A stretch of 64,000 bases of DNA, taken from an uncultured virus (IMG/VR IMGVR_UViG_3300032050_000089). Its lineage: Duplodnaviria > Heunggongvirae > Uroviricota > Caudoviricetes. Positions within the stretch are counted from its first letter, which is position 1; every line of letters starts with the position of its first letter. Positions 1 through 64,000 of the stretch are shown piece by piece. The notes under the pieces are model-generated. The model saw nothing but the letters and a program-made list of their open reading frames with translations. It did no database searches and was not told the DNA's origin. A program made the translations under genes and the position numbers. Location of the stretch: the IMG/VR virus record IMGVR_UViG_3300032050_000089, one strand, 5' to 3'.

Positions 1-53
1 TAAAGCATATTTCTTGCTTTATCATACAAATCATAATCATTAACAATATTCAT
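1..53 (-). CDS. 5' part of a hypothetical protein running off the window (MNIVNDYDLYDKARNML...)
   Basis: ATG overlaps the regA stop (TAATG); frame stays open to position 1. Confidence 0.5.
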   Translation of the reverse strand, partial: MNIVNDYDLYDKARNML

Positions 54-457
54 TATTTCTTTCCAATATGGTACTTAGGAACTAGATTCCAATCACCCTT
101 CTCCTTAAAGGGAATGATCTTGAGCTTATTCAGCGGAAGCTGAGGCTCTTTATATCTATTCTCATCTACTGGATCTACTAGACCCCATTCAACAAGAAGC
201 TTCACTATAGTGTTTCTTCTTGCCAAATCAGTTTCATCCATATCACTATCCAGACCGTCTAAAACAAACAATTCTTTAAAATGCATTATAGCATATCTGC
301 CCTTCTTGTGCAAGATATGGCAAGACTGATATAGTTTTTTGTTTGGATTAGAAGATACGCCAATTCTCGTTAAAGTCTCTCGGACTTTCAAGAAAGCGTC
401 TTTATCTTTTAATGTAATTTCAACACCTAAACCATCAAATATGTCATTATTATCCAT
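53..457 (-). CDS. regA: Translational repressor RegA
   Basis: FLKVRETLTRIGV...LYQSCHILHK.GRY.I.HFKELF.LDG signature; T4 synteny after gp62. Confidence 0.97.
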   Translation of the reverse strand: MDNNDIFDGLGVEITLKDKDAFLKVRETLTRIGVSSNPNKKLYQSCHILHKKGRYAIMHFKELFVLDGLDSDMDETDLARRNTIVKLLVEWGLVDPVDENRYKEPQLPLNKLKIIPFKEKGDWNLVPKYHIGKK

Positions 458-481
458 AAAAACTCCATAATACCAATTTAT

Positions 482-853
482 TTAGGTTTTTTGGAGTTTT
501 TCGTATTCGGTTTGTATATGTGTTTTTTGGTCTTGGGAAAGAAGTCCGATGATTTCTAGTGCTTTTACCTTGGAGCATCCATAATAAAAGCACACGGCTT
601 CTAGACAGTCATTCTCGACCTTCTTGGCCCATTTGCTGAATCTACGCTTCTTGCGAACAGCGTTTCTTAAGTAATCGTACTGAAGTCGTTTATTCAGATG
701 GGGATACAGATTCATCTGATTAGCATAGGCGATAGTATCGATAAAGTAAGATAATGATCTATTTACCACAAATGGAACATAGTCCTTATCGTTGTCGGCA
801 AGGGCATCTTCCTTCGTGTAATTGATACTTTCTAATACCTTGGATAGGTTCAT
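482..853 (-). CDS. gp62: Clamp loader small subunit
   Basis: YVPFVVNRSLS...QYDYLRN.VRK.RRFSKWAK; lies between gp44 and regA. Confidence 0.93.
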   Translation of the reverse strand: MNLSKVLESINYTKEDALADNDKDYVPFVVNRSLSYFIDTIAYANQMNLYPHLNKRLQYDYLRNAVRKKRRFSKWAKKVENDCLEAVCFYYGCSKVKALEIIGLLSQDQKTHIQTEYEKLQKT

Positions 854-1797
854 TTCTTCCTAAACTCACATTGCATCATGATTTCTACCAAGAATGCAGT
901 CATATTGATCTCTTGATCTGCGACGAATGCTGCCTTATATTGATATTCTGCAATAATCATGACTGCTTGTGGAATACTGGCTGGCTGTAGCATATCAGTC
1001 AGATTGTCATAAATCCTTCGGAAAATATCTGTGTTGTTATTCTCAAGATTATTGACGACCCATTTACGAACCTCAGCAAAATTCTTACTGGACATGTATC
1101 CAGCCAGCTTCTTGAGGTCAATTTCCTTACATTGGCTCAAAATACCAATGTCAATCATGCCAGAGACAGAATATCTCTGAAGCTCATTGATTATACGCCT
1201 AAAGTCAGGAAAATGACTATTTACTAGAGTAGCAAGAGCACTGTCGTTATACGATACCTTTTCAGTATCAAGAATATGTTTCACCCGCTTGAACATATTA
1301 GTCGCAAGCGTAGATCTTTCCTCATAGGGAATCACAAATGAGATATGAGTGCATCGGGAATGCAGAGGATCAATAATGCGACTCGGCCAATTGCAAGTCA
1401 TAATGAATCTACAATTGGAGGAAAACTCCTCAATAGCCCCGCGCAAAGCGGGTTGAATGCTATTTGCATTACTATAATCAAACTCGTCAAGAATCACTAC
1501 CTTCTTTGCGCTTGTCAGCGATACAGTGCTAGCAAATCCACGAATCTTTGTACGAAGAGTATCAATATTTCCGTCTTCAGAGCAGTTGATCAGAATGTAA
1601 TCACATCCGAGATCCTTGCAAAGAGCCTTAGCAACCGTAGTCTTACCGCATCCGGCTGGACCAGATAGCATAAGATTCTGGGGTTCTCCTTGCTTTACCA
1701 TGCTACTGAATGTACTTGCATTCTCCTTAGAAAGAATGCATTCAGAAATGGATGATGGGCGGTATTTTTCCGCCCATACAAAGTGATCAATGTTCAT
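850..1797 (-). CDS. gp44: Clamp loader AAA+ subunit
   Basis: WAEKYRP, Walker A GPAGCGKTT, ILDEFD, SRC motif. Confidence 0.97.
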   Translation of the reverse strand: MNIDHFVWAEKYRPSSISECILSKENASTFSSMVKQGEPQNLMLSGPAGCGKTTVAKALCKDLGCDYILINCSEDGNIDTLRTKIRGFASTVSLTSAKKVVILDEFDYSNANSIQPALRGAIEEFSSNCRFIMTCNWPSRIIDPLHSRCTHISFVIPYEERSTLATNMFKRVKHILDTEKVSYNDSALATLVNSHFPDFRRIINELQRYSVSGMIDIGILSQCKEIDLKKLAGYMSSKNFAEVRKWVVNNLENNNTDIFRRIYDNLTDMLQPASIPQAVMIIAEYQYKAAFVADQEINMTAFLVEIMMQCEFRKK

Positions 1798-1801
1798 TTA
1801 C

Positions 1802-2500
1802 TTACTTTCCGTAGTTGGAAGACGGTTCCATTGCAACCCAATATGAAATTGGAGTATTGTTGCAGATAAACTTAGACACAATATTCTCCGAGAACTGTGC
1901 CTTATAAGCTCCCGGAATAAACTTCAGATTCTCAATCTTGAAGTGGAACTCAAACTCATCAGTCTCAAGTTCACCATCGTATGGGAACTCTACGCTATAG
2001 GTGTTTGTAGTGCTGTCCTTAGAATCGAACATCTCACCCATAATACTACCACTGTCGCAGAAGATCTTGAGATCCTGAATCTGTAGAATGGATGCTGCCT
2101 TTTGTAGTTCAGTTAACTTGCGCTCCGAGAACTCAAGTTCAAGAACAATGCGAGGCATGACAAGATTCTTCGTCGGATACGAAGTAATAAGCTTCGGATC
2201 ACAATAGAAGTACTTTACGGTAGAGTGATTGCTACCTTCAATCTCGACATACTTGTCGTGAAAGATGAAGTCTGGATCTTCGAACATCGACACAATGCCG
2301 AGAAACTTCGAAAGATCCCAGATAGCAAACTCAGTATCAAACTCTTCCTGAATGATGGCTTCTGCCATCACGTTCTTGTATGGAGTAACCGTGACAAGAC
2401 GATTACCGGGCTTGACAAGAAGATTGGAATTGAGAGATGCAAAGTTCTTTAGAATCTGCAATGTCTCTTTACTTAGCTTGGTGGCACTTTTTGTTTTCAT
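1802..2500 (-). CDS. gp45: Sliding clamp
   Basis: LSKETLQILKNFASLN, FAIWDLSKFL, FKIENLK, YWVAME; synteny. Confidence 0.95.
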   Translation of the reverse strand: MKTKSATKLSKETLQILKNFASLNSNLLVKPGNRLVTVTPYKNVMAEAIIQEEFDTEFAIWDLSKFLGIVSMFEDPDFIFHDKYVEIEGSNHSTVKYFYCDPKLITSYPTKNLVMPRIVLELEFSERKLTELQKAASILQIQDLKIFCDSGSIMGEMFDSKDSTTNTYSVEFPYDGELETDEFEFHFKIENLKFIPGAYKAQFSENIVSKFICNNTPISYWVAMEPSSNYGK

Positions 2501-2682
2501 AATATATTACCTCTTCTACGCATCATATCCAAGAACTCATCAAAGTCAATAGTTCCTGAGCAAACATCTTGAACAAGCTTGTTCAAATAATGACGGGTAG
2601 AACGCCTTTGCTTCTTTGCCAATTCTCTGTAAAATTTTCTTCTCCAACTATTATTCTTCTTCTTCTCATAATAGTATCCCAT
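2497..2682 (-). CDS. Small basic hypothetical protein
   Basis: 61-aa ORF, GGAG upstream, overlaps the gp45 start. Confidence 0.6.
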   Translation of the reverse strand: MGYYYEKKKNNSWRRKFYRELAKKQRRSTRHYLNKLVQDVCSGTIDFDEFLDMMRRRGNIL

Positions 2683-2689
2683 AAGTCTC

Positions 2690-2992
2690 CTAGCTAATGG
2701 CTAACCACTGTTTAGAATTTCCATCGTCAACATATTCGAATAGAATTCCAGAAACAGTATCAAGCCATTGCTGTCCGACATCAGGATTGGATGGGGCACT
2801 GCTACTGGTGACAGGAACAGTTCCATTTATTTTTTTCCAACCGCGAAGTTCTCCGTGTTCCGGAGAAAAACCATAGGTATCAAACACAGCCATATAATGC
2901 TTGCCTTCCTTCTCGACAACATCATATTGAGAATAGACGGTCATATTGCCATCTGGCTGTAGTATTCGAAATTTTCCTCGGTAGTTGTACAT
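2690..2992 (-). CDS. Hypothetical protein with CBM5/12-like aromatic motif and a fibre-type P..P..G..W.DT..G.L..Y motif
   Basis: VYSQYDVVEKEGKHYMA and APSNPDVGQQWLDTVSGILFEY; fills the gap directly after the gp46 stop. Confidence 0.6.
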   Translation of the reverse strand: MYNYRGKFRILQPDGNMTVYSQYDVVEKEGKHYMAVFDTYGFSPEHGELRGWKKINGTVPVTSSSAPSNPDVGQQWLDTVSGILFEYVDDGNSKQWLAIS

Positions 2993-4702
2993 TTATGTAA
3001 GGCTTATTTTGCTAAAGTTATTCTTCTTCTCCAGCGTGTAAATGTACTTAAACTTATCGGTAAGCTGATCTGTTTTGTGACTGATTACAATCACATTAGT
3101 TTCCTTACCTAATATATTTAGAATTTTCATCAATTCATCAGTACCGACAGAATCTAGAGAAGAATCAAAAATTTCATCCAGAATTAATAGATTGCAACTA
3201 ACGCTATTCTTTTGCTTGGCAACTTCTCTCCAAGCCAAAAGAAGAGCTAGATCTATTCTAAGCTTTTCACCTTCACTAAAACTCATGTAAGAAAAGTCAT
3301 CTCGGTGGCGACTCTTGATTGTTTCCTTAAATTCATCGTCTAGGTAAAAATGGACAAAGAAATTCATATTGGAAAGATACTTGTTCACGATCTGATTCAT
3401 CAATGGAAGATAATGGCGAATAATTTTGGTCTTAATACCACTATCTTTAAGAAGCCCAGAAAGTATTTCTAGATCTTCGTTCTCATTATAAAGTGTATCC
3501 AAGCTTCGTTGACATGACTTAGCTTCTTTCTTAAAAGTAGCAATGTCACTTGTAATTTTTTCGATAGTATCCACCAGATCAATTTTGGCTTCTTTTTCAT
3601 AAATTTTCTTTTGTTCTTCTAAATTGGCAATTTTTTGGGATGATTGCCTTATATCGTTTTTAATATTTGCTATTTCTCTCTCTAAAGTCTTTCTAGAATC
3701 ATCATTATTCTTTTGTTCTTGAATCATCTCATTCAATTTTTGAATGGCTGTGTCAATTTCGCTCTTTTTAGTATTTTTATTTGAGCAAATTTCGTTGCGA
3801 TGATTATCCGTTATAGCCTGCTTACACGCAGGACATACTTCATTTTGCTGGTAAAACTGGATGTCTTCCGTTAATGCGTCTAGATTGGCTTTTAAGCTGG
3901 ATCTTAGTTCAAGCATACCAGTATACTTGGTTTCTGCGAAAGTGGCTAGAATCGCCTCCTTGGTGGCTAGTTCTGCCTCTAATAAGGCTATAGGTTCGCT
4001 GTAGTTAGCGATACTAACATCTATTTCCTTTAGTCTATTTTGTAGCTTGGTTTCGATATCCTGCTTTTTCTTTTCCAATTCTTGGCGATTACGATCCAAA
4101 ACATCTACTTTGCCCTGAATTGTGGATAAATCGGTCTTTTTTTGTTTAATAAACTCTTTCTGCTGTGAAATTTTGCCTTTTAGAACCAAATTCATGGAAC
4201 TAAAGATTCCAATATCCAATACATTTTCAATAACCTCGCGTCTGTCAGCAGCAGTAAGTTGCATAAAGGGAACAAACGAAGACTTTCCAAGAATTACAAC
4301 CTGTGTAAAGGACTTGTATCCCATCTTTAGGATACTCTTTTCCAGATATTCCTGATATTCCTTAGTCTTGGCTGCTTGTTCTATCAGCTTGCCATCTTTA
4401 TAAATCTCAAATGTCTTCGGTGCTAGACCACGCCTAACCATGTATTTGGTGATTCCAATATCAAATTCTACCTCAACAGTACAATTCTTCTTATTTACAC
4501 TGTTGACCAATTGAGGAATATTGATGTTCCTAAAAGGAACTCCAAATAAACCAAAAGTAATAGCATCTAAGAAGGCAAATGACTTTCCATCACCATTACG
4601 CCCAGATACAAGATAGTTTCCCTTCTTACCAAAGTCTATCTCGGTAAAGTTATTGCCAAAAGAACCAAAATTCTTGAATCTCAGTTTTGTAAACTTAATC
4701 AT
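2993..4702 (-). CDS. gp46: Recombination endonuclease ATPase subunit (Rad50/SbcC-like)
   Basis: GRNGDGKS Walker A, coiled coil with CPAC zinc hook, FSEGEK signature, LILDE. Confidence 0.97.
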   Translation of the reverse strand: MIKFTKLRFKNFGSFGNNFTEIDFGKKGNYLVSGRNGDGKSFAFLDAITFGLFGVPFRNINIPQLVNSVNKKNCTVEVEFDIGITKYMVRRGLAPKTFEIYKDGKLIEQAAKTKEYQEYLEKSILKMGYKSFTQVVILGKSSFVPFMQLTAADRREVIENVLDIGIFSSMNLVLKGKISQQKEFIKQKKTDLSTIQGKVDVLDRNRQELEKKKQDIETKLQNRLKEIDVSIANYSEPIALLEAELATKEAILATFAETKYTGMLELRSSLKANLDALTEDIQFYQQNEVCPACKQAITDNHRNEICSNKNTKKSEIDTAIQKLNEMIQEQKNNDDSRKTLEREIANIKNDIRQSSQKIANLEEQKKIYEKEAKIDLVDTIEKITSDIATFKKEAKSCQRSLDTLYNENEDLEILSGLLKDSGIKTKIIRHYLPLMNQIVNKYLSNMNFFVHFYLDDEFKETIKSRHRDDFSYMSFSEGEKLRIDLALLLAWREVAKQKNSVSCNLLILDEIFDSSLDSVGTDELMKILNILGKETNVIVISHKTDQLTDKFKYIYTLEKKNNFSKISLT

Positions 4703-5744
4703 TATCTAGACTTTCAAAATAAATATCATGCACCATTTTCTTGAGTTCGTCTTTGTTCTTTACATCAATTAATTGATCAATTTCTTTTTCGATAAAAGAT
4801 AACGTATCAACACTCAAATCTGCAACATCATTTGAATCATCTGGTACGAATGTCTCATCTACAATAGAAATCTCATGGGCATTTGCAGAATTGATGCCAT
4901 CAATGAATTTTTCGTAAGTTGCTGGATTAGTTTTTCGCTGAACTATAATCTTTACAAGCTTATTCTCATATTGAGAAAAATCTATTTTGTCGATCTTTGG
5001 AGTTGCACTGTCATCATAAAAAATTCTATGGAAAATACAATTTCTATTTTGAATGTATTCTAATTCTCTAGATTTCAAATTAAACACATGAAACCCTTTG
5101 GCTTCATTGATGTCAGAAAATAACATCTGGTATTGAGTACCAAGATAATAAATGTTCTTATGTGATGATTTTAGATGAAAATGCCCAGAAAGAACAATTT
5201 CAAACTTACTAAGAACTTCATCTGACATACCGCCATCAAACTTAACACCACGAAGAACTTCATATCCAGTCAATTCAAAATGCCCACAGGCAATAGTTGC
5301 TTTGCATTTCTTGAGTTGCTTGACAATATCTTTCTCATTTGAATCATTGATCCAAGGAACCATAGCGATCTCAGTTCCATCAATGTTGATAACATCAAAC
5401 TCTCCATAGGTCTTAATATTATCAAAGGCTGGAAGTAGCTGACATACAGAATTGACCCGATTTGTATTCTTGTAATAGGTGTCGTGATTTCCTACTAAGC
5501 AATGCATTTGAATTCCCATTTCCTTCAAAGGAATTAGGACTTCATTCGTAACTCTGTTTAAAGTATTAAAATTTATATACTTTCTTCTATCGAAGAAATC
5601 TCCAAGGTGGATTATTGTATCAATTTTATTTTCTTTTAAGTAGGGGAAAAATTGATCTCTAAAAAATTCTATGAAGTAATTTAAAAACAAATCGGAATCA
5701 TTTCTGATTCCGAAGTGGGTGTCATTGATGACTGCTATTTTCAC
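4695..5744 (-). CDS. gp47: Recombination endonuclease nuclease subunit (Mre11/SbcD-like)
   Basis: DTHFG, GDFFD, GNHD, GHFH metallophosphoesterase motifs. Confidence 0.97.
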   Translation of the reverse strand: MKIAVINDTHFGIRNDSDLFLNYFIEFFRDQFFPYLKENKIDTIIHLGDFFDRRKYINFNTLNRVTNEVLIPLKEMGIQMHCLVGNHDTYYKNTNRVNSVCQLLPAFDNIKTYGEFDVINIDGTEIAMVPWINDSNEKDIVKQLKKCKATIACGHFELTGYEVLRGVKFDGGMSDEVLSKFEIVLSGHFHLKSSHKNIYYLGTQYQMLFSDINEAKGFHVFNLKSRELEYIQNRNCIFHRIFYDDSATPKIDKIDFSQYENKLVKIIVQRKTNPATYEKFIDGINSANAHEISIVDETFVPDDSNDVADLSVDTLSFIEKEIDQLIDVKNKDELKKMVHDIYFESLDND

Positions 5745-6397
5745 ATTAAACCTCTTTTAATGACTTTTTTCTTTTTTCTAGTCTTCTTTTTGGCGTTTCC
5801 GCCAGCCTTTTCTTCAAATCTTTCCACATCTCTTTCTGTGAGATTGAACACATCTGCTAATTCAGGCTTGCCGTCCTTCTCAAAGTAGTTTTCTTTAAAC
5901 CACTTGTAGAATTTATCGTCGGCATTTTCTTCCATTATCTTAAATTTTACATATGATTGCTTCTTTTCCTTCTCAATTCTTCGAAGGAATGCATAGTATA
6001 TAATTTGAGTAAAATAAGAAAAGGGGTTTGAGGATTTATCTGGGTTAAAATTGTGAGCATACATCAAACAATTTTCAATTCCATCCCCCACCATTTCTTC
6101 CCTGTAAGGGTAGTTCATGAAATTTGGTCTGTAGGACAGATGTTCCGCGATTTTTAAGAAACATTCAGCGATATAGTCAGTTACTGGTGGTCTATCCTTG
6201 CCATTTTTTTCAGCCGTTCTGACTTTCTTAATCCACTTTGTCATTTCATCATTAAACTTTGAGTTATCGATGTAATGTCCTTTTGTGGCAGGCTTTATGA
6301 TTTCTGGTTCTATTTGAACTGCAAAATCATCAAAGCCTAAATCATCTTCGTCCTCTTCTAATTCAATTTTTTTCTTCTTTTGTTTAGTTTTCTTCAT
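5741..6397 (-). CDS. gp55: Late-transcription sigma factor
   Basis: HYIDN..F, YIAECFLKIA..LS.RPNF.NY.YREEM..DGIENC, NPFSYFTQIIYYAFLRRI.KEKKQ. Confidence 0.96.
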   Translation of the reverse strand: MKKTKQKKKKIELEEDEDDLGFDDFAVQIEPEIIKPATKGHYIDNSKFNDEMTKWIKKVRTAEKNGKDRPPVTDYIAECFLKIAEHLSYRPNFMNYPYREEMVGDGIENCLMYAHNFNPDKSSNPFSYFTQIIYYAFLRRIEKEKKQSYVKFKIMEENADDKFYKWFKENYFEKDGKPELADVFNLTERDVERFEEKAGGNAKKKTRKKKKVIKRGLM

Positions 6398-6403
6398 AAT
6401 TAC

Positions 6404-6431
6404 ATTATACGTCCAAATAACATAAGAGCAA
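6404..6431 (-). promoter_or_regulatory. sigma70-type promoter for gp55 (TTGCTC-N16-TATAAT), 6 nt before ATG
   Basis: Read directly from the reverse complement. Confidence 0.6.
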
Positions 6432-6439
6432 TGGGGGTA

Positions 6440-6467
6440 TTGACAGAATTGTTTTCCTTGCTACAAT
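6440..6467 (+). promoter_or_regulatory. sigma70-type promoter TTGACA-N16-TACAAT with extended TG, antisense to surrounding genes
   Basis: ttgaca gaattgttttccttgc tacaat. Confidence 0.65.
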
Positions 6468-6522
6468 GAGCGTGTACGCGATGGACAAGGGAAATTATAC
6501 TTATTAGATACTATAGAGTACT

Positions 6523-7251
6523 TTAAGTATCCTCTGAGTCTTCCTCAGATATATCTTCAGAGTTATCTTGAAGAAGTTTGCTTGGATCATCCGGCCAATC
6601 ACTCAAATCAATTTCTTTAAGTTCTTTTTCTGAGAGTCTTTCCATTTCAGGAATCAACGCATCATCTTCAGCGAGTTCAGCAAACATCTCAGGATCTAAA
6701 ACTCCAGTATCAATCAGATCTGCAATAATATCTGGTGGGAAAAATAAAAACATTCCAACCATATTTGGTTTCTTTTCTGGAGGTTCGGGGGTAGAAGTAT
6801 CTTCTTCTTCCTTTTTGGAAGTCTTGCCAAAAAGTTCTTCTTCCATTTTCTTTTGAATCATATTCATCATTTGCGGATTCATTCCAGAAAATCCCAACTC
6901 ACTTGGAAGCTTAGGAGTCACATCTTCTATCATTTGCTTATAGAGATATTCTTGATCTTCGCGCATTTTTTGTTTCTCGTATAGAAAAACAGTTTCCTTA
7001 GCAGGATTTAGAGTAGTGGCAATATGATCTTTTGGCAATTGAACATCCAACTCGTTGGTCAATTCAAGCCAATTACGCATGATCATAACTTCTTTTGGAT
7101 AACCAGAGTTGTCAACCATGAGAACCGATTTCACAACCATGGGTCTACTAATTTTAATGGTCATATCATCCTGACTATCGATCAAGCCAATTATTTCTTC
7201 ACCACTTTTCAACTTAAAGATCTTGTAGTCTACTTCCATAATGACCTCCAT
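6523..7251 (-). CDS. Hypothetical protein, Sm-like N-terminus with acidic tail
   Basis: KIFKLKSGEEIIG motif; sits between uvsW and gp55; CATAAATA box upstream. Confidence 0.75.
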   Translation of the reverse strand: MEVIMEVDYKIFKLKSGEEIIGLIDSQDDMTIKISRPMVVKSVLMVDNSGYPKEVMIMRNWLELTNELDVQLPKDHIATTLNPAKETVFLYEKQKMREDQEYLYKQMIEDVTPKLPSELGFSGMNPQMMNMIQKKMEEELFGKTSKKEEEDTSTPEPPEKKPNMVGMFLFFPPDIIADLIDTGVLDPEMFAELAEDDALIPEMERLSEKELKEIDLSDWPDDPSKLLQDNSEDISEEDSEDT

Positions 7252-7257
7252 TAGTAT

Positions 7258-8751
7258 TTATGAATCTTGATTGAGATTTATGAGCTTAAATGGAAATTTT
7301 TCATTTTCATAAATCTTTAATCGCTCTATGAAATGATTAAATGTGTGGTTCGTGTACTTCTTGTATCTCAAATCATCAACAAGATCATAAAGAGTCATAT
7401 GCGTCTTGTTATCAGATTTTCTTAAACCTCTACCAATAGACTGAAGCACACGGACTACTGATTTTGACGGAGATGAGAAAACAATATTGTGAATATTCTT
7501 AATATTAATTCCAGTAGAACATGTACCATAAGATGCTATGAGAATGCTGTCTTCAAGTGTATCTATTTTCTGCCGAATGAATTCTCTTTCGTCAAGAGGC
7601 ACTTCTCCTGAAATGTAGAAAACCCTTTTATCAAAGTCTTTCATCATATCATATAACTTTTTACCGTGTGTTTCCACATGACTGAACAAAACAAGAGTAT
7701 TACCCTTTAATGATTTGCATAGCTGATGAATCATATTGTATCTTTTCTCACTAGAAAAAATAAAATCAAGTTCATCCCGATAATCTACTCTCTTTACTTT
7801 ATTACATTCTTCAAGAGAGTATTTAAATATCAAGCAATTGATATTAATATTGCTTAATACATCTTTTTCAATCAAAGATTTTGTGGTTGTTACTTTGTAA
7901 AGTGGTCCAAACAAACCTTCAATTATAAATTTATGAACCTTAGTATTGTCAAGGGTTCCAGAAAGACCGAATCGTATTGGGCAATTCTTCATCTTTTCCA
8001 TTATCATGGATAAAGATTTTGCTTTAAACAAATGACATTCATCGCCAATCACAGCATGAAAGTTGTCGAAAAACTTTTCATTCTCTCTGAATATACTTTG
8101 CCATGTTGAAATGACAATCTTTTTATCAATTGCCTTAGATTCCCCAGCATATATCTTTTTAACATTTGCCTTAACATCCCAGCCATTTAATTTTGAATAA
8201 TCTGCAAAGTCGTTGTATAACTGAGCAACTAGACTTGTTGTCGGTACAACAATGAGAATACTTTTATCCTTTGGCATATTGTCGATAAAATAACGAATCA
8301 AAGAATAAATTATCAACGATTTGCCTGAACCAGTGGGAGAAAGAAGTAATGCTCTTTTATTCCTGATTCCGTGTGTTACTGCATTGATTTGATAATCATG
8401 TGGAGTAATAATTTTTCCACCACTTGATACCTTGAGATAATCTGTTATGAATTTACGAATGTGTTCTTCTTCAATGTAAGAAGTTTCTTCATTGATTTCA
8501 TTCTTGTATGAATAATGTCGATCATCGAAGAATTTCTTAACATAAGGAAGCATTCCTTTGTAAATTCTCTGACTAGCAAGGTTATAAAGACGAATCTTAC
8601 CATCCCATAATCTCTTTCTAAATGATGGATTGTATTTGTGATTTGGGACTGTGAATGTAAAATAGGTATTAAGCTCTTTAGCGATGTCTTTTGGACATCG
8701 TATCTTGATGAATGCATCATCAACAGCTTCTATTTTAATCTCATTGTCCAT
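7258..8751 (-). CDS. uvsW: SF2 DNA/RNA helicase UvsW
   Basis: WDGKIRL, PTGSGKS, DECH, SGT, QSIGRGLR; start placed at MDNEIK (8751). Confidence 0.96.
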   Translation of the reverse strand: MDNEIKIEAVDDAFIKIRCPKDIAKELNTYFTFTVPNHKYNPSFRKRLWDGKIRLYNLASQRIYKGMLPYVKKFFDDRHYSYKNEINEETSYIEEEHIRKFITDYLKVSSGGKIITPHDYQINAVTHGIRNKRALLLSPTGSGKSLIIYSLIRYFIDNMPKDKSILIVVPTTSLVAQLYNDFADYSKLNGWDVKANVKKIYAGESKAIDKKIVISTWQSIFRENEKFFDNFHAVIGDECHLFKAKSLSMIMEKMKNCPIRFGLSGTLDNTKVHKFIIEGLFGPLYKVTTTKSLIEKDVLSNININCLIFKYSLEECNKVKRVDYRDELDFIFSSEKRYNMIHQLCKSLKGNTLVLFSHVETHGKKLYDMMKDFDKRVFYISGEVPLDEREFIRQKIDTLEDSILIASYGTCSTGINIKNIHNIVFSSPSKSVVRVLQSIGRGLRKSDNKTHMTLYDLVDDLRYKKYTNHTFNHFIERLKIYENEKFPFKLINLNQDS

Positions 8752-9175
8752 TAGTGAATTTAATCCAATCAATTGCTGATCTAATATTCCATTGGCGACC
8801 ATTTACAATCTTAATGACTCCATCAAGATAATTTACCATTTCTTTCTTTTCTGCGATCTTCCCTTCAAGGTTGATAATGTCATCATCAGCTTCAATGAAC
8901 TTATCTACATCTGTCTTGAGAATATTGAGTTCAAATGGTTCCCATTTAAGCTTTTCTAATTCTTCTCTGCTCAATTTGCCCATGTAGTAAAGCCATTTAT
9001 ATTTTCTTAATACTTTCATGGTTCTTTCTTCCATAGAAAGTTCTTCTTTATATTTCTTGAAAAAGAGCAAATACTTATTATGAATCTGTGGTGTTATTAC
9101 AGATTCTTGGGCCAATTCGGTAATATCAATCTTGAGGTCTTTTTCGACCTGTTCTTTAAGTTCATCGAAATTCAT
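8741..9175 (-). CDS. uvsY: Recombination mediator UvsY
   Basis: PQIHNKYL, YYMGK, RQWNIRSAIDW.KF..G; adjacent to uvsW. Confidence 0.93.
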   Translation of the reverse strand: MNFDELKEQVEKDLKIDITELAQESVITPQIHNKYLLFFKKYKEELSMEERTMKVLRKYKWLYYMGKLSREELEKLKWEPFELNILKTDVDKFIEADDDIINLEGKIAEKKEMVNYLDGVIKIVNGRQWNIRSAIDWIKFTNGQ

Positions 9176-9204
9176 AATTTAAGTATACACAAATACAAAT
9201 AAAA

Positions 9205-9726
9205 TCAATCTAAAGTAGTATTTCCCGGATCGGGATTAAAGCTGTAGTATGTATAGGCAAAACTAGCACTTACTCTTGCTGGCTCGGATGCAGGCAGGGT
9301 TGTATCAAAACCAATGCCACCTAATGATATGGGGAATATGTCAAAGAAGGTAGCAGTAATATTTGCTGTATAAGAACTCTTCTGAATAATAAGAGTTCCG
9401 GTTGATGTAAATTTATTTTCAGGAATATTATAAGTACAATCTGAATCAAGATTACCAATATTTCTCATCCATCTATAAATCTCCAACCAGTTAGTCATGT
9501 TTTCATCTACAATGAATTCAATATCAAGATTTGCAAAATTATAAGTTCCAAGTGGTCTTTTTACTGGAACACCTAATGTGGTTGGCTGATCAAAATTTGG
9601 AGATATAATACCGGGCAACGATACTTTCTGTAAAAAGAAAGTTGTTGTAGGAATTCTAGACAACTTAAAGGTATAAAAATTCCTATTAAGTTGACTAATA
9701 TTAACTGGATAATCAGCTTGCGCCAT
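9205..9726 (-). CDS. gp3: Tail tube terminator / tail completion protein
   Basis: FFLQKVSLPGI, FIVDENMTNWLEIYRWM, FDIFPISLGG; located after gp23. Confidence 0.9.
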   Translation of the reverse strand: MAQADYPVNISQLNRNFYTFKLSRIPTTTFFLQKVSLPGIISPNFDQPTTLGVPVKRPLGTYNFANLDIEFIVDENMTNWLEIYRWMRNIGNLDSDCTYNIPENKFTSTGTLIIQKSSYTANITATFFDIFPISLGGIGFDTTLPASEPARVSASFAYTYYSFNPDPGNTTLD

Positions 9727-9740
9727 AATGTATGTATAAT

Positions 9741-9770
9741 GAAAAAGGGAGAGGATTTCTCCTCTCCCTT
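9741..9770 (-). terminator. Rho-independent terminator after gp23
   Basis: AAGGGAGAGG-agaaat-CCTCTCCCTT followed by TTTC on the minus strand. Confidence 0.85.
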
Positions 9771-9794
9771 CTCATTTCCTTTTATAGAAACTTA

Positions 9795-11189
9795 TCAGTT
9801 ACCAGTGTTACCGTGGAGGTTGGTGACTGCGAAGAGTCTATAGTACTGATTCTTACCTTCGGTCATGGTTGCACCAAGTGGCGAACCAGCGTCGCGGACG
9901 AATGGATTCTGGACCATGCCGTAGCGGGTCTTGAAGCCAATCTTGGGCTGGAAGGTATCAGGATCGACTGCACGAACCATCTGGAGTGGAACGTATGGGC
10001 AGTAGAAGAGACCAGCGTCGTAGGGGCTTGCGCCTCTATAGCCAACGCAGACGAAGTTCTGGGTTGCGCTGCTGTAGGGGTCGATGTAAACGCGCATCTT
10101 ACCAGCTAGAATACCAGCGAAGGTGTTTCCGGTATCGTCAACTTCAAGCTGGGTAGCAGGAGCTGGGGTCAACTGGAGGAAGCCACCCATGGTGAGGGCT
10201 GAAGCAACGTCTGATGAGCAGACGATGAAGTTACCCTTACCGCGACGAGTATCCTTAGCGATTACATTAGCTTCACGTTCAATCTGGAACATGAGGCCAC
10301 GGAAGCGTTCTGCGCTCCAACGACCGTCTGAGTCGAGAGCGAGGTCATATGCACCACCAGTACCGGGAGTTGCTGATTTATAGTAAAGATCTGACTGCTG
10401 TGCGCCTAGCTTGGCAACGTGATAAATGTTGCGGATAAGCTCGCGGTTCATTTCAGCAAGAATTTCAGTGCTGAGGATGTTGGCGAGTTCGGTTTCAGCG
10501 TCAAGTCCGTGAACAGCCTTGAGGTCCTGAGCAAGCTCAGTGGTGTACTCTGCCTTTAGAGCGCGAGTCTTGGCAGTTACGGCAATACGGTCGATAGCAA
10601 AAGCCATTTCCTTAAATGGAGTTCCAGCAACTCCAAGATTTTCAGCGGTGCTTGTGTTAAACGCCTTGAAATCTTCTCCAAAGATAGTAGCCTTTGAAAC
10701 AGTATTTCCAGAGAAGCTTAGTGGGGCGACTCCAGTAAGTGGATCGGTTGCAGCACCAGTTGAGGTTGAACCTGAACCGCTGAACTTAGCGAATGGTTCA
10801 GCGAATAGAGCTTCATCTCCACTCTGGCTGTCATACTTAGATCTCATTGCGAAAATGAGTCCGGTAGGAGCAGTCATGGGCTGAACACCAGCGATATCGT
10901 AGGCCATGAGGTTAGGCATAGCACGACGAACAAGGCTGATGAGGATTGGGTCATAACCAGCTAGGTTGGTGTTAGGGGCACCATTAGTGTTAAGATTGAA
11001 TCCACCACCAATTGCATTGGCTGAAGTTTCGGTTAGATACTGCTGACGCATAGCAGCTTCTTGGTTCTCAAGAAGGACTGCGGTTACTTTCTTCTTGTAT
11101 ACATCTTCAATAGCGGGAACTGCGTCGTGATTTAGGACGGGGTTCCACTTTTCAGTTAAAATATCATACGGTGTTGAGTCTTCGAACAT
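9795..11189 (-). CDS. gp23: Major capsid protein
   Basis: LISLVRRAMPNL, GVQPMTAPTGLIFAMRS, RALKAEYT.ELAQDLKAVHGLDAE.EL, FQPKIGFKTRYG. Confidence 0.99.
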   Translation of the reverse strand: MFEDSTPYDILTEKWNPVLNHDAVPAIEDVYKKKVTAVLLENQEAAMRQQYLTETSANAIGGGFNLNTNGAPNTNLAGYDPILISLVRRAMPNLMAYDIAGVQPMTAPTGLIFAMRSKYDSQSGDEALFAEPFAKFSGSGSTSTGAATDPLTGVAPLSFSGNTVSKATIFGEDFKAFNTSTAENLGVAGTPFKEMAFAIDRIAVTAKTRALKAEYTTELAQDLKAVHGLDAETELANILSTEILAEMNRELIRNIYHVAKLGAQQSDLYYKSATPGTGGAYDLALDSDGRWSAERFRGLMFQIEREANVIAKDTRRGKGNFIVCSSDVASALTMGGFLQLTPAPATQLEVDDTGNTFAGILAGKMRVYIDPYSSATQNFVCVGYRGASPYDAGLFYCPYVPLQMVRAVDPDTFQPKIGFKTRYGMVQNPFVRDAGSPLGATMTEGKNQYYRLFAVTNLHGNTGN

Positions 11190-11227
11190 TTTTATTTTTC
11201 TCCTGTGTTATTTAGGTTAAATCCTGA

Positions 11228-12274
11228 TTATTTCTTAATGTGTCTACTCATTGCTCTAGCCACCTGAGCGACGGTTTCATTGTCAATAGTGGGTGCTGAA
11301 GGCTGAACCATCTCATGTAGATCCATTACTGGACTAGCTACTGGAGCTACTGAAGCTGGTCTGGCTTCTTGTTTTCTGAAGAAATAAGCTTCCTTAAGCG
11401 ATTGTAGCTTACCTCTAAACGAATCTTCTCCATCGAAATCAAGGCCCTTGGCAAGCGAACCTAGTTTCTCGACTTGTGTATCGGTTAATCCATGGCATTC
11501 TTCAAGGAAGATGCTTGAGATCTTATTGGCAACACTTTCCTTTTTGAGGTTCATGTTTTCGTTAATGACCTTGTTCATGGTTCTTGTCAATTCATCATTT
11601 TGTTCAAATAGTTCATCGACAAGGTTGTACTTCTCTTCTGGAACATCAATGTAATGTGCTTCGAATAGATTCTTGAGGCCACGAATGAAGTTTTCAGCAA
11701 CTTGAGTCTTGATGCCGCGTTCAACTTCAACCTTGTTCTCTGTCATCCATTCTTCTACGACATAGCCAAGATACTCATCAAGTTTCTCAGCCAATGTTCC
11801 TGCCATAATTTCAAGATTCTTCTCATACTGCTCGGCAAGAATCTTGGTGGTGTTCTTAGCGTGCTCTTCAACCTTTTCATTGAGTGCAGCAACAAACACG
11901 GTCTGTAGCTTGTTTACAACTTCTTCTGAAAGTGAAGCGTCAGCAAAGATTGCGTCAAATGCTTCCTTCATCTGAACAGGTGATACCTTGGGGGTAGCAA
12001 TAGTCATTTGGTTGTAGGGAGCAAGCTTGGCCATGTTTGGATCCATTCTTGGATCGGTTTGAATGAATACTCTACCGCCATTAGCATCCATGCTGCCCAT
12101 ACCATTGACATCAAAGTCAACGAATCCAGCTGCTTGTTTGCCGGGGTTAGAAGAAGTATCTTCATCCTCGGACTCATCGGTTTCGTCCTCGGTATCCATA
12201 TCTTCTTCCTCAGTTTCATCTTCCATTTCTTCGCTTAAAATTTCATCTTCGATATATTTTTTTCTATTTCTCAT
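11228..12274 (-). CDS. gp22: Prohead core scaffold protein
   Basis: DEYL.YVVEEWM.EN...E.GIK....E.FI.GLK.LF..HYIDVPEEK. Confidence 0.93.
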   Translation of the reverse strand: MRNRKKYIEDEILSEEMEDETEEEDMDTEDETDESEDEDTSSNPGKQAAGFVDFDVNGMGSMDANGGRVFIQTDPRMDPNMAKLAPYNQMTIATPKVSPVQMKEAFDAIFADASLSEEVVNKLQTVFVAALNEKVEEHAKNTTKILAEQYEKNLEIMAGTLAEKLDEYLGYVVEEWMTENKVEVERGIKTQVAENFIRGLKNLFEAHYIDVPEEKYNLVDELFEQNDELTRTMNKVINENMNLKKESVANKISSIFLEECHGLTDTQVEKLGSLAKGLDFDGEDSFRGKLQSLKEAYFFRKQEARPASVAPVASPVMDLHEMVQPSAPTIDNETVAQVARAMSRHIKK

Positions 12275-12294
12275 ATTTTCTCCTAAATTATTTA

Positions 12295-12792
12295 TTATTC
12301 TGCATCTTGAGCTGATGGCAGTAATGAATCAGCGGTTTGTGGACTTACTCTTTTAGTTCCATCAGATCTTTCTGTTGGATCAAAAATTGCAAATGGATTG
12401 TAGCGTGTAACGCTAACTGCCTTTGCTAACTGGAATGGATTTCTACCAGCAGCATTGACTAATGTATTTGCTAACGAACTACCAACGTCACGAAGACTTT
12501 GTACTAGAGTAACGTCCAAAAAATCTTTCATATTCTTTTGAAGAATATCTTTAAGGTTAATATCTCCTAATGACTGCTTAACTGCCGCAGATCCTATTAA
12601 TGCAGTGGCAGCATCTCTTACTAAAGTCTCTGGGGACATATTGTTTAAAGCTTTTTCTGCATAATTTGTTACATCAGCTTCAGAGTCAAATGAAGTTTGC
12701 TCTGCGAGAGTCTTTTCTTGAGACTTGAGAACATTCAACTCTTCCTGAAGTTGAGCAATTTGCTTTAAATATGTTTGTTCTAAGTAGTTCAT
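12295..12792 (-). CDS. Hypothetical protein inserted between gp21 and gp22
   Basis: 165-aa ORF overlapping the gp21 stop (ATGA). Confidence 0.7.
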   Translation of the reverse strand: MNYLEQTYLKQIAQLQEELNVLKSQEKTLAEQTSFDSEADVTNYAEKALNNMSPETLVRDAATALIGSAAVKQSLGDINLKDILQKNMKDFLDVTLVQSLRDVGSSLANTLVNAAGRNPFQLAKAVSVTRYNPFAIFDPTERSDGTKRVSPQTADSLLPSAQDAE

Positions 12793-13436
12793 AGATTTCT
12801 TAAAAAGTGTTCGAATGTCTTAAGAACCTTTTCTTGAAGTTGTTTACTTGGAGTCTTAAGAATTTCTTTCTTATAGTTTGAGATGGTTTGTTCTTTAAGA
12901 ACGCCATTGCTCCAAACCCATTCCTTACCTTCCATGATGCCATTGACAAAGGCATGTGGAGCAGAAGGATCTGCCACTATGTCAACTGCGGCAAGCATGA
13001 AGTCTTCTTGTACTTGATTTACGCCTTCTTTAGTCTTCTTGAGAGAACCCATGCCTCTAGAAGAAACCCCGAGTTGAACTCCTTCACCTAGAAGACTCTT
13101 TACGATCTTTCCAGTTGGAGTATCAAGAATCTTAGCCTTACCATAAACATCATTACCGCGTTCATGGAGTTCTGTGATAAGATGTGAGACTCTGTCTAGA
13201 TTGACAGAAGGACCAGTTGGGTGGTTTAATTCACCGAAGGCTCTCTTGTTATTGACATGTTCGTTGATGTAACGTCTTACCTCATTCATAAGAATAGGCT
13301 TGGGATAAGTTCTACCATTTCTATTCTTGGTATCAGCTTGCATGAAAATGCCTTCGATGAAATAGTTTTTACTATTACCATCGATACTTTCGGTAATTAC
13401 ACGAACATTTTCAACTGTTTCGGTGATTAACTTCAT
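12789..13436 (-). CDS. gp21: Prohead protease
   Basis: MKLITE, NRNGR.Y, GELNHP, LGVSSRGMGSL, DIVADPSAP.AFV.GIME. Confidence 0.98.
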   Translation of the reverse strand: MKLITETVENVRVITESIDGNSKNYFIEGIFMQADTKNRNGRTYPKPILMNEVRRYINEHVNNKRAFGELNHPTGPSVNLDRVSHLITELHERGNDVYGKAKILDTPTGKIVKSLLGEGVQLGVSSRGMGSLKKTKEGVNQVQEDFMLAAVDIVADPSAPHAFVNGIMEGKEWVWSNGVLKEQTISNYKKEILKTPSKQLQEKVLKTFEHFLRNL

Positions 13437-13726
13437 TTCTTGTTCTTCTTCTTAGCAGTAATGCTCTTTGCCTTTGCAACTGCTTTGTCCTGTGGCATTC
13501 CCATCTTCATGAACTTGGTAGCAATGGCATCTTCAGTATCGTTTCCGACCTGACCATCTCCATCGACATCTTGCATCTTACCTTCATTGAAATAGGTTCT
13601 TGAGACTTCGATGTACTTTTCGTTTAGTTTGTGTTTTAGCTTAGAATAAAGCATTTCGCGGACAGTGTTTCTAGCACCGACCGCATTCTCTTCAAGGATT
13701 TGTTTGAAAACTTTCTTTGATGACAT
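13433..13726 (-). CDS. Small prohead-region protein (gp67/gp68 position)
   Basis: Between gp20 and gp21; contains DVDGDGQVG. Confidence 0.6.
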   Translation of the reverse strand: MSSKKVFKQILEENAVGARNTVREMLYSKLKHKLNEKYIEVSRTYFNEGKMQDVDGDGQVGNDTEDAIATKFMKMGMPQDKAVAKAKSITAKKKNKK

Positions 13727-13728
13727 TT

Positions 13729-14130
13729 TTATTTCCTTATGTTTTTGCTGAAATCTAAAATATTTCTGTAGTTTTTGCTATTTTCAAATAGCGAAGAAGT
13801 CATTTTAACACGGTTATTTTCATTTAGATTATCAAACAAAATAGCCAACTTTTGCCCTTCTTTGCTACTAATACTTATATTTTCGCCACTGTTTAATTTA
13901 ATGTCTATAGGGTATTTTGCCTGTAAAGATTCCTTTATGACTGAAACGAATCTACCCATAGAATCAGTGGAGGTCTTTGGAGTGCATTTTTGAAGCATTT
14001 TATTTTGTTCAAAAAGCATTTTTTCATTAATCAACTGGCTAACTCTGAAAGAAAGCTCATTTTTGATGTTAAAATTAAGTTTGTTTTTGTCTAATGACTC
14101 AAAAACAATCTTTTTCAGTCTATGTTTCAT
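13729..14130 (-). CDS. Hypothetical prohead-region protein
   Basis: Overlaps the gp20 stop; LFDNLNENNR motif. Confidence 0.65.
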   Translation of the reverse strand: MKHRLKKIVFESLDKNKLNFNIKNELSFRVSQLINEKMLFEQNKMLQKCTPKTSTDSMGRFVSVIKESLQAKYPIDIKLNSGENISISSKEGQKLAILFDNLNENNRVKMTSSLFENSKNYRNILDFSKNIRK

Positions 14131-15668
14131 TGTTGCTCCTGTTGCATTTGCTGTTGTTGAGCTGCCGCAGCTTGTTGCATCTTCAAGATATCAAACTGCA
14201 TCTGAGTATTTATTACTTCAATATCTTCATCAGATTGCTTAAGAATATTCTTACGAATATAATCTGAAGAAAAATACTTACCAATGTATTGTTCAGCAGC
14301 GGCAACAAGGTCTAGTCTACTAGCAAGTACTTCTGCATCTTTAAGATCATTGAAATATGAATCTGTATTGAATTCAAATTCAATGTCGGAATACATGTCA
14401 TCCCAATCTTCTACAGTAATGATTCCCTTGAGAATTAACTGAACTTTGAGAAGATTCAAGAACAATACTGAGAAGCGTAAACGAATTCTTTCAATAAACT
14501 TGAAGAATTTAACTTCATCTCTGGTGATCTCAGCAGATCTGCCCATGTTAAACGTATTGTCACCCGCTAATCTTGATGCTGGAATATTAAGAGACTGATA
14601 AAGCTTGCGCTTGAAATATTCAACATCAGTCATTTCTCCTAGATTCTGGCCACCATCAAGAGTAGAGATTTCTGTACCTCTACCCCCTTCTCTTCTTGGC
14701 ATCCAGTAATCTTCAAGCATGGCCATGTGATTGCGATCATCTTTGATTTCACCAGTTGTCTGGTTGTAAATCATTCTGTTGCGATATCTGTTCATCAATT
14801 CACGCACATATTGTTCTGCCTTTTGCTTTGGCAAATTCCCAACGTCAACATAGAAAATGCGACGTTCTGGTGCGCGTGAAATTCTATACACTACAATTGC
14901 GTCTTCTAATTGACGCAACATGTTCATAGTTCTAATAGCCTTTTGGAGGTATCCAACGACTCTCTTTGTATTCATATCTACTAACCCAGAGTGAGCATAG
15001 CAGATTGAATCGGTTGATAATCTAAGACCAGTTGGTCCAGTTGATATTAAAGAATCTTTGTTAGTATCCGTATAAAGATAATATTCTTCAACTTCTTGAA
15101 TCATTGGTACGATGGCCGAGCCAACTCTCTTCTGATTCTTTTTAAGATTTTTGATTTTCTTGATTTTGATTGGATCAAGTGGTATAAGTTTTCTTATTCC
15201 TAGCTGAGGATTGTCATTATCAATTTCTAGGAAATAATAAATTTTTCCATCAATATACCATCTACGGAAAATTTCATAACATTTTCCTTTGAAATCCATA
15301 ATCTTCAGTAAGTTATCAAACTCTTTATGCATCTTTGATTTGATGCTATCCGAAAGATTAAGTTTATCTAATTGTAATTTAATTGGCTTACGATCTGTAC
15401 CAAGAACAATTGTTTCGTTTACAATTTCATCAATTGCTGTATCTACTTCAGGGTAGAGAGACATGTTTCGATACTGAGCAATGAATGCACCATCATCTCT
15501 AGCGTTGCCCGTAAAGTCGATGTAGGTGCCATAAACACCCCCAGTCTCTACTAGGTAACTGCCATCATAGTCTTCTGGTGGCATCGGGGAAGCAATCGAC
15601 TGATCACCTTCAACCTCTTTGCCTTTCTTCTTACCAAAACTAAAACCTAAAATATCAGATAGTGCCAT
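14127..15668 (-). CDS. gp20: Portal protein
   Basis: FRRWYIDG, YRISRAPERRIFYVDVGNLPK.KAEQY, MLEDYWMPRREGGRGTEI.TL.GGQNLGE. Confidence 0.99.
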   Translation of the reverse strand: MALSDILGFSFGKKKGKEVEGDQSIASPMPPEDYDGSYLVETGGVYGTYIDFTGNARDDGAFIAQYRNMSLYPEVDTAIDEIVNETIVLGTDRKPIKLQLDKLNLSDSIKSKMHKEFDNLLKIMDFKGKCYEIFRRWYIDGKIYYFLEIDNDNPQLGIRKLIPLDPIKIKKIKNLKKNQKRVGSAIVPMIQEVEEYYLYTDTNKDSLISTGPTGLRLSTDSICYAHSGLVDMNTKRVVGYLQKAIRTMNMLRQLEDAIVVYRISRAPERRIFYVDVGNLPKQKAEQYVRELMNRYRNRMIYNQTTGEIKDDRNHMAMLEDYWMPRREGGRGTEISTLDGGQNLGEMTDVEYFKRKLYQSLNIPASRLAGDNTFNMGRSAEITRDEVKFFKFIERIRLRFSVLFLNLLKVQLILKGIITVEDWDDMYSDIEFEFNTDSYFNDLKDAEVLASRLDLVAAAEQYIGKYFSSDYIRKNILKQSDEDIEVINTQMQFDILKMQQAAAAQQQQMQQEQQ

Positions 15669-15679
15669 AATAAATCCTA

Positions 15680-16255
15680 TTAATTAATATTAATTGTTCC
15701 GTCTTTTGTAAACACATCAACCACGCTATCGTATGCTATAACCATGCTAAATTGACACACGGTATTTTTTTGATTCATATCAAGTTCTATTGGGCCTACA
15801 ATGTAAGGAAAACATCCTTCAAGCGTAACGCTTTTAATTGTGTCGCCGTTTAACCCAAGTTGTTTAACAATCCAACCATTCTGCTTGTAAGAATCGTAGC
15901 TAGAAGCAGAGGTAGTTCTAAGATTTGAATCATGGTCGTTTATACTGTTACTCCATTTGTGGAATGCTTCCCAAACAGTATCAGTCCCCGTGTCATCTAG
16001 AATTGTGACATTCCAGAATGGAAATAGTCTATCTCCGGGATTCTTTAGAGTTCTACCTCTATAGTTATACCGAAGAGTTGTAAGATTTGCTGGAGGAACA
16101 TTTAATGCTAGAGCATGAATATGGAATCCACCAGTATTATCATTTCCCCACCCATTATTTGAATTGGGAATTTGCCCGGAAATAGAATATCTGTTTCCTC
16201 TTGGGAATGAGGTAAAAGCATCTCTGAAGGTTGAAATTTTGCTATCGCAGCTCAT
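15680..16255 (-). CDS. gp19: Tail tube protein, paralogue B
   Basis: YRGRTLK.PGDR.F..W.VTILDD, AFHKWSN.IN, VKQL, GCFP..VG.IELD. Confidence 0.88.
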   Translation of the reverse strand: MSCDSKISTFRDAFTSFPRGNRYSISGQIPNSNNGWGNDNTGGFHIHALALNVPPANLTTLRYNYRGRTLKNPGDRLFPFWNVTILDDTGTDTVWEAFHKWSNSINDHDSNLRTTSASSYDSYKQNGWIVKQLGLNGDTIKSVTLEGCFPYIVGPIELDMNQKNTVCQFSMVIAYDSVVDVFTKDGTININ

Positions 16256-16788
16256 GAGTATTTTGTTATCCTAAATTGATCGTAATTCATTGTTACATTA
16301 AAAACAACAGGATTAACATTTGAAGCATTAAAATTCAAAGCACCTACAGATGCTGGCCAACAACCAAGTAGCTCCAATTCACGAAGAGTGCCATTATTGG
16401 TTGTATTTAATTGTCTAACCTTCCAGTTAGTTTTTGTTTTTACAAAGTTAAGATTGTTACTATCCGTAACATTTCCTAAAATTTTATTAATTCTATTTGA
16501 CCAACTTGTAAATGCTTTCCACAAAGAATTTGTTCCGGTATCGTCATAAACGACCAAATTCCATGCTTCATATTCTCTATCCCCAGCAAGATTTAAAACT
16601 CTTCCTCTATAAGGAATTTGAATGATGCCAACATCTGATTGAGGCATACTGGCAGATACTACATGAAAGCAAGTTTGAGGATTCTCGGTAATGATGCTAG
16701 GCCAATTACCTTCAACCTCAAATCGGTTTTGGCGAGTGCCACCGTTGAATTTTTGTTTGAAATAACTTAGTGAATTTGCGTTGCTCAT
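16252..16788 (-). CDS. gp19: Tail tube protein, paralogue A
   Basis: GGTRQNRFEV, PYRGRVLNLAGDR.Y..W, VRQL, GCWP..VG.L.F. Confidence 0.9.
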   Translation of the reverse strand: MSNANSLSYFKQKFNGGTRQNRFEVEGNWPSIITENPQTCFHVVSASMPQSDVGIIQIPYRGRVLNLAGDREYEAWNLVVYDDTGTNSLWKAFTSWSNRINKILGNVTDSNNLNFVKTKTNWKVRQLNTTNNGTLRELELLGCWPASVGALNFNASNVNPVVFNVTMNYDQFRITKYS

Positions 16789-16815
16789 CGTTTTCTACCC
16801 TATTATCTATGTATT

Positions 16816-18228
16816 TTAAGGTATGATAATTATTGATTGCTCCACAAAATCATTAGTTGGATTGGTTGTATAGGCTACATCTACCTTCAACCTTCTATTT
16901 ATGCGATCTACCGGAGTGTTATTGGTATCATCAGCCACTACATTGAATGAATTAATAGCCCCATTAGACAACAGACCATTCATAAATGTAAGTATTTCGG
17001 AGGTTAGCTGTAACCGAGTAACTTCATTGTTAAGCTCAAACACATAATTTTCACAAATTGAAGTTATTTGAGTCTTAATAAATTTAGTTATATTAACAAA
17101 ATAAACACTCTTTTCGCTGAGAGCTAAAGTAAATGGTGCTGAATTATCGGTTTGAGATTCACAAGTTAGATCGCTTAAGAAATAGCAACCATAAATGCCA
17201 TCAAAACTATAGAATGTTGCATAATTTATTCTATTATTGATAAGTCCTGTTATAGTATTTTTAAATTCAGCTACCGAATTACTTTCAGAAAATGGCAAGA
17301 CATATTCAGTATCCTCTTGTACAATATTAAGCAATGGACCGATTAAAAAGTTTGATGTGCTTCCCCACGGAGTGCCAGCCAATTTCAATCTAGCAAATTG
17401 CCCTGCTAGATCATAAATCATAGGAACTGGAATTTTAGTCCAAAGTTCACTTGTAGCTTCTGGATCTGATTCTGGATTGATGCATCGATTTCTTATCTTT
17501 ACACCCAAAAGCTCTATAATATTTTGATCGATTAGTTTTCCATTTGAAACAATAAAATTATTATATTCTGAAGTACCATAAACACTTGATGAGAAATTGT
17601 CATATGCAAAAATTCCTAATGTTGGGAATTCCTCAGTAAATACATCAGCGGGAGCAATATCATCTTCAAAATTTGAATAGATTTCACCAAGTTGACCATT
17701 AAATGTAAAAGGCGTTCCTGCTGTATTTCCTTCTTCTTTTACTTCAAGAATAAAATAATTTAATAAGTTTTTTTCAAATTCTGTGTTTTGAATGATTATT
17801 GGAGTATCTTGAATTCCAGTAAACCCAGAACCAGTAAGTCCGTTAAAAATATTATTAACAATGCACCCAGCACCCGTAGAATTAACAACACTTTGAATAT
17901 TTTTTGATGTATATGCACCCGATACCGTCAGACCAGTAGTATTCATGACATATACTGATGCCCCATATTCCAACATCGTCATGATTCCGTGTAATTCTAC
18001 ATCTGCTCTTTTAATGTCATCAGAATCGGGACCAGATCGAAATGTTATGGCAGTATAACCAAATAGCGTATTGACAAAATCATCTAAAGATTCTACATAA
18101 GTTAACTGATCAGATCCAAGGCTGGAAGTGGTAATACCAGACAAAACACTCTGCGTTAATGGAGTAACAAAAGCGAGAACTTTAAAATCGCTTGGTGTAG
18201 AAGTTTGTCCGTAGTTAACTATGTTCAT
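16816..18228 (-). CDS. gp18: Tail sheath paralogue C (most diverged)
   Basis: YDLAGQFAR, YVFELNNEVTR, VADDTNNTPVDRINRRLKVDV sheath C-terminal motifs. Confidence 0.75.
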   Translation of the reverse strand: MNIVNYGQTSTPSDFKVLAFVTPLTQSVLSGITTSSLGSDQLTYVESLDDFVNTLFGYTAITFRSGPDSDDIKRADVELHGIMTMLEYGASVYVMNTTGLTVSGAYTSKNIQSVVNSTGAGCIVNNIFNGLTGSGFTGIQDTPIIIQNTEFEKNLLNYFILEVKEEGNTAGTPFTFNGQLGEIYSNFEDDIAPADVFTEEFPTLGIFAYDNFSSSVYGTSEYNNFIVSNGKLIDQNIIELLGVKIRNRCINPESDPEATSELWTKIPVPMIYDLAGQFARLKLAGTPWGSTSNFLIGPLLNIVQEDTEYVLPFSESNSVAEFKNTITGLINNRINYATFYSFDGIYGCYFLSDLTCESQTDNSAPFTLALSEKSVYFVNITKFIKTQITSICENYVFELNNEVTRLQLTSEILTFMNGLLSNGAINSFNVVADDTNNTPVDRINRRLKVDVAYTTNPTNDFVEQSIIIIP

Positions 18229-19358
18229 GACAACAGAGATATGCTGAAGCTTAGAGTAATACTCTTAACTGGTAGATTTGGTACTATTGTTAGATCTACC
18301 TTTAGCTGTCTCTGATTGATCACTGTTTGAGGATTATTAGTCTCGTCGCAAATTAAAGTGTAGCTAACCAAGGATCCGTTAGAAACCATAGGATCAAGAA
18401 TATTTTGCATTTTTGATTTGATGGCGGATCTAGTGGTAGCATCATTGAATTCAAAGACATAATCATCCAAGATAGATGTAACTTCACGATTAATATAAAG
18501 GAATGCCCTTGAGAATCCGTAGGAACTCTTTGCGCTTGTGCTATCTCGGAATCCAGTTTCATCTCCCCAAAGGTAATATTTACCCTTTGATTGAAGATAA
18601 TTAAAATAATTTATTCCTCTTGAAGCCAGTGTAGTCGATGATGTAAATGACAGCTTAGGAGTTACGTTTGTATAATTTAAAAGCTCGCCTCTATAAACAC
18701 CAGCAGAAGTGAGATAAGGTTTTGATTGAGCAGAAGCTCTTGCGTTCGCTCCGGCAGCATCAGATACAAGGAAGATTGTAATGGCACTTGTAGATGATGA
18801 ACTGCCTGTATAGAATCTTGGTCTTTCCTTATAGCCAATTATTGTGGCTGCAAGATAAGAAATTGCAGTTGTACCAGTAGCTCCTAATTGAGTTGTAACT
18901 GATGATATGATTGCGGCTTGATCTGGATTCGTATAATCTCCAGATTGATCTCTATCAGATCCAATAATAGCATTGCAGTTAAGTCGTGCCTTTGCAACAC
19001 TTATAACATCTGAATATCTAGAAGAATCTTCTGTAATGACTTCTGAAATCTTGGCTGATGATAAAGCAAGCCCTGCGGTGGTTCCCGCAATAACCATTTT
19101 ACCACCATATTCCATGCAATTAAAAATTGAATGAATTTCTTTATCAACGAGGCTGTTTGTTACAATACTGGTGTAGCTTGTTCTTTCAGCCAAAGTGGAA
19201 ATTGAATCAGAAATGGTTTCAAGATTTGTAAATGAATCAGTAGTTGTTCCTAATAAATTATATGTCGATGCGGAGCACAAAAACCCAGTGTAGTGATCTG
19301 TGGCAGACACTGGGGTTATGTTAAATGTGTTTGATTGTGTGGTTGTGGTAATCGGCAT
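18225..19358 (-). CDS. gp18: Tail sheath paralogue B (compact, 377 aa)
   Basis: SDAAGANAR, LWGD.T, YVFEFNDATTR, ICDETNNPQTVI. Confidence 0.85.
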   Translation of the reverse strand: MPITTTTQSNTFNITPVSATDHYTGFLCSASTYNLLGTTTDSFTNLETISDSISTLAERTSYTSIVTNSLVDKEIHSIFNCMEYGGKMVIAGTTAGLALSSAKISEVITEDSSRYSDVISVAKARLNCNAIIGSDRDQSGDYTNPDQAAIISSVTTQLGATGTTAISYLAATIIGYKERPRFYTGSSSSTSAITIFLVSDAAGANARASAQSKPYLTSAGVYRGELLNYTNVTPKLSFTSSTTLASRGINYFNYLQSKGKYYLWGDETGFRDSTSAKSSYGFSRAFLYINREVTSILDDYVFEFNDATTRSAIKSKMQNILDPMVSNGSLVSYTLICDETNNPQTVINQRQLKVDLTIVPNLPVKSITLSFSISLLS

Positions 19359-19368
19359 ATACTATTTA

Positions 19369-22300
19369 TTAGATTTGATTAAGAACGAAATTCAACACTA
19401 TTGATTCAATCGAATTATTTGGTACTATTGTCAAGTCAACAACCAATCTCTTCTGAGCAACTACAGATGGAGTATTGTTTGTTTCGTTACAAATTAGGAT
19501 ATAAGAAGCAAGGCCTCCGATTGATTGTAACTTATCAAGAACAGTAGTTGCTCTTGAAACAAACTGTGCTCTTGTACCAGCATTATTTTGTTCGAATTGG
19601 AAGTCCTCAAAGATCTTCTTAAATTCTTTCTTGATTGTGCTAGTGTTCTTAGAGACAGAAGCTGACTTTCTATACACTTCATTTCCTGTAGTTATACCAG
19701 TAGCATCTCCCCAAATTGCGGCTCTATTTGTACCGCTTGGGATGTAGATTGGATTTATTCCTCTGGTGTAATAACCAGAGAGATCACGATCTACTATAGT
19801 TGGAGTGATGTTTGAATATGTTCTAATTCCACCTCTTGCCGAACCAGAGCTTGACAGATGGTACTTATTCTCGACGTATGAGCGAGCATATGCGCCTGCA
19901 ACATCTGACGAGAGATACAAGCGAACAGTCTCAGTTCCAGAGCCATAGAAGCGAGTTCTATTCTTGTAGCCAAGTACTGAGAACACATATTCACCCTTAT
20001 TTGCAGTTGTCATATAGGTCAATCCATCAACAAGCCCTGCGGAATTTAGATTCGTATAGGCTGGAGCTGCAAACGAGGCTGCGTCCTCCTCAAGAGATGT
20101 ACCGACAATAACAATTGCGTGGTTCTTTTCGGAACCGATACGCATCAATTCGCCATATCTCTTGTTATCTTCGGTGAATACAATGTCATATTCGTAGTTG
20201 CTTCCCAACAGTCCATCGATAGTTGGGGAGACAATGATGTTTCCGCCGTAATCCATGAAGTTAAGAAGAGAATGAATTTCGACATCTGTTGAAGTATTTG
20301 CTGTCAATGTCCCAGCATCAAACGCAGCTTTAGCATTCGCGTAGGCTGTGCTGCTGCTTGTGAGTACTGAATATGAAGCAGTGCTGTTGTTAGTGATAAT
20401 GTTATATGCAGTTGTTCCGCATAGGAATCCAGCATAGAAATCATTTTCAGTCGAGGTAAATGCTACTCCAGTAACCACAGATTCGGATACGCTTACTGAA
20501 CCGCTAGATGATCCACCACCACCGCCACCTGTTGTTGTTTGAGCGGCAGTGGTAAAAGATGTCTCTCTAACATAAGAATTAGTTCTCAATGTATCTAAAT
20601 CACTTGTTATATTAATGAATGATTTAAATATTGGGCTTACTCTTACAGTAAGAGTTGCGGACGCAGGCCATCCAGTTGTTGGGGGTGTTATTGTTATTCC
20701 ACCTAATGTCGATCCACTACCAACAAAAATACTAGTTATGGCTCTTGGAGTGGCTGTATAATAAGCAGCATAATTTGTAATACCCAGACCTGAGTAACCC
20801 GGTATTCTATAGTCATTGGTACTAGAAGTTGAGTATAATAAATTTTTGGTAAATAGTTCAGAAGCCCCATTTAGAACCGATAATCGTAACCCATCAAAAA
20901 TTGATGAGTGTGGCAAATCTTTTACAGTTATTGTCGTTGTTAGTGATTGCTGTGCTTGTATTGAAGATGTTGATGATAACGTTACACCTGTAATTCTATA
21001 ATCATAGAAAATATAATGAGGGAAACTAATTGTAGTATCGGCAAAACTAAATGCGGTTGATGGGAAGAAGGTACTACCGCCGGAATATCTTAAAAACGAT
21101 CCGGGATTAGCAAGAACCCATTCTCCCCCATTGAAAGTCTCTGGTGGATTGTCACCCTGATCAAACATAAGTGTAAAACCAGTATCATATTGAGGATAGT
21201 TAAAGTCGTCAAAAACTGCTGATAATTGAGCCTCGGTCAAGGGGGGACCATTAAAATAGTTCATCAATTGAGTTAATGAACTATTACCCTCAATTGTATC
21301 GAATGGCCAACCTTCAGTAATAACTCCTTCAAAATTCCTCAAAGGAATACTTAAAGAAATACCATTTATAGTATTTAAAGTATTAGCACGTTCTAAAGCC
21401 GATTCTCTAAAAGAGCGTAAAGTTCGATTTGTAACATTAATACTATTATTTACAACATTTTCTGGACCAACAGAATCAATTATAAAACTCAGATAGCCTG
21501 TATAGAACGTACCATCTGGTAAAAAATTATCTACGTTTGATTGCATATAATATCTGCTATGGATATTATTTCTTCCAACTATTCCAGACTCAAGATTTGT
21601 TAGACCGTGATTTACAGTTATTCTCATTAAATCAACAGCGGGAGCAATAAATCTCGTAAAGTTTACTGGATTGCCTTGTTGTTGTGTGACACCAGTTGCT
21701 ATTAACGTCAGTCCAGAAATATTTCCTACTGTATGAATAGGTGAAAATGTTCTAAATGGAGTTGTAATCGGAGTTGAGCCAAATTCAAAACTTATACCAT
21801 CCCCTCTTGTAAATGAAATTCTTGCAGTTCCTGTAGATCCAACACTATTTAAATTTGGAACAACAAAGGTTTCAATATTTGATTGATCAAAAGTTTTTCT
21901 TATAAATCCTATTTCAGTTGTATTTCTAGGAATAAATGTTCTGTTATCAGCAATAGTAATTCCTAAAGCAAAATTACCAGATGCATCATATAAATTTAAT
22001 TTTTCTAAATATCCAAGTGGTCTATTTTGATAGTGTATTTCAACAGAATTTCCGGGCACTAGCGTAGACCCGCTAGCGGTACCCTGAATTGGAATAAAAA
22101 CGTCATCTCCGGTCAATGAATAAAAATCTGCGGGAGAACCTGTATTTATTGGTAAAATAAATGATATACCATTTGCTGGATTGCCATAAAATACTTTTAA
22201 TTCACTTTGTGTAGATCCCTGACCAAAAGTAAATCCGGTAAATCCCCACGGGTTGGAATGAGTATTAAAATCTACTCTATAAAAAGCTCTGTTGATATGA

Positions 22301-23751
22301 TTTAAATTTCTTCTAGCAGATAAATCACCAGATTCGTTTATTAATCTAAAAAATCTTTTATTGGTAGCTATTTGTGAATCAGTTGTATAAAAATGAGCCA
22401 CAGTATCTGTATTAAAAATAATATTGTATGGATTATAAACTTTTTCGTAAAAAGTTACACCATCTAATAATACAGTTAAAGTGTTTCCAACTGTTAATCC
22501 CAGAGGAATAAACCCAAATAATGGTGGTATGAATGAAATATTACTAACAGCACCACCTCCATATAATGTTGTACCTCTAGTGTTAAAACCATAATCTAAT
22601 TTGTGAAATGTATTTCCTGTTAAATTGTTCGTAATACCATATGGTGTTGCTACCAAATTAAATGTTATTGGATCAAAAACCGATAAAGTTTTATCGGCAA
22701 AATCTACATTAGAAAAGCCTTTAGATAAAATAGGTACTCTTGATGAAAACGGATTTGTAAAATGGGTCACACCGGAAGATAAACTATAAACTCCAGTTAA
22801 CCCAGAAGAAATATTATTTGTAATATTAATATTTGTTTGTGGTAAAGTAATTAAATTTGCCGAAACATTAGTAAGGGGTTCATCAGAAGAAAATACTGGT
22901 AATCCAAAAAATGAATTTGGAATTGGCATTAAATAATAACTTCCAGTCGGAATATGTTTTGGAACTACAAATTCTGTAAAAGAAGTATTGAATATTGTTG
23001 CACCAGAAGTATCAACGATTCTTCGAAGAGTATTAAATTTTGCATCGCTTCCAGAAATATTAGGATCTAAATAATCAGCATTTATTTCTGAAATTTGTGT
23101 AGATGTTAAATTAGAAGAATTTAAAGAAATATTATTAGTACACCCAAGTAATGAAACAATACCATAAAAAGTTGCTCCAGTTCCTATACCAACATAATAT
23201 CTTTGAATATTAGCAGATTCTAAAGTTAATCCGAGGGTGGATCCTGCAACTCCATTTGTAGCCGAAACAATATTAAATGGTCTAAATGAAAGCGTTTCGC
23301 CCCTAGTTGATGATGCTACTTCACCTATTGCACCAGATCCAGTTTGACCAAATGCTCCATATTTTAAAGTAAATGTATTTCTTGATCGATAATGTAAATC
23401 TTGATTAAGTATTTGATTGGCAAGTCCACCATTAAATACATTTGATTGAGGTGAAAATAATGTAATTCCAATAAAATGGTTCCATGTAGTACCAGTATTA
23501 CTGACAACAAGTCCATTTGAATTATTTGCTACCACAAATTCTGAAGAAACATTATCTGCCCTTAAATCATCAATAGAAGTGTAAGGAATAGAAAAATCAA
23601 ACGTGGCATTTGAGATAAGAATGTCAAAAATAACTGAAGAAAAAGACACACCATCAACAGAAAAGGTTAAACCGACAGTTAAAGGGGCACTTCCGGGAGT
23701 CAGGCCTATAAGAGTTCCGCTAATATTATGAGAGTGTGTTAATTCAGCCAT
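19369..23751 (-). CDS. gp18: Tail sheath paralogue A with ~1,070-aa N-terminal appendage
   Basis: C-terminal ~385 aa: SDVAGAYAR, RGINPI, IWGDAT, FEQNNAGTR, ICNETNNTPSVV; joined by a G6S3 linker to a Thr/Gly/Asn-rich extension. Confidence 0.85.
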   Translation of the reverse strand: MAELTHSHNISGTLIGLTPGSAPLTVGLTFSVDGVSFSSVIFDILISNATFDFSIPYTSIDDLRADNVSSEFVVANNSNGLVVSNTGTTWNHFIGITLFSPQSNVFNGGLANQILNQDLHYRSRNTFTLKYGAFGQTGSGAIGEVASSTRGETLSFRPFNIVSATNGVAGSTLGLTLESANIQRYYVGIGTGATFYGIVSLLGCTNNISLNSSNLTSTQISEINADYLDPNISGSDAKFNTLRRIVDTSGATIFNTSFTEFVVPKHIPTGSYYLMPIPNSFFGLPVFSSDEPLTNVSANLITLPQTNINITNNISSGLTGVYSLSSGVTHFTNPFSSRVPILSKGFSNVDFADKTLSVFDPITFNLVATPYGITNNLTGNTFHKLDYGFNTRGTTLYGGGAVSNISFIPPLFGFIPLGLTVGNTLTVLLDGVTFYEKVYNPYNIIFNTDTVAHFYTTDSQIATNKRFFRLINESGDLSARRNLNHINRAFYRVDFNTHSNPWGFTGFTFGQGSTQSELKVFYGNPANGISFILPINTGSPADFYSLTGDDVFIPIQGTASGSTLVPGNSVEIHYQNRPLGYLEKLNLYDASGNFALGITIADNRTFIPRNTTEIGFIRKTFDQSNIETFVVPNLNSVGSTGTARISFTRGDGISFEFGSTPITTPFRTFSPIHTVGNISGLTLIATGVTQQQGNPVNFTRFIAPAVDLMRITVNHGLTNLESGIVGRNNIHSRYYMQSNVDNFLPDGTFYTGYLSFIIDSVGPENVVNNSINVTNRTLRSFRESALERANTLNTINGISLSIPLRNFEGVITEGWPFDTIEGNSSLTQLMNYFNGPPLTEAQLSAVFDDFNYPQYDTGFTLMFDQGDNPPETFNGGEWVLANPGSFLRYSGGSTFFPSTAFSFADTTISFPHYIFYDYRITGVTLSSTSSIQAQQSLTTTITVKDLPHSSIFDGLRLSVLNGASELFTKNLLYSTSSTNDYRIPGYSGLGITNYAAYYTATPRAITSIFVGSGSTLGGITITPPTTGWPASATLTVRVSPIFKSFINITSDLDTLRTNSYVRETSFTTAAQTTTGGGGGGSSSGSVSVSESVVTGVAFTSTENDFYAGFLCGTTAYNIITNNSTASYSVLTSSSTAYANAKAAFDAGTLTANTSTDVEIHSLLNFMDYGGNIIVSPTIDGLLGSNYEYDIVFTEDNKRYGELMRIGSEKNHAIVIVGTSLEEDAASFAAPAYTNLNSAGLVDGLTYMTTANKGEYVFSVLGYKNRTRFYGSGTETVRLYLSSDVAGAYARSYVENKYHLSSSGSARGGIRTYSNITPTIVDRDLSGYYTRGINPIYIPSGTNRAAIWGDATGITTGNEVYRKSASVSKNTSTIKKEFKKIFEDFQFEQNNAGTRAQFVSRATTVLDKLQSIGGLASYILICNETNNTPSVVAQKRLVVDLTIVPNNSIESIVLNFVLNQI

Positions 23752-25389
23752 TTATTTTACCTCAAACCATAAGTCGCCACCAAATTTCATCTCTTCCCTG
23801 TCATCCATATCTGCAACGAACATATGATTTTCTTGTTGTTGTTCATCTGTATTTATTATTTTCTTATTCTTTAAATCCAGCAAATCTTCAAAGTAAACTT
23901 GTCTAGTAAGCCAACCAAATAATACTAAGCACATAACTAAGTCATCGTTATAGCCATCATCAGCCTGATAAGAATTTGCCTTTGAAATAAAAGTATAAAG
24001 CTCAGAAACCATGTCCTGATCAAAAAATACCAGTTTATCGCATTCAACTAGATTCTTGAGGGCAGCACACCCGATCTTTTTAAGAGCAGTGCTGGTTCTA
24101 ACACCAAATTGCTTTTGACCCCTACCGAATCCTAATGAAATTTTTTGACCAGCCCTACCCATGTATTGAGTCGAAATCAAATTTTCATACTCATAATCTC
24201 TATGTAAAATCTCAGTTACTTGGGAACCAACATCGTTGATTTCGACCAAGCAATGGGCATTGCCATACTCTGTGCAGGCATTATAGACCTCAATGGGAAA
24301 GTCAAATGGGGAGATGACATTGTTTCTATAGACCGCTACTACCTCAAACGGCTTTGTGTTTCCGTCAATGATTACAAATGCGCTATAGTCATGTCCCTGA
24401 CCTCTAGAAGTATCTACTACGCAGAAGTAAATTCCATCCTCATTTGGTGGCTTGTAAATACTCAATCCCCCGGGTCTGCGTTCGTATGGCTGATTATAAA
24501 CTAGCGTATTGAGTTTATATGTCGAGATAAGGGTATTTGAAGAACCCAAGAATGAGCATTCAAATTCACTTTCAAACTGCATCTCGCTAGTCTGATCGAT
24601 CATTTGCTGCCGCCATTCAGCCCCTCTCATGGGTCCACCCGGATACAGGGGTATCTGCCTCCAGTTGACCTCAATGGGCACATATTCGTTCTTACCCGGC
24701 TCCCCGTCCTTCTTAATAGCATTCTTCCAGAAGTGGTAGAACATGTTCATACCGTTTGGAGTACTAACCATCAATACCTTTGTTGTTTGGCCTGATGTTA
24801 CGGTTGGGAATACTGAACTAAAGAATTCTTCGGCAACATTATTTGGAACGTGAGCAAATTCGTCCAAAAAGATCATGTTAAATGATCCACCACGAATCGC
24901 GGAGGCTGAGGTAGTTGATGCGATAATTTTAGATCCGTTTTCTAACTTTAACGATCCTTTATTCCATTCCACCACGCCCTGCTGCAACCATTTAGGAAGA
25001 TATTCATATGCCAATTGAAGTCTGCTTAAAATTTCTCTGGCAGTAGATCCTTTATTGGCTAGAATAGCTACATTCATACTCTGATTGAACAGAATATAAT
25101 GTAGAATGTATGATACCATTGTGGTAGACTTACCCGACTGGCGAGGAAGTTTTGCGATGATAAATCTGTTATCATGCATTTTTTGAACGATATCTTCCTG
25201 ATAATCATAAAGATTAAAAGGCACTAAACCCTTATCAAGAGAGACAATTTTGATATAATTCTTGATGAAATAAATGGGATCTTTGGCACATTTAATATAC
25301 TCCTGAACTTGCTCGGGGGTATAATCAATATGGATTCCGGCCTCTTTGAGGTTCGAATTACCCAGATAACCTTTATGTTTTTTGCTCAT
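23752..25389 (-). CDS. gp17: Terminase large subunit
   Basis: YLGN.NLK, PRQSGKST, LDEFAHV, STPNGMN.FY, VDTSRG.G.DYSAF, NDDLVM. Confidence 0.98.
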   Translation of the reverse strand: MSKKHKGYLGNSNLKEAGIHIDYTPEQVQEYIKCAKDPIYFIKNYIKIVSLDKGLVPFNLYDYQEDIVQKMHDNRFIIAKLPRQSGKSTTMVSYILHYILFNQSMNVAILANKGSTAREILSRLQLAYEYLPKWLQQGVVEWNKGSLKLENGSKIIASTTSASAIRGGSFNMIFLDEFAHVPNNVAEEFFSSVFPTVTSGQTTKVLMVSTPNGMNMFYHFWKNAIKKDGEPGKNEYVPIEVNWRQIPLYPGGPMRGAEWRQQMIDQTSEMQFESEFECSFLGSSNTLISTYKLNTLVYNQPYERRPGGLSIYKPPNEDGIYFCVVDTSRGQGHDYSAFVIIDGNTKPFEVVAVYRNNVISPFDFPIEVYNACTEYGNAHCLVEINDVGSQVTEILHRDYEYENLISTQYMGRAGQKISLGFGRGQKQFGVRTSTALKKIGCAALKNLVECDKLVFFDQDMVSELYTFISKANSYQADDGYNDDLVMCLVLFGWLTRQVYFEDLLDLKNKKIINTDEQQQENHMFVADMDDREEMKFGGDLWFEVK

Positions 25390-28300
25390 GTTCTATAAGG
25401 TGCAGTAGTAATTCCATCTGCCATTGGACCAGCATCTTGATATTCAAAACGTAAATTGTAATTGTTGAATGTGGTTCCATCAGCGAGAATAGAAACTTCA
25501 TCTGTTATTAGCCAAACTCCCATGGGGTAATATTTACTTGGAATTAAATTGCCTACCAGTGTATTGCCAGCAAAAACATTTACACTAAATCTTCTAATAT
25601 TTGGATTTGTTCTTAAAGTTCTCCATGAGTGGGTTCCATTACTTTCAGTTACTACTGATTTAGTATAAAAATCCAAATCTCTATTTCCCGTGGTTATAAG
25701 GTTGATATTATCAAGGGTATTACCTGTTTGAGGATCAACGCTTGTTGCCAAAACATTCTCGGCAAAATGATTATTATACCAATTATCATAATAAGTGTCT
25801 TGATCTGGTCTTCCATAATCAGAAGTTAAAATATATGGGATTGGTAGGGTTATTCTATGCAATATAAGATTTTGGTCTGATGCGTTTGTAGCTAACAATC
25901 TTACTTTGCTTAATAGTGCTGGATTCAATTTAGATATATTAAATCCTCCGACTTCAACCCGTAAACTCTCTGCAATGTTTATATCGTCTGAACTTGAAAG
26001 ATATTCATATGTTCTTCCATGAGTTGCTACTTCCATGTCCCACAAAATATGATTCAAAAGTATTTCATCATTATACTTGAAATTATTCCATGTTTTAGGA
26101 TGAATTCCATAGTAACCAGCACTTCCATCATTTTCATTTGTTATAGGTCCTTGGAAAATAACTGATTGATTGAGGATGTTAAGGGGTAAATTGGTCAATA
26201 ATTTCGATATAAAGATATTTTCATTATATGAGTGATAAAAATTAATTGGTTGATAATTTGGATTTGTTCTTGGATTAGCTGTAAAATTTGTTTTTGAAAA
26301 TATTGCTGGATCTGTATAAGTAAATCCTTCAGCATTATTATTAGCAGAAGATGGAATAAAATCCATAAACCAACTATTCTCATAACCGTGAGGAATGTGA
26401 TATGAAACTCTGTTGAATTGGATATTGTTATAAATAAAAATTCCAGAAACTCCATGGTTCATATTTTCTTCTATAATTCCACGAATAATTCTAGATTCAT
26501 CCTTCATAGCGAGGAATGGCTCATATTTTTCGGATAGTCTTGTACCCGCAAATGGTCTTTGAGTAGGATCATAATACTCGCCAAAGAATGTTACTAATGT
26601 TCCATCCCCAATTGTAGGAACTGAATTGCTTGTTTCGAAATATTGTGGATTGTATGAAATACCACAGATAAAAGTAGTTCCCGTCTGACCGAGATTTTCT
26701 GATGTAAACCAAGGAACTAATTTGTTAGACGCATTATTTACCTGTGCAAGAGTAGGATTATTTTGAGGTATAATTGCGTTTTCCACAAATGCAAAAGTAA
26801 TAGCGTTTACTGGTGTAGGTGCATATCCAGTTCTTCTATACCTAGCTTGAAAATCAGTATAAGTATATGGAGAACCGTAAGGATAGTGATATATCAATTC
26901 ATATGGTAAAGTCACTCCTTGTGAAAAGCTTTGAGCAGTAACATCATGGAATCTACCAGTAGATTTTACTCTTGGAAGTCTATTAACATGCACAGGAGCA
27001 AACTTACATCCGGGACTTCTGCGTTCGGTTGTTTCTTGCAAACCACCCCAATATTTCTTAAATTCATTATCATAAAATTCTTGTAATGGTAATGCGTCTA
27101 TTGGAAATTGAATTCCTCCATGAATTCCTTTTTTACTTAGTGGACCACTGGTAGCATAAAGAAATGCATTTTTCATTCCATCAAAAATACGATCAAAAGA
27201 TAATCCCGGATATTCTGCATATTTTGCTTCAAGCTGCGGCCAGAATTGATCTTGTTTTACTTTATTAATCCATGCAGTTGTTAATCCATCAACTAACAAC
27301 ATTAATTTCCACAATAATAAAGAATCTGTTCCTAAACCCAATCCCCACCGCAATTCATGATCATTAAAAATAATATCTACACATGGAGTAGGTGGAACAA
27401 AAGTAACTCCATTAATGTTTTTTCCAGCATAAACAAAATCGAATAATTTATTCCATCCACCAACATAAGTAGTTCCGAATTTACCAGCATAATTTTCTCT
27501 TCCAGTAAATCCCGTTGCGGCATAAGCAGTAAAACCTAACATATCAGTAACAAGATTTGGAGTAAACGGAGAAGGTACTAAAAATGTATTACCATTATGG
27601 ACTAAATTATAACAATCCATATAAATTGGCAAACGCATCTTATCAAACGAATCAAGATAATCAATACCACTATACGGTGGGTAGTTTGGTAGTGTTGATC
27701 CAGCAAAAATACCAGAATCAAATAACATTGCGGCTGGGTTGTTACTACCAAACGCAGTAATAACCCATGATCTTAATCCAGTAGCTCCTCTAGATGGATA
27801 TAATTTCTGAGTAAATGTTGGATCAAAAAGCGTTCTTATTGATGGTTGAGCTTGAGAGTGGGTAACGCCTGTTGAATATTTACCTGTATCTGGATATCTA
27901 TTTTGATTATTTTTATCTACAATATATCCGCTATATCCTGCTTCGATTGTAATACCCGCTGATGGATATGATCCAATACTTATAATACTTGTTGTACCAT
28001 TCCATCCCCAAAATCCATTGATGTAATAAGCCTGCGAACCATATGTTGCTTGGAACATATCTTCACTAGTTCTTCTATTCGCCAATGTGCCTTGTGTTGT
28101 GCCGAAAACACCATCACCTTGATTTGCATATAAATTTACATTTCCTCCGGGGCGCATATAAATTGGTAAACAGGGTAAAACTCTATTCTGGTCATAACTT
28201 ATGCCAGCCCACATACCATTGTGTATGACACTACCAAATGGAATTTGTGGATTGTCAATTGTATTTGCTCTGAATGTTAAACCAAATGCACGATAATATT

Positions 28301-29441
28301 CAAGTAATCCGGGTGTTTTAATGTTAAGATCACCATATGAGCCATAATTATAAGCCAAGACAAGATTATCACCCCGATTAAATTGTGTTACACCACTCTG
28401 AGTAAAATAGTAATGATTAGAAGACATCAAATCATTAAATGATGTTCCGGCAAAATTAGCCAATCTTAGTAAAGAAATATTTCCAGCAGCTGATCTTACT
28501 TCAAACGCTGTTGAATTGTCTGACACTGTTCCAAAAAATATTCTAACATAAAGTTGCTGTAGCAATGGAGCTGAAGCTGGAATTGCAAATGTAACACTAT
28601 TTGTTCCATCACCTACATCAAAGGATTCTGGATCATAAATAATTTCTTCAGTATAATTGGAAAGATTTGTAATAACTATAGTTGGATTTCTTGGGAATAT
28701 TCCACCCTGTCTCCAAGTTACAGTTATTGATTGGTTATTGAGATACAAATCATCGTTGACTTGAACATCTGTGATGAATTGCAAAAAGCTATCCTGAGTG
28801 TTGAGATTAAAATCCGTTGTGAGAATAGGAGTCGCTTCTCGCTCAGGGCCGAACAAATAGGTACGCATAACAAATTGTAGAGTACTAACTACGGCTCTAC
28901 GATTACCGAATCCACCTTCGTAGTCATTTCCGATCTTTGATGCAACTAGATTAATCGGAACATCAATACCTCTAGTCAAAGTCTTATCAAAATCTAGAGT
29001 AAGAATGTATTCTGGAGTAAAGTATGGCGCAATCTGCTCAATGATTTGAAAGTTTTCTTCAATGTTACGAGTATAAATCGCAAGATTAAATTGCATAAGG
29101 CAGGGATATTCACCAATTTTTACCTTAGCCTTTGTCTCTCCATCTTCCTGATAAAATAATTTATTAAATTCAAGTTTATTTCTATGTCTCTGCGTATCAT
29201 ATTGCAGATTAGACATATCAAAACTCATCATGGGTAGAGTTATTTGAAGCTTATCTTTTTCAGAAATACTAGAAGGATTCTGAAGACGGCTTACATACTT
29301 TTCTTTGCCTCCATAAACAAGTGGCACTTTGATTTTTTTAGAATCTGATGCATCTTCTCTATTGACGTAAATATTGTTAAATAACGAAGCAAACGCTATC
29401 GTGTTCTTTTTAATGCAATCGTTATAAAATGAATCAAACAT
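25386..29441 (-). CDS. gp15: Tail-terminator/sheath stabiliser gp15 domain fused to ~1,130-aa extension
   Basis: N-terminal ~215 aa: FASLFNNI, KVPLVYG.KEK, TLP.MSF, QIIEQIAPYFTP, DYEG.F..RR, F.MRTYLFGP. Confidence 0.85.
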   Translation of the reverse strand: MFDSFYNDCIKKNTIAFASLFNNIYVNREDASDSKKIKVPLVYGGKEKYVSRLQNPSSISEKDKLQITLPMMSFDMSNLQYDTQRHRNKLEFNKLFYQEDGETKAKVKIGEYPCLMQFNLAIYTRNIEENFQIIEQIAPYFTPEYILTLDFDKTLTRGIDVPINLVASKIGNDYEGGFGNRRAVVSTLQFVMRTYLFGPEREATPILTTDFNLNTQDSFLQFITDVQVNDDLYLNNQSITVTWRQGGIFPRNPTIVITNLSNYTEEIIYDPESFDVGDGTNSVTFAIPASAPLLQQLYVRIFFGTVSDNSTAFEVRSAAGNISLLRLANFAGTSFNDLMSSNHYYFTQSGVTQFNRGDNLVLAYNYGSYGDLNIKTPGLLEYYRAFGLTFRANTIDNPQIPFGSVIHNGMWAGISYDQNRVLPCLPIYMRPGGNVNLYANQGDGVFGTTQGTLANRRTSEDMFQATYGSQAYYINGFWGWNGTTSIISIGSYPSAGITIEAGYSGYIVDKNNQNRYPDTGKYSTGVTHSQAQPSIRTLFDPTFTQKLYPSRGATGLRSWVITAFGSNNPAAMLFDSGIFAGSTLPNYPPYSGIDYLDSFDKMRLPIYMDCYNLVHNGNTFLVPSPFTPNLVTDMLGFTAYAATGFTGRENYAGKFGTTYVGGWNKLFDFVYAGKNINGVTFVPPTPCVDIIFNDHELRWGLGLGTDSLLLWKLMLLVDGLTTAWINKVKQDQFWPQLEAKYAEYPGLSFDRIFDGMKNAFLYATSGPLSKKGIHGGIQFPIDALPLQEFYDNEFKKYWGGLQETTERRSPGCKFAPVHVNRLPRVKSTGRFHDVTAQSFSQGVTLPYELIYHYPYGSPYTYTDFQARYRRTGYAPTPVNAITFAFVENAIIPQNNPTLAQVNNASNKLVPWFTSENLGQTGTTFICGISYNPQYFETSNSVPTIGDGTLVTFFGEYYDPTQRPFAGTRLSEKYEPFLAMKDESRIIRGIIEENMNHGVSGIFIYNNIQFNRVSYHIPHGYENSWFMDFIPSSANNNAEGFTYTDPAIFSKTNFTANPRTNPNYQPINFYHSYNENIFISKLLTNLPLNILNQSVIFQGPITNENDGSAGYYGIHPKTWNNFKYNDEILLNHILWDMEVATHGRTYEYLSSSDDINIAESLRVEVGGFNISKLNPALLSKVRLLATNASDQNLILHRITLPIPYILTSDYGRPDQDTYYDNWYNNHFAENVLATSVDPQTGNTLDNINLITTGNRDLDFYTKSVVTESNGTHSWRTLRTNPNIRRFSVNVFAGNTLVGNLIPSKYYPMGVWLITDEVSILADGTTFNNYNLRFEYQDAGPMADGITTAPYRT

Positions 29442-29850
29442 TGTTATCCTGTATTATTGCTTTCTTTGAACTTCTTTCTTTATTTATCATGTCCTGAAGA
29501 TCCAAAGTAGAACCCACAAAAATGGCATTATTAGTTTGTTTGATGGTTGTTCTTTCGCTATCCTTTACCTTGACATGGACATCCATGAGATCCTTATTGA
29601 TCTCGGAAAGAGCCTTGAGCATGTTTGTAGCGACTTCGTAGGCTCTGGGGGAGTCTCCGTCCTGAGCAACCTGAAGAATGCCATCCAAAGCCATCTTGCC
29701 CTTTTCTAATATTTCTTTAATATTATCACGGGCATATTCATAGTCATCTTCTACGTTTTTCTTAATTATAGAAGACTCTTGCTTCAAGGCTTTAGGTGTT
29801 GTAATTTCTAGAAAATTATTGAGTTGATCTTTATTTGTTATATCAGACAT
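29434..29850 (-). CDS. gp16: Terminase small subunit
   Basis: DDYEYAR.N, A....SPRAYEVA, NNAIFVGST.DLQ. Confidence 0.93.
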   Translation of the reverse strand: MSDITNKDQLNNFLEITTPKALKQESSIIKKNVEDDYEYARDNIKEILEKGKMALDGILQVAQDGDSPRAYEVATNMLKALSEINKDLMDVHVKVKDSERTTIKQTNNAIFVGSTLDLQDMINKERSSKKAIIQDNNV

Positions 29851-30768
29851 TTAAATACCCTCTGAAAACGGATTATCTTCGCTATAGTCGATTAAGCTTG
29901 GGGTGACTCCAGCGTAATAATCTTGCACAAGCATGTCGAATGGATTGTCAATGTCAGAAATATTATCTGTTTCTGTATTGAAGTAGGTAACCACATTGGA
30001 AGATGTAGCACCAGTCATTGAAGCAGTAATTCCAAATTCATTTGATACCACAATATCTCCAGATACGAATGTGCCCTTGATCGGAGATAGTGTAAGTTGC
30101 TTCACTCTGGTATTGTAATTCACAATAGCAGCAGTCTTTGGAGATGAACCCAAGGTGAAACCGTTCTGGTATAGTTTATCACCGATGGTAAACTCATTCA
30201 TGAAAGTACCACCAGCCTCATTGATAAACAATGAGTATGTTTCCTTTGAACGATCCATAATAGTATCCAATGGCGAATCTGTATTGAATTCTTCGTGGGA
30301 GAAGACAAAAGTTTCGCAGAATAATGTGAAAGTATAAAGTTTACCTAGTTGATAGAACGGTGTTTCGTGTTCAACAAAATTTATTTCAAAGAAGGTCTTA
30401 GATAAAGGAAAGTAAATAAGATCACCTTCTCTTGGGCGAGTGATTGTGTTAAATCTTTCCGTTACTTCTTTTGTAAATCTTTTCTTTGAAACAACTAAAG
30501 TAACATCGTCCTTTACTTCAATACCAAATCTTGAGGCCAAATCTCCTGCACCACCAAATCCATTGACAGTTGCTGGATACATCTCAATCTCAATTTTATT
30601 GGTAAATGTAGAAAGCGGATCTTCTCCATAAAGAACAGAAATATTATTATATTCTCTTGGAATGTAAAAGCAGTTTTTGCCCATCATTCGAATCGTTTCG
30701 ATTACGATGGACTCTGTAACATTCTGCTCTCCAGAATAATTGTCTCTGAAATATGGATTTGTTGCCAT
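29851..30768 (-). CDS. gp14: Neck protein
   Basis: MATNPYF, YIPR, GED..S.F, IEMY, RPREGDLIYFP, FVEHETPFYQLGK. Confidence 0.95.
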   Translation of the reverse strand: MATNPYFRDNYSGEQNVTESIVIETIRMMGKNCFYIPREYNNISVLYGEDPLSTFTNKIEIEMYPATVNGFGGAGDLASRFGIEVKDDVTLVVSKKRFTKEVTERFNTITRPREGDLIYFPLSKTFFEINFVEHETPFYQLGKLYTFTLFCETFVFSHEEFNTDSPLDTIMDRSKETYSLFINEAGGTFMNEFTIGDKLYQNGFTLGSSPKTAAIVNYNTRVKQLTLSPIKGTFVSGDIVVSNEFGITASMTGATSSNVVTYFNTETDNISDIDNPFDMLVQDYYAGVTPSLIDYSEDNPFSEGI

Positions 30769-30770
30769 TT

Positions 30771-31577
30771 TTATCCTGTCATGAAGTCAGGTGGATATTC
30801 ATACGCAGATCTAACTTGTTCTTCTAAGATGGCGATTTCCTGTATTGCTTCTCCGAAAATTGAGGATCCTCTAGTGACAATACCACCGGGAAGCTGAACA
30901 CCATCAAACTTTGAAAGATTTGCGCCCCATTGTCTCTTGATAAGAGCCGTTACATATTTCTTTAGAAGAATGTCATTATAAATTTCTGTGTATCTTTCTG
31001 GGTCTAACAGAACATATGCCTCGACAGCTAGATGTGTTCCGGCTTTCATTTCAGTCCAGTCAGTTTCAATTTGAAGCTTGTTTGTGACCTTGGAGAATCG
31101 AATAGCTCTTTCTGGATCAAACATCATTTCAATTAGTCTGATATATCTTTTAGCAATGTCATAAGTTGCTACTGGAGCAGCACCGCTTGTGTTAAGATTA
31201 GTATTAATACCGAAGAAGTCATTCAACGCTAGCTGGTAGCGAATGTCAAAAAAGTTGTTTGAGCTATGAGTACCAAAAGGAAAAATTCTTATGATCGATA
31301 AAATGTCTCGCCCATCCGGACGGCCAGACGCATCAGCACCAACCATGGGGCCAAAGGCATCTGTATTGATATATTTGCGATCTACGTCTTGCTGAGTGAC
31401 AACATAATCAAAATAGCAACGATCCACTCCATCAAAATGCCTCTCGGCAAAGAACTGGAGTGCATCGTCAAGCCTGTCATAGGCTTGCTGCATATCGACA
31501 TTTATTTCGATTACAGGTGATCCTAAAGCTCTAAAAGCGTAATCTATTAAAGATTCTCTGGAATTTAATGCTGGCAT
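30771..31577 (-). CDS. gp13: Neck protein
   Basis: RALGSPVIEINVD, HFDG, LKKYVTALIKRQWGANLSKFDGVQLPGG. Confidence 0.96.
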   Translation of the reverse strand: MPALNSRESLIDYAFRALGSPVIEINVDMQQAYDRLDDALQFFAERHFDGVDRCYFDYVVTQQDVDRKYINTDAFGPMVGADASGRPDGRDILSIIRIFPFGTHSSNNFFDIRYQLALNDFFGINTNLNTSGAAPVATYDIAKRYIRLIEMMFDPERAIRFSKVTNKLQIETDWTEMKAGTHLAVEAYVLLDPERYTEIYNDILLKKYVTALIKRQWGANLSKFDGVQLPGGIVTRGSSIFGEAIQEIAILEEQVRSAYEYPPDFMTG

Positions 31578-31601
31578 ACTATTATGTATGCTGCATTAGA
31601 T

Positions 31602-32183
31602 TCAGTCAGATTTTTTCTTAAACATATTTTTAAGTTCATCTTGGGTTACTTGCTTGGCTAAACCAAGGGCAGCAGGATCAAATTCATGCTGTGTAACTTG
31701 AACTTCCTGTACATCCGTAAAATCCATATTTTCAATATAGAATTTTCTTGTAATAGGTTCGTTAGCTTCATCTGGATTGCTCTGTTTATAGTTTGAGAAT
31801 CCCGGCATGGCCAACGGACAGGATAGGAAGGGGAAGTCTAACTTTGAATACTCTTCAGCGGTTCCGTTGAGCCAAGTAGCCTTCTTATCTCCGCAGCCAC
31901 ATCCACCGCAATAGAATTTACCTTCAGTAGATGACTGTTTTAGATGTTGACATGGTGGCAATTCACCGCCAGAAGATTCATTACCAAAGCAACTCAACAC
32001 TCTTAGTTGCTTGATTTCCTTGGGGGCCTTTTCTTTTGACAGTCCTCTAGAGGCATAAGCCAAAGCAAACCCCTGAATCATCGTATAGAGTTTTTTTACA
32101 TCAGTTTTTCCAGATGAAATATCTCTGAAAATTCTCACTTTATTACCATTATTATCTTTGCCTTTATTACAACCACAACTCAC
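31602..32183 (-). CDS. Cys-rich small protein (CGGCGCG; DUF6171-like)
   Basis: GTG start with GGAGGTG SD; SCGC, SCFG, PPC, YCGGCGCGD, KL...CPL. Confidence 0.7.
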   Translation of the reverse strand: MSCGCNKGKDNNGNKVRIFRDISSGKTDVKKLYTMIQGFALAYASRGLSKEKAPKEIKQLRVLSCFGNESSGGELPPCQHLKQSSTEGKFYCGGCGCGDKKATWLNGTAEEYSKLDFPFLSCPLAMPGFSNYKQSNPDEANEPITRKFYIENMDFTDVQEVQVTQHEFDPAALGLAKQVTQDELKNMFKKKSD

Positions 32184-32195
32184 AATTCACCTCCA

Positions 32196-32924
32196 TTACG
32201 GGTGGAATGTTAACCCGTTAAGATATGTAGCACTGTTTGTAACACCAGTTAGACCGCTATTAAAGTAACTAAAAATTGGCTCAAAGTTTCCTGTAAAGCC
32301 AGAAACTGTACTAAACATTACAGATCCTAGACCTACAATATAACGATCCGCTCCGGGTATGCTTGGGTCTGAAGTTCCATCAGAATTATCACCTAGATCG
32401 TTTGTCGCAGTAGCTCCACTATACCCTTCAGTCTTGGAAAGACCAATATAATAGTTTGTAGCTGGTGCCATGACAAATGAGGTTACGGTAGCTGGGGAAT
32501 TGTCATAGTGTACCCAAGTTCTCAATCCAGCATCAGTCTTGACTAGATACCAACCAGTTCTAAACTGGACTTGTAGAGAATTGGTTCCAACTTGTGTAAT
32601 ACCAATAAGTTTAGTATCAGATCCAATAGTATCAGTCTTTGGATATAGAGGAATAGCCCCATCCCACTTAGGGAAATCTAGATTGTTGCTAAAGCATTCT
32701 TTAGCCCATGCTCCTAACATTTCAAAATTTAGAGTGTTGTCAAGAAGACGTTTTTCTTGCAGTTCGTTCAATTCAGAGGCCTGAAGCGGATTTCCGGGCT
32801 GAAAAGCTACAAGTTGATTATTTGAAAACCCAAATGTAGTACCAACATCAGAATCGTATGTTCTGCTGTAATATGGTGACTGCTTTAGTGGAAAGTCATT
32901 TGAGTTGAATGGGGTATTTGCCAT
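32196..32924 (-). CDS. Short DUF4815/VrlC-like baseplate-associated protein
   Basis: SPYY, FQPG.PLQASELNELQ, DNS.G......PGADRY motifs. Confidence 0.7.
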   Translation of the reverse strand: MANTPFNSNDFPLKQSPYYSRTYDSDVGTTFGFSNNQLVAFQPGNPLQASELNELQEKRLLDNTLNFEMLGAWAKECFSNNLDFPKWDGAIPLYPKTDTIGSDTKLIGITQVGTNSLQVQFRTGWYLVKTDAGLRTWVHYDNSPATVTSFVMAPATNYYIGLSKTEGYSGATATNDLGDNSDGTSDPSIPGADRYIVGLGSVMFSTVSGFTGNFEPIFSYFNSGLTGVTNSATYLNGLTFHP

Positions 32925-32925
32925 G

Positions 32926-33609
32926 TTAGATTACCAATGTCTTGTATCCTAGAATATTGAATGATTCTTCTATAGTCTTCTTGTCAGCAGCAGTGGCAGC
33001 GGTCGAGCTGACATCGATTTTGACAGTATATGTATTTTCAGAAGTTTTATCCTGAAGCTTATTTGTGGGTCCAATATTTGTAGAATTCAGTACAAAAGTA
33101 GTATTAGAATAATTGGCCGTAACTCCAGCAGTGAATCCATAAATTTGTTTAATAAAATACTCATATGAAGAATCAGTTCCCTTTACTGCAAGATATTTTT
33201 TCTGAATGTTTTCTATAAAGGGTCTGAAGTTTTCTACTTGTGTGGAGGTATATGATATTCCATGAAAATCATGTGCGTACAGATAAATCAATTCATCGAC
33301 TGAACTAAACGGGCATTCGCGCAGACCCAATAGTTTTTCAAGTTCATAATCTGCCCCAAATCCTCCACCAGAAACGACAGTAAATAGCCAGTCATAATAA
33401 TTTTGTAAGAAGCTTACAAATCTTACTGGATTTTTATTGTGTTGTTCTCGTATCCATTGAGGAAAGTATTCTTCAACGAAAATTTTATTTGTGGGGGCAG
33501 TAGTGCTTTTAAATGTCGTAGCAATATAATTTTCCAATTCAGCAATGTAATAACTCGCATCGAATGATACGGTTAAACCTTGAGTTTCTGGATTGAAAAA
33601 TAATATCAT
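32926..33609 (-). CDS. Baseplate wedge protein, gp7-like (short)
   Basis: FPQWIRE, FV.FLQ.YYDWL, Y..KGT..SY..F...YG; follows gp6. Confidence 0.6.
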   Translation of the reverse strand: MILFFNPETQGLTVSFDASYYIAELENYIATTFKSTTAPTNKIFVEEYFPQWIREQHNKNPVRFVSFLQNYYDWLFTVVSGGGFGADYELEKLLGLRECPFSSVDELIYLYAHDFHGISYTSTQVENFRPFIENIQKKYLAVKGTDSSYEYFIKQIYGFTAGVTANYSNTTFVLNSTNIGPTNKLQDKTSENTYTVKIDVSSTAATAADKKTIEESFNILGYKTLVI

Positions 33610-35291
33610 AGTATTTCTGTAGTTACTGTAAATGTAGGATCAACTACAAAGTTCTTAACAGCTTCCATATCCTTGACAACAAAATTAAAGATGATGCTTG
33701 TTGCATTAAAAGAACTCTTAAGAGAAATGACTCCTGTTTTGGGATTAAATCTTCCGACATAATCCATAAAAACATCAGAGGAATTCTTCATTTGAATTTT
33801 GTAAAACCCAGTAATATCTGCTACGGTTGAACTTGTGAGCTTTACTGAGCCATATTTTGAAGTAAAAAGTTCTGTATTGAAACTTACAATTTCATTCTCA
33901 AATCCAAAATTTATACCATTTGAAAGGCTGTGTGTGTAGGTCGCAGTCATTGAAATGGTCGTTTGATTCGTTGATAATGAAGAATCAACAGTTCTCATTA
34001 TAGCAAGTAAATCTTCAGAATTGACGCTATTGAAAAATTCATTAACGTCATATACTGTTAGAGCAGATTCGATTCCTGATTTTAATTGAGCAGCAGTCTT
34101 CTTTGTTTTTGGAAGATACTTAGCTGCTATAGTAACAGCAAGTGAGACTGTGATTGGTGACGTATATTTGACTGTTATATTGCCAGCCTTAAAATCAGCC
34201 AGATCGGAAATAATTTGATTTCCAATTGTGCTTGTTGAATTTATGACCGAGAAATAACAAGTTCCAAATTCTTTAAGATTGGTATTTGCACCATTCCATA
34301 CAGATATGTTAGTATCAATATCTTTAGTGGTATCATAAGTAGAATGTGTGCCGATGAATCCCTTAAGATCGTTGATTGTTACTATTCTTTTATTGGTTGG
34401 ATTCAATGCAAAAATAAGCGGAGAAACTTCTCTTAGATACTCAACGCCTATTTGATTTAGACCACCAGAAGAATTAATATTTGTTGATATTGTAAAATAT
34501 GGATTCGTTGATGTAAATACTTTGCAATTATTGCCTGATGTTCCACTTGAACGAATATAGTATAAAACTATTTCGTTAGAAGTAAGTGGAATGTCACCAG
34601 CAGCATTTAATCTAGAATCTTGTCTTGACCCACCAAATACAATTCTATATTTACCATTCACCTTTTCGACAAAGAAGACCTTTGAAGAACTCGTAGGAAC
34701 TCCGGTAAAATTGACTGCGTTCGTCCAATAGATATTAGCCACAGAAACATAAATGTTTGCAATATCAATATTTGTGTCATCAAGTTCAATATAAGTTTCG
34801 TTTGCATCCAAGAAATGCACTTCACTTACAATTGTTCCTTCAGTCACAGGAATATCAAGATATCCACTTGAAAAGGTTTGAGTGTTGCCAGTATAGATGA
34901 ATGATTTTTTACCGAATTCATTGCTCGCGGTAAATAAATCAAATTTTTGAAGAGTTACCGAAGGTGAACCGGGTTTAAAGGTTAGTCTTATATTTGCAGT
35001 TGCAGATTTGTATCCGGGAGCAGTATATCCTATACCTTTCAAAATATTCTCAATTGAAGATACCTTGGTGGCATTTTCAACGCTAGTTTCTTGATATAAG
35101 GCATAAATGTAATATGCATAATATAGGGTATTATATGATAAAACTGAAAGTAGAGAATCTGAAACTGAACCAGTTTCAAAGCCAATATCCTTACCAATAT
35201 CTGTTTGCGTTTGTAGATATGTCTTAAGATCAGATTTTATTGAATCAAAATCTAATGCGGAAATGTCTAAATTATTGGTTGATATTGCCAT
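33606..35291 (-). CDS. gp6: Baseplate wedge subunit
   Basis: LDFDSIKSDLK.YL, LL.VLSYNT.Y, IGY.....SA, Y.IVFG, RIVT..D. Confidence 0.88.
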   Translation of the reverse strand: MAISTNNLDISALDFDSIKSDLKTYLQTQTDIGKDIGFETGSVSDSLLSVLSYNTLYYAYYIYALYQETSVENATKVSSIENILKGIGYTAPGYKSATANIRLTFKPGSPSVTLQKFDLFTASNEFGKKSFIYTGNTQTFSSGYLDIPVTEGTIVSEVHFLDANETYIELDDTNIDIANIYVSVANIYWTNAVNFTGVPTSSSKVFFVEKVNGKYRIVFGGSRQDSRLNAAGDIPLTSNEIVLYYIRSSGTSGNNCKVFTSTNPYFTISTNINSSGGLNQIGVEYLREVSPLIFALNPTNKRIVTINDLKGFIGTHSTYDTTKDIDTNISVWNGANTNLKEFGTCYFSVINSTSTIGNQIISDLADFKAGNITVKYTSPITVSLAVTIAAKYLPKTKKTAAQLKSGIESALTVYDVNEFFNSVNSEDLLAIMRTVDSSLSTNQTTISMTATYTHSLSNGINFGFENEIVSFNTELFTSKYGSVKLTSSTVADITGFYKIQMKNSSDVFMDYVGRFNPKTGVISLKSSFNATSIIFNFVVKDMEAVKNFVVDPTFTVTTEIL

Positions 35292-35292
35292 T

Positions 35293-35667
35293 TTAGTATA
35301 AGTTCTGTTCTATTTTAACTATATTTGATCTACCAGACGCATTTGATTTTGTTTTATAACGAATATCCAGAGAAACTTTATTATTGGTAACGCTGTTTGT
35401 GGTGATTTCTGCCTCCGCAATCTCTCCATTAGTCACATGAGTAAGATAATCGGGTATTAAACTTAAATAATATTCTCTATAAATTGGATCAACCGAATAG
35501 TTTAAACTTGAAAGAGGCGAATTTATGGCAAAATCTGAAATAATATCACCTGTTTTGACATTGACTAGATTTGTAATGGTCTGATTCAAAGCAGAAGTAG
35601 TATTCAAAAGCACAAAATCTTTGCTTTTTGCCGATACTGTTAAGTTTAAATCAAAATCTTTTGCCAT
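35293..35667 (-). CDS. gp25: Baseplate wedge subunit, gp25-like (diverged)
   Basis: KDFDLNL, ALNQ.I.NLV....G; size and position immediately before gp6. Confidence 0.65.
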   Translation of the reverse strand: MAKDFDLNLTVSAKSKDFVLLNTTSALNQTITNLVNVKTGDIISDFAINSPLSSLNYSVDPIYREYYLSLIPDYLTHVTNGEIAEAEITTNSVTNNKVSLDIRYKTKSNASGRSNIVKIEQNLY

Positions 35668-35668
35668 A

Positions 35669-36451
35669 TTAGCTATTTATTATTCCTAGTGATGAGGAAT
35701 CAGATGGATTTCTTAGATCTAAATTTCCAATGAGTAAATCATAAGAAGCACATTCTAATTCTGTTTCATACGTTCTATCCCTATTAAAAACATGTGTTAG
35801 ATTTAAAACAAGCCACTTACCACTGAAACCAGAAAAAGTTATAGCTTCATTTTCTTTCGTCAGCGGTCTTCTATCTTCTATGTTAATAACTAAACCAACA
35901 TCGAAATTTAAATATCCTCTTACTCTTAATTTAATTCTTCTCGCATTAAGTAAAGATTCAAGTGCATTTCTATACAAAGGAGCCTTTAAATGTGTATTAT
36001 AATACGAAGCAGACAATCTTTTATAAGATAGGTAATTTAAAAAAGCTGGCGTGACATAGGGACAATCACATGACATAGGGGATTGAGGACTTGACCAATC
36101 ACATCCCAAATATTGTGTCCCTAAAATTGCAGAAATTCCAGCACACTCAGAAGAAGCAGTTAGCAAAGATTGCAATTCTTCATCTTTTGGTTCTATTCCC
36201 GCAACAATATTTATTGTAGCTGATCCCGATCCACCAGATGGACCTACGAACGATTCCATTGTCGGATAATAATCGTTGAGTCTTGGAAATTTTTTAATAC
36301 AATCTTGTATATCAGTTGGTTGATTATCAACTGCATCTGGATTTGCACAAATATACTGCTCAATTTGAGAAAATCGCTCACTATGTTCGTGGACATCGTG
36401 TAAAAAATGTGTTAGTATTCTTTTAAATTGCTTCATTTTAGGTATATCCAA
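35669..36451 (-). CDS. Probable baseplate hub C-terminal-type protein (gp27-like)
   Basis: I.LRVRG...F.VG.VI.I, FSGKWLVLNLTHVF motif typical of hub C-termini. Confidence 0.5.
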   Translation of the reverse strand: MDIPKMKQFKRILTHFLHDVHEHSERFSQIEQYICANPDAVDNQPTDIQDCIKKFPRLNDYYPTMESFVGPSGGSGSATINIVAGIEPKDEELQSLLTASSECAGISAILGTQYLGCDWSSPQSPMSCDCPYVTPAFLNYLSYKRLSASYYNTHLKAPLYRNALESLLNARRIKLRVRGYLNFDVGLVINIEDRRPLTKENEAITFSGFSGKWLVLNLTHVFNRDRTYETELECASYDLLIGNLDLRNPSDSSSLGIINS

Positions 36452-38933
36452 TCGGATACGGTCTTATAAACTTAAATGGATCTGATTGTGGCGAAGCAGT
36501 AAACCCTACTATAGGATTTTTATTATCACTTAGCTCACATTCAATACCACAGAATCCATCTATTGAATTTTGAACATCAAAGGTGTAATAATTTGTGTTT
36601 GGACATATTATAAAATTACTTGTTCTCCCATCTACAATTGCTGTAACGCCAGCACAGGTATATGTAAGTCCTGAAATTCCTTTAAGATTTTTTAAATCTT
36701 TTCTAAATATTTTCGTAATGTGTTCTCTTGATCTTATATTACATTTTGTTGTAGTAAGCTGAGATTGTGATGCCAAAAATTCATTAGCATTATCTAATGA
36801 CCAATTTTGTTTAATACAGCCAATAGGCATGATTCTATAATCATTCAGCGCAAATGTATCAGTTACAATTCCTCCAGAACCAATTTGACGTAAAATAAGC
36901 TGTTTCAATGATAAATCATACCCAGATCCACCATAAAAAAATCCAGTTGCGCCTAAAGTAAGACCATTCGAAAAATATGTAAAATTTGGATCAATAGCAC
37001 TTCCGGGGTTGTCAACTGGAACATTAACATGAAAATTCATAGTTTCATTTGTATTAAAACAATAGCCAGTTACTCCATCCTTCAATCCAGCAACTAAGAA
37101 ATGTATATTTGATCTTGTTAAGCCAGCAGCAAGTCCTGCCATACCAAGATTTATGTTAAATTGCGTAGTTACAATTCCTGTTGGCCAATAAAATGAATCA
37201 TATTTTGATAAATCTAACGTGATTCCGCTCATAGTAACTCCCCTTAGAGCAGTGCTAGATCCTTGAATTAAAGTAAATCCACTTAAATTTGTATCTATTG
37301 AATTAAAGAAAATATTAAAATCTAAAGGTATATACTCAATCTGTTTGAATGTATAAAGATAAACTGGATGCTTAGTATCTGTCGAATTGGTTAAAACACT
37401 ATGATATTTAACAACGGCATCAATAGTATTTACATCTTCATCATCACCCAACAAACAACATAAAACATATTTAAAAACATTAAACTTTTCTTTTAGTTCT
37501 ATTTTTTTTCTATAAATTTTTTTTGCACTTTCATTTAAATTTAAAATTTCAATTATTTTTCGGACCATCCCTATACTATTCGTAATCCCCGGGGAATTGT
37601 TTTCTGTTAAGTCATCGTCAGTAAACGGGAAAATATCAAACATTGTTTGATATAGTTTATCAGTAGTTTTGGTGGAATCAATATTTAAGAAATTATTGAA
37701 CGAAGGATCATAATTTGTATTTAAATAAGTAGAATCATAGTAGCCGTAAGGTTTATCATCAACAAATCTTTTCATCGGAATATACGCAGGATAAGATTGC
37801 TGTATAGAAAAAGATGTCGTTAATCCATTTAGACATTCACCAGTTTCTGGATCTGTTTGATTACATGTAAATGTTGTAAATTCTAAAGGAGTATCGGGAA
37901 ATGTATATGAAATGCCTCTATCGTAATCTTCTGATAATTTATTAAAGTCAGTATTTAACTCAGTAATATCAAATTCTATATTTCTTCTAATAAAAGATTT
38001 ATTTCCCAAATAATCGAAATAGTAATTTGAAAAATCTGGATAAACACATTCATAATAAGAACTTAAGGCACCTTCTGATATTAACCGAGAAAATGAAAAA
38101 TTCTTTATTGATACTAGTTCAAACGGTACTTCACGACCGGGAAATGTGTTTATATTACCAACAATATACGTTGTCGGGTGTTCAATAGGTTCTGTTGGTA
38201 AAATATTAACAAAATTTAAAAATGTATTTACATCTTCATAAACATAAAACGAAGGAAAAAGGTTATTTCCCATTGCATATTTACTCATATATTCTAAATG
38301 GGCAAAGGGAGAATCATCTGTGATTCTATTATTTGGAAATATTAAATTTTTATTTTTTAAATAATATTGAGTAGTAGTATCAAACTCTGAGGGTTGAAAT
38401 ATAAATTTAACATCTTCACAAATTTTATCAAAAATTTTATTACTATAGTCTATAGTACCATATTTTAAAACAGATAAATCTGCGTTTATTGTGTCTGTAT
38501 TAATAGCTTTTAAATTTTTATAAAAATTTATTGATAATAGTTTAAATGTTATAAGTTTTGAATATTTACGATCAGTTGCAGCATTAGAATATTCAGTTTC
38601 TGAAACAACATAATATGTCTCAAAACCTTCAGATTCACCTTCAGTAGTCGTAAGAGGATCAGGTGCTATAGAAATTTTTATAATATCTTTACCAGATGGA
38701 TTTAATTTTCCAATAATATCACCACGATCTTTAAGTACTAAAATACCATTAGCAAATTTGTGGTCAATGCCAGAAGACAATTCTAATCTTTCAAACATCG
38801 AAGTAGCTACATCCCCAACTAAAGTAAATGTTGGGTTAGGTTCTATAGGAGTATCTAATAGCAAAGCCTCAAAAGCTCCCGTAGAAACATGATAAAAACT
38901 AATTTCATTAATATTAATATATTTTGGAAGCAT
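36438..38933 (-). CDS. Probable baseplate hub N-terminal-type protein with large insertion
   Basis: G.LVLKD, G.DII.I.I, P...LEYM..YA, FYVYED...LNF; position after gp53. Confidence 0.5.
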   Translation of the reverse strand: MLPKYININEISFYHVSTGAFEALLLDTPIEPNPTFTLVGDVATSMFERLELSSGIDHKFANGILVLKDRGDIIGKLNPSGKDIIKISIAPDPLTTTEGESEGFETYYVVSETEYSNAATDRKYSKLITFKLLSINFYKNLKAINTDTINADLSVLKYGTIDYSNKIFDKICEDVKFIFQPSEFDTTTQYYLKNKNLIFPNNRITDDSPFAHLEYMSKYAMGNNLFPSFYVYEDVNTFLNFVNILPTEPIEHPTTYIVGNINTFPGREVPFELVSIKNFSFSRLISEGALSSYYECVYPDFSNYYFDYLGNKSFIRRNIEFDITELNTDFNKLSEDYDRGISYTFPDTPLEFTTFTCNQTDPETGECLNGLTTSFSIQQSYPAYIPMKRFVDDKPYGYYDSTYLNTNYDPSFNNFLNIDSTKTTDKLYQTMFDIFPFTDDDLTENNSPGITNSIGMVRKIIEILNLNESAKKIYRKKIELKEKFNVFKYVLCCLLGDDEDVNTIDAVVKYHSVLTNSTDTKHPVYLYTFKQIEYIPLDFNIFFNSIDTNLSGFTLIQGSSTALRGVTMSGITLDLSKYDSFYWPTGIVTTQFNINLGMAGLAAGLTRSNIHFLVAGLKDGVTGYCFNTNETMNFHVNVPVDNPGSAIDPNFTYFSNGLTLGATGFFYGGSGYDLSLKQLILRQIGSGGIVTDTFALNDYRIMPIGCIKQNWSLDNANEFLASQSQLTTTKCNIRSREHITKIFRKDLKNLKGISGLTYTCAGVTAIVDGRTSNFIICPNTNYYTFDVQNSIDGFCGIECELSDNKNPIVGFTASPQSDPFKFIRPYPIGYT

Positions 38934-38934
38934 A

Positions 38935-39636
38935 TTATAGTCTGTTCAATGTAAATGTACTTAGATCGCTTGATGCTTGACTTTGGGTTGACGAATATGT
39001 ATCTGCAAATGCGTATTGAGATTTTGTTCCAGAGAAATGTGAATTAATGAGTGTTGGATTATACTTTTGTACCTTACCACCATCATCTGATACGAAGTTA
39101 AGAGGAAATTTATTTTTAGTGCTACTTTGGGTTATAGTAGCATCGTCGTAAAAGATAGCACCATTTCTTATCACTTGCACAGCATCGGTCGCAAGTAATT
39201 TTCCTTTGTATTTTGTAGAAATAGCAATGTTATCTGTAGAATCTGTTAATCTTTGTATAGAAGTTATTACAAAAAAATTATTAGTTGGATCAAAAAATGA
39301 TCCTACTTTTTTGACAATGATATCACCGACCTGTAAATTAGGAAGAGCGTTTAAAATATAATAAACAGAATTTAATTCTTTAGTAATAAAGTATTTTGTT
39401 TTTGGTAAATCTGATTTTGGATTTACAATCTTTGATTTTTGTAATATTTGAAAACTTCTATTTGAATCTCCATATTTTGCATAAGAAACTTGTTCCGGTG
39501 AAAAGTATTCAGATGGTCTAAAAGATTCTTCCACTACATCTGGTAACTTAATCTTACCAAAGATATCTGCTATTTTGATATCTTTATTACCTTCAATTTT
39601 TGATAAAGTAAAAGTATTTTTGATATTAAGTTTCAT
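38935..39636 (-). CDS. gp53: Baseplate wedge protein gp53-like
   Basis: DIF.KI, PEQVSY..YGD, IVNP..DLP; follows gp48. Confidence 0.65.
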   Translation of the reverse strand: MKLNIKNTFTLSKIEGNKDIKIADIFGKIKLPDVVEESFRPSEYFSPEQVSYAKYGDSNRSFQILQKSKIVNPKSDLPKTKYFITKELNSVYYILNALPNLQVGDIIVKKVGSFFDPTNNFFVITSIQRLTDSTDNIAISTKYKGKLLATDAVQVIRNGAIFYDDATITQSSTKNKFPLNFVSDDGGKVQKYNPTLINSHFSGTKSQYAFADTYSSTQSQASSDLSTFTLNRL

Positions 39637-40397
39637 TAGCCTAATCCTGCTGCAATTTCAGACTTGCTTCTGATACCACCAAGAGCACCGGGAACTCTTG
39701 TACCGGGTTCGAATTCCATAAAGGTCAATGACAGTCTAGTGGCTACTGGACTTCCGTCTATTCTATAACGAGGAACATAAGCATCCTGCTGTGGAATAGG
39801 GCTTACTGCAACCGCGCCCAATACACATACTAAAGGTTCTTGTAGCCATTGAGAGGTAACTCTATAATTATTGCCTGCTATTCTCCATAGAGGTGGTGGA
39901 TATGCCTTTTCTGGAACTCCACCAGTAACTGGATAAGACATGGTATTAAATAAATCGCAAATGGACCACACAACATCGGCTTCCTGAGCATTCTTTGGAA
40001 CAAATAGATATTGAAATCTAAATTGCCGTCTAGCTTCTGATAATAACGACAGTTCAGTAATATTTGAAAATCTTCTGTACGTTTCCGTGGCAACTAATGG
40101 CTCCACAAAACCAAAGACAGAAGAGGCTATACGCTCAGTCAGAGCCAATGGACCACCCGCATTTGCCATACCAGCAACGCTAAGGTGGGGACCAACAAAG
40201 CTAAGTTCTTCATTGAATGTATGCTTTGTTTCTAGATCATAGTTCATAGGCAATGGCAATATAACTGTTTCGACAGCTCTAGAAGCCACTCCAGCCCTAG
40301 TTCTATTCTGTGCTCGGACTGAGTAATCGGCAGCAGAAAAGTAAATCCAGAATGGATTTTCGGCTGCATATGCTAATGGATATCTATAAACTCCCAT
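39636..40397 (-). CDS. gp48: Baseplate tail-tube cap
   Basis: YRYPL, ILPLP, RQFRFQYLFVPKNAQEA, PVATRLSLTFME. Confidence 0.75.
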   Translation of the reverse strand: MGVYRYPLAYAAENPFWIYFSAADYSVRAQNRTRAGVASRAVETVILPLPMNYDLETKHTFNEELSFVGPHLSVAGMANAGGPLALTERIASSVFGFVEPLVATETYRRFSNITELSLLSEARRQFRFQYLFVPKNAQEADVVWSICDLFNTMSYPVTGGVPEKAYPPPLWRIAGNNYRVTSQWLQEPLVCVLGAVAVSPIPQQDAYVPRYRIDGSPVATRLSLTFMEFEPGTRVPGALGGIRSKSEIAAGLG

Positions 40398-40401
40398 GCT
40401 T

Positions 40402-40413
40402 TATGTATAGATA
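40402..40413. promoter_or_regulatory. Overlapping divergent late-promoter boxes (TATACATA minus, TATAGATA plus)
   Basis: Each box lies 4 nt before the ATG of gp48 and gp4 respectively. Confidence 0.6.
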
Positions 40414-40417
40414 TTGT

Positions 40418-40855
40418 ATGCCGTATAAAACAAAAATTTTGCTTTCCAATCCCCATAAATACATGGGTGGAACTACGCATGTTTATACGAAATCCTTGTG
40501 GGAAAGAAAGTTTTGTAAATATCTAGACGAGACTGCAACCGTCAAGAAGTGGGGATATGAAAAAATAAAAATTCCATATCTTTCTCCAATTGACAAAAAA
40601 GTACATACTTATTATCCAGACTTCATAATTCTAACAGAAGAAAATGGTAAAGAACAAGTCTTTATAATAGAAGTCAAGCCAGTCAAACAAACAAAAAGTC
40701 CCGAAAAGAAAAAAAAGGCTACAAAAACTTATATGGAAGCAAAGATTCAATATTTAGTTAACGAAGCCAAATGGAATGCTACTAAGGTTTTATGTGAAAA
40801 AAATAATTGGAAGTTCAAAATTTTAACAGAAAAGACGCTATTCAATGCAAATTAA
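40418..40855 (+). CDS. gp4: Head completion nuclease
   Basis: NP.KY.G, SLWERKFC.YLD, IPYLSP.D...H.YYPDF, IEVKP.KQT, VNEAKW; start MPYKTK. Confidence 0.93.
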   Translation: MPYKTKILLSNPHKYMGGTTHVYTKSLWERKFCKYLDETATVKKWGYEKIKIPYLSPIDKKVHTYYPDFIILTEENGKEQVFIIEVKPVKQTKSPEKKKKATKTYMEAKIQYLVNEAKWNATKVLCEKNNWKFKILTEKTLFNAN

Positions 40856-41417
40856 CAGCTCAATTAATTACATAAAAAATAAGGTAGAAACTTATGGACT
40901 TCAGAGAAGCAATCGCTTTGAAGTAAGCATTACAAGAAACGGCCAAGAAGTCGCCAATTCCATTCCGATATTTTCTGTTCAATTCCCAAACAAATCAGTA
41001 GGTGTTATTGGTGATTTTACTACTGGACCAAACATTGGTAGAAATGTTCCAATCAACTTTGACTATGATAAAACAAGTTCATTGTTGATGACTATGGCCA
41101 TTGATGCTAAGTGGACTAATTACAAAGCCATTAATGACTGGGTCGAAGATATCGTCAATGATGGATCTAAGCTAAATGGAAGCGGTACTGGATTTGCGGG
41201 TAATCGATATACCTATGTAAATGATTATACATCTATTTTGGGTCAGGTTATAGTAGCCACTCTAAACTTACAAGATAAAATATCATCAACTTTTATATTT
41301 TCAGAGGCTTATCCAATCGGCATTTTCCCACTACAATTCGGAGAAACAGAAAAAAATGCTGTTATGTTTGCAACGGTAGAATTTAATTTTAGAACTTATA
41401 CATTTAAAAATAATTGA
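40845..41417 (+). CDS. Tail-tube initiator (gp54-like, tube fold)
   Basis: GLQRSNRFEV, W...IV, Y..DY, EAYPI.I. Confidence 0.65.
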   Translation: MQINSSINYIKNKVETYGLQRSNRFEVSITRNGQEVANSIPIFSVQFPNKSVGVIGDFTTGPNIGRNVPINFDYDKTSSLLMTMAIDAKWTNYKAINDWVEDIVNDGSKLNGSGTGFAGNRYTYVNDYTSILGQVIVATLNLQDKISSTFIFSEAYPIGIFPLQFGETEKNAVMFATVEFNFRTYTFKNN

Positions 41418-41424
41418 GGAATAT

Positions 41425-42096
41425 ATGTCATATTTTGAAAAAAGATTACCAAAGTACAAAGCAAAATTACTAAATGGCAAAGAACAATATTTTAGACCGT
41501 TCTTAGTAAAAGATGAAAAAAATCTTGCGATCATAAAAGAAGAATCCAGAAATGATCTAGTAATCAAAACTGTGATGGATTTAATTAATGATTGTTATGA
41601 TATGCCACTTAGTCCTAAAGCTGAACTCGCTTTAGTGGAACAATGCTTTTTATTTCTAAGAGCAAAGTCAATGGGGGAACAATTAGATCTGGAAATAACT
41701 TGCCCAACTACTCAGGAAAAGCATAAGATTAGTCTAAATGTTTTAGATCATAAGATAAGTCTCATTGAAGGCAAGACTTTAATGATTGGTAATGGAGAAG
41801 TAGTTACCTTTGAAAGTATTAAAGCCAAAGATTGTATCTCTTCAGAGCTTACAGTCGAAGAAAAGGTTGCTTTACATATTAAATCATTTGAAAAACAAGA
41901 TGAGTATTTCATTATGGATAATCTTCCTCTTGAGGAAAGAGTTGAAGTTCTTAAGAATTTAAAAATCGATGAATACAATAAAATAAAGGATTTTATAGAA
42001 AACAATCCAGAAATTTATTTTGAAGTTGGCTATACAACTTCTGACGGAGTTTCAAGAACAGCAATTATTGGAGAACATCTGCGTTTTTTTTCTTAA
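41425..42096 (+). CDS. gp26: Baseplate hub assembly protein
   Basis: LPKY, FRPFLVKDEK.L, FL.LRAKS.GE, CP, ends ..RFFS. Confidence 0.88.
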   Translation: MSYFEKRLPKYKAKLLNGKEQYFRPFLVKDEKNLAIIKEESRNDLVIKTVMDLINDCYDMPLSPKAELALVEQCFLFLRAKSMGEQLDLEITCPTTQEKHKISLNVLDHKISLIEGKTLMIGNGEVVTFESIKAKDCISSELTVEEKVALHIKSFEKQDEYFIMDNLPLEERVEVLKNLKIDEYNKIKDFIENNPEIYFEVGYTTSDGVSRTAIIGEHLRFFS

Positions 42097-42290
42097 TTCT
42101 CGATAGTGAAAATTTAGTAGATAAGTATGTAAAATTTTTCAATCTTATCTACAAGCATGATCTTCCGCTATCCGAGATTGAAAGAATGATTCCGTGGGAA
42201 CTTGACGTTTTCATATCACAGATCAAAGCATATCAGACAGAGAAAAAACTTAAAGCAGCATCAGCAAAAGGATATAACGAATTATCATGA
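42084..42290 (+). CDS. gp51: gp51-like hub assembly catalyst frame, no start codon (probable -1 frameshift product of gp26)
   Basis: Hand translation FLILDSENLVDKYVKFFNLIYKHDLPLSEIERMIPWELDVFISQIKAYQTEKKLKAASAKGYNELS*; matches the gp51 L.E.E.MIPWE.D motif; absent from the ORF track. Confidence 0.8.
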   Translation, partial: FFFLILDSENLVDKYVKFFNLIYKHDLPLSEIERMIPWELDVFISQIKAYQTEKKLKAASAKGYNELS

Positions 42291-43054
42291 ACGAAGAACC
42301 TAAGCCAACCAACTTCTTTAAAATGATGCTCACCGAGACATCTTCAAAGCCAGAAGATGACACCAATCTATTGGAAAAGGAAAAGGAGCAACTATTAGAA
42401 GATCTTGATAATAAAAAAATTACTCAAGAGGCTTATGATAAAAGACTTCAGGAGATAGAAACTGAACTCTCAAATAAAAAATCTAGCTACAAGACTGAAG
42501 CCGAACCAGTAAAGACTACTAATGATGTTACTGGTGAAAAAAATGAAAATGAAGAAGCATCAAATGAAAAGGTAACTGAAGTTGTACCAAAAGAAATTGA
42601 AGAAAAAACTCCACCTCCTCCAAAGATCAAAGAAGCTAAAGTAAAAACTAAGGAGAAGGAACTATCGGTACAAGAAAAGAAAGAGCGTCAGGCTGAAAGA
42701 AATATGCCTGAGCAAGACAAGATCAAGGTTGAAACTAGATCTGAACAGCTTTCAATTTACGAGCAAAAGGAAGATCTTGAAGAAGTCGTTATGCAGAAAA
42801 TTCAGGAATTGAAAACAATTCAATCCGGAAATCCTATTAAGATCAATCAAGAAAAATTTGATCCACAACAATTTATTTCAGACAAATCAGAGGCTGCATC
42901 AGCACCCTCAATTCCAGCCGTTCTTGGTCAAAGACCAATTCAACCAAACCGCAATGAACAATCAACCCGGAGCCTCAATAGTATTGGCGACTCCGGGTTG
43001 ATATTGCAGATGCAGAAAGTTCTTGACGTTAGTTGGAGAACTTTAAGTTATTAA
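42287..43054 (+). CDS. Charged low-complexity protein in the tape-measure position
   Basis: E/K-rich 255 aa; ATGA overlap with the gp51-frame stop. Confidence 0.6.
   Translation: MNEEPKPTNFFKMMLTETSSKPEDDTNLLEKEKEQLLEDLDNKKITQEAYDKRLQEIETELSNKKSSYKTEAEPVKTTNDVTGEKNENEEASNEKVTEVVPKEIEEKTPPPPKIKEAKVKTKEKELSVQEKKERQAERNMPEQDKIKVETRSEQLSIYEQKEDLEEVVMQKIQELKTIQSGNPIKINQEKFDPQQFISDKSEAASAPSIPAVLGQRPIQPNRNEQSTRSLNSIGDSGLILQMQKVLDVSWRTLSY
42961..43002 (-). terminator. Strong hairpin inside a CDS, downstream of convergent gp32
   Basis: ATCAACCCGGAG ... CTCCGGGTTGAT 12-bp perfect inverted repeat. Confidence 0.5.
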
Positions 43055-43917
43055 TTTTCCCGAGACAGACGTTCGAAGTATGCCATCGCATCCTCTGAAT
43101 CTGAAGGACCAGACCGCTTAGGAGTTGATGGGGTATCTTCATCCTCAATAGTCTTTGACTGAGCACCGATGTCACGAAGGTCCCCACCAAGAACATCATT
43201 CATCTTCTTCTTGAGGTCTTCGTAAGTCTTGAACTCAGTCGGATTGACAAACTCATTAAGCTTGTTTAGATTCTTCCAAAGCGATTCAAGCTTTTCATCG
43301 TCACCGCGATAGAGTTCTGACTGAGAATCAAACTCAGACTTATCGTAATTGATGAATCCAGCAACCTTACGAATCTTCAACTTGAAGTTAGCACCCTTCC
43401 AGAAGTCGAATGGGTTGATGGCTTCCTCATCCTTGAACTGGGGCTGCATGGACTCCTGAATCTTACCAAAGATCTTGGTGCCATACTTATAGAGGAACAT
43501 CTTACCATCGTTGGCTGGGTTGGCTGGGTCGCTAACAACTAGGATGTTTGAGATGTAAGAAAGCTTGCGCTTACGATTACGAGCGATATCCTTGTCCTTT
43601 TCGATACCGCTGTTCCAGAGTTCGCTGTTGCCTTCGCAGATTGGGCACTTCTGACCAATCGTGGTTGGGCAATTCTCAATGAGCCAGCCACCCTTGCCTT
43701 GGAAGGCATGTGAGTAAACCTTAGCCCATGGAATGTCTTCTCCGGGAGCAGCAGGGAGGAAGCGAATAACGGCATAGCCATTACCAGCCTTATCGACTTC
43801 TGGCTTCCAGAATCGATCATCCTTGTAGGATGCTTCCTTGTTTAGATCCTCAATCTTCTTGGTTAGATCTTCGATGCTTGACTTAGAACGCTTTTTGAAA
43901 TCACTGAAATTTGACAT
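43051..43917 (-). CDS. gp32: Single-stranded DNA-binding protein
   Basis: DDRFWKPEVDK.GNGYAVIRFLP, IENC.TT.G..CP.C, FDFWKGANFKLKIRKV. Confidence 0.98.
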   Translation of the reverse strand: MSNFSDFKKRSKSSIEDLTKKIEDLNKEASYKDDRFWKPEVDKAGNGYAVIRFLPAAPGEDIPWAKVYSHAFQGKGGWLIENCPTTIGQKCPICEGNSELWNSGIEKDKDIARNRKRKLSYISNILVVSDPANPANDGKMFLYKYGTKIFGKIQESMQPQFKDEEAINPFDFWKGANFKLKIRKVAGFINYDKSEFDSQSELYRGDDEKLESLWKNLNKLNEFVNPTEFKTYEDLKKKMNDVLGGDLRDIGAQSKTIEDEDTPSTPKRSGPSDSEDAMAYFERLSREN

Positions 43918-43976
43918 ATAAAACCTTTCCCCAAGGGACTACCTTGGCCTAATGAGAGTATGATACAGTAAAGAAT

Positions 43977-44204
43977 TTAAAAAGGAAGTCTAGACTTGTT
44001 GTTTTTAACAAGATTTAGTTCCTTGCCTTCAGCCGAAAGCTTTTCGATTATCGGTTTAGAAATCAGCTTTGCAGCTGCTTCCGGTTCGATATTATATTCT
44101 TGTGCTGTGTTAAGAACAGCATCCAAATAGCTTGAATTGTGTTTAAGCACATAATCTTCCACTTTTTTGGAAAATTCATTTTTGTGTGAGATGTCTATGA
44201 GCAT
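43977..44204 (-). CDS. gp33: Late transcription co-activator
   Basis: YLDAV, IEPE...KLISKPI.EKL..E...LNL...LP; precedes gp32. Confidence 0.88.
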   Translation of the reverse strand: MLIDISHKNEFSKKVEDYVLKHNSSYLDAVLNTAQEYNIEPEAAAKLISKPIIEKLSAEGKELNLVKNNKSRLPF

Positions 44205-44239
44205 TATATAACCTATATATTACTGAAACTGGAGATAAA

Positions 44240-45304
44240 ATGGCAGCTGATACTGACGACAATGTAACTATTGTAGCATCTGGAGGAAATACTGCAAGCA
44301 TCGCCACGGATTATGGCACTACCGGGGACGCTGGCACATTCCTCACCCACCATGTTCAAGTAAATAAAATTGCATGGGGAAGTGATACTACAACTAATAG
44401 AGTGAGTGCTACAAGTCCACTTCCCGTTTCTCTATACGGAATTACAGGTGGACTTACTTTAAATGCAATATCAAACGCCTATGTCAGAAATGTTTCTGGC
44501 ACATATCTTGAAGTTGCTGGTATTTCTGGAGCCGCAGTTTCAGTTACTGATTCTGGGGCAAACACCAAGCTAACAACCATTTCAAATTCTCTTAATACAG
44601 GATCTGGTACTACATTTGGTGTTCTAGTAAATACTCTTGCCGATACCTTCACTACGGGTGGAGGTGGTTACGTTCAGTCAGCCAGTGTTGCTTTTCCGAT
44701 ATTTTCGAGGATAATTGGCGGTAATACCACCGCCTCCGCATCGATTGACACAAGCACTGGTGTGAATGCCCTTTACGTTTCGTTGGCTGGAGGATCCTTC
44801 AGCATCACCGCAAACTTAGCATCTACGGTTGCGGTTATCAACGACGTTTCATCACCCCTTAAGATTCAAGGTTATACGGGTGGAAATCCAGTAATTGTAA
44901 CTGGAACAACCATTGAATCTACACTATCCACGATAAGCACAAATGCCGCATATCTTGGAAATACTATAAACACAAATGTAGCTAATATTTCATCTTATCT
45001 TTCTGGTGGTACAGGAAAGATCAAGACCATGCCTGAGTTGGTATCCACAGTATCAACGGGTTCCTTGGCTACTACAACTTCCTTCCAAAGACTTACCTCA
45101 ATCACAAGTATCGGGGTAACCTATGGAGTACAAATTAAGTCAGCCGCGTCAAATAGATACTCAGTCTATGTCACTGGCAATACGGGAGCAACTGGATTCC
45201 AGATGGATCCCGGTGAAAAGCTTTTCATCGAAATATCAAACCCATATAATCTTTTCGTAAAATCTGACACAGCTACAACTACCGTATATTACCTAGCATA
45301 CTAA
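44240..45304 (+). CDS. Probable virion structural protein (Thr/Gly/Ser-rich)
   Basis: IATD...H.Q..KIAWG......VS...PLPV N-terminus; GGAG SD; many G-x-T motifs. Confidence 0.6.
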   Translation: MAADTDDNVTIVASGGNTASIATDYGTTGDAGTFLTHHVQVNKIAWGSDTTTNRVSATSPLPVSLYGITGGLTLNAISNAYVRNVSGTYLEVAGISGAAVSVTDSGANTKLTTISNSLNTGSGTTFGVLVNTLADTFTTGGGGYVQSASVAFPIFSRIIGGNTTASASIDTSTGVNALYVSLAGGSFSITANLASTVAVINDVSSPLKIQGYTGGNPVIVTGTTIESTLSTISTNAAYLGNTINTNVANISSYLSGGTGKIKTMPELVSTVSTGSLATTTSFQRLTSITSIGVTYGVQIKSAASNRYSVYVTGNTGATGFQMDPGEKLFIEISNPYNLFVKSDTATTTVYYLAY

Positions 45305-45307
45305 AAA

Positions 45308-46537
45308 ATGCATTTTTCATCTCCCTCAAGTTATGCCTTCGTGGAAGTGCGTGGTGCTACCCTATACGGCATCCAACTTTTACAATCAGATGAGTATAGC
45401 TTGTATAATAAACGGCTCAAATGTAGCCCTCAGTTTGTTTATTTTGACAGCTTCAATAAAGTTTTAATTGACTATAACGAATGTCTTCAAGATAGTGATT
45501 TCGAAGAACTTAGTCTATTCTTCGGAGGATTGACTGCTGGTTATACATTTACAATTTCGGGTGCTGATTACTTAGATGAGGCAGAAATAATTGATGCTAA
45601 TCTTGGTGGAACATACACCTTTGATTCTTATGTAAATAATATTGTAATTGCCAATGTAGTTACCATTGAAGATATTGATAATCAAATAACGAAATATAAT
45701 AGAGATTATTTTTTACAACCTCCGCAATTCAATCGCATTTCAGGATTATCGGGTACGACTTACAACGTCATAAAAAATGTTCTGGGAAGAGAACTTCTCA
45801 ATAATCTTGGTTTATATTACGGGGATTTTGTCAGCATTGATGGCTCAACTCTAAATCCCGGATACATCGGCGTATCCTATGTAAAAACTCTTGACAACGG
45901 GGAAGAACTTCTGTTCTTAACAGATTCTGTTATTAATGAAAGTTATATCGGAGAACAGCTACAGTTTAAAGTATTCATGCGTGGCGTTAATGATCTTTCA
46001 AAATCATCTGATGCCACAGAAACTGGATCTTCCAAGCTTTACGATAGCGAAGGCACTTTCCTTGAATGTTTTGAAAATCAAACCGAACTACAATCTTATT
46101 TGAGACAATTCAAATATCCAGCTGCATATACAGAAGATGTATTCTCTGTCGGTGGCTCATGTGACACCGGATCAGCTTTAGCTACTAATGTAGTTTTGGG
46201 AACCAATTTTGATCAGATTTATAAGATAAGTGTAAGTGGTATTGGAATAATTTACGCAAATAATTTAACCAATTTCCCCACTCTAAGACGAAATATAATT
46301 TACAAATTTGATACATCTCACTCAAGTAATTATGGATACTCTTTAGTATTTGAATCTTTAACTTTAGATACTACTGAACAAGCTTTAATAAATTCAAATA
46401 CATCATATTATGGAGTTCCGGGTAAAAATGGCTCTTTTGTAATTTTAAATACGACATCCACATTCCCAGATAAAATTACTGTGAGACATTCAACCGACGC
46501 AGTTGCCTCAAGAAAAACCATAAATATAACGAACTAA
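45308..46537 (+). CDS. Hypothetical, probable structural protein
   Basis: C-terminal PTL.R...YKFD.SHSSN..Y.L.F...G.PG motif resembling phage fibre/decoration domains. Confidence 0.55.
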   Translation: MHFSSPSSYAFVEVRGATLYGIQLLQSDEYSLYNKRLKCSPQFVYFDSFNKVLIDYNECLQDSDFEELSLFFGGLTAGYTFTISGADYLDEAEIIDANLGGTYTFDSYVNNIVIANVVTIEDIDNQITKYNRDYFLQPPQFNRISGLSGTTYNVIKNVLGRELLNNLGLYYGDFVSIDGSTLNPGYIGVSYVKTLDNGEELLFLTDSVINESYIGEQLQFKVFMRGVNDLSKSSDATETGSSKLYDSEGTFLECFENQTELQSYLRQFKYPAAYTEDVFSVGGSCDTGSALATNVVLGTNFDQIYKISVSGIGIIYANNLTNFPTLRRNIIYKFDTSHSSNYGYSLVFESLTLDTTEQALINSNTSYYGVPGKNGSFVILNTTSTFPDKITVRHSTDAVASRKTINITN

Positions 46538-46538
46538 T

Positions 46539-46904
46539 ATGATAAACTTCAAAAAACATCCAAAAGGCTTTTACTATAAAACATTATCCGGGACTCAAGT
46601 AGAAACTGGATATCGGGATATTGTATTTTTACTTTCATATTTTGAAGAAACCGATACTTTACAAATTTCAACTGTCGATCCAAATCAACAGCACTTAAAC
46701 GAAAAAAATCTAGCTATTGCTTTAAGAGGGCTTTTGCATTTCGAAGTAATGTTGGCTCCCGAAAAGGTTTCAATCACTCTAAACAAGAATGATAATGATC
46801 TTGAAAAATTAATTATAGCCCATCATATGATTTTAGGATATGCTGCCAAAGAAACAAATATTAGTCAGTTCAATAAAACCATTTTTATGGATTATGCAAA
46901 ATGA
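46539..46904 (+). CDS. Hypothetical protein
   Basis: 121-aa ORF packed in the operon. Confidence 0.65.
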   Translation: MINFKKHPKGFYYKTLSGTQVETGYRDIVFLLSYFEETDTLQISTVDPNQQHLNEKNLAIALRGLLHFEVMLAPEKVSITLNKNDNDLEKLIIAHHMILGYAAKETNISQFNKTIFMDYAK

Positions 46905-47845
46905 ACTTTTCTGATAAGTATATTGTTGAACAAGAAGATTTTGATTATAGAAAACTTCTGATTCCTCAAGAACCAGAACCAGAATCAATTCCTTATAGTT
47001 CAGAAACAGAAGACGCAAGAGCAAAAGCTTTGCGTGATATGGGTATAGATCCATATAATGGAAAATTTACAGGCGTTCAAAAATCTCAAGAAAAATTATC
47101 GACAGTAGATGATTTAACTATTGGAAAATCTTCAGTAGATTTTATCGATATAATGGATTTCACTAAGGCTGATAAATTTGATCAGATATACAAATCATTA
47201 CAGGCTTCAGATGCCAATTCTCCTGCGTTGTTTAGAAAAAAGCAGGAAGAAAATTTTAAATCTGTAACTGGTTCTATAATTGGTCAATTATTATTCCAGT
47301 CTACTAAATCCTCTGTTGTTGATAAACTTTTGCCAGATAAAATAAAGCTTAAAAGCGGTGTTGAAATTCCTACAGCAAACATTAAAGGCTATTTAAAAAC
47401 TGCTGGAAGTTTCGGCGGCGGTGCTCTAGCTGGGTCTAAAGTATACGATTTAATTTTTGGAACTACTGATTATTCGCAAGCTGCATCAGAATTAAACGTA
47501 GCTAGCGGCCAAGAAGCTTTCGGTAAGTATAAAACAGGGGATGTAACTCCAGAAGTAAAAGATTTTGAGATGAAAACTCTACAGAATATTGCTGCTGGAC
47601 CAAACGATCCAATTAAAAATCTTTCTGTGGTTGAAAAAATATTTAAACAAGCACAGCCATTTAAAGAAACTGGTTCAGCAGAATCAGCAGCACCAGCTAA
47701 TTACTATACTCCTATTGATCTAAAAAATAGAGTTCCAGAAGGATTTGATTTTGCAGATCAATATAACCAATTCTTTGGAGGAGCACCCGTGACCCCAATC
47801 GGTGCTACTGGAGCTTCTAATGCCCCCGCCAAACCAACAACCTGA
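46901..47845 (+). CDS. Hypothetical protein, possible internal head protein
   Basis: N-terminus MNFSDKYIVE resembles T4 capsid-targeting leaders. Confidence 0.6.
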   Translation: MNFSDKYIVEQEDFDYRKLLIPQEPEPESIPYSSETEDARAKALRDMGIDPYNGKFTGVQKSQEKLSTVDDLTIGKSSVDFIDIMDFTKADKFDQIYKSLQASDANSPALFRKKQEENFKSVTGSIIGQLLFQSTKSSVVDKLLPDKIKLKSGVEIPTANIKGYLKTAGSFGGGALAGSKVYDLIFGTTDYSQAASELNVASGQEAFGKYKTGDVTPEVKDFEMKTLQNIAAGPNDPIKNLSVVEKIFKQAQPFKETGSAESAAPANYYTPIDLKNRVPEGFDFADQYNQFFGGAPVTPIGATGASNAPAKPTT

Positions 47846-48602
47846 TCCGTTTGATAAAGTAAAACCTATTACTGAAGGTCTAGATCTATCAGCAATCTTT
47901 GCCGATCAAAAAGAAAGCAAAGAAAAAGAAGAGGACGAAGAAGACCAATCCACTTTAGAAATAAAGTTGGAGCGATTAGATGGAGAAATTTTTAAAATTT
48001 CCCAGACAGATTCTGACTATGCACCATCAGACTCATTATCCATGGGTGAATTGATGGAAGCATTGGAAAAGTACATTTGCGTTGTAACATTCCGAAAAAT
48101 AACTAATGGGCAAACCAGAATCATGACATGCACCCGAAATACAAATCTGGGAAATGCGGGTCGAACTGGTAAAGCTAGATTCTTCGGAAAACTAAAAGTT
48201 CCTAGAGTAAACTCGCGGCTAAAATCATCAATCATTGAAAGCCCATACCCTAAGTCAGGTCTTATTACTGTCTTTGATATGGATCTTAGATTCTATAGAT
48301 CTTTCTATTATAAGACTATAGAGAGTATTGATGTTCAGGTAGATAAGACAGCCAAAGAGGAAAAGAAAAACGAGAGAATACTGAATATCGTGGACCTTAT
48401 AAATCGTGCCAAGGAAGAGGGAACACCATTTGGATTTATTCAAGAACAAACGCCTTTAAAAACAGAGGTGAAAGAAAATCCAATTGAGATAACAAATGCC
48501 GGATTGAAGGTCAGACGAAATAAAATAAAGGTAAACGAAAACTTAAAAGCAGAAGAAAACGTGATTAGAGTAGTGACAAAGGAAGATAATGAAAATACAT
48601 AG
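47820..48602 (+). CDS. WYL_2 (DUF2693)-like Sm-fold protein
   Basis: VVTFRK..G..R.M.CTRN ... VFD.D...YRSF motif. Confidence 0.7.
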   Translation: MPPPNQQPDPFDKVKPITEGLDLSAIFADQKESKEKEEDEEDQSTLEIKLERLDGEIFKISQTDSDYAPSDSLSMGELMEALEKYICVVTFRKITNGQTRIMTCTRNTNLGNAGRTGKARFFGKLKVPRVNSRLKSSIIESPYPKSGLITVFDMDLRFYRSFYYKTIESIDVQVDKTAKEEKKNERILNIVDLINRAKEEGTPFGFIQEQTPLKTEVKENPIEITNAGLKVRRNKIKVNENLKAEENVIRVVTKEDNENT

Positions 48603-48605
48603 TAT

Positions 48606-48773
48606 ATGGACAAGCAAGAATTAAAAGAATCTCTTCTGACATTAATCAAAAAAGCGCATTCTTGCATTGATACATACGAAGACTATCTCCTAGAAACAAA
48701 AGATTGGCGTGCGCTTGCCAATGAAATGAAGACTCTACGAGATACGATTGAAAAAATTGAAGCTGAACTATGA
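48606..48773 (+). CDS. Small hypothetical protein (55 aa, MDKQELKESLL...)
   Basis: Hand-translated; AATACATA box 4 nt upstream; ATGA overlap with the next gene. Confidence 0.65.
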   Translation: MDKQELKESLLTLIKKAHSCIDTYEDYLLETKDWRALANEMKTLRDTIEKIEAEL

Positions 48774-51700
48774 CCTTTTTATCTACTTGCTGCTGCGGAT
48801 CTACTATATCACCACCACCCCCAACCGGATGCCAAGATGTTTGTTGCCAATCTTGTTTTTCAGGATCTAGGATTAATGATTGGTCTGGTAATCCAATAGA
48901 TTTAAATGATGATCTTATTTTGTATCAGGGTGTAAAGATTGAAACGGATGGCAAAAGTACAACCCCTACTAATTACAATCTAGAAAATAGTCCGGCTACA
49001 CTTAAACTTCAATATAAAAAAATGGGGTCATATTGGGTTTGGTGGCATCCATCTTACATGTGTAATTATACTACTAATATTCCAGAATGTGAATCCACTG
49101 AATTTACCAGACTTAATCAAGTAAATCCCGATTTAGGTGATTCGGGAGGTGGTCCCGAATATAATTTGCATTTTGGTCGTACACTTGAGGGAGATGTATG
49201 CTCTCATACGTTAATTCCAAATAGGGATGCATCTCCACCAGATGCAGACTCCGAAGATTCATTTAGCACAAATCAACTATACTATGGTGGTGCTGGTCTT
49301 GAAAAAGGATTTAGAGCTTTTTTTAACACAATAAAAGGAGTTGCATATGGAGAAGATCCTTTTATTTTTCGATATCCAACTGAAACAGTTTTTGCTGGTG
49401 TTATAAATGCAAATTCAAATTCAGGTCCTTCTGTGGAAAGTGGATATCCTTGCTCCACGGCTGGTGAAGATGAATGTTGCTATACAGATTCTACGTTTAG
49501 GCAAAAATATGTGGCCGGTACGCCCGCAAGTATAGCAAAAAATGAATATTGTAATCGTATGGGTATTTCTCCTTATAGAAGAAGAATTTTAAGAGAACAT
49601 TACCCATGGGCTTTTCAAATTTTTGCTTATAACAGAGGTTTAGATTGGCCATTCATTAATAATATAAATTACTTTGAACAAAATCAACCAGAAACATCGG
49701 CTTCTGGAAAACAAATAAGTGGAAGTGCTTTTTCAACACCATTAAGACTTCAGTGTTTAGGATTCATACAATGTGAACATCACTGGGGATTGGGCGAGGC
49801 AGGAGCATGTAATAATGCTTATGAAGATGCAAATTTTCCTCTTAGCTTTTTAATACCTAGAAGGTTTATTTATGGCTGTTCAGCAATTCCTTTCTTTGAG
49901 TTTGATCTGCATGAATTCGCAAAAGATTATGGAGCTATAGATGTAAGTAATGTAATTACAAATATGCGTGCCTTTACTGCAATTTTTCCAAATCCAACAG
50001 GAAATTTTGGAATTTATGGTCAACAACCATATCCAGATCAGAATAATACAAATGCGGTAAGACCTATTCTAGGATTGATGGCAGGGCAAAAATTTGTAAA
50101 TATAACAGCTAAAGATTGGAGACAAGAAGCTGTTGAAGAATTAATAATTGCAGAGAGTTATTATAGAGAAGCACTAGGAATTTCTGGTGCAAATTATGAT
50201 TTGTTTGCTGCAATGATGCTTCCAAGACCAATACCTCTTACAGGTACAGTTGAAGATTTAAGAAATTTATCGGATGCACAAAAAACTGAAACAATAGCAA
50301 AAATTTTCGGAACACCACTTGGCCCAATAAGAAAAAGACACCGCGCTTTAAGTGTACCCGGATATTTCGGAGATATAGATTGGGATGTACAATATGTTAG
50401 TATTGAAGCAGGAAATGTTCATAGCGCAGGCCTACGAAGTAACGGCACTTTAAAATGCTGGGGATCTAATGATGCCCAGCAGTCATCAGTGCCAATTATT
50501 GACGATAATATAATAAAATTTTCAGCTGGCGGTGCTCACACAGTAGTACTTACTAATACAAACAATATTATTTCTTGGGGTAGTAATCAATACGGTCAAT
50601 CGTCTATACCAATAGGGTTAACGTCAAGTAGTATATTTGAAATTTCCGCCGGTGGAGCACATACTGTTGCACTTACGTCAAGTGGATTGACATGTTGGGG
50701 AGCGGGACTTGAAAATACTGGAGTAGCCCCAAACTATGGACAAAGTATTATTCCTCCTAATATTGGAACAGTAAACGAGATATCTGCTGGATTACTTCAT
50801 ACTGCGGTACGTTTAGCAAATAATAATGTTATTTGCTGGGGAAACAATCAATATGGACAATCGACAGTACCACCTGATACTAAAGCAAAACAAATATCAG
50901 CTGGCCATTATCACACCTCTGTAATTGGATTAAATGATAAACCAATATGTTGGGGTAGAAATGATTCAAATCAATGTGTTGTTCCTACAGAAATATTAAA
51001 TAATCCTAATGTTGATATAGTTAAAATTTCATCTGGTGGATATCATACTATTGCGTTAGACAACACTGGTGTAGTATATTGTTGGGGTAATAATGATTTT
51101 GGTCAGTGTAATGTTCCGTCAAGTATTGGCCAAGTTATTGACATATCAGCGGGAGAACATTTTAGTATAGCTTTATTGTCCGATGGATCAATTATTGGAT
51201 GGGGAGATAACCAATATGGACAATCTGAGTTGCCCCCCGGCTCTGGTCCAGTTCCAACAGACGTAAATGTCTTCATGCCTTATGATGTTTTAAGTGGAAC
51301 TTATGAATTCCTATTCCAGAATGAAAACGGAGATCCAGTAGAAGAATTGAGACAAATACAAGCAATGACATATGCTAATGTCTTTGCTCCTATTGATGAA
51401 ATAGATTTAAAGGGAAGTTATCCCAATGAAACCGCAGAACAGCGTAATTTAAGAAAATTAAGTCTTATAGCAAAATTATCACAAATTACTTACACATATA
51501 TGCTCATGCTGCCCGGGAAATGGGACTTTTCGGCATGGGGTCCGGGGTTGGCTGGACCGGGAAGTCCTCCACAAGACAATTGGTTTTTTAGAAAATATGG
51601 ATATGTACAAGATCCGGGTAATGGAGCATTTCCTTCCTTTGCGAGAGTTTTAGCTCATTCTCAAATAAATAAATGCATTGCAAATGATCCAAATGAAGGA

Positions 51701-53947
51701 TTTTTAGATTTTGCTTGGAATCCAACCACAAATTGTTTATTCGGAGATTGTGTTTTGCGCCCACCATTTGATGATCCAACAACAGGAATTGCTATTGACC
51801 CATATTGTGGAAGAACAACATATTCCGAAACACCAGATATTTTATTTGCAGCTCATACTTATCCAGTTGAGGGCACTTCACCTATCCAAGATGCTCCATG
51901 TCCTAATGTTCCCGATAACAGATTTTTTATTATACAAGCATATGGAAAGTCTGAATTATCTTTTGTTAGATTTCAAAGTAGAGGCATGACATGGGATGCA
52001 AGTGTTATTCCTCATAGAGTTATTTCAAGAAATGCTGAAGAAATTGAAGAATATAAAACCAAAAATCTTGGTGTCAGATTAACAAAAACTTTTGAAAATT
52101 GCACTATATGTTATTCGCAAGCTTGTTGCGCGCAAGGACAAGATTTTCCATGTCCATCCCCATATCCAGAAAAATTTTCAGCATTTAATGCAAAATGTTC
52201 CGGTGTACCCAGACATAGAATGCCATCGGAAGGAGGAGCAGCAGTTAGTGGTTGTAATGGATTAGTGATTGAAAGTGATGGGGCAAATAGTATTGTTTAT
52301 GACAATGAAATTGACTCAATATCATATGATTTCAATTGGTATGGCCCAATAGCATTTAGAGATCAAAACCCATATAGTTTTCTTCCAACTGATCAAGTAT
52401 TTACAATACCGGGCGTAACGATACAAAATTTACCAGATTGTTTTGGATATGATTTTTGTGATAGCTTCAACAGAACTGTAAACAATTCTCTTAATTCGCT
52501 TTCTAACGAAGGTATTACATGGATATTTGGATTGCCGCCAAATAGATACTGGGAAATACCGGGAGCCACTGGAGGAAATCCACAATATCCTTATAATTTA
52601 CCATACTCAGATTTCGTTGGTATGTTTACCCAAGAATGTTGTGAACTTATGGAAAATTGTCCAGAATGTAAACTTGGCAATAATTTTGCAGAGGACTGTG
52701 CTTATAAAGCTGCAAGATGGTGTAGATGTCCAAAATATCCAGAACAAGGTATTTCCGCATGGGCTGCTAATGGACCAATTACAAATAATGATCCTAATGC
52801 TTTTGGTCCTTGGAATCAAGGATTGTTTGGCGGTGTGTCTGGAATAGTGCTGGGTTATGGGTATAGTCGAAGTGCCGATTATGATTTTAAGAGATGGGAC
52901 AGGGATCCAGCAACTGGAAATATTTTAATTACTCCAAACGGAGGGTTCATAAATTCAGATCAAAATCCTCGTAGTATATTAGAATTTGATACTGATTTTG
53001 AACTTAATTTTATTAATACACTATCCCCTGCTACTGGACGAACATGGGGGATTTGTAGTCCAGTAACTAGCCAAGGAAAAATCATGTTTGGTTCCGATGA
53101 TCAATTTGATTGTTCAAAAATTATGTTTAATATTACAGAGGAACAATTGAGATCTATTGGATTTGTAAATGATGATATGATCAATTTTTATAAAGGAAGT
53201 TTTTGTGGGTGCGAAGGAATAATTGTAGATCGTAATACAAGTAGTGGATACGAAGAATCAGAATTTAATAATGACTGCTATAATTCTGATAATGAGCTAG
53301 GAAATTGTTCACCTCCAAATTATGATGCTATGGGTGGTGGTGGTGGATATACTTTAGGCTCTTACAAATCCGCAGTTATCAATAATCCTCAAACACCCCA
53401 TTATACGATTTGTCGTTATATAGCAAATTCTTTATGTGGCGGATTAAATATTTTCGGTGGTGGTGTTGCGAAATTTAGAGATATAGAAGCTCCTTGCCAT
53501 TTAAAAGGTTCGCTTTGGAATGGCACAGAACTTCCTAGCACTCCAGTAGAACAGCAGGGATTGACGGGAGTAACTTGCTATGGTACACTCGATTATCTTT
53601 ATAGTGGAAGTTGTTATGTCGCTCCTAGTACATATGAAGAACCGGGTTCTGGAAATTTTGTTGCTTGTCAAGACGATGGTATGTTTGGGGCTAACTGTGT
53701 TGACCTATTATCAGGTTTAGAGTTAGATCCTGAAAGTGATTGTTGTAAAGAATGTTTAAATTCTGTTCCACCCGGTGATTTTGTCTCAAGCTTTGACTGT
53801 GCAACAGATTGTAATGTAAGTGATGAAGATATATTTGTATTTGATACTCCAGAAGAACAGCAAAATTCTTTATGGTGGGACCAAAATCAATTTGCGAATT
53901 GGGCACGTTCTTTAGGGCTTATAGGTTGTTGGAAGAAAAAAACATGA
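48770..53947 (+). CDS. Giant Cys-rich protein with internal 7-blade RCC1/BLIP-II-type propeller
   Basis: Seven (I)SAG..H...L......CWG.N.YGQ..VP repeats at ~50390-51240; TCCCG N-terminus, many CC/CxxC. Confidence 0.8.
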   Translation: MTFLSTCCCGSTISPPPPTGCQDVCCQSCFSGSRINDWSGNPIDLNDDLILYQGVKIETDGKSTTPTNYNLENSPATLKLQYKKMGSYWVWWHPSYMCNYTTNIPECESTEFTRLNQVNPDLGDSGGGPEYNLHFGRTLEGDVCSHTLIPNRDASPPDADSEDSFSTNQLYYGGAGLEKGFRAFFNTIKGVAYGEDPFIFRYPTETVFAGVINANSNSGPSVESGYPCSTAGEDECCYTDSTFRQKYVAGTPASIAKNEYCNRMGISPYRRRILREHYPWAFQIFAYNRGLDWPFINNINYFEQNQPETSASGKQISGSAFSTPLRLQCLGFIQCEHHWGLGEAGACNNAYEDANFPLSFLIPRRFIYGCSAIPFFEFDLHEFAKDYGAIDVSNVITNMRAFTAIFPNPTGNFGIYGQQPYPDQNNTNAVRPILGLMAGQKFVNITAKDWRQEAVEELIIAESYYREALGISGANYDLFAAMMLPRPIPLTGTVEDLRNLSDAQKTETIAKIFGTPLGPIRKRHRALSVPGYFGDIDWDVQYVSIEAGNVHSAGLRSNGTLKCWGSNDAQQSSVPIIDDNIIKFSAGGAHTVVLTNTNNIISWGSNQYGQSSIPIGLTSSSIFEISAGGAHTVALTSSGLTCWGAGLENTGVAPNYGQSIIPPNIGTVNEISAGLLHTAVRLANNNVICWGNNQYGQSTVPPDTKAKQISAGHYHTSVIGLNDKPICWGRNDSNQCVVPTEILNNPNVDIVKISSGGYHTIALDNTGVVYCWGNNDFGQCNVPSSIGQVIDISAGEHFSIALLSDGSIIGWGDNQYGQSELPPGSGPVPTDVNVFMPYDVLSGTYEFLFQNENGDPVEELRQIQAMTYANVFAPIDEIDLKGSYPNETAEQRNLRKLSLIAKLSQITYTYMLMLPGKWDFSAWGPGLAGPGSPPQDNWFFRKYGYVQDPGNGAFPSFARVLAHSQINKCIANDPNEGFLDFAWNPTTNCLFGDCVLRPPFDDPTTGIAIDPYCGRTTYSETPDILFAAHTYPVEGTSPIQDAPCPNVPDNRFFIIQAYGKSELSFVRFQSRGMTWDASVIPHRVISRNAEEIEEYKTKNLGVRLTKTFENCTICYSQACCAQGQDFPCPSPYPEKFSAFNAKCSGVPRHRMPSEGGAAVSGCNGLVIESDGANSIVYDNEIDSISYDFNWYGPIAFRDQNPYSFLPTDQVFTIPGVTIQNLPDCFGYDFCDSFNRTVNNSLNSLSNEGITWIFGLPPNRYWEIPGATGGNPQYPYNLPYSDFVGMFTQECCELMENCPECKLGNNFAEDCAYKAARWCRCPKYPEQGISAWAANGPITNNDPNAFGPWNQGLFGGVSGIVLGYGYSRSADYDFKRWDRDPATGNILITPNGGFINSDQNPRSILEFDTDFELNFINTLSPATGRTWGICSPVTSQGKIMFGSDDQFDCSKIMFNITEEQLRSIGFVNDDMINFYKGSFCGCEGIIVDRNTSSGYEESEFNNDCYNSDNELGNCSPPNYDAMGGGGGYTLGSYKSAVINNPQTPHYTICRYIANSLCGGLNIFGGGVAKFRDIEAPCHLKGSLWNGTELPSTPVEQQGLTGVTCYGTLDYLYSGSCYVAPSTYEEPGSGNFVACQDDGMFGANCVDLLSGLELDPESDCCKECLNSVPPGDFVSSFDCATDCNVSDEDIFVFDTPEEQQNSLWWDQNQFANWARSLGLIGCWKKKT

Positions 53948-54438
53948 AATTTAGAATAATAGAAAAAGAAATACACAAAGGAGAAAAAATTGAAGTTCCT
54001 GAAAACAACAACAAAACATCTCCTCTTATTAAATTCCCAACACAAAATAATACAGCTAAAAAAATATCTCCCATTGTAAAAACAAAACTATGGGAAAAAA
54101 TATTATTATATTTTTTATTCGAATTAAATAGCGCATTCACTACAGAAGTATCCAAGAAAGTATTTGAGGCCAGAAAAGAACAATGCCTTAAATGCCCCGG
54201 TCTTGCCAAATCACCACAAGATCCGATAGGGTATTGCAAACTCTGTGGCTGTGGAATGAACCCAAGAGCAAGGTTGACTGTAAAGTTAACTGTTGCTGGA
54301 GCCACATGCCCAAAGAAACTCTGGAAACCAGTACGGGGAAAGTTCTCAGTCAAGAATTTCATGAAGTCACTGCTTGGAATTTCACAGACACTGTGGTATA
54401 ATCTCAAGCAACTATGCAAATTAAAGAAACACAATTAG
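53944..54438 (+). CDS. Cys-rich small protein (DUF6171-like)
   Basis: R...C..CP ... C..CGCG ... KL......CP...W; ATGA overlap with the giant gene's stop. Confidence 0.7.
   Translation: MKFRIIEKEIHKGEKIEVPENNNKTSPLIKFPTQNNTAKKISPIVKTKLWEKILLYFLFELNSAFTTEVSKKVFEARKEQCLKCPGLAKSPQDPIGYCKLCGCGMNPRARLTVKLTVAGATCPKKLWKPVRGKFSVKNFMKSLLGISQTLWYNLKQLCKLKKHN
54374..54402 (+). promoter_or_regulatory. sigma70-type promoter for guaC operon (TTGGAA-N17-TATAAT, extended TG)
   Basis: ttggaa tttcacagacactgtgg tataat, 11 nt before ATG. Confidence 0.65.
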
Positions 54439-55439
54439 ACTATTCGGATGTTCTGATCGTACCGCAACCATCAAAGGTCAACTCAAGATCTGATGTTTCC
54501 CTGATCAGAACTGTGGGTAGAATTCCTTGGACTGGTATTCCAGTCGTTGCAGCTAATATGGCTACGACTGGGACGTTAAACATGGCAGAAGCCCTCACCA
54601 AGCACATGTGGTTGACTTGCTTGCATAAGCATTATACCGCGAATGATCTACAATCACTTGCAAAGGATGTTCAGTATTTTTCTGCGCCGACTATCGGCAT
54701 GGATACGGCATCACAGCAAACATTCTACAAGGTGATGGAAAAGGAAAACTTTTTCAAGTTTGTCTGCATCGATGTGGCAAATGGTTACATCGAAAGTTTC
54801 AAGACACTAGTAAAAAATATTCGTAGTAAGTACGGAGATCGTGTAAATATTATTGCAGGAAATGTTGTCACCCCAGAAGGAGTAGAAGCACTATGGATCG
54901 AAGGAGCAGACTTTGTAAAGGTTGGAATCGGCCCCGGCAGCGCATGTACGACACGCAAGATGACCGGAGTAGGGTATCCCCAGTTTTCGGCGGTTCACCA
55001 TTGCGCCGAAGATGCAAAGAATCTTCCGGGGTTCTCGGGTATAGTCGCGGATGGTGGGTGCGTACATCCCGGTGATGTAGCCAAGGCTTTCGCCGCTGGT
55101 GCTAAGATGGTCATGCTTGGCGGCATGCTAGCAGGCCACGACGAGTCTGGTGGGTGGGAATATGACTATGCACAAGGCAAGTCAGTCCCGACCTTCTATG
55201 GCATGGCATCGGAACATGCAATGACAAATCACTACAATCATCGGCCAGAGTATCGTTGTGCTGAGGGAAAGAAGATTGTGGTTGAAGAGCGCGGTGAAGT
55301 AGCAAATACTGTCAAGGAAATTATGGGTGGGGTTCGCTCTGCTTGCACCTATGTCGGTGCAAGGGATCTAAATGAATTGCACAATAATGCACAATTCGTT
55401 AGAGTAAACAATCAATACAACAAAATTTTTGGAGAATAA
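54414..55439 (+). CDS. guaC: GMP reductase
   Basis: LDYSDVLIVP, IPVVAANM, LHKHY, CIDVANGY, KVGIGPGSACTTR..TGVGYPQ, ADGGC, FYGMAS, RSACTYVGA. Confidence 0.95.
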   Translation: MQIKETQLDYSDVLIVPQPSKVNSRSDVSLIRTVGRIPWTGIPVVAANMATTGTLNMAEALTKHMWLTCLHKHYTANDLQSLAKDVQYFSAPTIGMDTASQQTFYKVMEKENFFKFVCIDVANGYIESFKTLVKNIRSKYGDRVNIIAGNVVTPEGVEALWIEGADFVKVGIGPGSACTTRKMTGVGYPQFSAVHHCAEDAKNLPGFSGIVADGGCVHPGDVAKAFAAGAKMVMLGGMLAGHDESGGWEYDYAQGKSVPTFYGMASEHAMTNHYNHRPEYRCAEGKKIVVEERGEVANTVKEIMGGVRSACTYVGARDLNELHNNAQFVRVNNQYNKIFGE

Positions 55440-55440
55440 C

Positions 55441-55680
55441 ATGTTTGGTGATCCAGAAGAATTTATCAAAAACTTTAATGTTCAAAACCTGTCAGACGAA
55501 GAACTGATGCTGCTGTGGTTAGTGATGTATTTTACCAACTACACCACATACATCGAAGAACTTAATAAAGATCTTCATGAGAAAGCTATTGACTATGCGA
55601 ACGATGAGACTAAGATACCGGGTGTCAGCCTAGTATATACTGACAAATTCGTTACTAAGTCTAAACCTCCCAAGGAATAA
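55441..55680 (+). CDS. Hypothetical protein
   Basis: GGAG SD before ATG 55441; packed in the operon. Confidence 0.65.
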   Translation: MFGDPEEFIKNFNVQNLSDEELMLLWLVMYFTNYTTYIEELNKDLHEKAIDYANDETKIPGVSLVYTDKFVTKSKPPKE

Positions 55681-55681
55681 C

Positions 55682-56203
55682 ATGAACATCTTTGTACTTG
55701 ACCAAGATCCAGTACTTGCAGCCAGTTACATGTGCGATAAGCATGTCGTAAAGATGATCCTTGAAAGTGCTCAAATGCTTTCTACGGTTCATCATCTTTC
55801 TAACAACCCACACAATCTGCCACTTTACAAGAAGTGCTTTGTCAATCATCCATGCACTAAGTGGGCTACAGAATCTTCTGCAAATTACGAATGGCTTGTA
55901 CTACACGCTCGTAGCCTCTGCCACTTCTACAGTAAGCGGTATGAGCGCAATCATAAGTCTGAATCTCTTATCAACGAAATGTTTCAAATGCGACCGAATT
56001 TCATCAACAAAGATATCACGCCATTTGCTCAGGCAATGCCTGATAAATACAAGGTAACTGGTGATGCTGTCCGAGCATATCGTGCTTACTACGTTGGCGA
56101 AAAGAGTAAATTCGCCAAGTGGTCTTGCAATCCCTGTCCGTTTTGGTATACTGATGCAATAAAGGAAAAAGAACATGCAAACACTTATTCTACGTCTTAC
56201 TAG
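55682..56203 (+). CDS. Pyrimidine-dimer DNA glycosylase-like (DenV superfamily) protein
   Basis: MNIF.LD.DP..AA...CDKHVVKMILE.AQMLST, NHPC..W, AMPD.YK, AYR.YY..EK. Confidence 0.8.
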   Translation: MNIFVLDQDPVLAASYMCDKHVVKMILESAQMLSTVHHLSNNPHNLPLYKKCFVNHPCTKWATESSANYEWLVLHARSLCHFYSKRYERNHKSESLINEMFQMRPNFINKDITPFAQAMPDKYKVTGDAVRAYRAYYVGEKSKFAKWSCNPCPFWYTDAIKEKEHANTYSTSY

Positions 56204-56492
56204 TGGTGAAGAACTTATCGGCAAGGTTTCATTTGATGGAGTTGCCGCAACATACACGATTCAGAAGCCATTTATTCTGATTCCTGTCGGTGATGGAAAG
56301 ATTGGTTTCGCTCCATATATGCCATATGCAAACCATGGCGATGGTCTTGAAATTTCTGATATCTTTGTGGTATTCGAAACCGAACCAGTCAAGGAAATGG
56401 AAGCCAAGTATATTGAGGCTTCAACTGGTATCTTTACAGGCAATATGGGATCTGGACCGATTCTAGGTAGCGGTCTACGACTCAGTGAGTAA
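56175..56492 (+). CDS. Small Sm-like hypothetical protein
   Basis: ILRLTSGEELIG ... FAPYMPY; same N-terminal motif as 6523..7251. Confidence 0.7.
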   Translation: MQTLILRLTSGEELIGKVSFDGVAATYTIQKPFILIPVGDGKIGFAPYMPYANHGDGLEISDIFVVFETEPVKEMEAKYIEASTGIFTGNMGSGPILGSGLRLSE

Positions 56493-56498
56493 AGACAT

Positions 56499-56572
56499 AT
56501 TCCCGTAGCTCAATTGGATAGAGCGTGGCACTTCTAATGCTAAGGTTACAGGTTCAATTCCTGTCGGGAATG
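56499..56572 (+). tRNA. tRNA-Arg(UCU)
   Basis: ATTCCCG/CGGGAAT acceptor, GCTC/GAGC D stem, loop CT-TCT-AA, T loop TTCAATT. Confidence 0.93.
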
Positions 56573-56578
56573 TTTATG

Positions 56579-56686
56579 AATCCATCGGCGTGGTAGGAAC
56601 ACGCGGTGTTGACAAGACTCGCTCTAGCGTAAAACCACCTATTCTGTGACAAAGCTAGGTAATGGGTGCAAATCCCATATGGATCT
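56579..56686 (+). ncRNA. Oversized tRNA-like RNA with non-canonical anticodon/variable region
   Basis: ATCCAT/ATGGAT acceptor, GCGT/ACGC D stem, ATGGG-TGCAAAT-CCCAT T arm, ~57 nt between D and T arms. Confidence 0.55.
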
Positions 56687-56688
56687 TT

Positions 56689-56889
56689 ATGAGAAAAAAG
56701 CCACTATATAAAACGACGATTACACTTTGGACAGTGTATGACACAAGATTTAGAAAGCCTATGGATGTTATGGATTATGCGGTAAGGAAAGAATTTGGAT
56801 CTTATTTGGCTAAGATTGATTGCGTAGAAATCAGAGAGCCATTTAAGGACGAAGACTGGAAAGACGAAGCAAATCAATACTTCCATTGA
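56689..56889 (+). CDS. Small hypothetical protein between tRNAs
   Basis: MRKKPLYKTT...; fills the gap exactly. Confidence 0.55.
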   Translation: MRKKPLYKTTITLWTVYDTRFRKPMDVMDYAVRKEFGSYLAKIDCVEIREPFKDEDWKDEANQYFH

Positions 56890-56960
56890 TGGAGATTGGT
56901 GTAACGGTAGCACAACTGACTCTGACTCAGTTTGTCCTAGTTCGAATCTAGGATCTCTAA
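56890..56960 (+). tRNA. tRNA-Gln(CUG)
   Basis: TGGAGAT/ATCTCTA acceptor, ACTGA-CTCTGAC-TCAGT, TTCGAAT. Confidence 0.93.
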
Positions 56961-56963
56961 TTT

Positions 56964-57035
56964 GAGGATGTAACTCAACGGCAGAGTGTGACCCTTCCAT
57001 GGTCAATGTTGCGGGTTCAAGTCCCGTCATCCTCT
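56964..57035 (+). tRNA. tRNA-Gly(UCC)
   Basis: GAGGATG/CATCCTC acceptor, TGACC-CTTCCAT-GGTCA, TTCAAGT. Confidence 0.93.
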
Positions 57036-57036
57036 T

Positions 57037-57110
57037 TCTTCGGTAGCTCAGTTGGTAGAAGCGGAAAGCTGTTAACTTTCATGTCGCTGGTTCGAATCCA
57101 GCCCGAAGAG
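57037..57110 (+). tRNA. tRNA-Asn(GUU)
   Basis: TCTTCGG/CCGAAGA acceptor, GAAAG-CTGTTAA-CTTTC, TTCGAAT; extra A in the D stem. Confidence 0.9.
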
Positions 57111-57112
57111 TT

Positions 57113-57433
57113 ATGTCAACCCTAGAAGAAGAAATCTATGCACTCAAGCGTTGTAAAGAATTCATTTACAGCCTTCTTGATCCAAAACAAACACCAAAAG
57201 TGCCAAAAGAAATTCGTCAACGAGCACGAAATGTGGTAAAACACTATCCTTTGGTGGTTGATGTTTTTGTAGAGAAATACTATAATGAGAAGATAGTCGG
57301 GTCAAAGGCGACTACTTATGATTATTCCAAAATTGAGTACGAAGCTAAACGATATTTTAGAGCAAACGATGCCAATCTGTCTGGAAATGCAGCGACAGAA
57401 GAAGCATGTAAGCCTGATCTTCCACAAGAATAA
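57113..57433 (+). CDS. Conserved phage hypothetical protein
   Basis: L.DPK.TPKVPK.IR.RA....KHYP motif. Confidence 0.7.
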   Translation: MSTLEEEIYALKRCKEFIYSLLDPKQTPKVPKEIRQRARNVVKHYPLVVDVFVEKYYNEKIVGSKATTYDYSKIEYEAKRYFRANDANLSGNAATEEACKPDLPQE

Positions 57434-57713
57434 GCTAGTTTCAATCGGAACTAACCAGTTCAAGACTCATCCACTTGCTCGTAAGTATGGTTATGTCATT
57501 GATTGTGTCCATTCTGAACTGGATGCGTTCAATAAGTTGCCTAAATCATACAAGAAGGGTGACAAAAAGCTGAAACTGATCAATTTTCGTATGAATCGGT
57601 TTCATGAATTGAGGAATTCAAAGCCGTGTAAGCATTGTCTGACATGGTGTGTTGACTTCTTCGATGAGATCTGGTATACTGATGATGAAGGTTTTCAAGA
57701 ATTGGAGGTTTAA
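57318..57713 (+). CDS. Zn-dependent cytidine/dCMP deaminase-like protein
   Basis: HSE ... SKPC..C motif; G.N..KTHP; start uncertain (long overlap with the previous ORF). Confidence 0.8.
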   Translation: MIIPKLSTKLNDILEQTMPICLEMQRQKKHVSLIFHKNKLVSIGTNQFKTHPLARKYGYVIDCVHSELDAFNKLPKSYKKGDKKLKLINFRMNRFHELRNSKPCKHCLTWCVDFFDEIWYTDDEGFQELEV

Positions 57714-57714
57714 C

Positions 57715-57906
57715 ATGTACAAGCACGGCGAACACGTAGTAAATTCACAAAACAACAAGGCTTGCACCATTATGGGAAGCCAGTCAGAGAAGATCAAGAC
57801 CAAGAATGGTATGATCACCGAAGAAGTTGAGTATTTTGTTCGTTATGAGGATGGTTCGACTGATTGGATTCCATCCGAAAACGCCAAGAAGCTTCTTATC
57901 GACTAA
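57715..57906 (+). CDS. Small SH3/Tudor-like hypothetical protein
   Basis: GGAGG SD; MYKHGEHVV ... YFVRYEDG...W. Confidence 0.65.
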   Translation: MYKHGEHVVNSQNNKACTIMGSQSEKIKTKNGMITEEVEYFVRYEDGSTDWIPSENAKKLLID

Positions 57907-58172
57907 TGGCATATCGCATTCACATTGATATTCCACTTGAGGTGGCCTCGCAGGAAGCCGCTATTTCAGCCGCCAAGGCAATCCTAGCCCAGATGACTGG
58001 GCAGGGGGTGCAAGACCTTACCAAGGGGCTTGGCGGCTCCCAGATCAACTATCGGCTTGGTGACGATACTGATCGCCAGAAGAGCAATTATTTGGTTTTG
58101 ACTCCTTCTGGACATGCAACAAACCAAAAATGTAAAATTCTCTTGACAGAGGAGCCATCTTCAGTAGAATGA
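57906..58172 (+). CDS. Hypothetical protein
   Basis: MAYRIHIDIP start overlapping the previous stop (TAATG). Confidence 0.65.
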   Translation: MAYRIHIDIPLEVASQEAAISAAKAILAQMTGQGVQDLTKGLGGSQINYRLGDDTDRQKSNYLVLTPSGHATNQKCKILLTEEPSSVE

Positions 58173-58260
58173 TGGCATAATAGGGAACGACAAAGCACAA
58201 ATCGTTCCGCCCTAACGGGAAAGCGAGGACTAGATCGCCAGTACTTCGGGTACTGTAATT

Positions 58261-58333
58261 GGGTAGGTAGTTCAACTGGCAGAACCAACCGCTTATAACG
58301 GTTGATGTGTGGGTTCGACCCCCACCCTACCCA
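58261..58333 (+). tRNA. tRNA-Ile(UAU)
   Basis: GGGTAGG/CCTACCC acceptor, AACCG-CTTATAA-CGGTT, GTGGG-TTCGACC-CCCAC. Confidence 0.9.
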
Positions 58334-58353
58334 TTTGAGGACTAAGTATAGTT

Positions 58354-58503
58354 ATGACTGATGAAGAAAAAAAGCTAATACTTGAACTCAAGCAAGAGGT
58401 TGAAAAGATCAAAGTAAATCTTATTCTAGAGAATAGGAAACTAGATCAGATCGTTTCGGTTGTAAATTTTATTATTCAAAAGGAGAATTTAAATGCACAA
58501 TAA
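58354..58503 (+). CDS. Small coiled-coil hypothetical protein (49 aa, MTDEEKKLILE...)
   Basis: Hand-translated; below the ORF-track cutoff. Confidence 0.5.
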   Translation: MTDEEKKLILELKQEVEKIKVNLILENRKLDQIVSVVNFIIQKENLNAQ

Positions 58504-58801
58504 TGTTTTTACTTATCGTTGGCTTGCTGTTTTTACCGCGTTCGCTGCTCTGATTCTACACCTTGATAACGCAAAGGCTCCGCTTGTTTGGTCATTTGCT
58601 GGACTGACTGGATTCCTGCTTGTTGCAGAAATTCGTCGGCTATCAAAGGAAGTCTGCTCACTTGAGCGTAGCCATACTGATCGGACTCACAATGAAAATA
58701 TTGATGAGCTTCGCCGTAGCATGTGGCATCAGACTGACTCGCTCCATGAGCGGATTGACCATTGCTCAAATACTTGCTCCAAGGCAAAGACTCGTCTTTG
58801 A
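58493..58801 (+). CDS. Membrane protein (two hydrophobic helices plus coiled coil)
   Basis: AAGGAG SD; WLAVFTAFAALIL and LVWSFAGLTGFLLVA. Confidence 0.7.
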   Translation: MHNNVFTYRWLAVFTAFAALILHLDNAKAPLVWSFAGLTGFLLVAEIRRLSKEVCSLERSHTDRTHNENIDELRRSMWHQTDSLHERIDHCSNTCSKAKTRL

Positions 58802-58818
58802 TCTAAAGGGCAACCCCA

Positions 58819-58846
58819 CAAAACCCCGCGCAAGCGGGGTTTTTTA
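58819..58846. terminator. Rho-independent terminator between convergent genes
   Basis: AAAACCCCGC-GCAA-GCGGGGTTTTTT. Confidence 0.88.
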
Positions 58847-59110
58847 TTAGGTTAGGAATGCTACGCTTACAGCAGCAGATGCAGTCAATCCAGTAATTCG
58901 GAGTGGTAATAAAACGGGTCCATTTGCATCTGCATCAACAAACATATTAAATTGGTTCGATGGGGAGCCAGTGGTATCCATAAACGAAAGAGTAAGTCCG
59001 GCAGCACCAGTAGTAAGATTGCTAATCAATACAGAACGGTGCTTCGGGATTTGCCCTAATGTCAATCCGGTGGTTGAAGATACTACAGAGACAGCTGTTT
59101 TGTTTTCCAT
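58847..59110 (-). CDS. Small late protein, probably virion-associated
   Basis: CATAAATA box 5 nt upstream; three GLT motifs in 87 aa. Confidence 0.65.
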   Translation of the reverse strand: MENKTAVSVVSSTTGLTLGQIPKHRSVLISNLTTGAAGLTLSFMDTTGSPSNQFNMFVDADANGPVLLPLRITGLTASAAVSVAFLT

Positions 59111-59115
59111 ACTAG

Positions 59116-59135
59116 TATTTATGTAATCATAAATA
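59116..59135. promoter_or_regulatory. Back-to-back late promoters (CATAAATA on both strands)
   Basis: tatttatg...cataaata between divergent ATGs. Confidence 0.7.
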
Positions 59136-59137
59136 TC

Positions 59138-59860
59138 ATGATGAACTTCTTGTCCCTATTAAATGAAAAATTAACTCTTGAGTACCACAATAAACTCAAT
59201 CCTATTTACTGGGATGGAGAAACGCTCAAACCACAGGTCAAAAAGACATTGACCAAGATAGGCTACAAATGGGCCAAATTTGCCAACGTCCCGGAAGAAG
59301 CTATTATTGATATCGTCATGACAGGGGGAAATGCCAATTACAATTATACAAATAATTCAGATTTGGATATCCATCTAGTAATTGACCCCACCTTTTTTGA
59401 AATGGACAAGGATTTAATTCTTGATTATTTTAAAGATAAAAAAACAATCTGGAATCTATCTCATAAAATCAAGGTTTATGGGGCAGATGTTGAAATATTT
59501 GCACAACCCATAACCCAAGTGACCCACAAAGATCAGGGTGTTTATTCTCTACTTAATGACCAATGGGTATCTAAACCCAAATATAAAGATCTAAATTTTG
59601 AAAAGGATAGCTTTCTCACAAAGAAAGTTGAATCCTATATGGCCAAAATAGATCATTTGATTGAAACGGAATCAACTGATGAAAACCTTTATAGATCATT
59701 ACTCAAGAAGATCAGCAAAATGCGAGATGAAGGACTTGAAACTGGTGGAGAGTTTTCTATGGAAAACTTGCTCTTCAAAGAACTTCGTAGCCGTGGTTAT
59801 ATTGACAAGCTTCGCAATGCTGCTAATCGCGCACTCGACAAAGAACTTACACTGGAATAA
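59138..59860 (+). CDS. Pol-beta-family nucleotidyltransferase
   Basis: hG[GS]N.NYNY...SDLDIH and VEIF catalytic motifs; start may be the second ATG (59141). Confidence 0.8.
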   Translation: MMNFLSLLNEKLTLEYHNKLNPIYWDGETLKPQVKKTLTKIGYKWAKFANVPEEAIIDIVMTGGNANYNYTNNSDLDIHLVIDPTFFEMDKDLILDYFKDKKTIWNLSHKIKVYGADVEIFAQPITQVTHKDQGVYSLLNDQWVSKPKYKDLNFEKDSFLTKKVESYMAKIDHLIETESTDENLYRSLLKKISKMRDEGLETGGEFSMENLLFKELRSRGYIDKLRNAANRALDKELTLE

Positions 59861-59864
59861 AACT

Positions 59865-61112
59865 ATGCACTACTTTTCTATAGACAGACAATACAAGTTT
59901 ATTTTAAATTTGATAGAATCGAAGAAACAAACTCCACCAAAACGGAAACTTGGTTATATTAGTCAAAATTATGAGAGTCATAGTGGAATAGGAACTATAT
60001 CTCCCGGTAAAGGCGATAAGGGAGGTGTCAGTTATGGTACCCATCAGTTTGCTAGTGCAGTTGGAACCCCCAAAGATTTTGTTGATTATATTGGTAAAAA
60101 TGAACCAGAAGATTCGCCATTAAGAGCTTTGATAGGCCCAACAGATTTTGGTGATTTTAATGGAGCGTTTGCAAACACTTGGAGAAAGTTATCGGGATCA
60201 CATCCCGATTTATTAACGAACGTAGCTCAAGCATTCACAGATGTTAGATATTACGAAGAACCTTTAAAAAATCTAAAGAAAAAAGATTCAGAATTAGGAA
60301 ATCTTATTGAAACAAATGAAGGTTTGAATGAGTTGTTTTATTCTACAAATGTACAGCATGGTCAATCAGGCGGTCCACGAATATTTTTAGACGCAAGGGC
60401 TAGATGTCCAGACGGCAAAAAAAATTGTCCCTTTGCTATTACTAAAAATGTATTTGAAATTAGAAGAGATAGAATATTAGCATCGGATAATAGTCAGGAG
60501 ATAAAAAATGCTGTAACCCAATCAAGATATCCAGAAGAAGAAAAGGCTGTTACTGCTTTATTAAAAACTACGAGAACAACACAAACACCACCCCAGACAC
60601 CACCGCCACAAACAGAAAATGTACCGGAGCCACAAGTCGGTAGTGGAACATATAAAATCCAACCGGGAGATTCTTTAAGTGTCATAGCACAAAAACTATC
60701 GAAGGAACGTGGTTTTAAGATAACAGCCGACGATTTAGCTAAACTAAATGAAATACCAGACATGAATAAAATTAGTGCTGGTCGTGAATTAAAAATTCCA
60801 GAAAATCCAAATGCTCAAAAACAAACTGCAACAGCACAAGCAGCACCAAAACAAGAACTTCCAGCAAAGCAAGAACCAAAAGAAACAAAAACGCCGGAAG
60901 ATATTGTTACAATGAGCAAACAAGAACTAGCTGACAGGATGAAACAAGCAGAAGATAAAGCTGTACAAAATGCCTTTGATGTGGAAACGCAAGCTAAAGA
61001 AGCTAGAGAATCAAAAAAATCCGCTGGTATGATTGATAAGGTAAGAGCAGAAAGAGAAAGGCTTGAAGCTGAAAATAAAAAGGCTCAAGAAAATAAACAA
61101 AAAAGTAAGTAA
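59865..61112 (+). CDS. Peptidoglycan hydrolase (VgrG3-C-like lysozyme fold) plus LysM domain
   Basis: LG.IS..YES...GTIS.G.GD.GGVSYG.HQFAS..GT, STNVQHG, RY..E; LysM YKIQPGDSLS.IA...L.KLN.I...N.I.AG..LKIP; start reassigned to 59865. Confidence 0.75.
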   Translation: MHYFSIDRQYKFILNLIESKKQTPPKRKLGYISQNYESHSGIGTISPGKGDKGGVSYGTHQFASAVGTPKDFVDYIGKNEPEDSPLRALIGPTDFGDFNGAFANTWRKLSGSHPDLLTNVAQAFTDVRYYEEPLKNLKKKDSELGNLIETNEGLNELFYSTNVQHGQSGGPRIFLDARARCPDGKKNCPFAITKNVFEIRRDRILASDNSQEIKNAVTQSRYPEEEKAVTALLKTTRTTQTPPQTPPPQTENVPEPQVGSGTYKIQPGDSLSVIAQKLSKERGFKITADDLAKLNEIPDMNKISAGRELKIPENPNAQKQTATAQAAPKQELPAKQEPKETKTPEDIVTMSKQELADRMKQAEDKAVQNAFDVETQAKEARESKKSAGMIDKVRAERERLEAENKKAQENKQKSK

Positions 61113-61958
61113 TTATCTCGGGAACAGAGTTGGTGGATAATTTTCGCCCTTCTTCTGTCTATCCCTCACTGCTTTAAATCCTGCTGGATCGGCTTCTAGT
61201 TCTCCATCGGAACCTAGATTAAATCCTAGACCAAGATCAGTCTGTGCATCTTCCTCTGCGGTCATTCTATCTTGTATAGAAGGCTGAGTCACCAAAGCAC
61301 CAGCTGCATCCCAAACATTTCCTAATGCGGTAGCAACAGTTCCCATTCCAAGAGCAGTTAAAACATCCTTCGAAGTAAATGCTCTTCTTGGGGTTGGTGT
61401 TTGTGTTGGTTTGGCTGGAGTCATGGCAGCACTTACTGAAGTTTTTGCCTTTTCGAGTCTAGCTTCTATTCTTGCAATAGAATCATCCACTCTCTTAGTT
61501 CTGTCGCTTCCTTCTTTTCTAGGAAGTCCACGCAACAGAGTTAGGCGATCTTCTAATGACTGTACAGAGTCTGGTGTAGGTATTGCGGTTGTTAAACGGC
61601 TAGAGCGGTCCCTTCTCAGACGAGACATTCGTTGTGGGTATGTTTCACCGAATAATGCAGTTTCAATATCTCTAATTATTGGGCCTTGAGATCCAGATTT
61701 CATGTGACCCTTACTAAAACCACCTAACATTTTTTTACGCCCTTCACTATCGATGTGAAATACTTTAAAATGTTTTCCACCCTCTTCAAAAATTATTCTT
61801 CCTTTGAGATTAGGAGTTTTAGATTGTACTCTTTCGACTGCTTTTTTTATTTCTGCGACATCCGCACCTAAATGATCTACTCCAAAAAAATTTACTCTAC
61901 CTTCATTTTCAATAAGTAGTTCAATATCTTCAGTTAAAAATTCGGAAAATGATTTCAT
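61113..61958 (-). CDS. Probable internal head protein
   Basis: N-terminus MKSFSEFLTE matches the T4 capsid-targeting pattern. Confidence 0.65.
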   Translation of the reverse strand: MKSFSEFLTEDIELLIENEGRVNFFGVDHLGADVAEIKKAVERVQSKTPNLKGRIIFEEGGKHFKVFHIDSEGRKKMLGGFSKGHMKSGSQGPIIRDIETALFGETYPQRMSRLRRDRSSRLTTAIPTPDSVQSLEDRLTLLRGLPRKEGSDRTKRVDDSIARIEARLEKAKTSVSAAMTPAKPTQTPTPRRAFTSKDVLTALGMGTVATALGNVWDAAGALVTQPSIQDRMTAEEDAQTDLGLGFNLGSDGELEADPAGFKAVRDRQKKGENYPPTLFPR

Positions 61959-61959
61959 G

Positions 61960-62556
61960 TTATATTTTCTGTTTTTGAGTTGCCATGAATTGATCGATGT
62001 GGTCGGTGATGTGACCGCCTTTAGCTAGATTAGCCGCGATCATATCACTATTTGCTTGCGCCCACAAATTAAACTGTGGATGTGCAAAGGCCATATCTTC
62101 AAGTTGAGTATCCAAGCGCGTGAGTCTTGTTTCAACTTGAATGGAACTTCCACCAGATTTTTTATGCTTTTCTCTTAAAATTTTTCTAATTATTGGAAGT
62201 GCTTTAAAATTTGAAATTAAAGAATATGCAGCATCTTGTGATCCTTCTTGTGTTGGCATCGGCCCTTGTCTATCTCCCATTTCCCAAGACTGCATTCTTG
62301 AATTGTGCAAATGATCTTTTAGTTCATTGAATATGCTATTCGTAGAATTTTTTACATCCCTTGATTGAATATCTGAATATTGTCCAGTACCCGGAATACC
62401 TTCATATTTTTCGGAGGGTATCTCTCTACCTTTGTCATCTAAAGATACTTGGCGAGAATTGGTGTACCAAGGAGATTCAATAGCATAAGAAGGACGTACA
62501 TTTACATAAGGGTCAATGTCCTTCGCTTCAAAAAGATATTGGATAAAAGTTCGCAT
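61960..62556 (-). CDS. Probable internal head protein
   Basis: N-terminus MRTFIQYLFE; CTAAATA box 4 nt upstream. Confidence 0.65.
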   Translation of the reverse strand: MRTFIQYLFEAKDIDPYVNVRPSYAIESPWYTNSRQVSLDDKGREIPSEKYEGIPGTGQYSDIQSRDVKNSTNSIFNELKDHLHNSRMQSWEMGDRQGPMPTQEGSQDAAYSLISNFKALPIIRKILREKHKKSGGSSIQVETRLTRLDTQLEDMAFAHPQFNLWAQANSDMIAANLAKGGHITDHIDQFMATQKQKI

Positions 62557-62583
62557 ATATTATTTAGATTTACAGATCTATTA

Positions 62584-64000
62584 TCAACCTTCCATTCTAA
62601 ATCTATTTCTTACTCTTCGTCTTTCAATTTCATCAGTATCTCTCGCAACCTTTGCTATAAAATCATCATCAAACGCCTTTATCGCACCAAATCCTCTGGG
62701 ATTAGATCTGATTTCATCATGCACGGAATTTAATATATCGTATTCCAAATCCTTTGCATTGAAGTCTGGATGATTGTAAATTGCGAGTGCAGTGTTTTTG
62801 CGTTCTGGTTTCATGAAATTTGTTCTAACTTCATGAAATAATTGTTTATCCTTTAATATTTTTCCAAAATCTTTATGCTGTAATGCTTCGTTTCTTACCT
62901 CCTCCGAATCATGCGCTAAAGCATAAGCAATATTTCGTTTTGATATTTCTGATAAAACAGAAGGAATTCCTCCCACATCATCACTTACACTATCACGCTC
63001 ATGCTGATGAAAATATGGTGTTTTGTGGAATGCATCGGACTTTGCTAATTTTATAGACAAGTCTGTAAATGCTTTCTTTAGTTGGGGATTATCTTCATGC
63101 CGTGCGCGTTCAAATACTCTGTGTAGTTCAGAACCGGGACCAATACGGTTTAATAACAAAGGTTCATTTGCCGCAGCTTCCAACACAGGAGTATTAGGAA
63201 GAGAAGTTATGGATGCCTGAGCTATTTCATCTAACATATCATTAGATTTAATAGTTCCATCTTTTATATCATTCATTAGTTTATTGAAAGATTGTAATGA
63301 TCGTTTATCATCTAATCTACTCAATTGTCCAATTAGTGATTTATGAAACGATGAATGGTTTTTGGCATTTGGATTATCGATAATTGAATCAAATACTTTA
63401 TCATGGTGCGAACTTAAAGCAAATTTTATGTAGTTTTTTGCTGTTAGATCAGTTGGACCTGATCGTTCTAAATATGAATTGACGTAATCCAATCCCCTAA
63501 GAGCAAATTCTTCGTGTGGAGATTTGATTAAATGTTCAGGACTCATTAAATCCACAAATTCAAAAGCTTTATTTCTCACTGCCTTGTGCTGCGAATCTGA
63601 AAGTTTTTCCAAAGATGTCCTATCTTTTAGCAAAGATGGAACTTTTTCAAGAGCCTTTAAAACTACAGATTCGTGGGGAGATTCCATTATATCCACGCTA
63701 ATCTTATCCACAAGCCCACTAATATAAGGTGTATCTTTGAATTTATAAGATTCTAATTTTCTGTGTACTTCCGGATCTTCAAGTGCTTCTAGTTGATGAT
63801 GTTCAAATGGAGAAGATACCTTTTTAAATGCAGTATAGGTAGCTTCGGAAGATGAAAGTATATCACGATCATCGTGATCACGATATAAACTTGGTTCGAT
63901 ATAATATTTGTAATGCTGTAATGGCATTTTTTCAGATAAATGTGAATCTAAAACATACTTGAATGCTTGTATTAATGACTTACCATTACTTTTTAAATTA
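62584..64000 (-). CDS. Helical-repeat (HEAT-like) hypothetical protein, 5'-truncated by the window edge
   Basis: Frame stays open from 63927 to the end (NLKSNGKSLIQAFKYVLDSHLSEKM...); recurring S.HE.V...AL units. Confidence 0.6.
   Translation of the reverse strand, partial: NLKSNGKSLIQAFKYVLDSHLSEKMPLQHYKYYIEPSLYRDHDDRDILSSSEATYTAFKKVSSPFEHHQLEALEDPEVHRKLESYKFKDTPYISGLVDKISVDIMESPHESVVLKALEKVPSLLKDRTSLEKLSDSQHKAVRNKAFEFVDLMSPEHLIKSPHEEFALRGLDYVNSYLERSGPTDLTAKNYIKFALSSHHDKVFDSIIDNPNAKNHSSFHKSLIGQLSRLDDKRSLQSFNKLMNDIKDGTIKSNDMLDEIAQASITSLPNTPVLEAAANEPLLLNRIGPGSELHRVFERARHEDNPQLKKAFTDLSIKLAKSDAFHKTPYFHQHERDSVSDDVGGIPSVLSEISKRNIAYALAHDSEEVRNEALQHKDFGKILKDKQLFHEVRTNFMKPERKNTALAIYNHPDFNAKDLEYDILNSVHDEIRSNPRGFGAIKAFDDDFIAKVARDTDEIERRRVRNRFRMEG

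Follow-up and report, generated by a model that had tools for sequence, protein, structure and literature searches.

Organization of the tail locus

The window, that is, the whole stretch of 64,000 nucleotides analysed here, contains a tail block at positions 15680-23751, where five back-to-back ORFs on the minus strand fill the interval exactly. They are bounded on the same strand by the gene for the large terminase gp17 upstream (23752..25389; Pfam Terminase_6N and Terminase_6C) and by that for the portal gp20 downstream (14127..15668; Pfam Portal_T4, E 2e-171). From the terminase side, the block comprises sh1 (19369..23751), a sheath paralogue of 1460 aa; sh2 (18225..19358), a minimal sheath paralogue of 377 aa; sh3 (16816..18228), the most diverged sheath paralogue, of 470 aa; and two gp19-type tail-tube paralogues, tubeA (16252..16788; 178 aa) and tubeB (15680..16255; 191 aa). 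The gaps within this operon span 0-27 nt, the stop of sh2 overlaps the start of sh3 and the stop of tubeA that of tubeB in an ATGA, and these junctions are conserved in relatives. The block occupies the canonical gp17-gp18-gp19-gp20 slot, the T4-type gene order being fixed by gp17 as the upstream neighbour.

The T4 core genes recognised around this slot follow the conserved order gp13-gp14-(gp15, gp16)-gp17-sheath-tube-gp20-gp21-gp22-gp23-gp3-uvsY-uvsW-gp55-gp47-gp46-gp45-gp44-gp62-regA, which is shared with T4 and with cultured Kyanoviridae (Pelagibacter phage Mosig, Methylophilales phage Melnitz and T4-like cyanophages), and gp32, gp4, gp26, gp6 and gp48 were recognised as well. The portal is most similar to those of cyanophages, at ~50% identity, and no near-identical DNA was found among GenBank phages. 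The window belongs to an uncultured freshwater T4-like myovirus of the Kyanoviridae type, and its nearest record (G001) and two related contigs were used for comparison.

The sheath terminator gp15 (25386..29441, minus strand) is a protein of 1351 aa that follows gp16, unlike in T4 and the cultured Kyanoviridae. Its residues 5-225 match Pfam T4-gp15_tss (E 6.6e-52), and the remainder includes a C-terminal extension of ~1,120 aa, whereas in other lineages with a match that is not visibly cut by a contig end, gp15 has mostly 229-280 aa (421 in L070 and 318 in L095). This long gp15 probably contacts the last sheath ring.

Three sheath paralogues

The C-terminal sheath domain was found by profile in all three sheath copies. 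Pfam Phage_sheath_1C (PF17482) matches sh1, sh2 and sh3 with E-values of 2.9e-5, 2.6e-7 and 2e-6; sh2 (31.1 bits) and sh3 (28.2 bits) exceed the cut-off of 26.9, and sh1 scores 24.5 bits in the ORF search, under the cut-off, and 29.6 bits in a six-frame search, over it, with 32 bits in the latter for sh1 of the two related records. Pfam Phage_sheath_1 (PF04984) was undetected in any of the three copies. PHROG 23, annotated as tail sheath, matches sh1, sh2 and sh3 at E 1e-23, 1e-27 and 6e-14, and the PDB chains of T4 gp18 do so at E 1.7e-14 (residues 1279-1457 of sh1), 6e-12 and 1.9e-6. Among the copies themselves, the sh1 core and sh2 are 33% identical over 359 aa (E 1e-52), sh2 and sh3 31% over 190 aa (E 2e-16), and sh1 and sh3 35% over 85 aa (E 2e-10); judged from these alignments, the similarity among the sheath copies, like that between the tube copies, far exceeds chance.

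An earlier note on this DNA had described three sheath paralogues followed by two intact, mutually diverged gp19 genes, and the profiles, the PDB matches and pairwise identities of 31-35% bear this out; all twelve motif strings that it quoted occur in the translations of sh1, sh2 and sh3. The sheath cores are indeed shorter than T4 gp18, put there at ~660 aa and 659 aa long as a PDB chain, and the length of ~380-470 aa given for the cores holds for sh2 and sh3 as proteins, whereas sh1 is a fusion of 1460 aa.

According to an AF2 model (pLDDT 75.9, pTM 0.78), sh2 folds as a complete minimal sheath. In Foldseek, this model matches T4 gp18 (E 2e-15) and, over their whole length, the sheaths of the Streptomyces CIS, AFP, PVC and pyocin R2 (TM 0.6-0.7), and its residues 1-19 are predicted to be disordered, as a free arm would be. 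By alignment, sh3 has its own insertion of ~130 aa and an altered C-terminal end; its AF2 model, based on a 22-row alignment, has a mean pLDDT of 51 and is usable only at the C-terminal domain (residues 380-470), so the N-terminal half is assigned to the sheath family by alignment. In all three sheaths, conservation is highest in the C-terminal handshake domain, and the N-terminal strand motif of single-copy relatives (of the MARPNVT.K.IDES type) is diverged or lost in all of them, sh3 also being without the PW.SPAG..RG motif.

The N-terminal module of sh1 (20512-23751, minus strand; ~1,080 aa) is joined to the sheath core (19369-20511, minus strand; ~375 aa) by a GGGGGGSSS linker, and all 10 sequences that span the gene (the window and nine loci) carry the whole as a single unbroken ORF, 1433-1460 aa long. 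The two parts differ in composition, with a GC3 of 0.15 in the module vs 0.35 in the core, and in rate, with a dN/dS of 0.22 vs 0.04. Among 1.84 billion representative proteins, the module has homologues only in its own close relatives, and the ESM Atlas gave no usable match for it; when the module, the gp15 extension and the sh3 insertion were compared by BLASTP with every ORF of the window and with themselves, neither a shared domain nor an internal repeat appeared. Among relatives, variation is greatest in the sh1 module and in the extension of gp15: whole sh1 proteins are 58-100% identical and the last ~660-700 residues of long gp15 (all within the extension, and the portion present in the loci) 54-100%, vs 85-100% for gp17. 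A variable module fused to a sheath suggests a novel site for host contact or the docking of fibres.

Two tail-tube paralogues and other tube-fold proteins

Both tube copies show gp19-type homology rather than that of gp54, gp48 or gp3. PHROG 45 (tail tube) matches tubeA at E 1e-30 and tubeB at E 1e-25, the PDB chains of T4 gp19 match them at E 8e-10 and 3e-8, and gp54 reaches tubeB at only E 0.2. Pfam gp19 (PF06841) finds tubeA alone, at 25.9 bits, below its cut-off of 28.2, and not tubeB. The two proteins are 32% identical over 177 aa (E 3e-28).

The earlier note had listed gp48, gp54 and gp3 with the two gp19 copies as possible rings of the tail. A tube terminator gp3 with a tube fold (9205..9726, minus strand) is recovered by T4 gp3 chains (E 2.3e-9) and PHROG 45, and a gp48-like baseplate tail-tube cap (39636..40397, minus strand) by PHROG 230 (E 1e-13) and, at 17.9 bits and under the cut-off, Pfam T4_tail_cap. 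A further tube-fold protein of 190 aa (40845..41417, plus strand) matches PHROG 45 (E 1e-17) and Pfam Phage_TTP_2 (27 bits), with no match in a PDB sequence search; it is a candidate gp54-type junction ring, a label that we infer. As gp3, the gp48-like cap and this further tube-fold protein are all present, the second gp19 is an addition and not one of these genes relabelled.

Conservation, origin and expression

Within the window's own clade, all 5 loci that span gp17 to the tube have three sheaths, and all 9 that span the sheath to the portal have two tubes. All five tail genes are under purifying selection, with median dN/dS values of 0.165 for sh1 (core 0.042), 0.058 for sh2, 0.095 for sh3, 0.053 for tubeA and 0.018 for tubeB, to be compared with 0.028 for the portal and 0.009 for gp17. 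Decay of the paralogues, which the earlier note had considered, is not seen, the genes being intact at dN/dS 0.02-0.17; likewise, neither a canonical gp18 nor any further sheath gene was found elsewhere in three records of 81-113 kb that are 45-62% complete.

In a tree of the last 215 aa, which places the paralogues among relatives as the earlier note had proposed, the three sheaths form one lineage-specific clade (SH-aLRT 90) that adjoins the single sheath of lineage L067 (97). Their stems measure 0.9-2.7 (2.67 for sh3), vs 0.18 for L067, and such long stems fit specialisation after duplication. The tree comes from a quick search with SH-aLRT support only and has long branches throughout the clade, so that the grouping could owe something to long-branch attraction. 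The paralogues group with sheaths from T4-like viral contigs, and on this sequence evidence the three sheaths are taken to have arisen by duplication within the T4-like lineage, sh2 being the copy closest to single-copy relatives.

Beyond the clade, 46 of 61 other loci have one sheath gene of ~400 aa and one tube gene, and in 15 of the 61 the tube gene is present two or three times. Two sheath genes occur in at least two further lineages: a decorated and a bare sheath arose as a pair independently in lineage L069, and another two-sheath pair occurs in lineages L089/91/93/98. In GenBank phage records, queries from the window found a single matching place each (sh2 739/739, sh3 296/296, tubeA 2042/2042); the tube of lineage L081 found 2472 places in 2434 records, and therefore up to 38 records have a second place, where a duplicated gp19 is possible.

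As to expression, an RNA library holds contigs identical to parts of gp23, gp22, tubeB (447 nt), sh1 and gp15. The concern that the paralogues might be unexpressed is eased in part by these pieces of sh1 and tubeB, for which DNA carry-over is possible, and the absence of other genes from this library is uninformative. A further RNA run (X23) and a raw DNA run (X24) gave no useful match to the stretch. TubeB is both the most conserved copy and the tube copy seen in the RNA library. Codon adaptation relative to gp23, gp22, gp32 and gp45 singled out no major sheath or tube copy (CAI 0.49-0.61, vs 0.79 for gp23). An upstream GAGGT is clear for sh1 alone, and the T4 late promoter TATAAATA has no match on the coding strand from 9 to 41 kb. 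An ATAAATA just before sh2 was rejected as a promoter, since it overlaps the stop region of sh1 and is separated from the start codon by 4 nt.

A proposed layered contractile tail and its alternatives

In the textbook case of the T4-type tail, sheath and tube are each made from one protein. The explanation favoured here, to which we give a probability of about 0.58, is that the phage builds one contractile tail with position-specific sheath and tube layers from paralogues, convergently with PVC and AFP; in it we infer the co-assembly, the placing of the copies and the function of the sh1 module. The gene gp18 would have been duplicated twice and gp19 once within the lineage, and all five copies would have been kept as working late structural genes. 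The paralogues would be assembled together in a single contractile tail, with a different paralogue making up each kind of layer, the sheath copies being linked via the usual strand-exchange "handshake", and this layered solution would have been reached independently of PVC and AFP. The bare and minimal sh2, closest to single-copy relatives, would form plain layers. Sh1 could form layers, or one ring, bearing a large, fast-evolving, outward module on a Gly/Ser linker, a module that may act in adhesion to surfaces or in the docking of fibres. A special ring at one tail end could be formed by sh3, which has diverged furthest and has a changed C-terminal arm. Most of the tube would be made of one tube copy, and the adaptor ring or rings of the other.

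A bolder form of this idea, which we put forward tentatively and rate as doubtful, sees the sheath as a carrier of host-interaction modules. The orphan domain of ~120 kDa would be tethered at defined layers, with bare copies for spacing and a third copy adapting one end; the result would be a position-coded tail that arose within T4-like phages, independently of eCIS, and part of a wider, so far unnoticed multiplication of sheath and tube genes in aquatic T4-like phages.

Among the other explanations, the one that survives best, and which seems unlikely, is that sheath and tube are each built entirely from a single paralogue, the others having left the lattice to serve as an assembly factor, as a decoy for tail-sensing host defences or, in the case of sh1, as an appendage anchored by a sheath-like domain. 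The loss of the N-terminal strand motif in all three sheaths and of PW.SPAG..RG in sh3, the very long post-duplication stems, and the orphan sh1 module with a composition of its own speak for it. However, the handshake domain, which is needed for the lattice, is what all three copies conserve best, the dN/dS of the cores (0.04-0.10) resembles that of structural genes, and the genes stay between sheath-operon neighbours with coupled starts; in the literature searched (open-access papers and bioRxiv), no non-lattice role of a sheath paralogue was found.

It is less probable still that the paralogues mix within rings, as A3B3 tube hexamers or mixed sheath hexamers, and give the tail three-fold instead of six-fold symmetry. 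Coupled, near-equal synthesis would fit the ATGA overlaps of tubeA/tubeB and sh2/sh3, but overlapping starts are common in such operons and do not fix stoichiometry, three sheath types and two tube types do not divide evenly, and layers are described as homotypic in the solved multi-paralogue system (PMC12546770).

That different virions or hosts use different copies as alternatives appears very improbable. No switch was noticed at the locus, either as an invertible segment or as separate promoters, in what is one tight co-oriented operon, and every spanning relative retains all copies; the variability of sh1 and of the gp15 extension relative to gp17, typical of host-interaction modules, is what speaks for it.

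The earlier note had proposed a stubby tail without a long tape measure. PHROG and Pfam searches recognised no tape measure in the window, and an ORF of 831 aa (36438-38933) was rejected as a candidate, as it matches no family and is not evidently rich in helices. Tape measures of pelagimyophages are reported as too divergent to recognise (PMC7029224), and a related contig of 113 kb (G002) has helix-rich ORFs of 918, 816 and 633 aa with no tape-measure family, the one of 816 aa carrying an HNH domain and that of 918 aa having no match in GenBank phages. A tail with a separate gene for each of its rings (gp48, gp54, gp19A, gp19B, gp3), every ring being encased in one of the three kinds of sheath, as the count of five tube-fold and three sheath genes would allow, is therefore unsupported and the least credible option of all, since tape measures escape annotation in this phage group generally, the ORFs of 918 and 633 aa in the relative are unassigned, the tails of close relatives that have a single ~400-aa sheath and a single tube gene cannot be built ring by ring (for which reason a short sheath core says nothing on tail length), and the literature searched (open-access papers and bioRxiv) yielded no contractile tail of only two or three rings.

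If the layered tail with three sheaths and two tubes is real, layered, position-specific tails are not peculiar to bacterial injection systems and evolve repeatedly in phages through gene duplication, and the phage offers a natural system for asking by what means a helical polymer changes subunit type at the right place. The recurrent tube duplications in uncultured aquatic T4-like phages suggest that real structural diversity is overlooked where gp18 and gp19 are each annotated, as at present, as a single gene.

Comparison with known systems

In the annotations of the cultured relatives Mosig and Melnitz there is a single sheath gene (639 and 663 aa) and a single tube gene, whereas the window has three and two. 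Among open-access papers and bioRxiv preprints, no T4-like phage with three sheath genes was found, and two-sheath jumbo phages and two-tube candidates were. Pseudomonas phage PaBG has two sheath paralogues, 38% identical and derived from duplication, both listed in its virion proteome table (PMC7412058); a survey of sheath proteins mentions phage genomes that encode two copies (PMC9230969); phage G has two adjacent tube candidates downstream of the sheath gene (PMC8570332); and the jumbo phage RaK2 has two candidate tube proteins. PaBG, phage G and RaK2 come from jumbo lineages unrelated to this one and have two copies that are alike in size, for which the available passages report no solved heterotypic sheath, whereas the window combines three very unequal sheaths and two gp19 copies with a T4 core.

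A close parallel lies in the extracellular contractile injection systems (eCIS) PVC and AFP, whose operons encode three sheath and several tube paralogues (Pvc2/3/4 with Pvc1/5/7; Afp2/3/4 with Afp1/5), as the three sheath and two gp19-type genes in tandem do here, and whose bare minimal (~350 aa), outer-knob and diverged sheath copies parallel the set of sh2, sh1 and sh3 (PMC12546770, PMC6899500). In PlPVC1, Pvc4 is described as forming the first sheath ring, followed by alternating Pvc2 and knob-bearing Pvc3, and the tube as running from Pvc7 through one Pvc5 ring to Pvc1 (PMC12546770). These layers are homotypic, position-specific and joined by strand exchange (PMC12546770, PMC6899500).

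The window's phage is neither a head-less bacterial particle nor of common descent with Afp2-4 or Pvc2-4 in its sheaths: head, portal and terminase are present, unlike in a tailocin-like particle; the sheaths are nearest to T4 gp18 by sequence, the PlPVC1 sheath matching sh2 at no better than E 0.014; and the 1,080-aa module of sh1 has no counterpart in PVC or AFP. Since the sheaths were duplicated inside the T4-like lineage, the likeness would be convergent, and, by analogy, the window's tail may work like a PVC tail while being no member of that class.

Arrangement of the sheath and tube genes

The interval 15680-23751 is filled exactly by five contiguous minus-strand ORFs encoding three tail-sheath paralogues, sh1 (19369-23751, 1460 aa), sh2 (18225-19358, 377 aa), and sh3 (16816-18228, 470 aa), and two gp19-type tail-tube paralogues, tubeA (16252-16788, 178 aa) and tubeB (15680-16255, 191 aa). 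Together with the homology described in the next section, this bears out the tandem of sheath and tube copies proposed in the earlier note. The set lies between the large terminase gene gp17 upstream (23752-25389) and the portal gene gp20 downstream (14127-15668; Pfam Portal_T4, E 2e-171), and it is tightly packed: the gaps measure 0 nt at gp17/sh1, 10 nt at sh1/sh2, 27 nt at sh3/tubeA, and 11 nt at tubeB/portal, while sh2/sh3 and tubeA/tubeB share ATGA overlaps, and relatives keep these tight junctions. The window otherwise holds a T4-type core, with the structural genes gp13, gp14, gp16, gp15 (1351 aa), gp21, gp22, gp23, gp3, gp6, a gp48-like cap, gp4, another tube-fold protein, and gp26, as well as the replication and regulatory genes uvsY, uvsW, gp55, gp47, gp46, gp45, gp44, gp62, regA, and gp32. 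A 124-aa ORF at 35293-35667 is a candidate for a gp25-like sheath initiator. In GenBank, the portal is most similar to those of T4-like cyanophages, with an identity of about 50%. At 48770-53947 (+), the window also encodes a 1725-aa protein of the RCC1-repeat/beta-propeller type (Pfam RCC1_2, E 2e-53), which is probably a virion or fibre protein.

Identity and anatomy of the copies

Pfam Phage_sheath_1C matches sh1, sh2, and sh3, all above the cut-off in a six-frame search, and so does PHROG 23 "tail sheath" (E 1e-23, 1e-27, and 6e-14, respectively); all three also match PDB chains of T4 gp18. The AlphaFold2 model of sh2 (pLDDT 75.9, pTM 0.78) matches T4 gp18 (Foldseek E 2e-15) and, over their whole length, the sheaths of about 350-385 aa from Streptomyces CIS, AFP, PVC, and pyocin R2 (TM 0.6-0.7), and therefore sh2 is predicted to be a complete minimal sheath. 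Since the model of sh3 is poor (pLDDT 51), this copy would count as a sheath outside its C-terminal domain by alignment only. TubeA and tubeB both match PHROG 45, and their top PDB matches are T4 gp19 chains, not gp54, gp48, or gp3; the window encodes gp3 elsewhere (9205-9726, E 2e-9 to T4 gp3). Identity from paralogue to paralogue is 31-35% (E 2e-10 to 1e-52).

The three sheaths differ in build, and none retains the N-terminal strand motif conserved in single-copy relatives. At its N-terminus, sh1 has a module of about 1,080 aa, followed by a GGGGGGSSS linker and by the sheath core (approximately residues 1085-1460). Because the N-terminal strand of the sheath aligns directly after this linker, the module is an N-terminal addition and not a T4 domain I/II-type insertion. 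A search of 1.84 billion representative proteins with the module retrieved nothing beyond the cluster of sh1 itself and a single fragment with 62% identity, and neither a Pfam domain nor an ESM Atlas lead was found for it. The module evolves faster than the core, with dN/dS of 0.22 versus 0.04 and column identity of 0.5-0.9 versus 0.9-0.98; its GC3 is 0.15, against 0.35 in the core. In turn, sh3 differs at its C-terminal end and carries, besides a private insertion of about 130 aa, additional small ones. A 43-aa part of the private insertion seems to be dispensable, because it is deleted in frame in an otherwise identical sh3 protein of the own-clade locus L005 (1741-3021).

The sheath terminator gp15 (25386-29441 (-)) is also enlarged, with a normal gp15 domain of about 225 aa and a C-terminal extension of about 1,120 aa for which no family was found and which shows no similarity to the sh1 module. 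The portion of gp15 that related loci cover lies wholly inside this extension and is variable, at 54-79% identity in diverged relatives and 100% in the own-clade locus L004. Among gp15 matches of other lineages without a visible contig-end cut, most measure 229-280 aa, with 421 aa in L070 and 318 aa in L095. In the window, gp15 follows gp16, whereas it precedes gp16 in Pelagibacter phage Mosig and most relatives.

Origin, conservation, and selection

A quick-search sheath tree, built on the last 215 residues of 83 rows with near-identical loci and truncated ORFs excluded, follows the phylogeny across relatives that the earlier note had proposed and places sh1, sh2, and sh3 in one lineage-specific clade (SH-aLRT 90), sister to the single sheath of the distant locus L067 (97*). 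Inside the clade, sh3 branches off before a pair formed by sh1 and sh2 (85). The stems are several-fold longer than the branches of single-copy relatives (1.17 for sh1, 0.91 for sh2, and 2.67 for sh3). This pattern fits two lineage-specific duplications followed by rapid divergence of all the copies. Long-branch attraction may contribute to the clade, since it is long branches that are joined. In the tube tree, built on 75 rows, a starred clade of 24 rows contains tubeA, tubeB, and single-tube relatives, and the stems of tubeA and tubeB are again long (1.57 and 2.01).

A search with sh2 recovered 13 related IMG/VR loci at 86-100% identity, and the protein database gave no sh2 match between 81% and 32%. 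Within the own clade, three sheath genes are found in 5/5 loci spanning gp17 to a tube gene and two tube genes in 9/9 loci spanning sheath to portal, counts taken without de-duplication; the genes are intact throughout and in identical order.

Decay of the paralogues and a canonical gp18 elsewhere that dominates the virion were among the findings that, according to the earlier note, would refute a heteromeric tail; no decay and no further sheath gene were encountered. Median pairwise dN/dS (pairs with dS 0.05-2.5) is low in all five genes, with 0.165 for sh1, 0.058 for sh2, 0.095 for sh3, 0.053 for tubeA, and 0.018 for tubeB, next to 0.028 for the portal and 0.009 for gp17; thus, the five genes are not decaying. 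In three longer viral records, G001, the nearest to the window, and the related G002 and G003 (81, 113, and 100 kb, with a recorded completeness estimate of 45-62%), a sheath C-terminal profile matched the sh1, sh2, and sh3 genes only and PF04984 had no match, and a canonical gp18 elsewhere in the genome is unlikely.

Expression and habitat

Nineteen DNA runs contain the stretch almost in full; they come from 17 coded studies, or 18 with the RNA run, and are labelled as freshwater or fungus metagenome. For 10 of the runs, it is possible that the DNA originates from them. The fungus label, odd for aquatic T4-like kin, is carried by 10 of the 19 runs (X1-X4, X7-X9, X11, X13, and X19). One freshwater RNA library contains contigs identical to the window across five genes, namely gp23 (1.6 kb), gp22, tubeB (15725-16171), the sh1 module (two pieces), and gp15. 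These contigs fit late transcription, with DNA carry-over also possible, and for the remaining genes the absence of a contig proves nothing. The best covered part in this library is 9700-12300 (gp23/gp22), where G+C reaches 0.46, versus about 0.35, and codon adaptation is highest.

Occurrence in other T4-like phages

A further 82 more distant T4-like loci were gathered with two short-sheath relatives; counts are not de-duplicated (L047 repeats L017). A single sheath gene is present in all 49 loci that reach from gp17 to tube, and the 61 spanning sheath to portal have one tube gene in 46 cases, two in 11, and three in 4. Tandem gp19-type tubes beside a single sheath thus occur in 15/61 loci and in several clades, and the tube tree places tube duplications in four or more other clades; loci of this type are L034-L042, L052, L053, L057, L060, L067, L081, and L083. 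Oversized gp17 ORFs of 943, 1025, and about 1472 aa, versus about 545-590 aa elsewhere, are seen in L034, L036, L070, L074, and L075 and suggest inteins or other insertions.

Sheath duplications of independent origin also occur in other uncultured phages. L069 (2-4328, cut before gp17) encodes a sheath of at least 1012 aa with an internal insertion of about 690 aa and then a bare 421-aa copy, 53% identical in the C-terminal domain, and L089, L091, L093, and L098 have two long paralogues of about 1000 aa with 30% full-length identity. In GenBank phages, sh2, sh3, and tubeA matched a single place in each of 739, 296, and 2042 records, respectively; a tube of another lineage matched 2472 places in 2434 records, so that a second tube-like match may be present in up to 38 of them. 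In the slot that holds the window's five genes, the annotations of Mosig and Methylophilales phage Melnitz, cultured phages of the same family (Kyanoviridae), list a single sheath gene (639 and 663 aa, respectively) and a single tube gene.

Tail architecture and comparison with known systems

The earlier note had also considered a stubby tail in which each ring has its own gene. Although no tape measure was recognised for the window, tape measures generally escape recognition in this phage group, and the authors of PMC7029224 state that they were unable to identify tape measure or fibre proteins; G002 encodes two helix-rich ORFs of 918 aa (95691-98447 (-)) and 633 aa (107968-109869 (-)), both without a family and the former without a GenBank phage match, that are tape-measure candidates; and most relatives build their tails from one sheath protein of about 400 aa and one tube protein, all of which makes the stubby tail very improbable.

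Parts of the design have precedents. Two-sheath phages have been published among jumbo phages, with both copies listed in the virion proteome table of phage PaBG (PMC7412058) and a general remark in PMC9230969, and phage G (PMC8570332) and RaK2 have tandem tube candidates. In open-access papers and bioRxiv preprints, taken without supplements, neither a T4-like phage with three sheath genes nor a sheath protein with a large N-terminal module was found. Layered multi-paralogue tails have already been solved for extracellular contractile injection systems, and PMC12546770 describes the PlPVC1 particle, with three sheath and three tube paralogues. There, the first ring, which sits on the baseplate adaptor, is made of Pvc4, bare Pvc2 alternates with knob-bearing Pvc3 and stands at the top, the tube runs from Pvc7 through one ring of Pvc5 to Pvc1, and strand exchange joins all the sheath layers.

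Any assignment of the window's copies to positions is a guess, as the indications disagree: a clear Shine-Dalgarno-like GAGGT precedes sh1 only, most single-copy relatives give their highest score with sh2, conservation is strongest in tubeB, which is also the one found in the RNA library, and codon adaptation separates none of the paralogues. The window resembles PlPVC1 in having a bare minimal sheath (sh2), a copy with an outer addition (sh1), and a strongly diverged sheath with a changed C-terminal arm (sh3), as well as an extra tube copy beside gp48, the gp54-like protein, and gp3. Since this set maps naturally onto a layered design of the PlPVC1 type, a single heterotypic, layered tail is favoured, with a probability of roughly 0.6.
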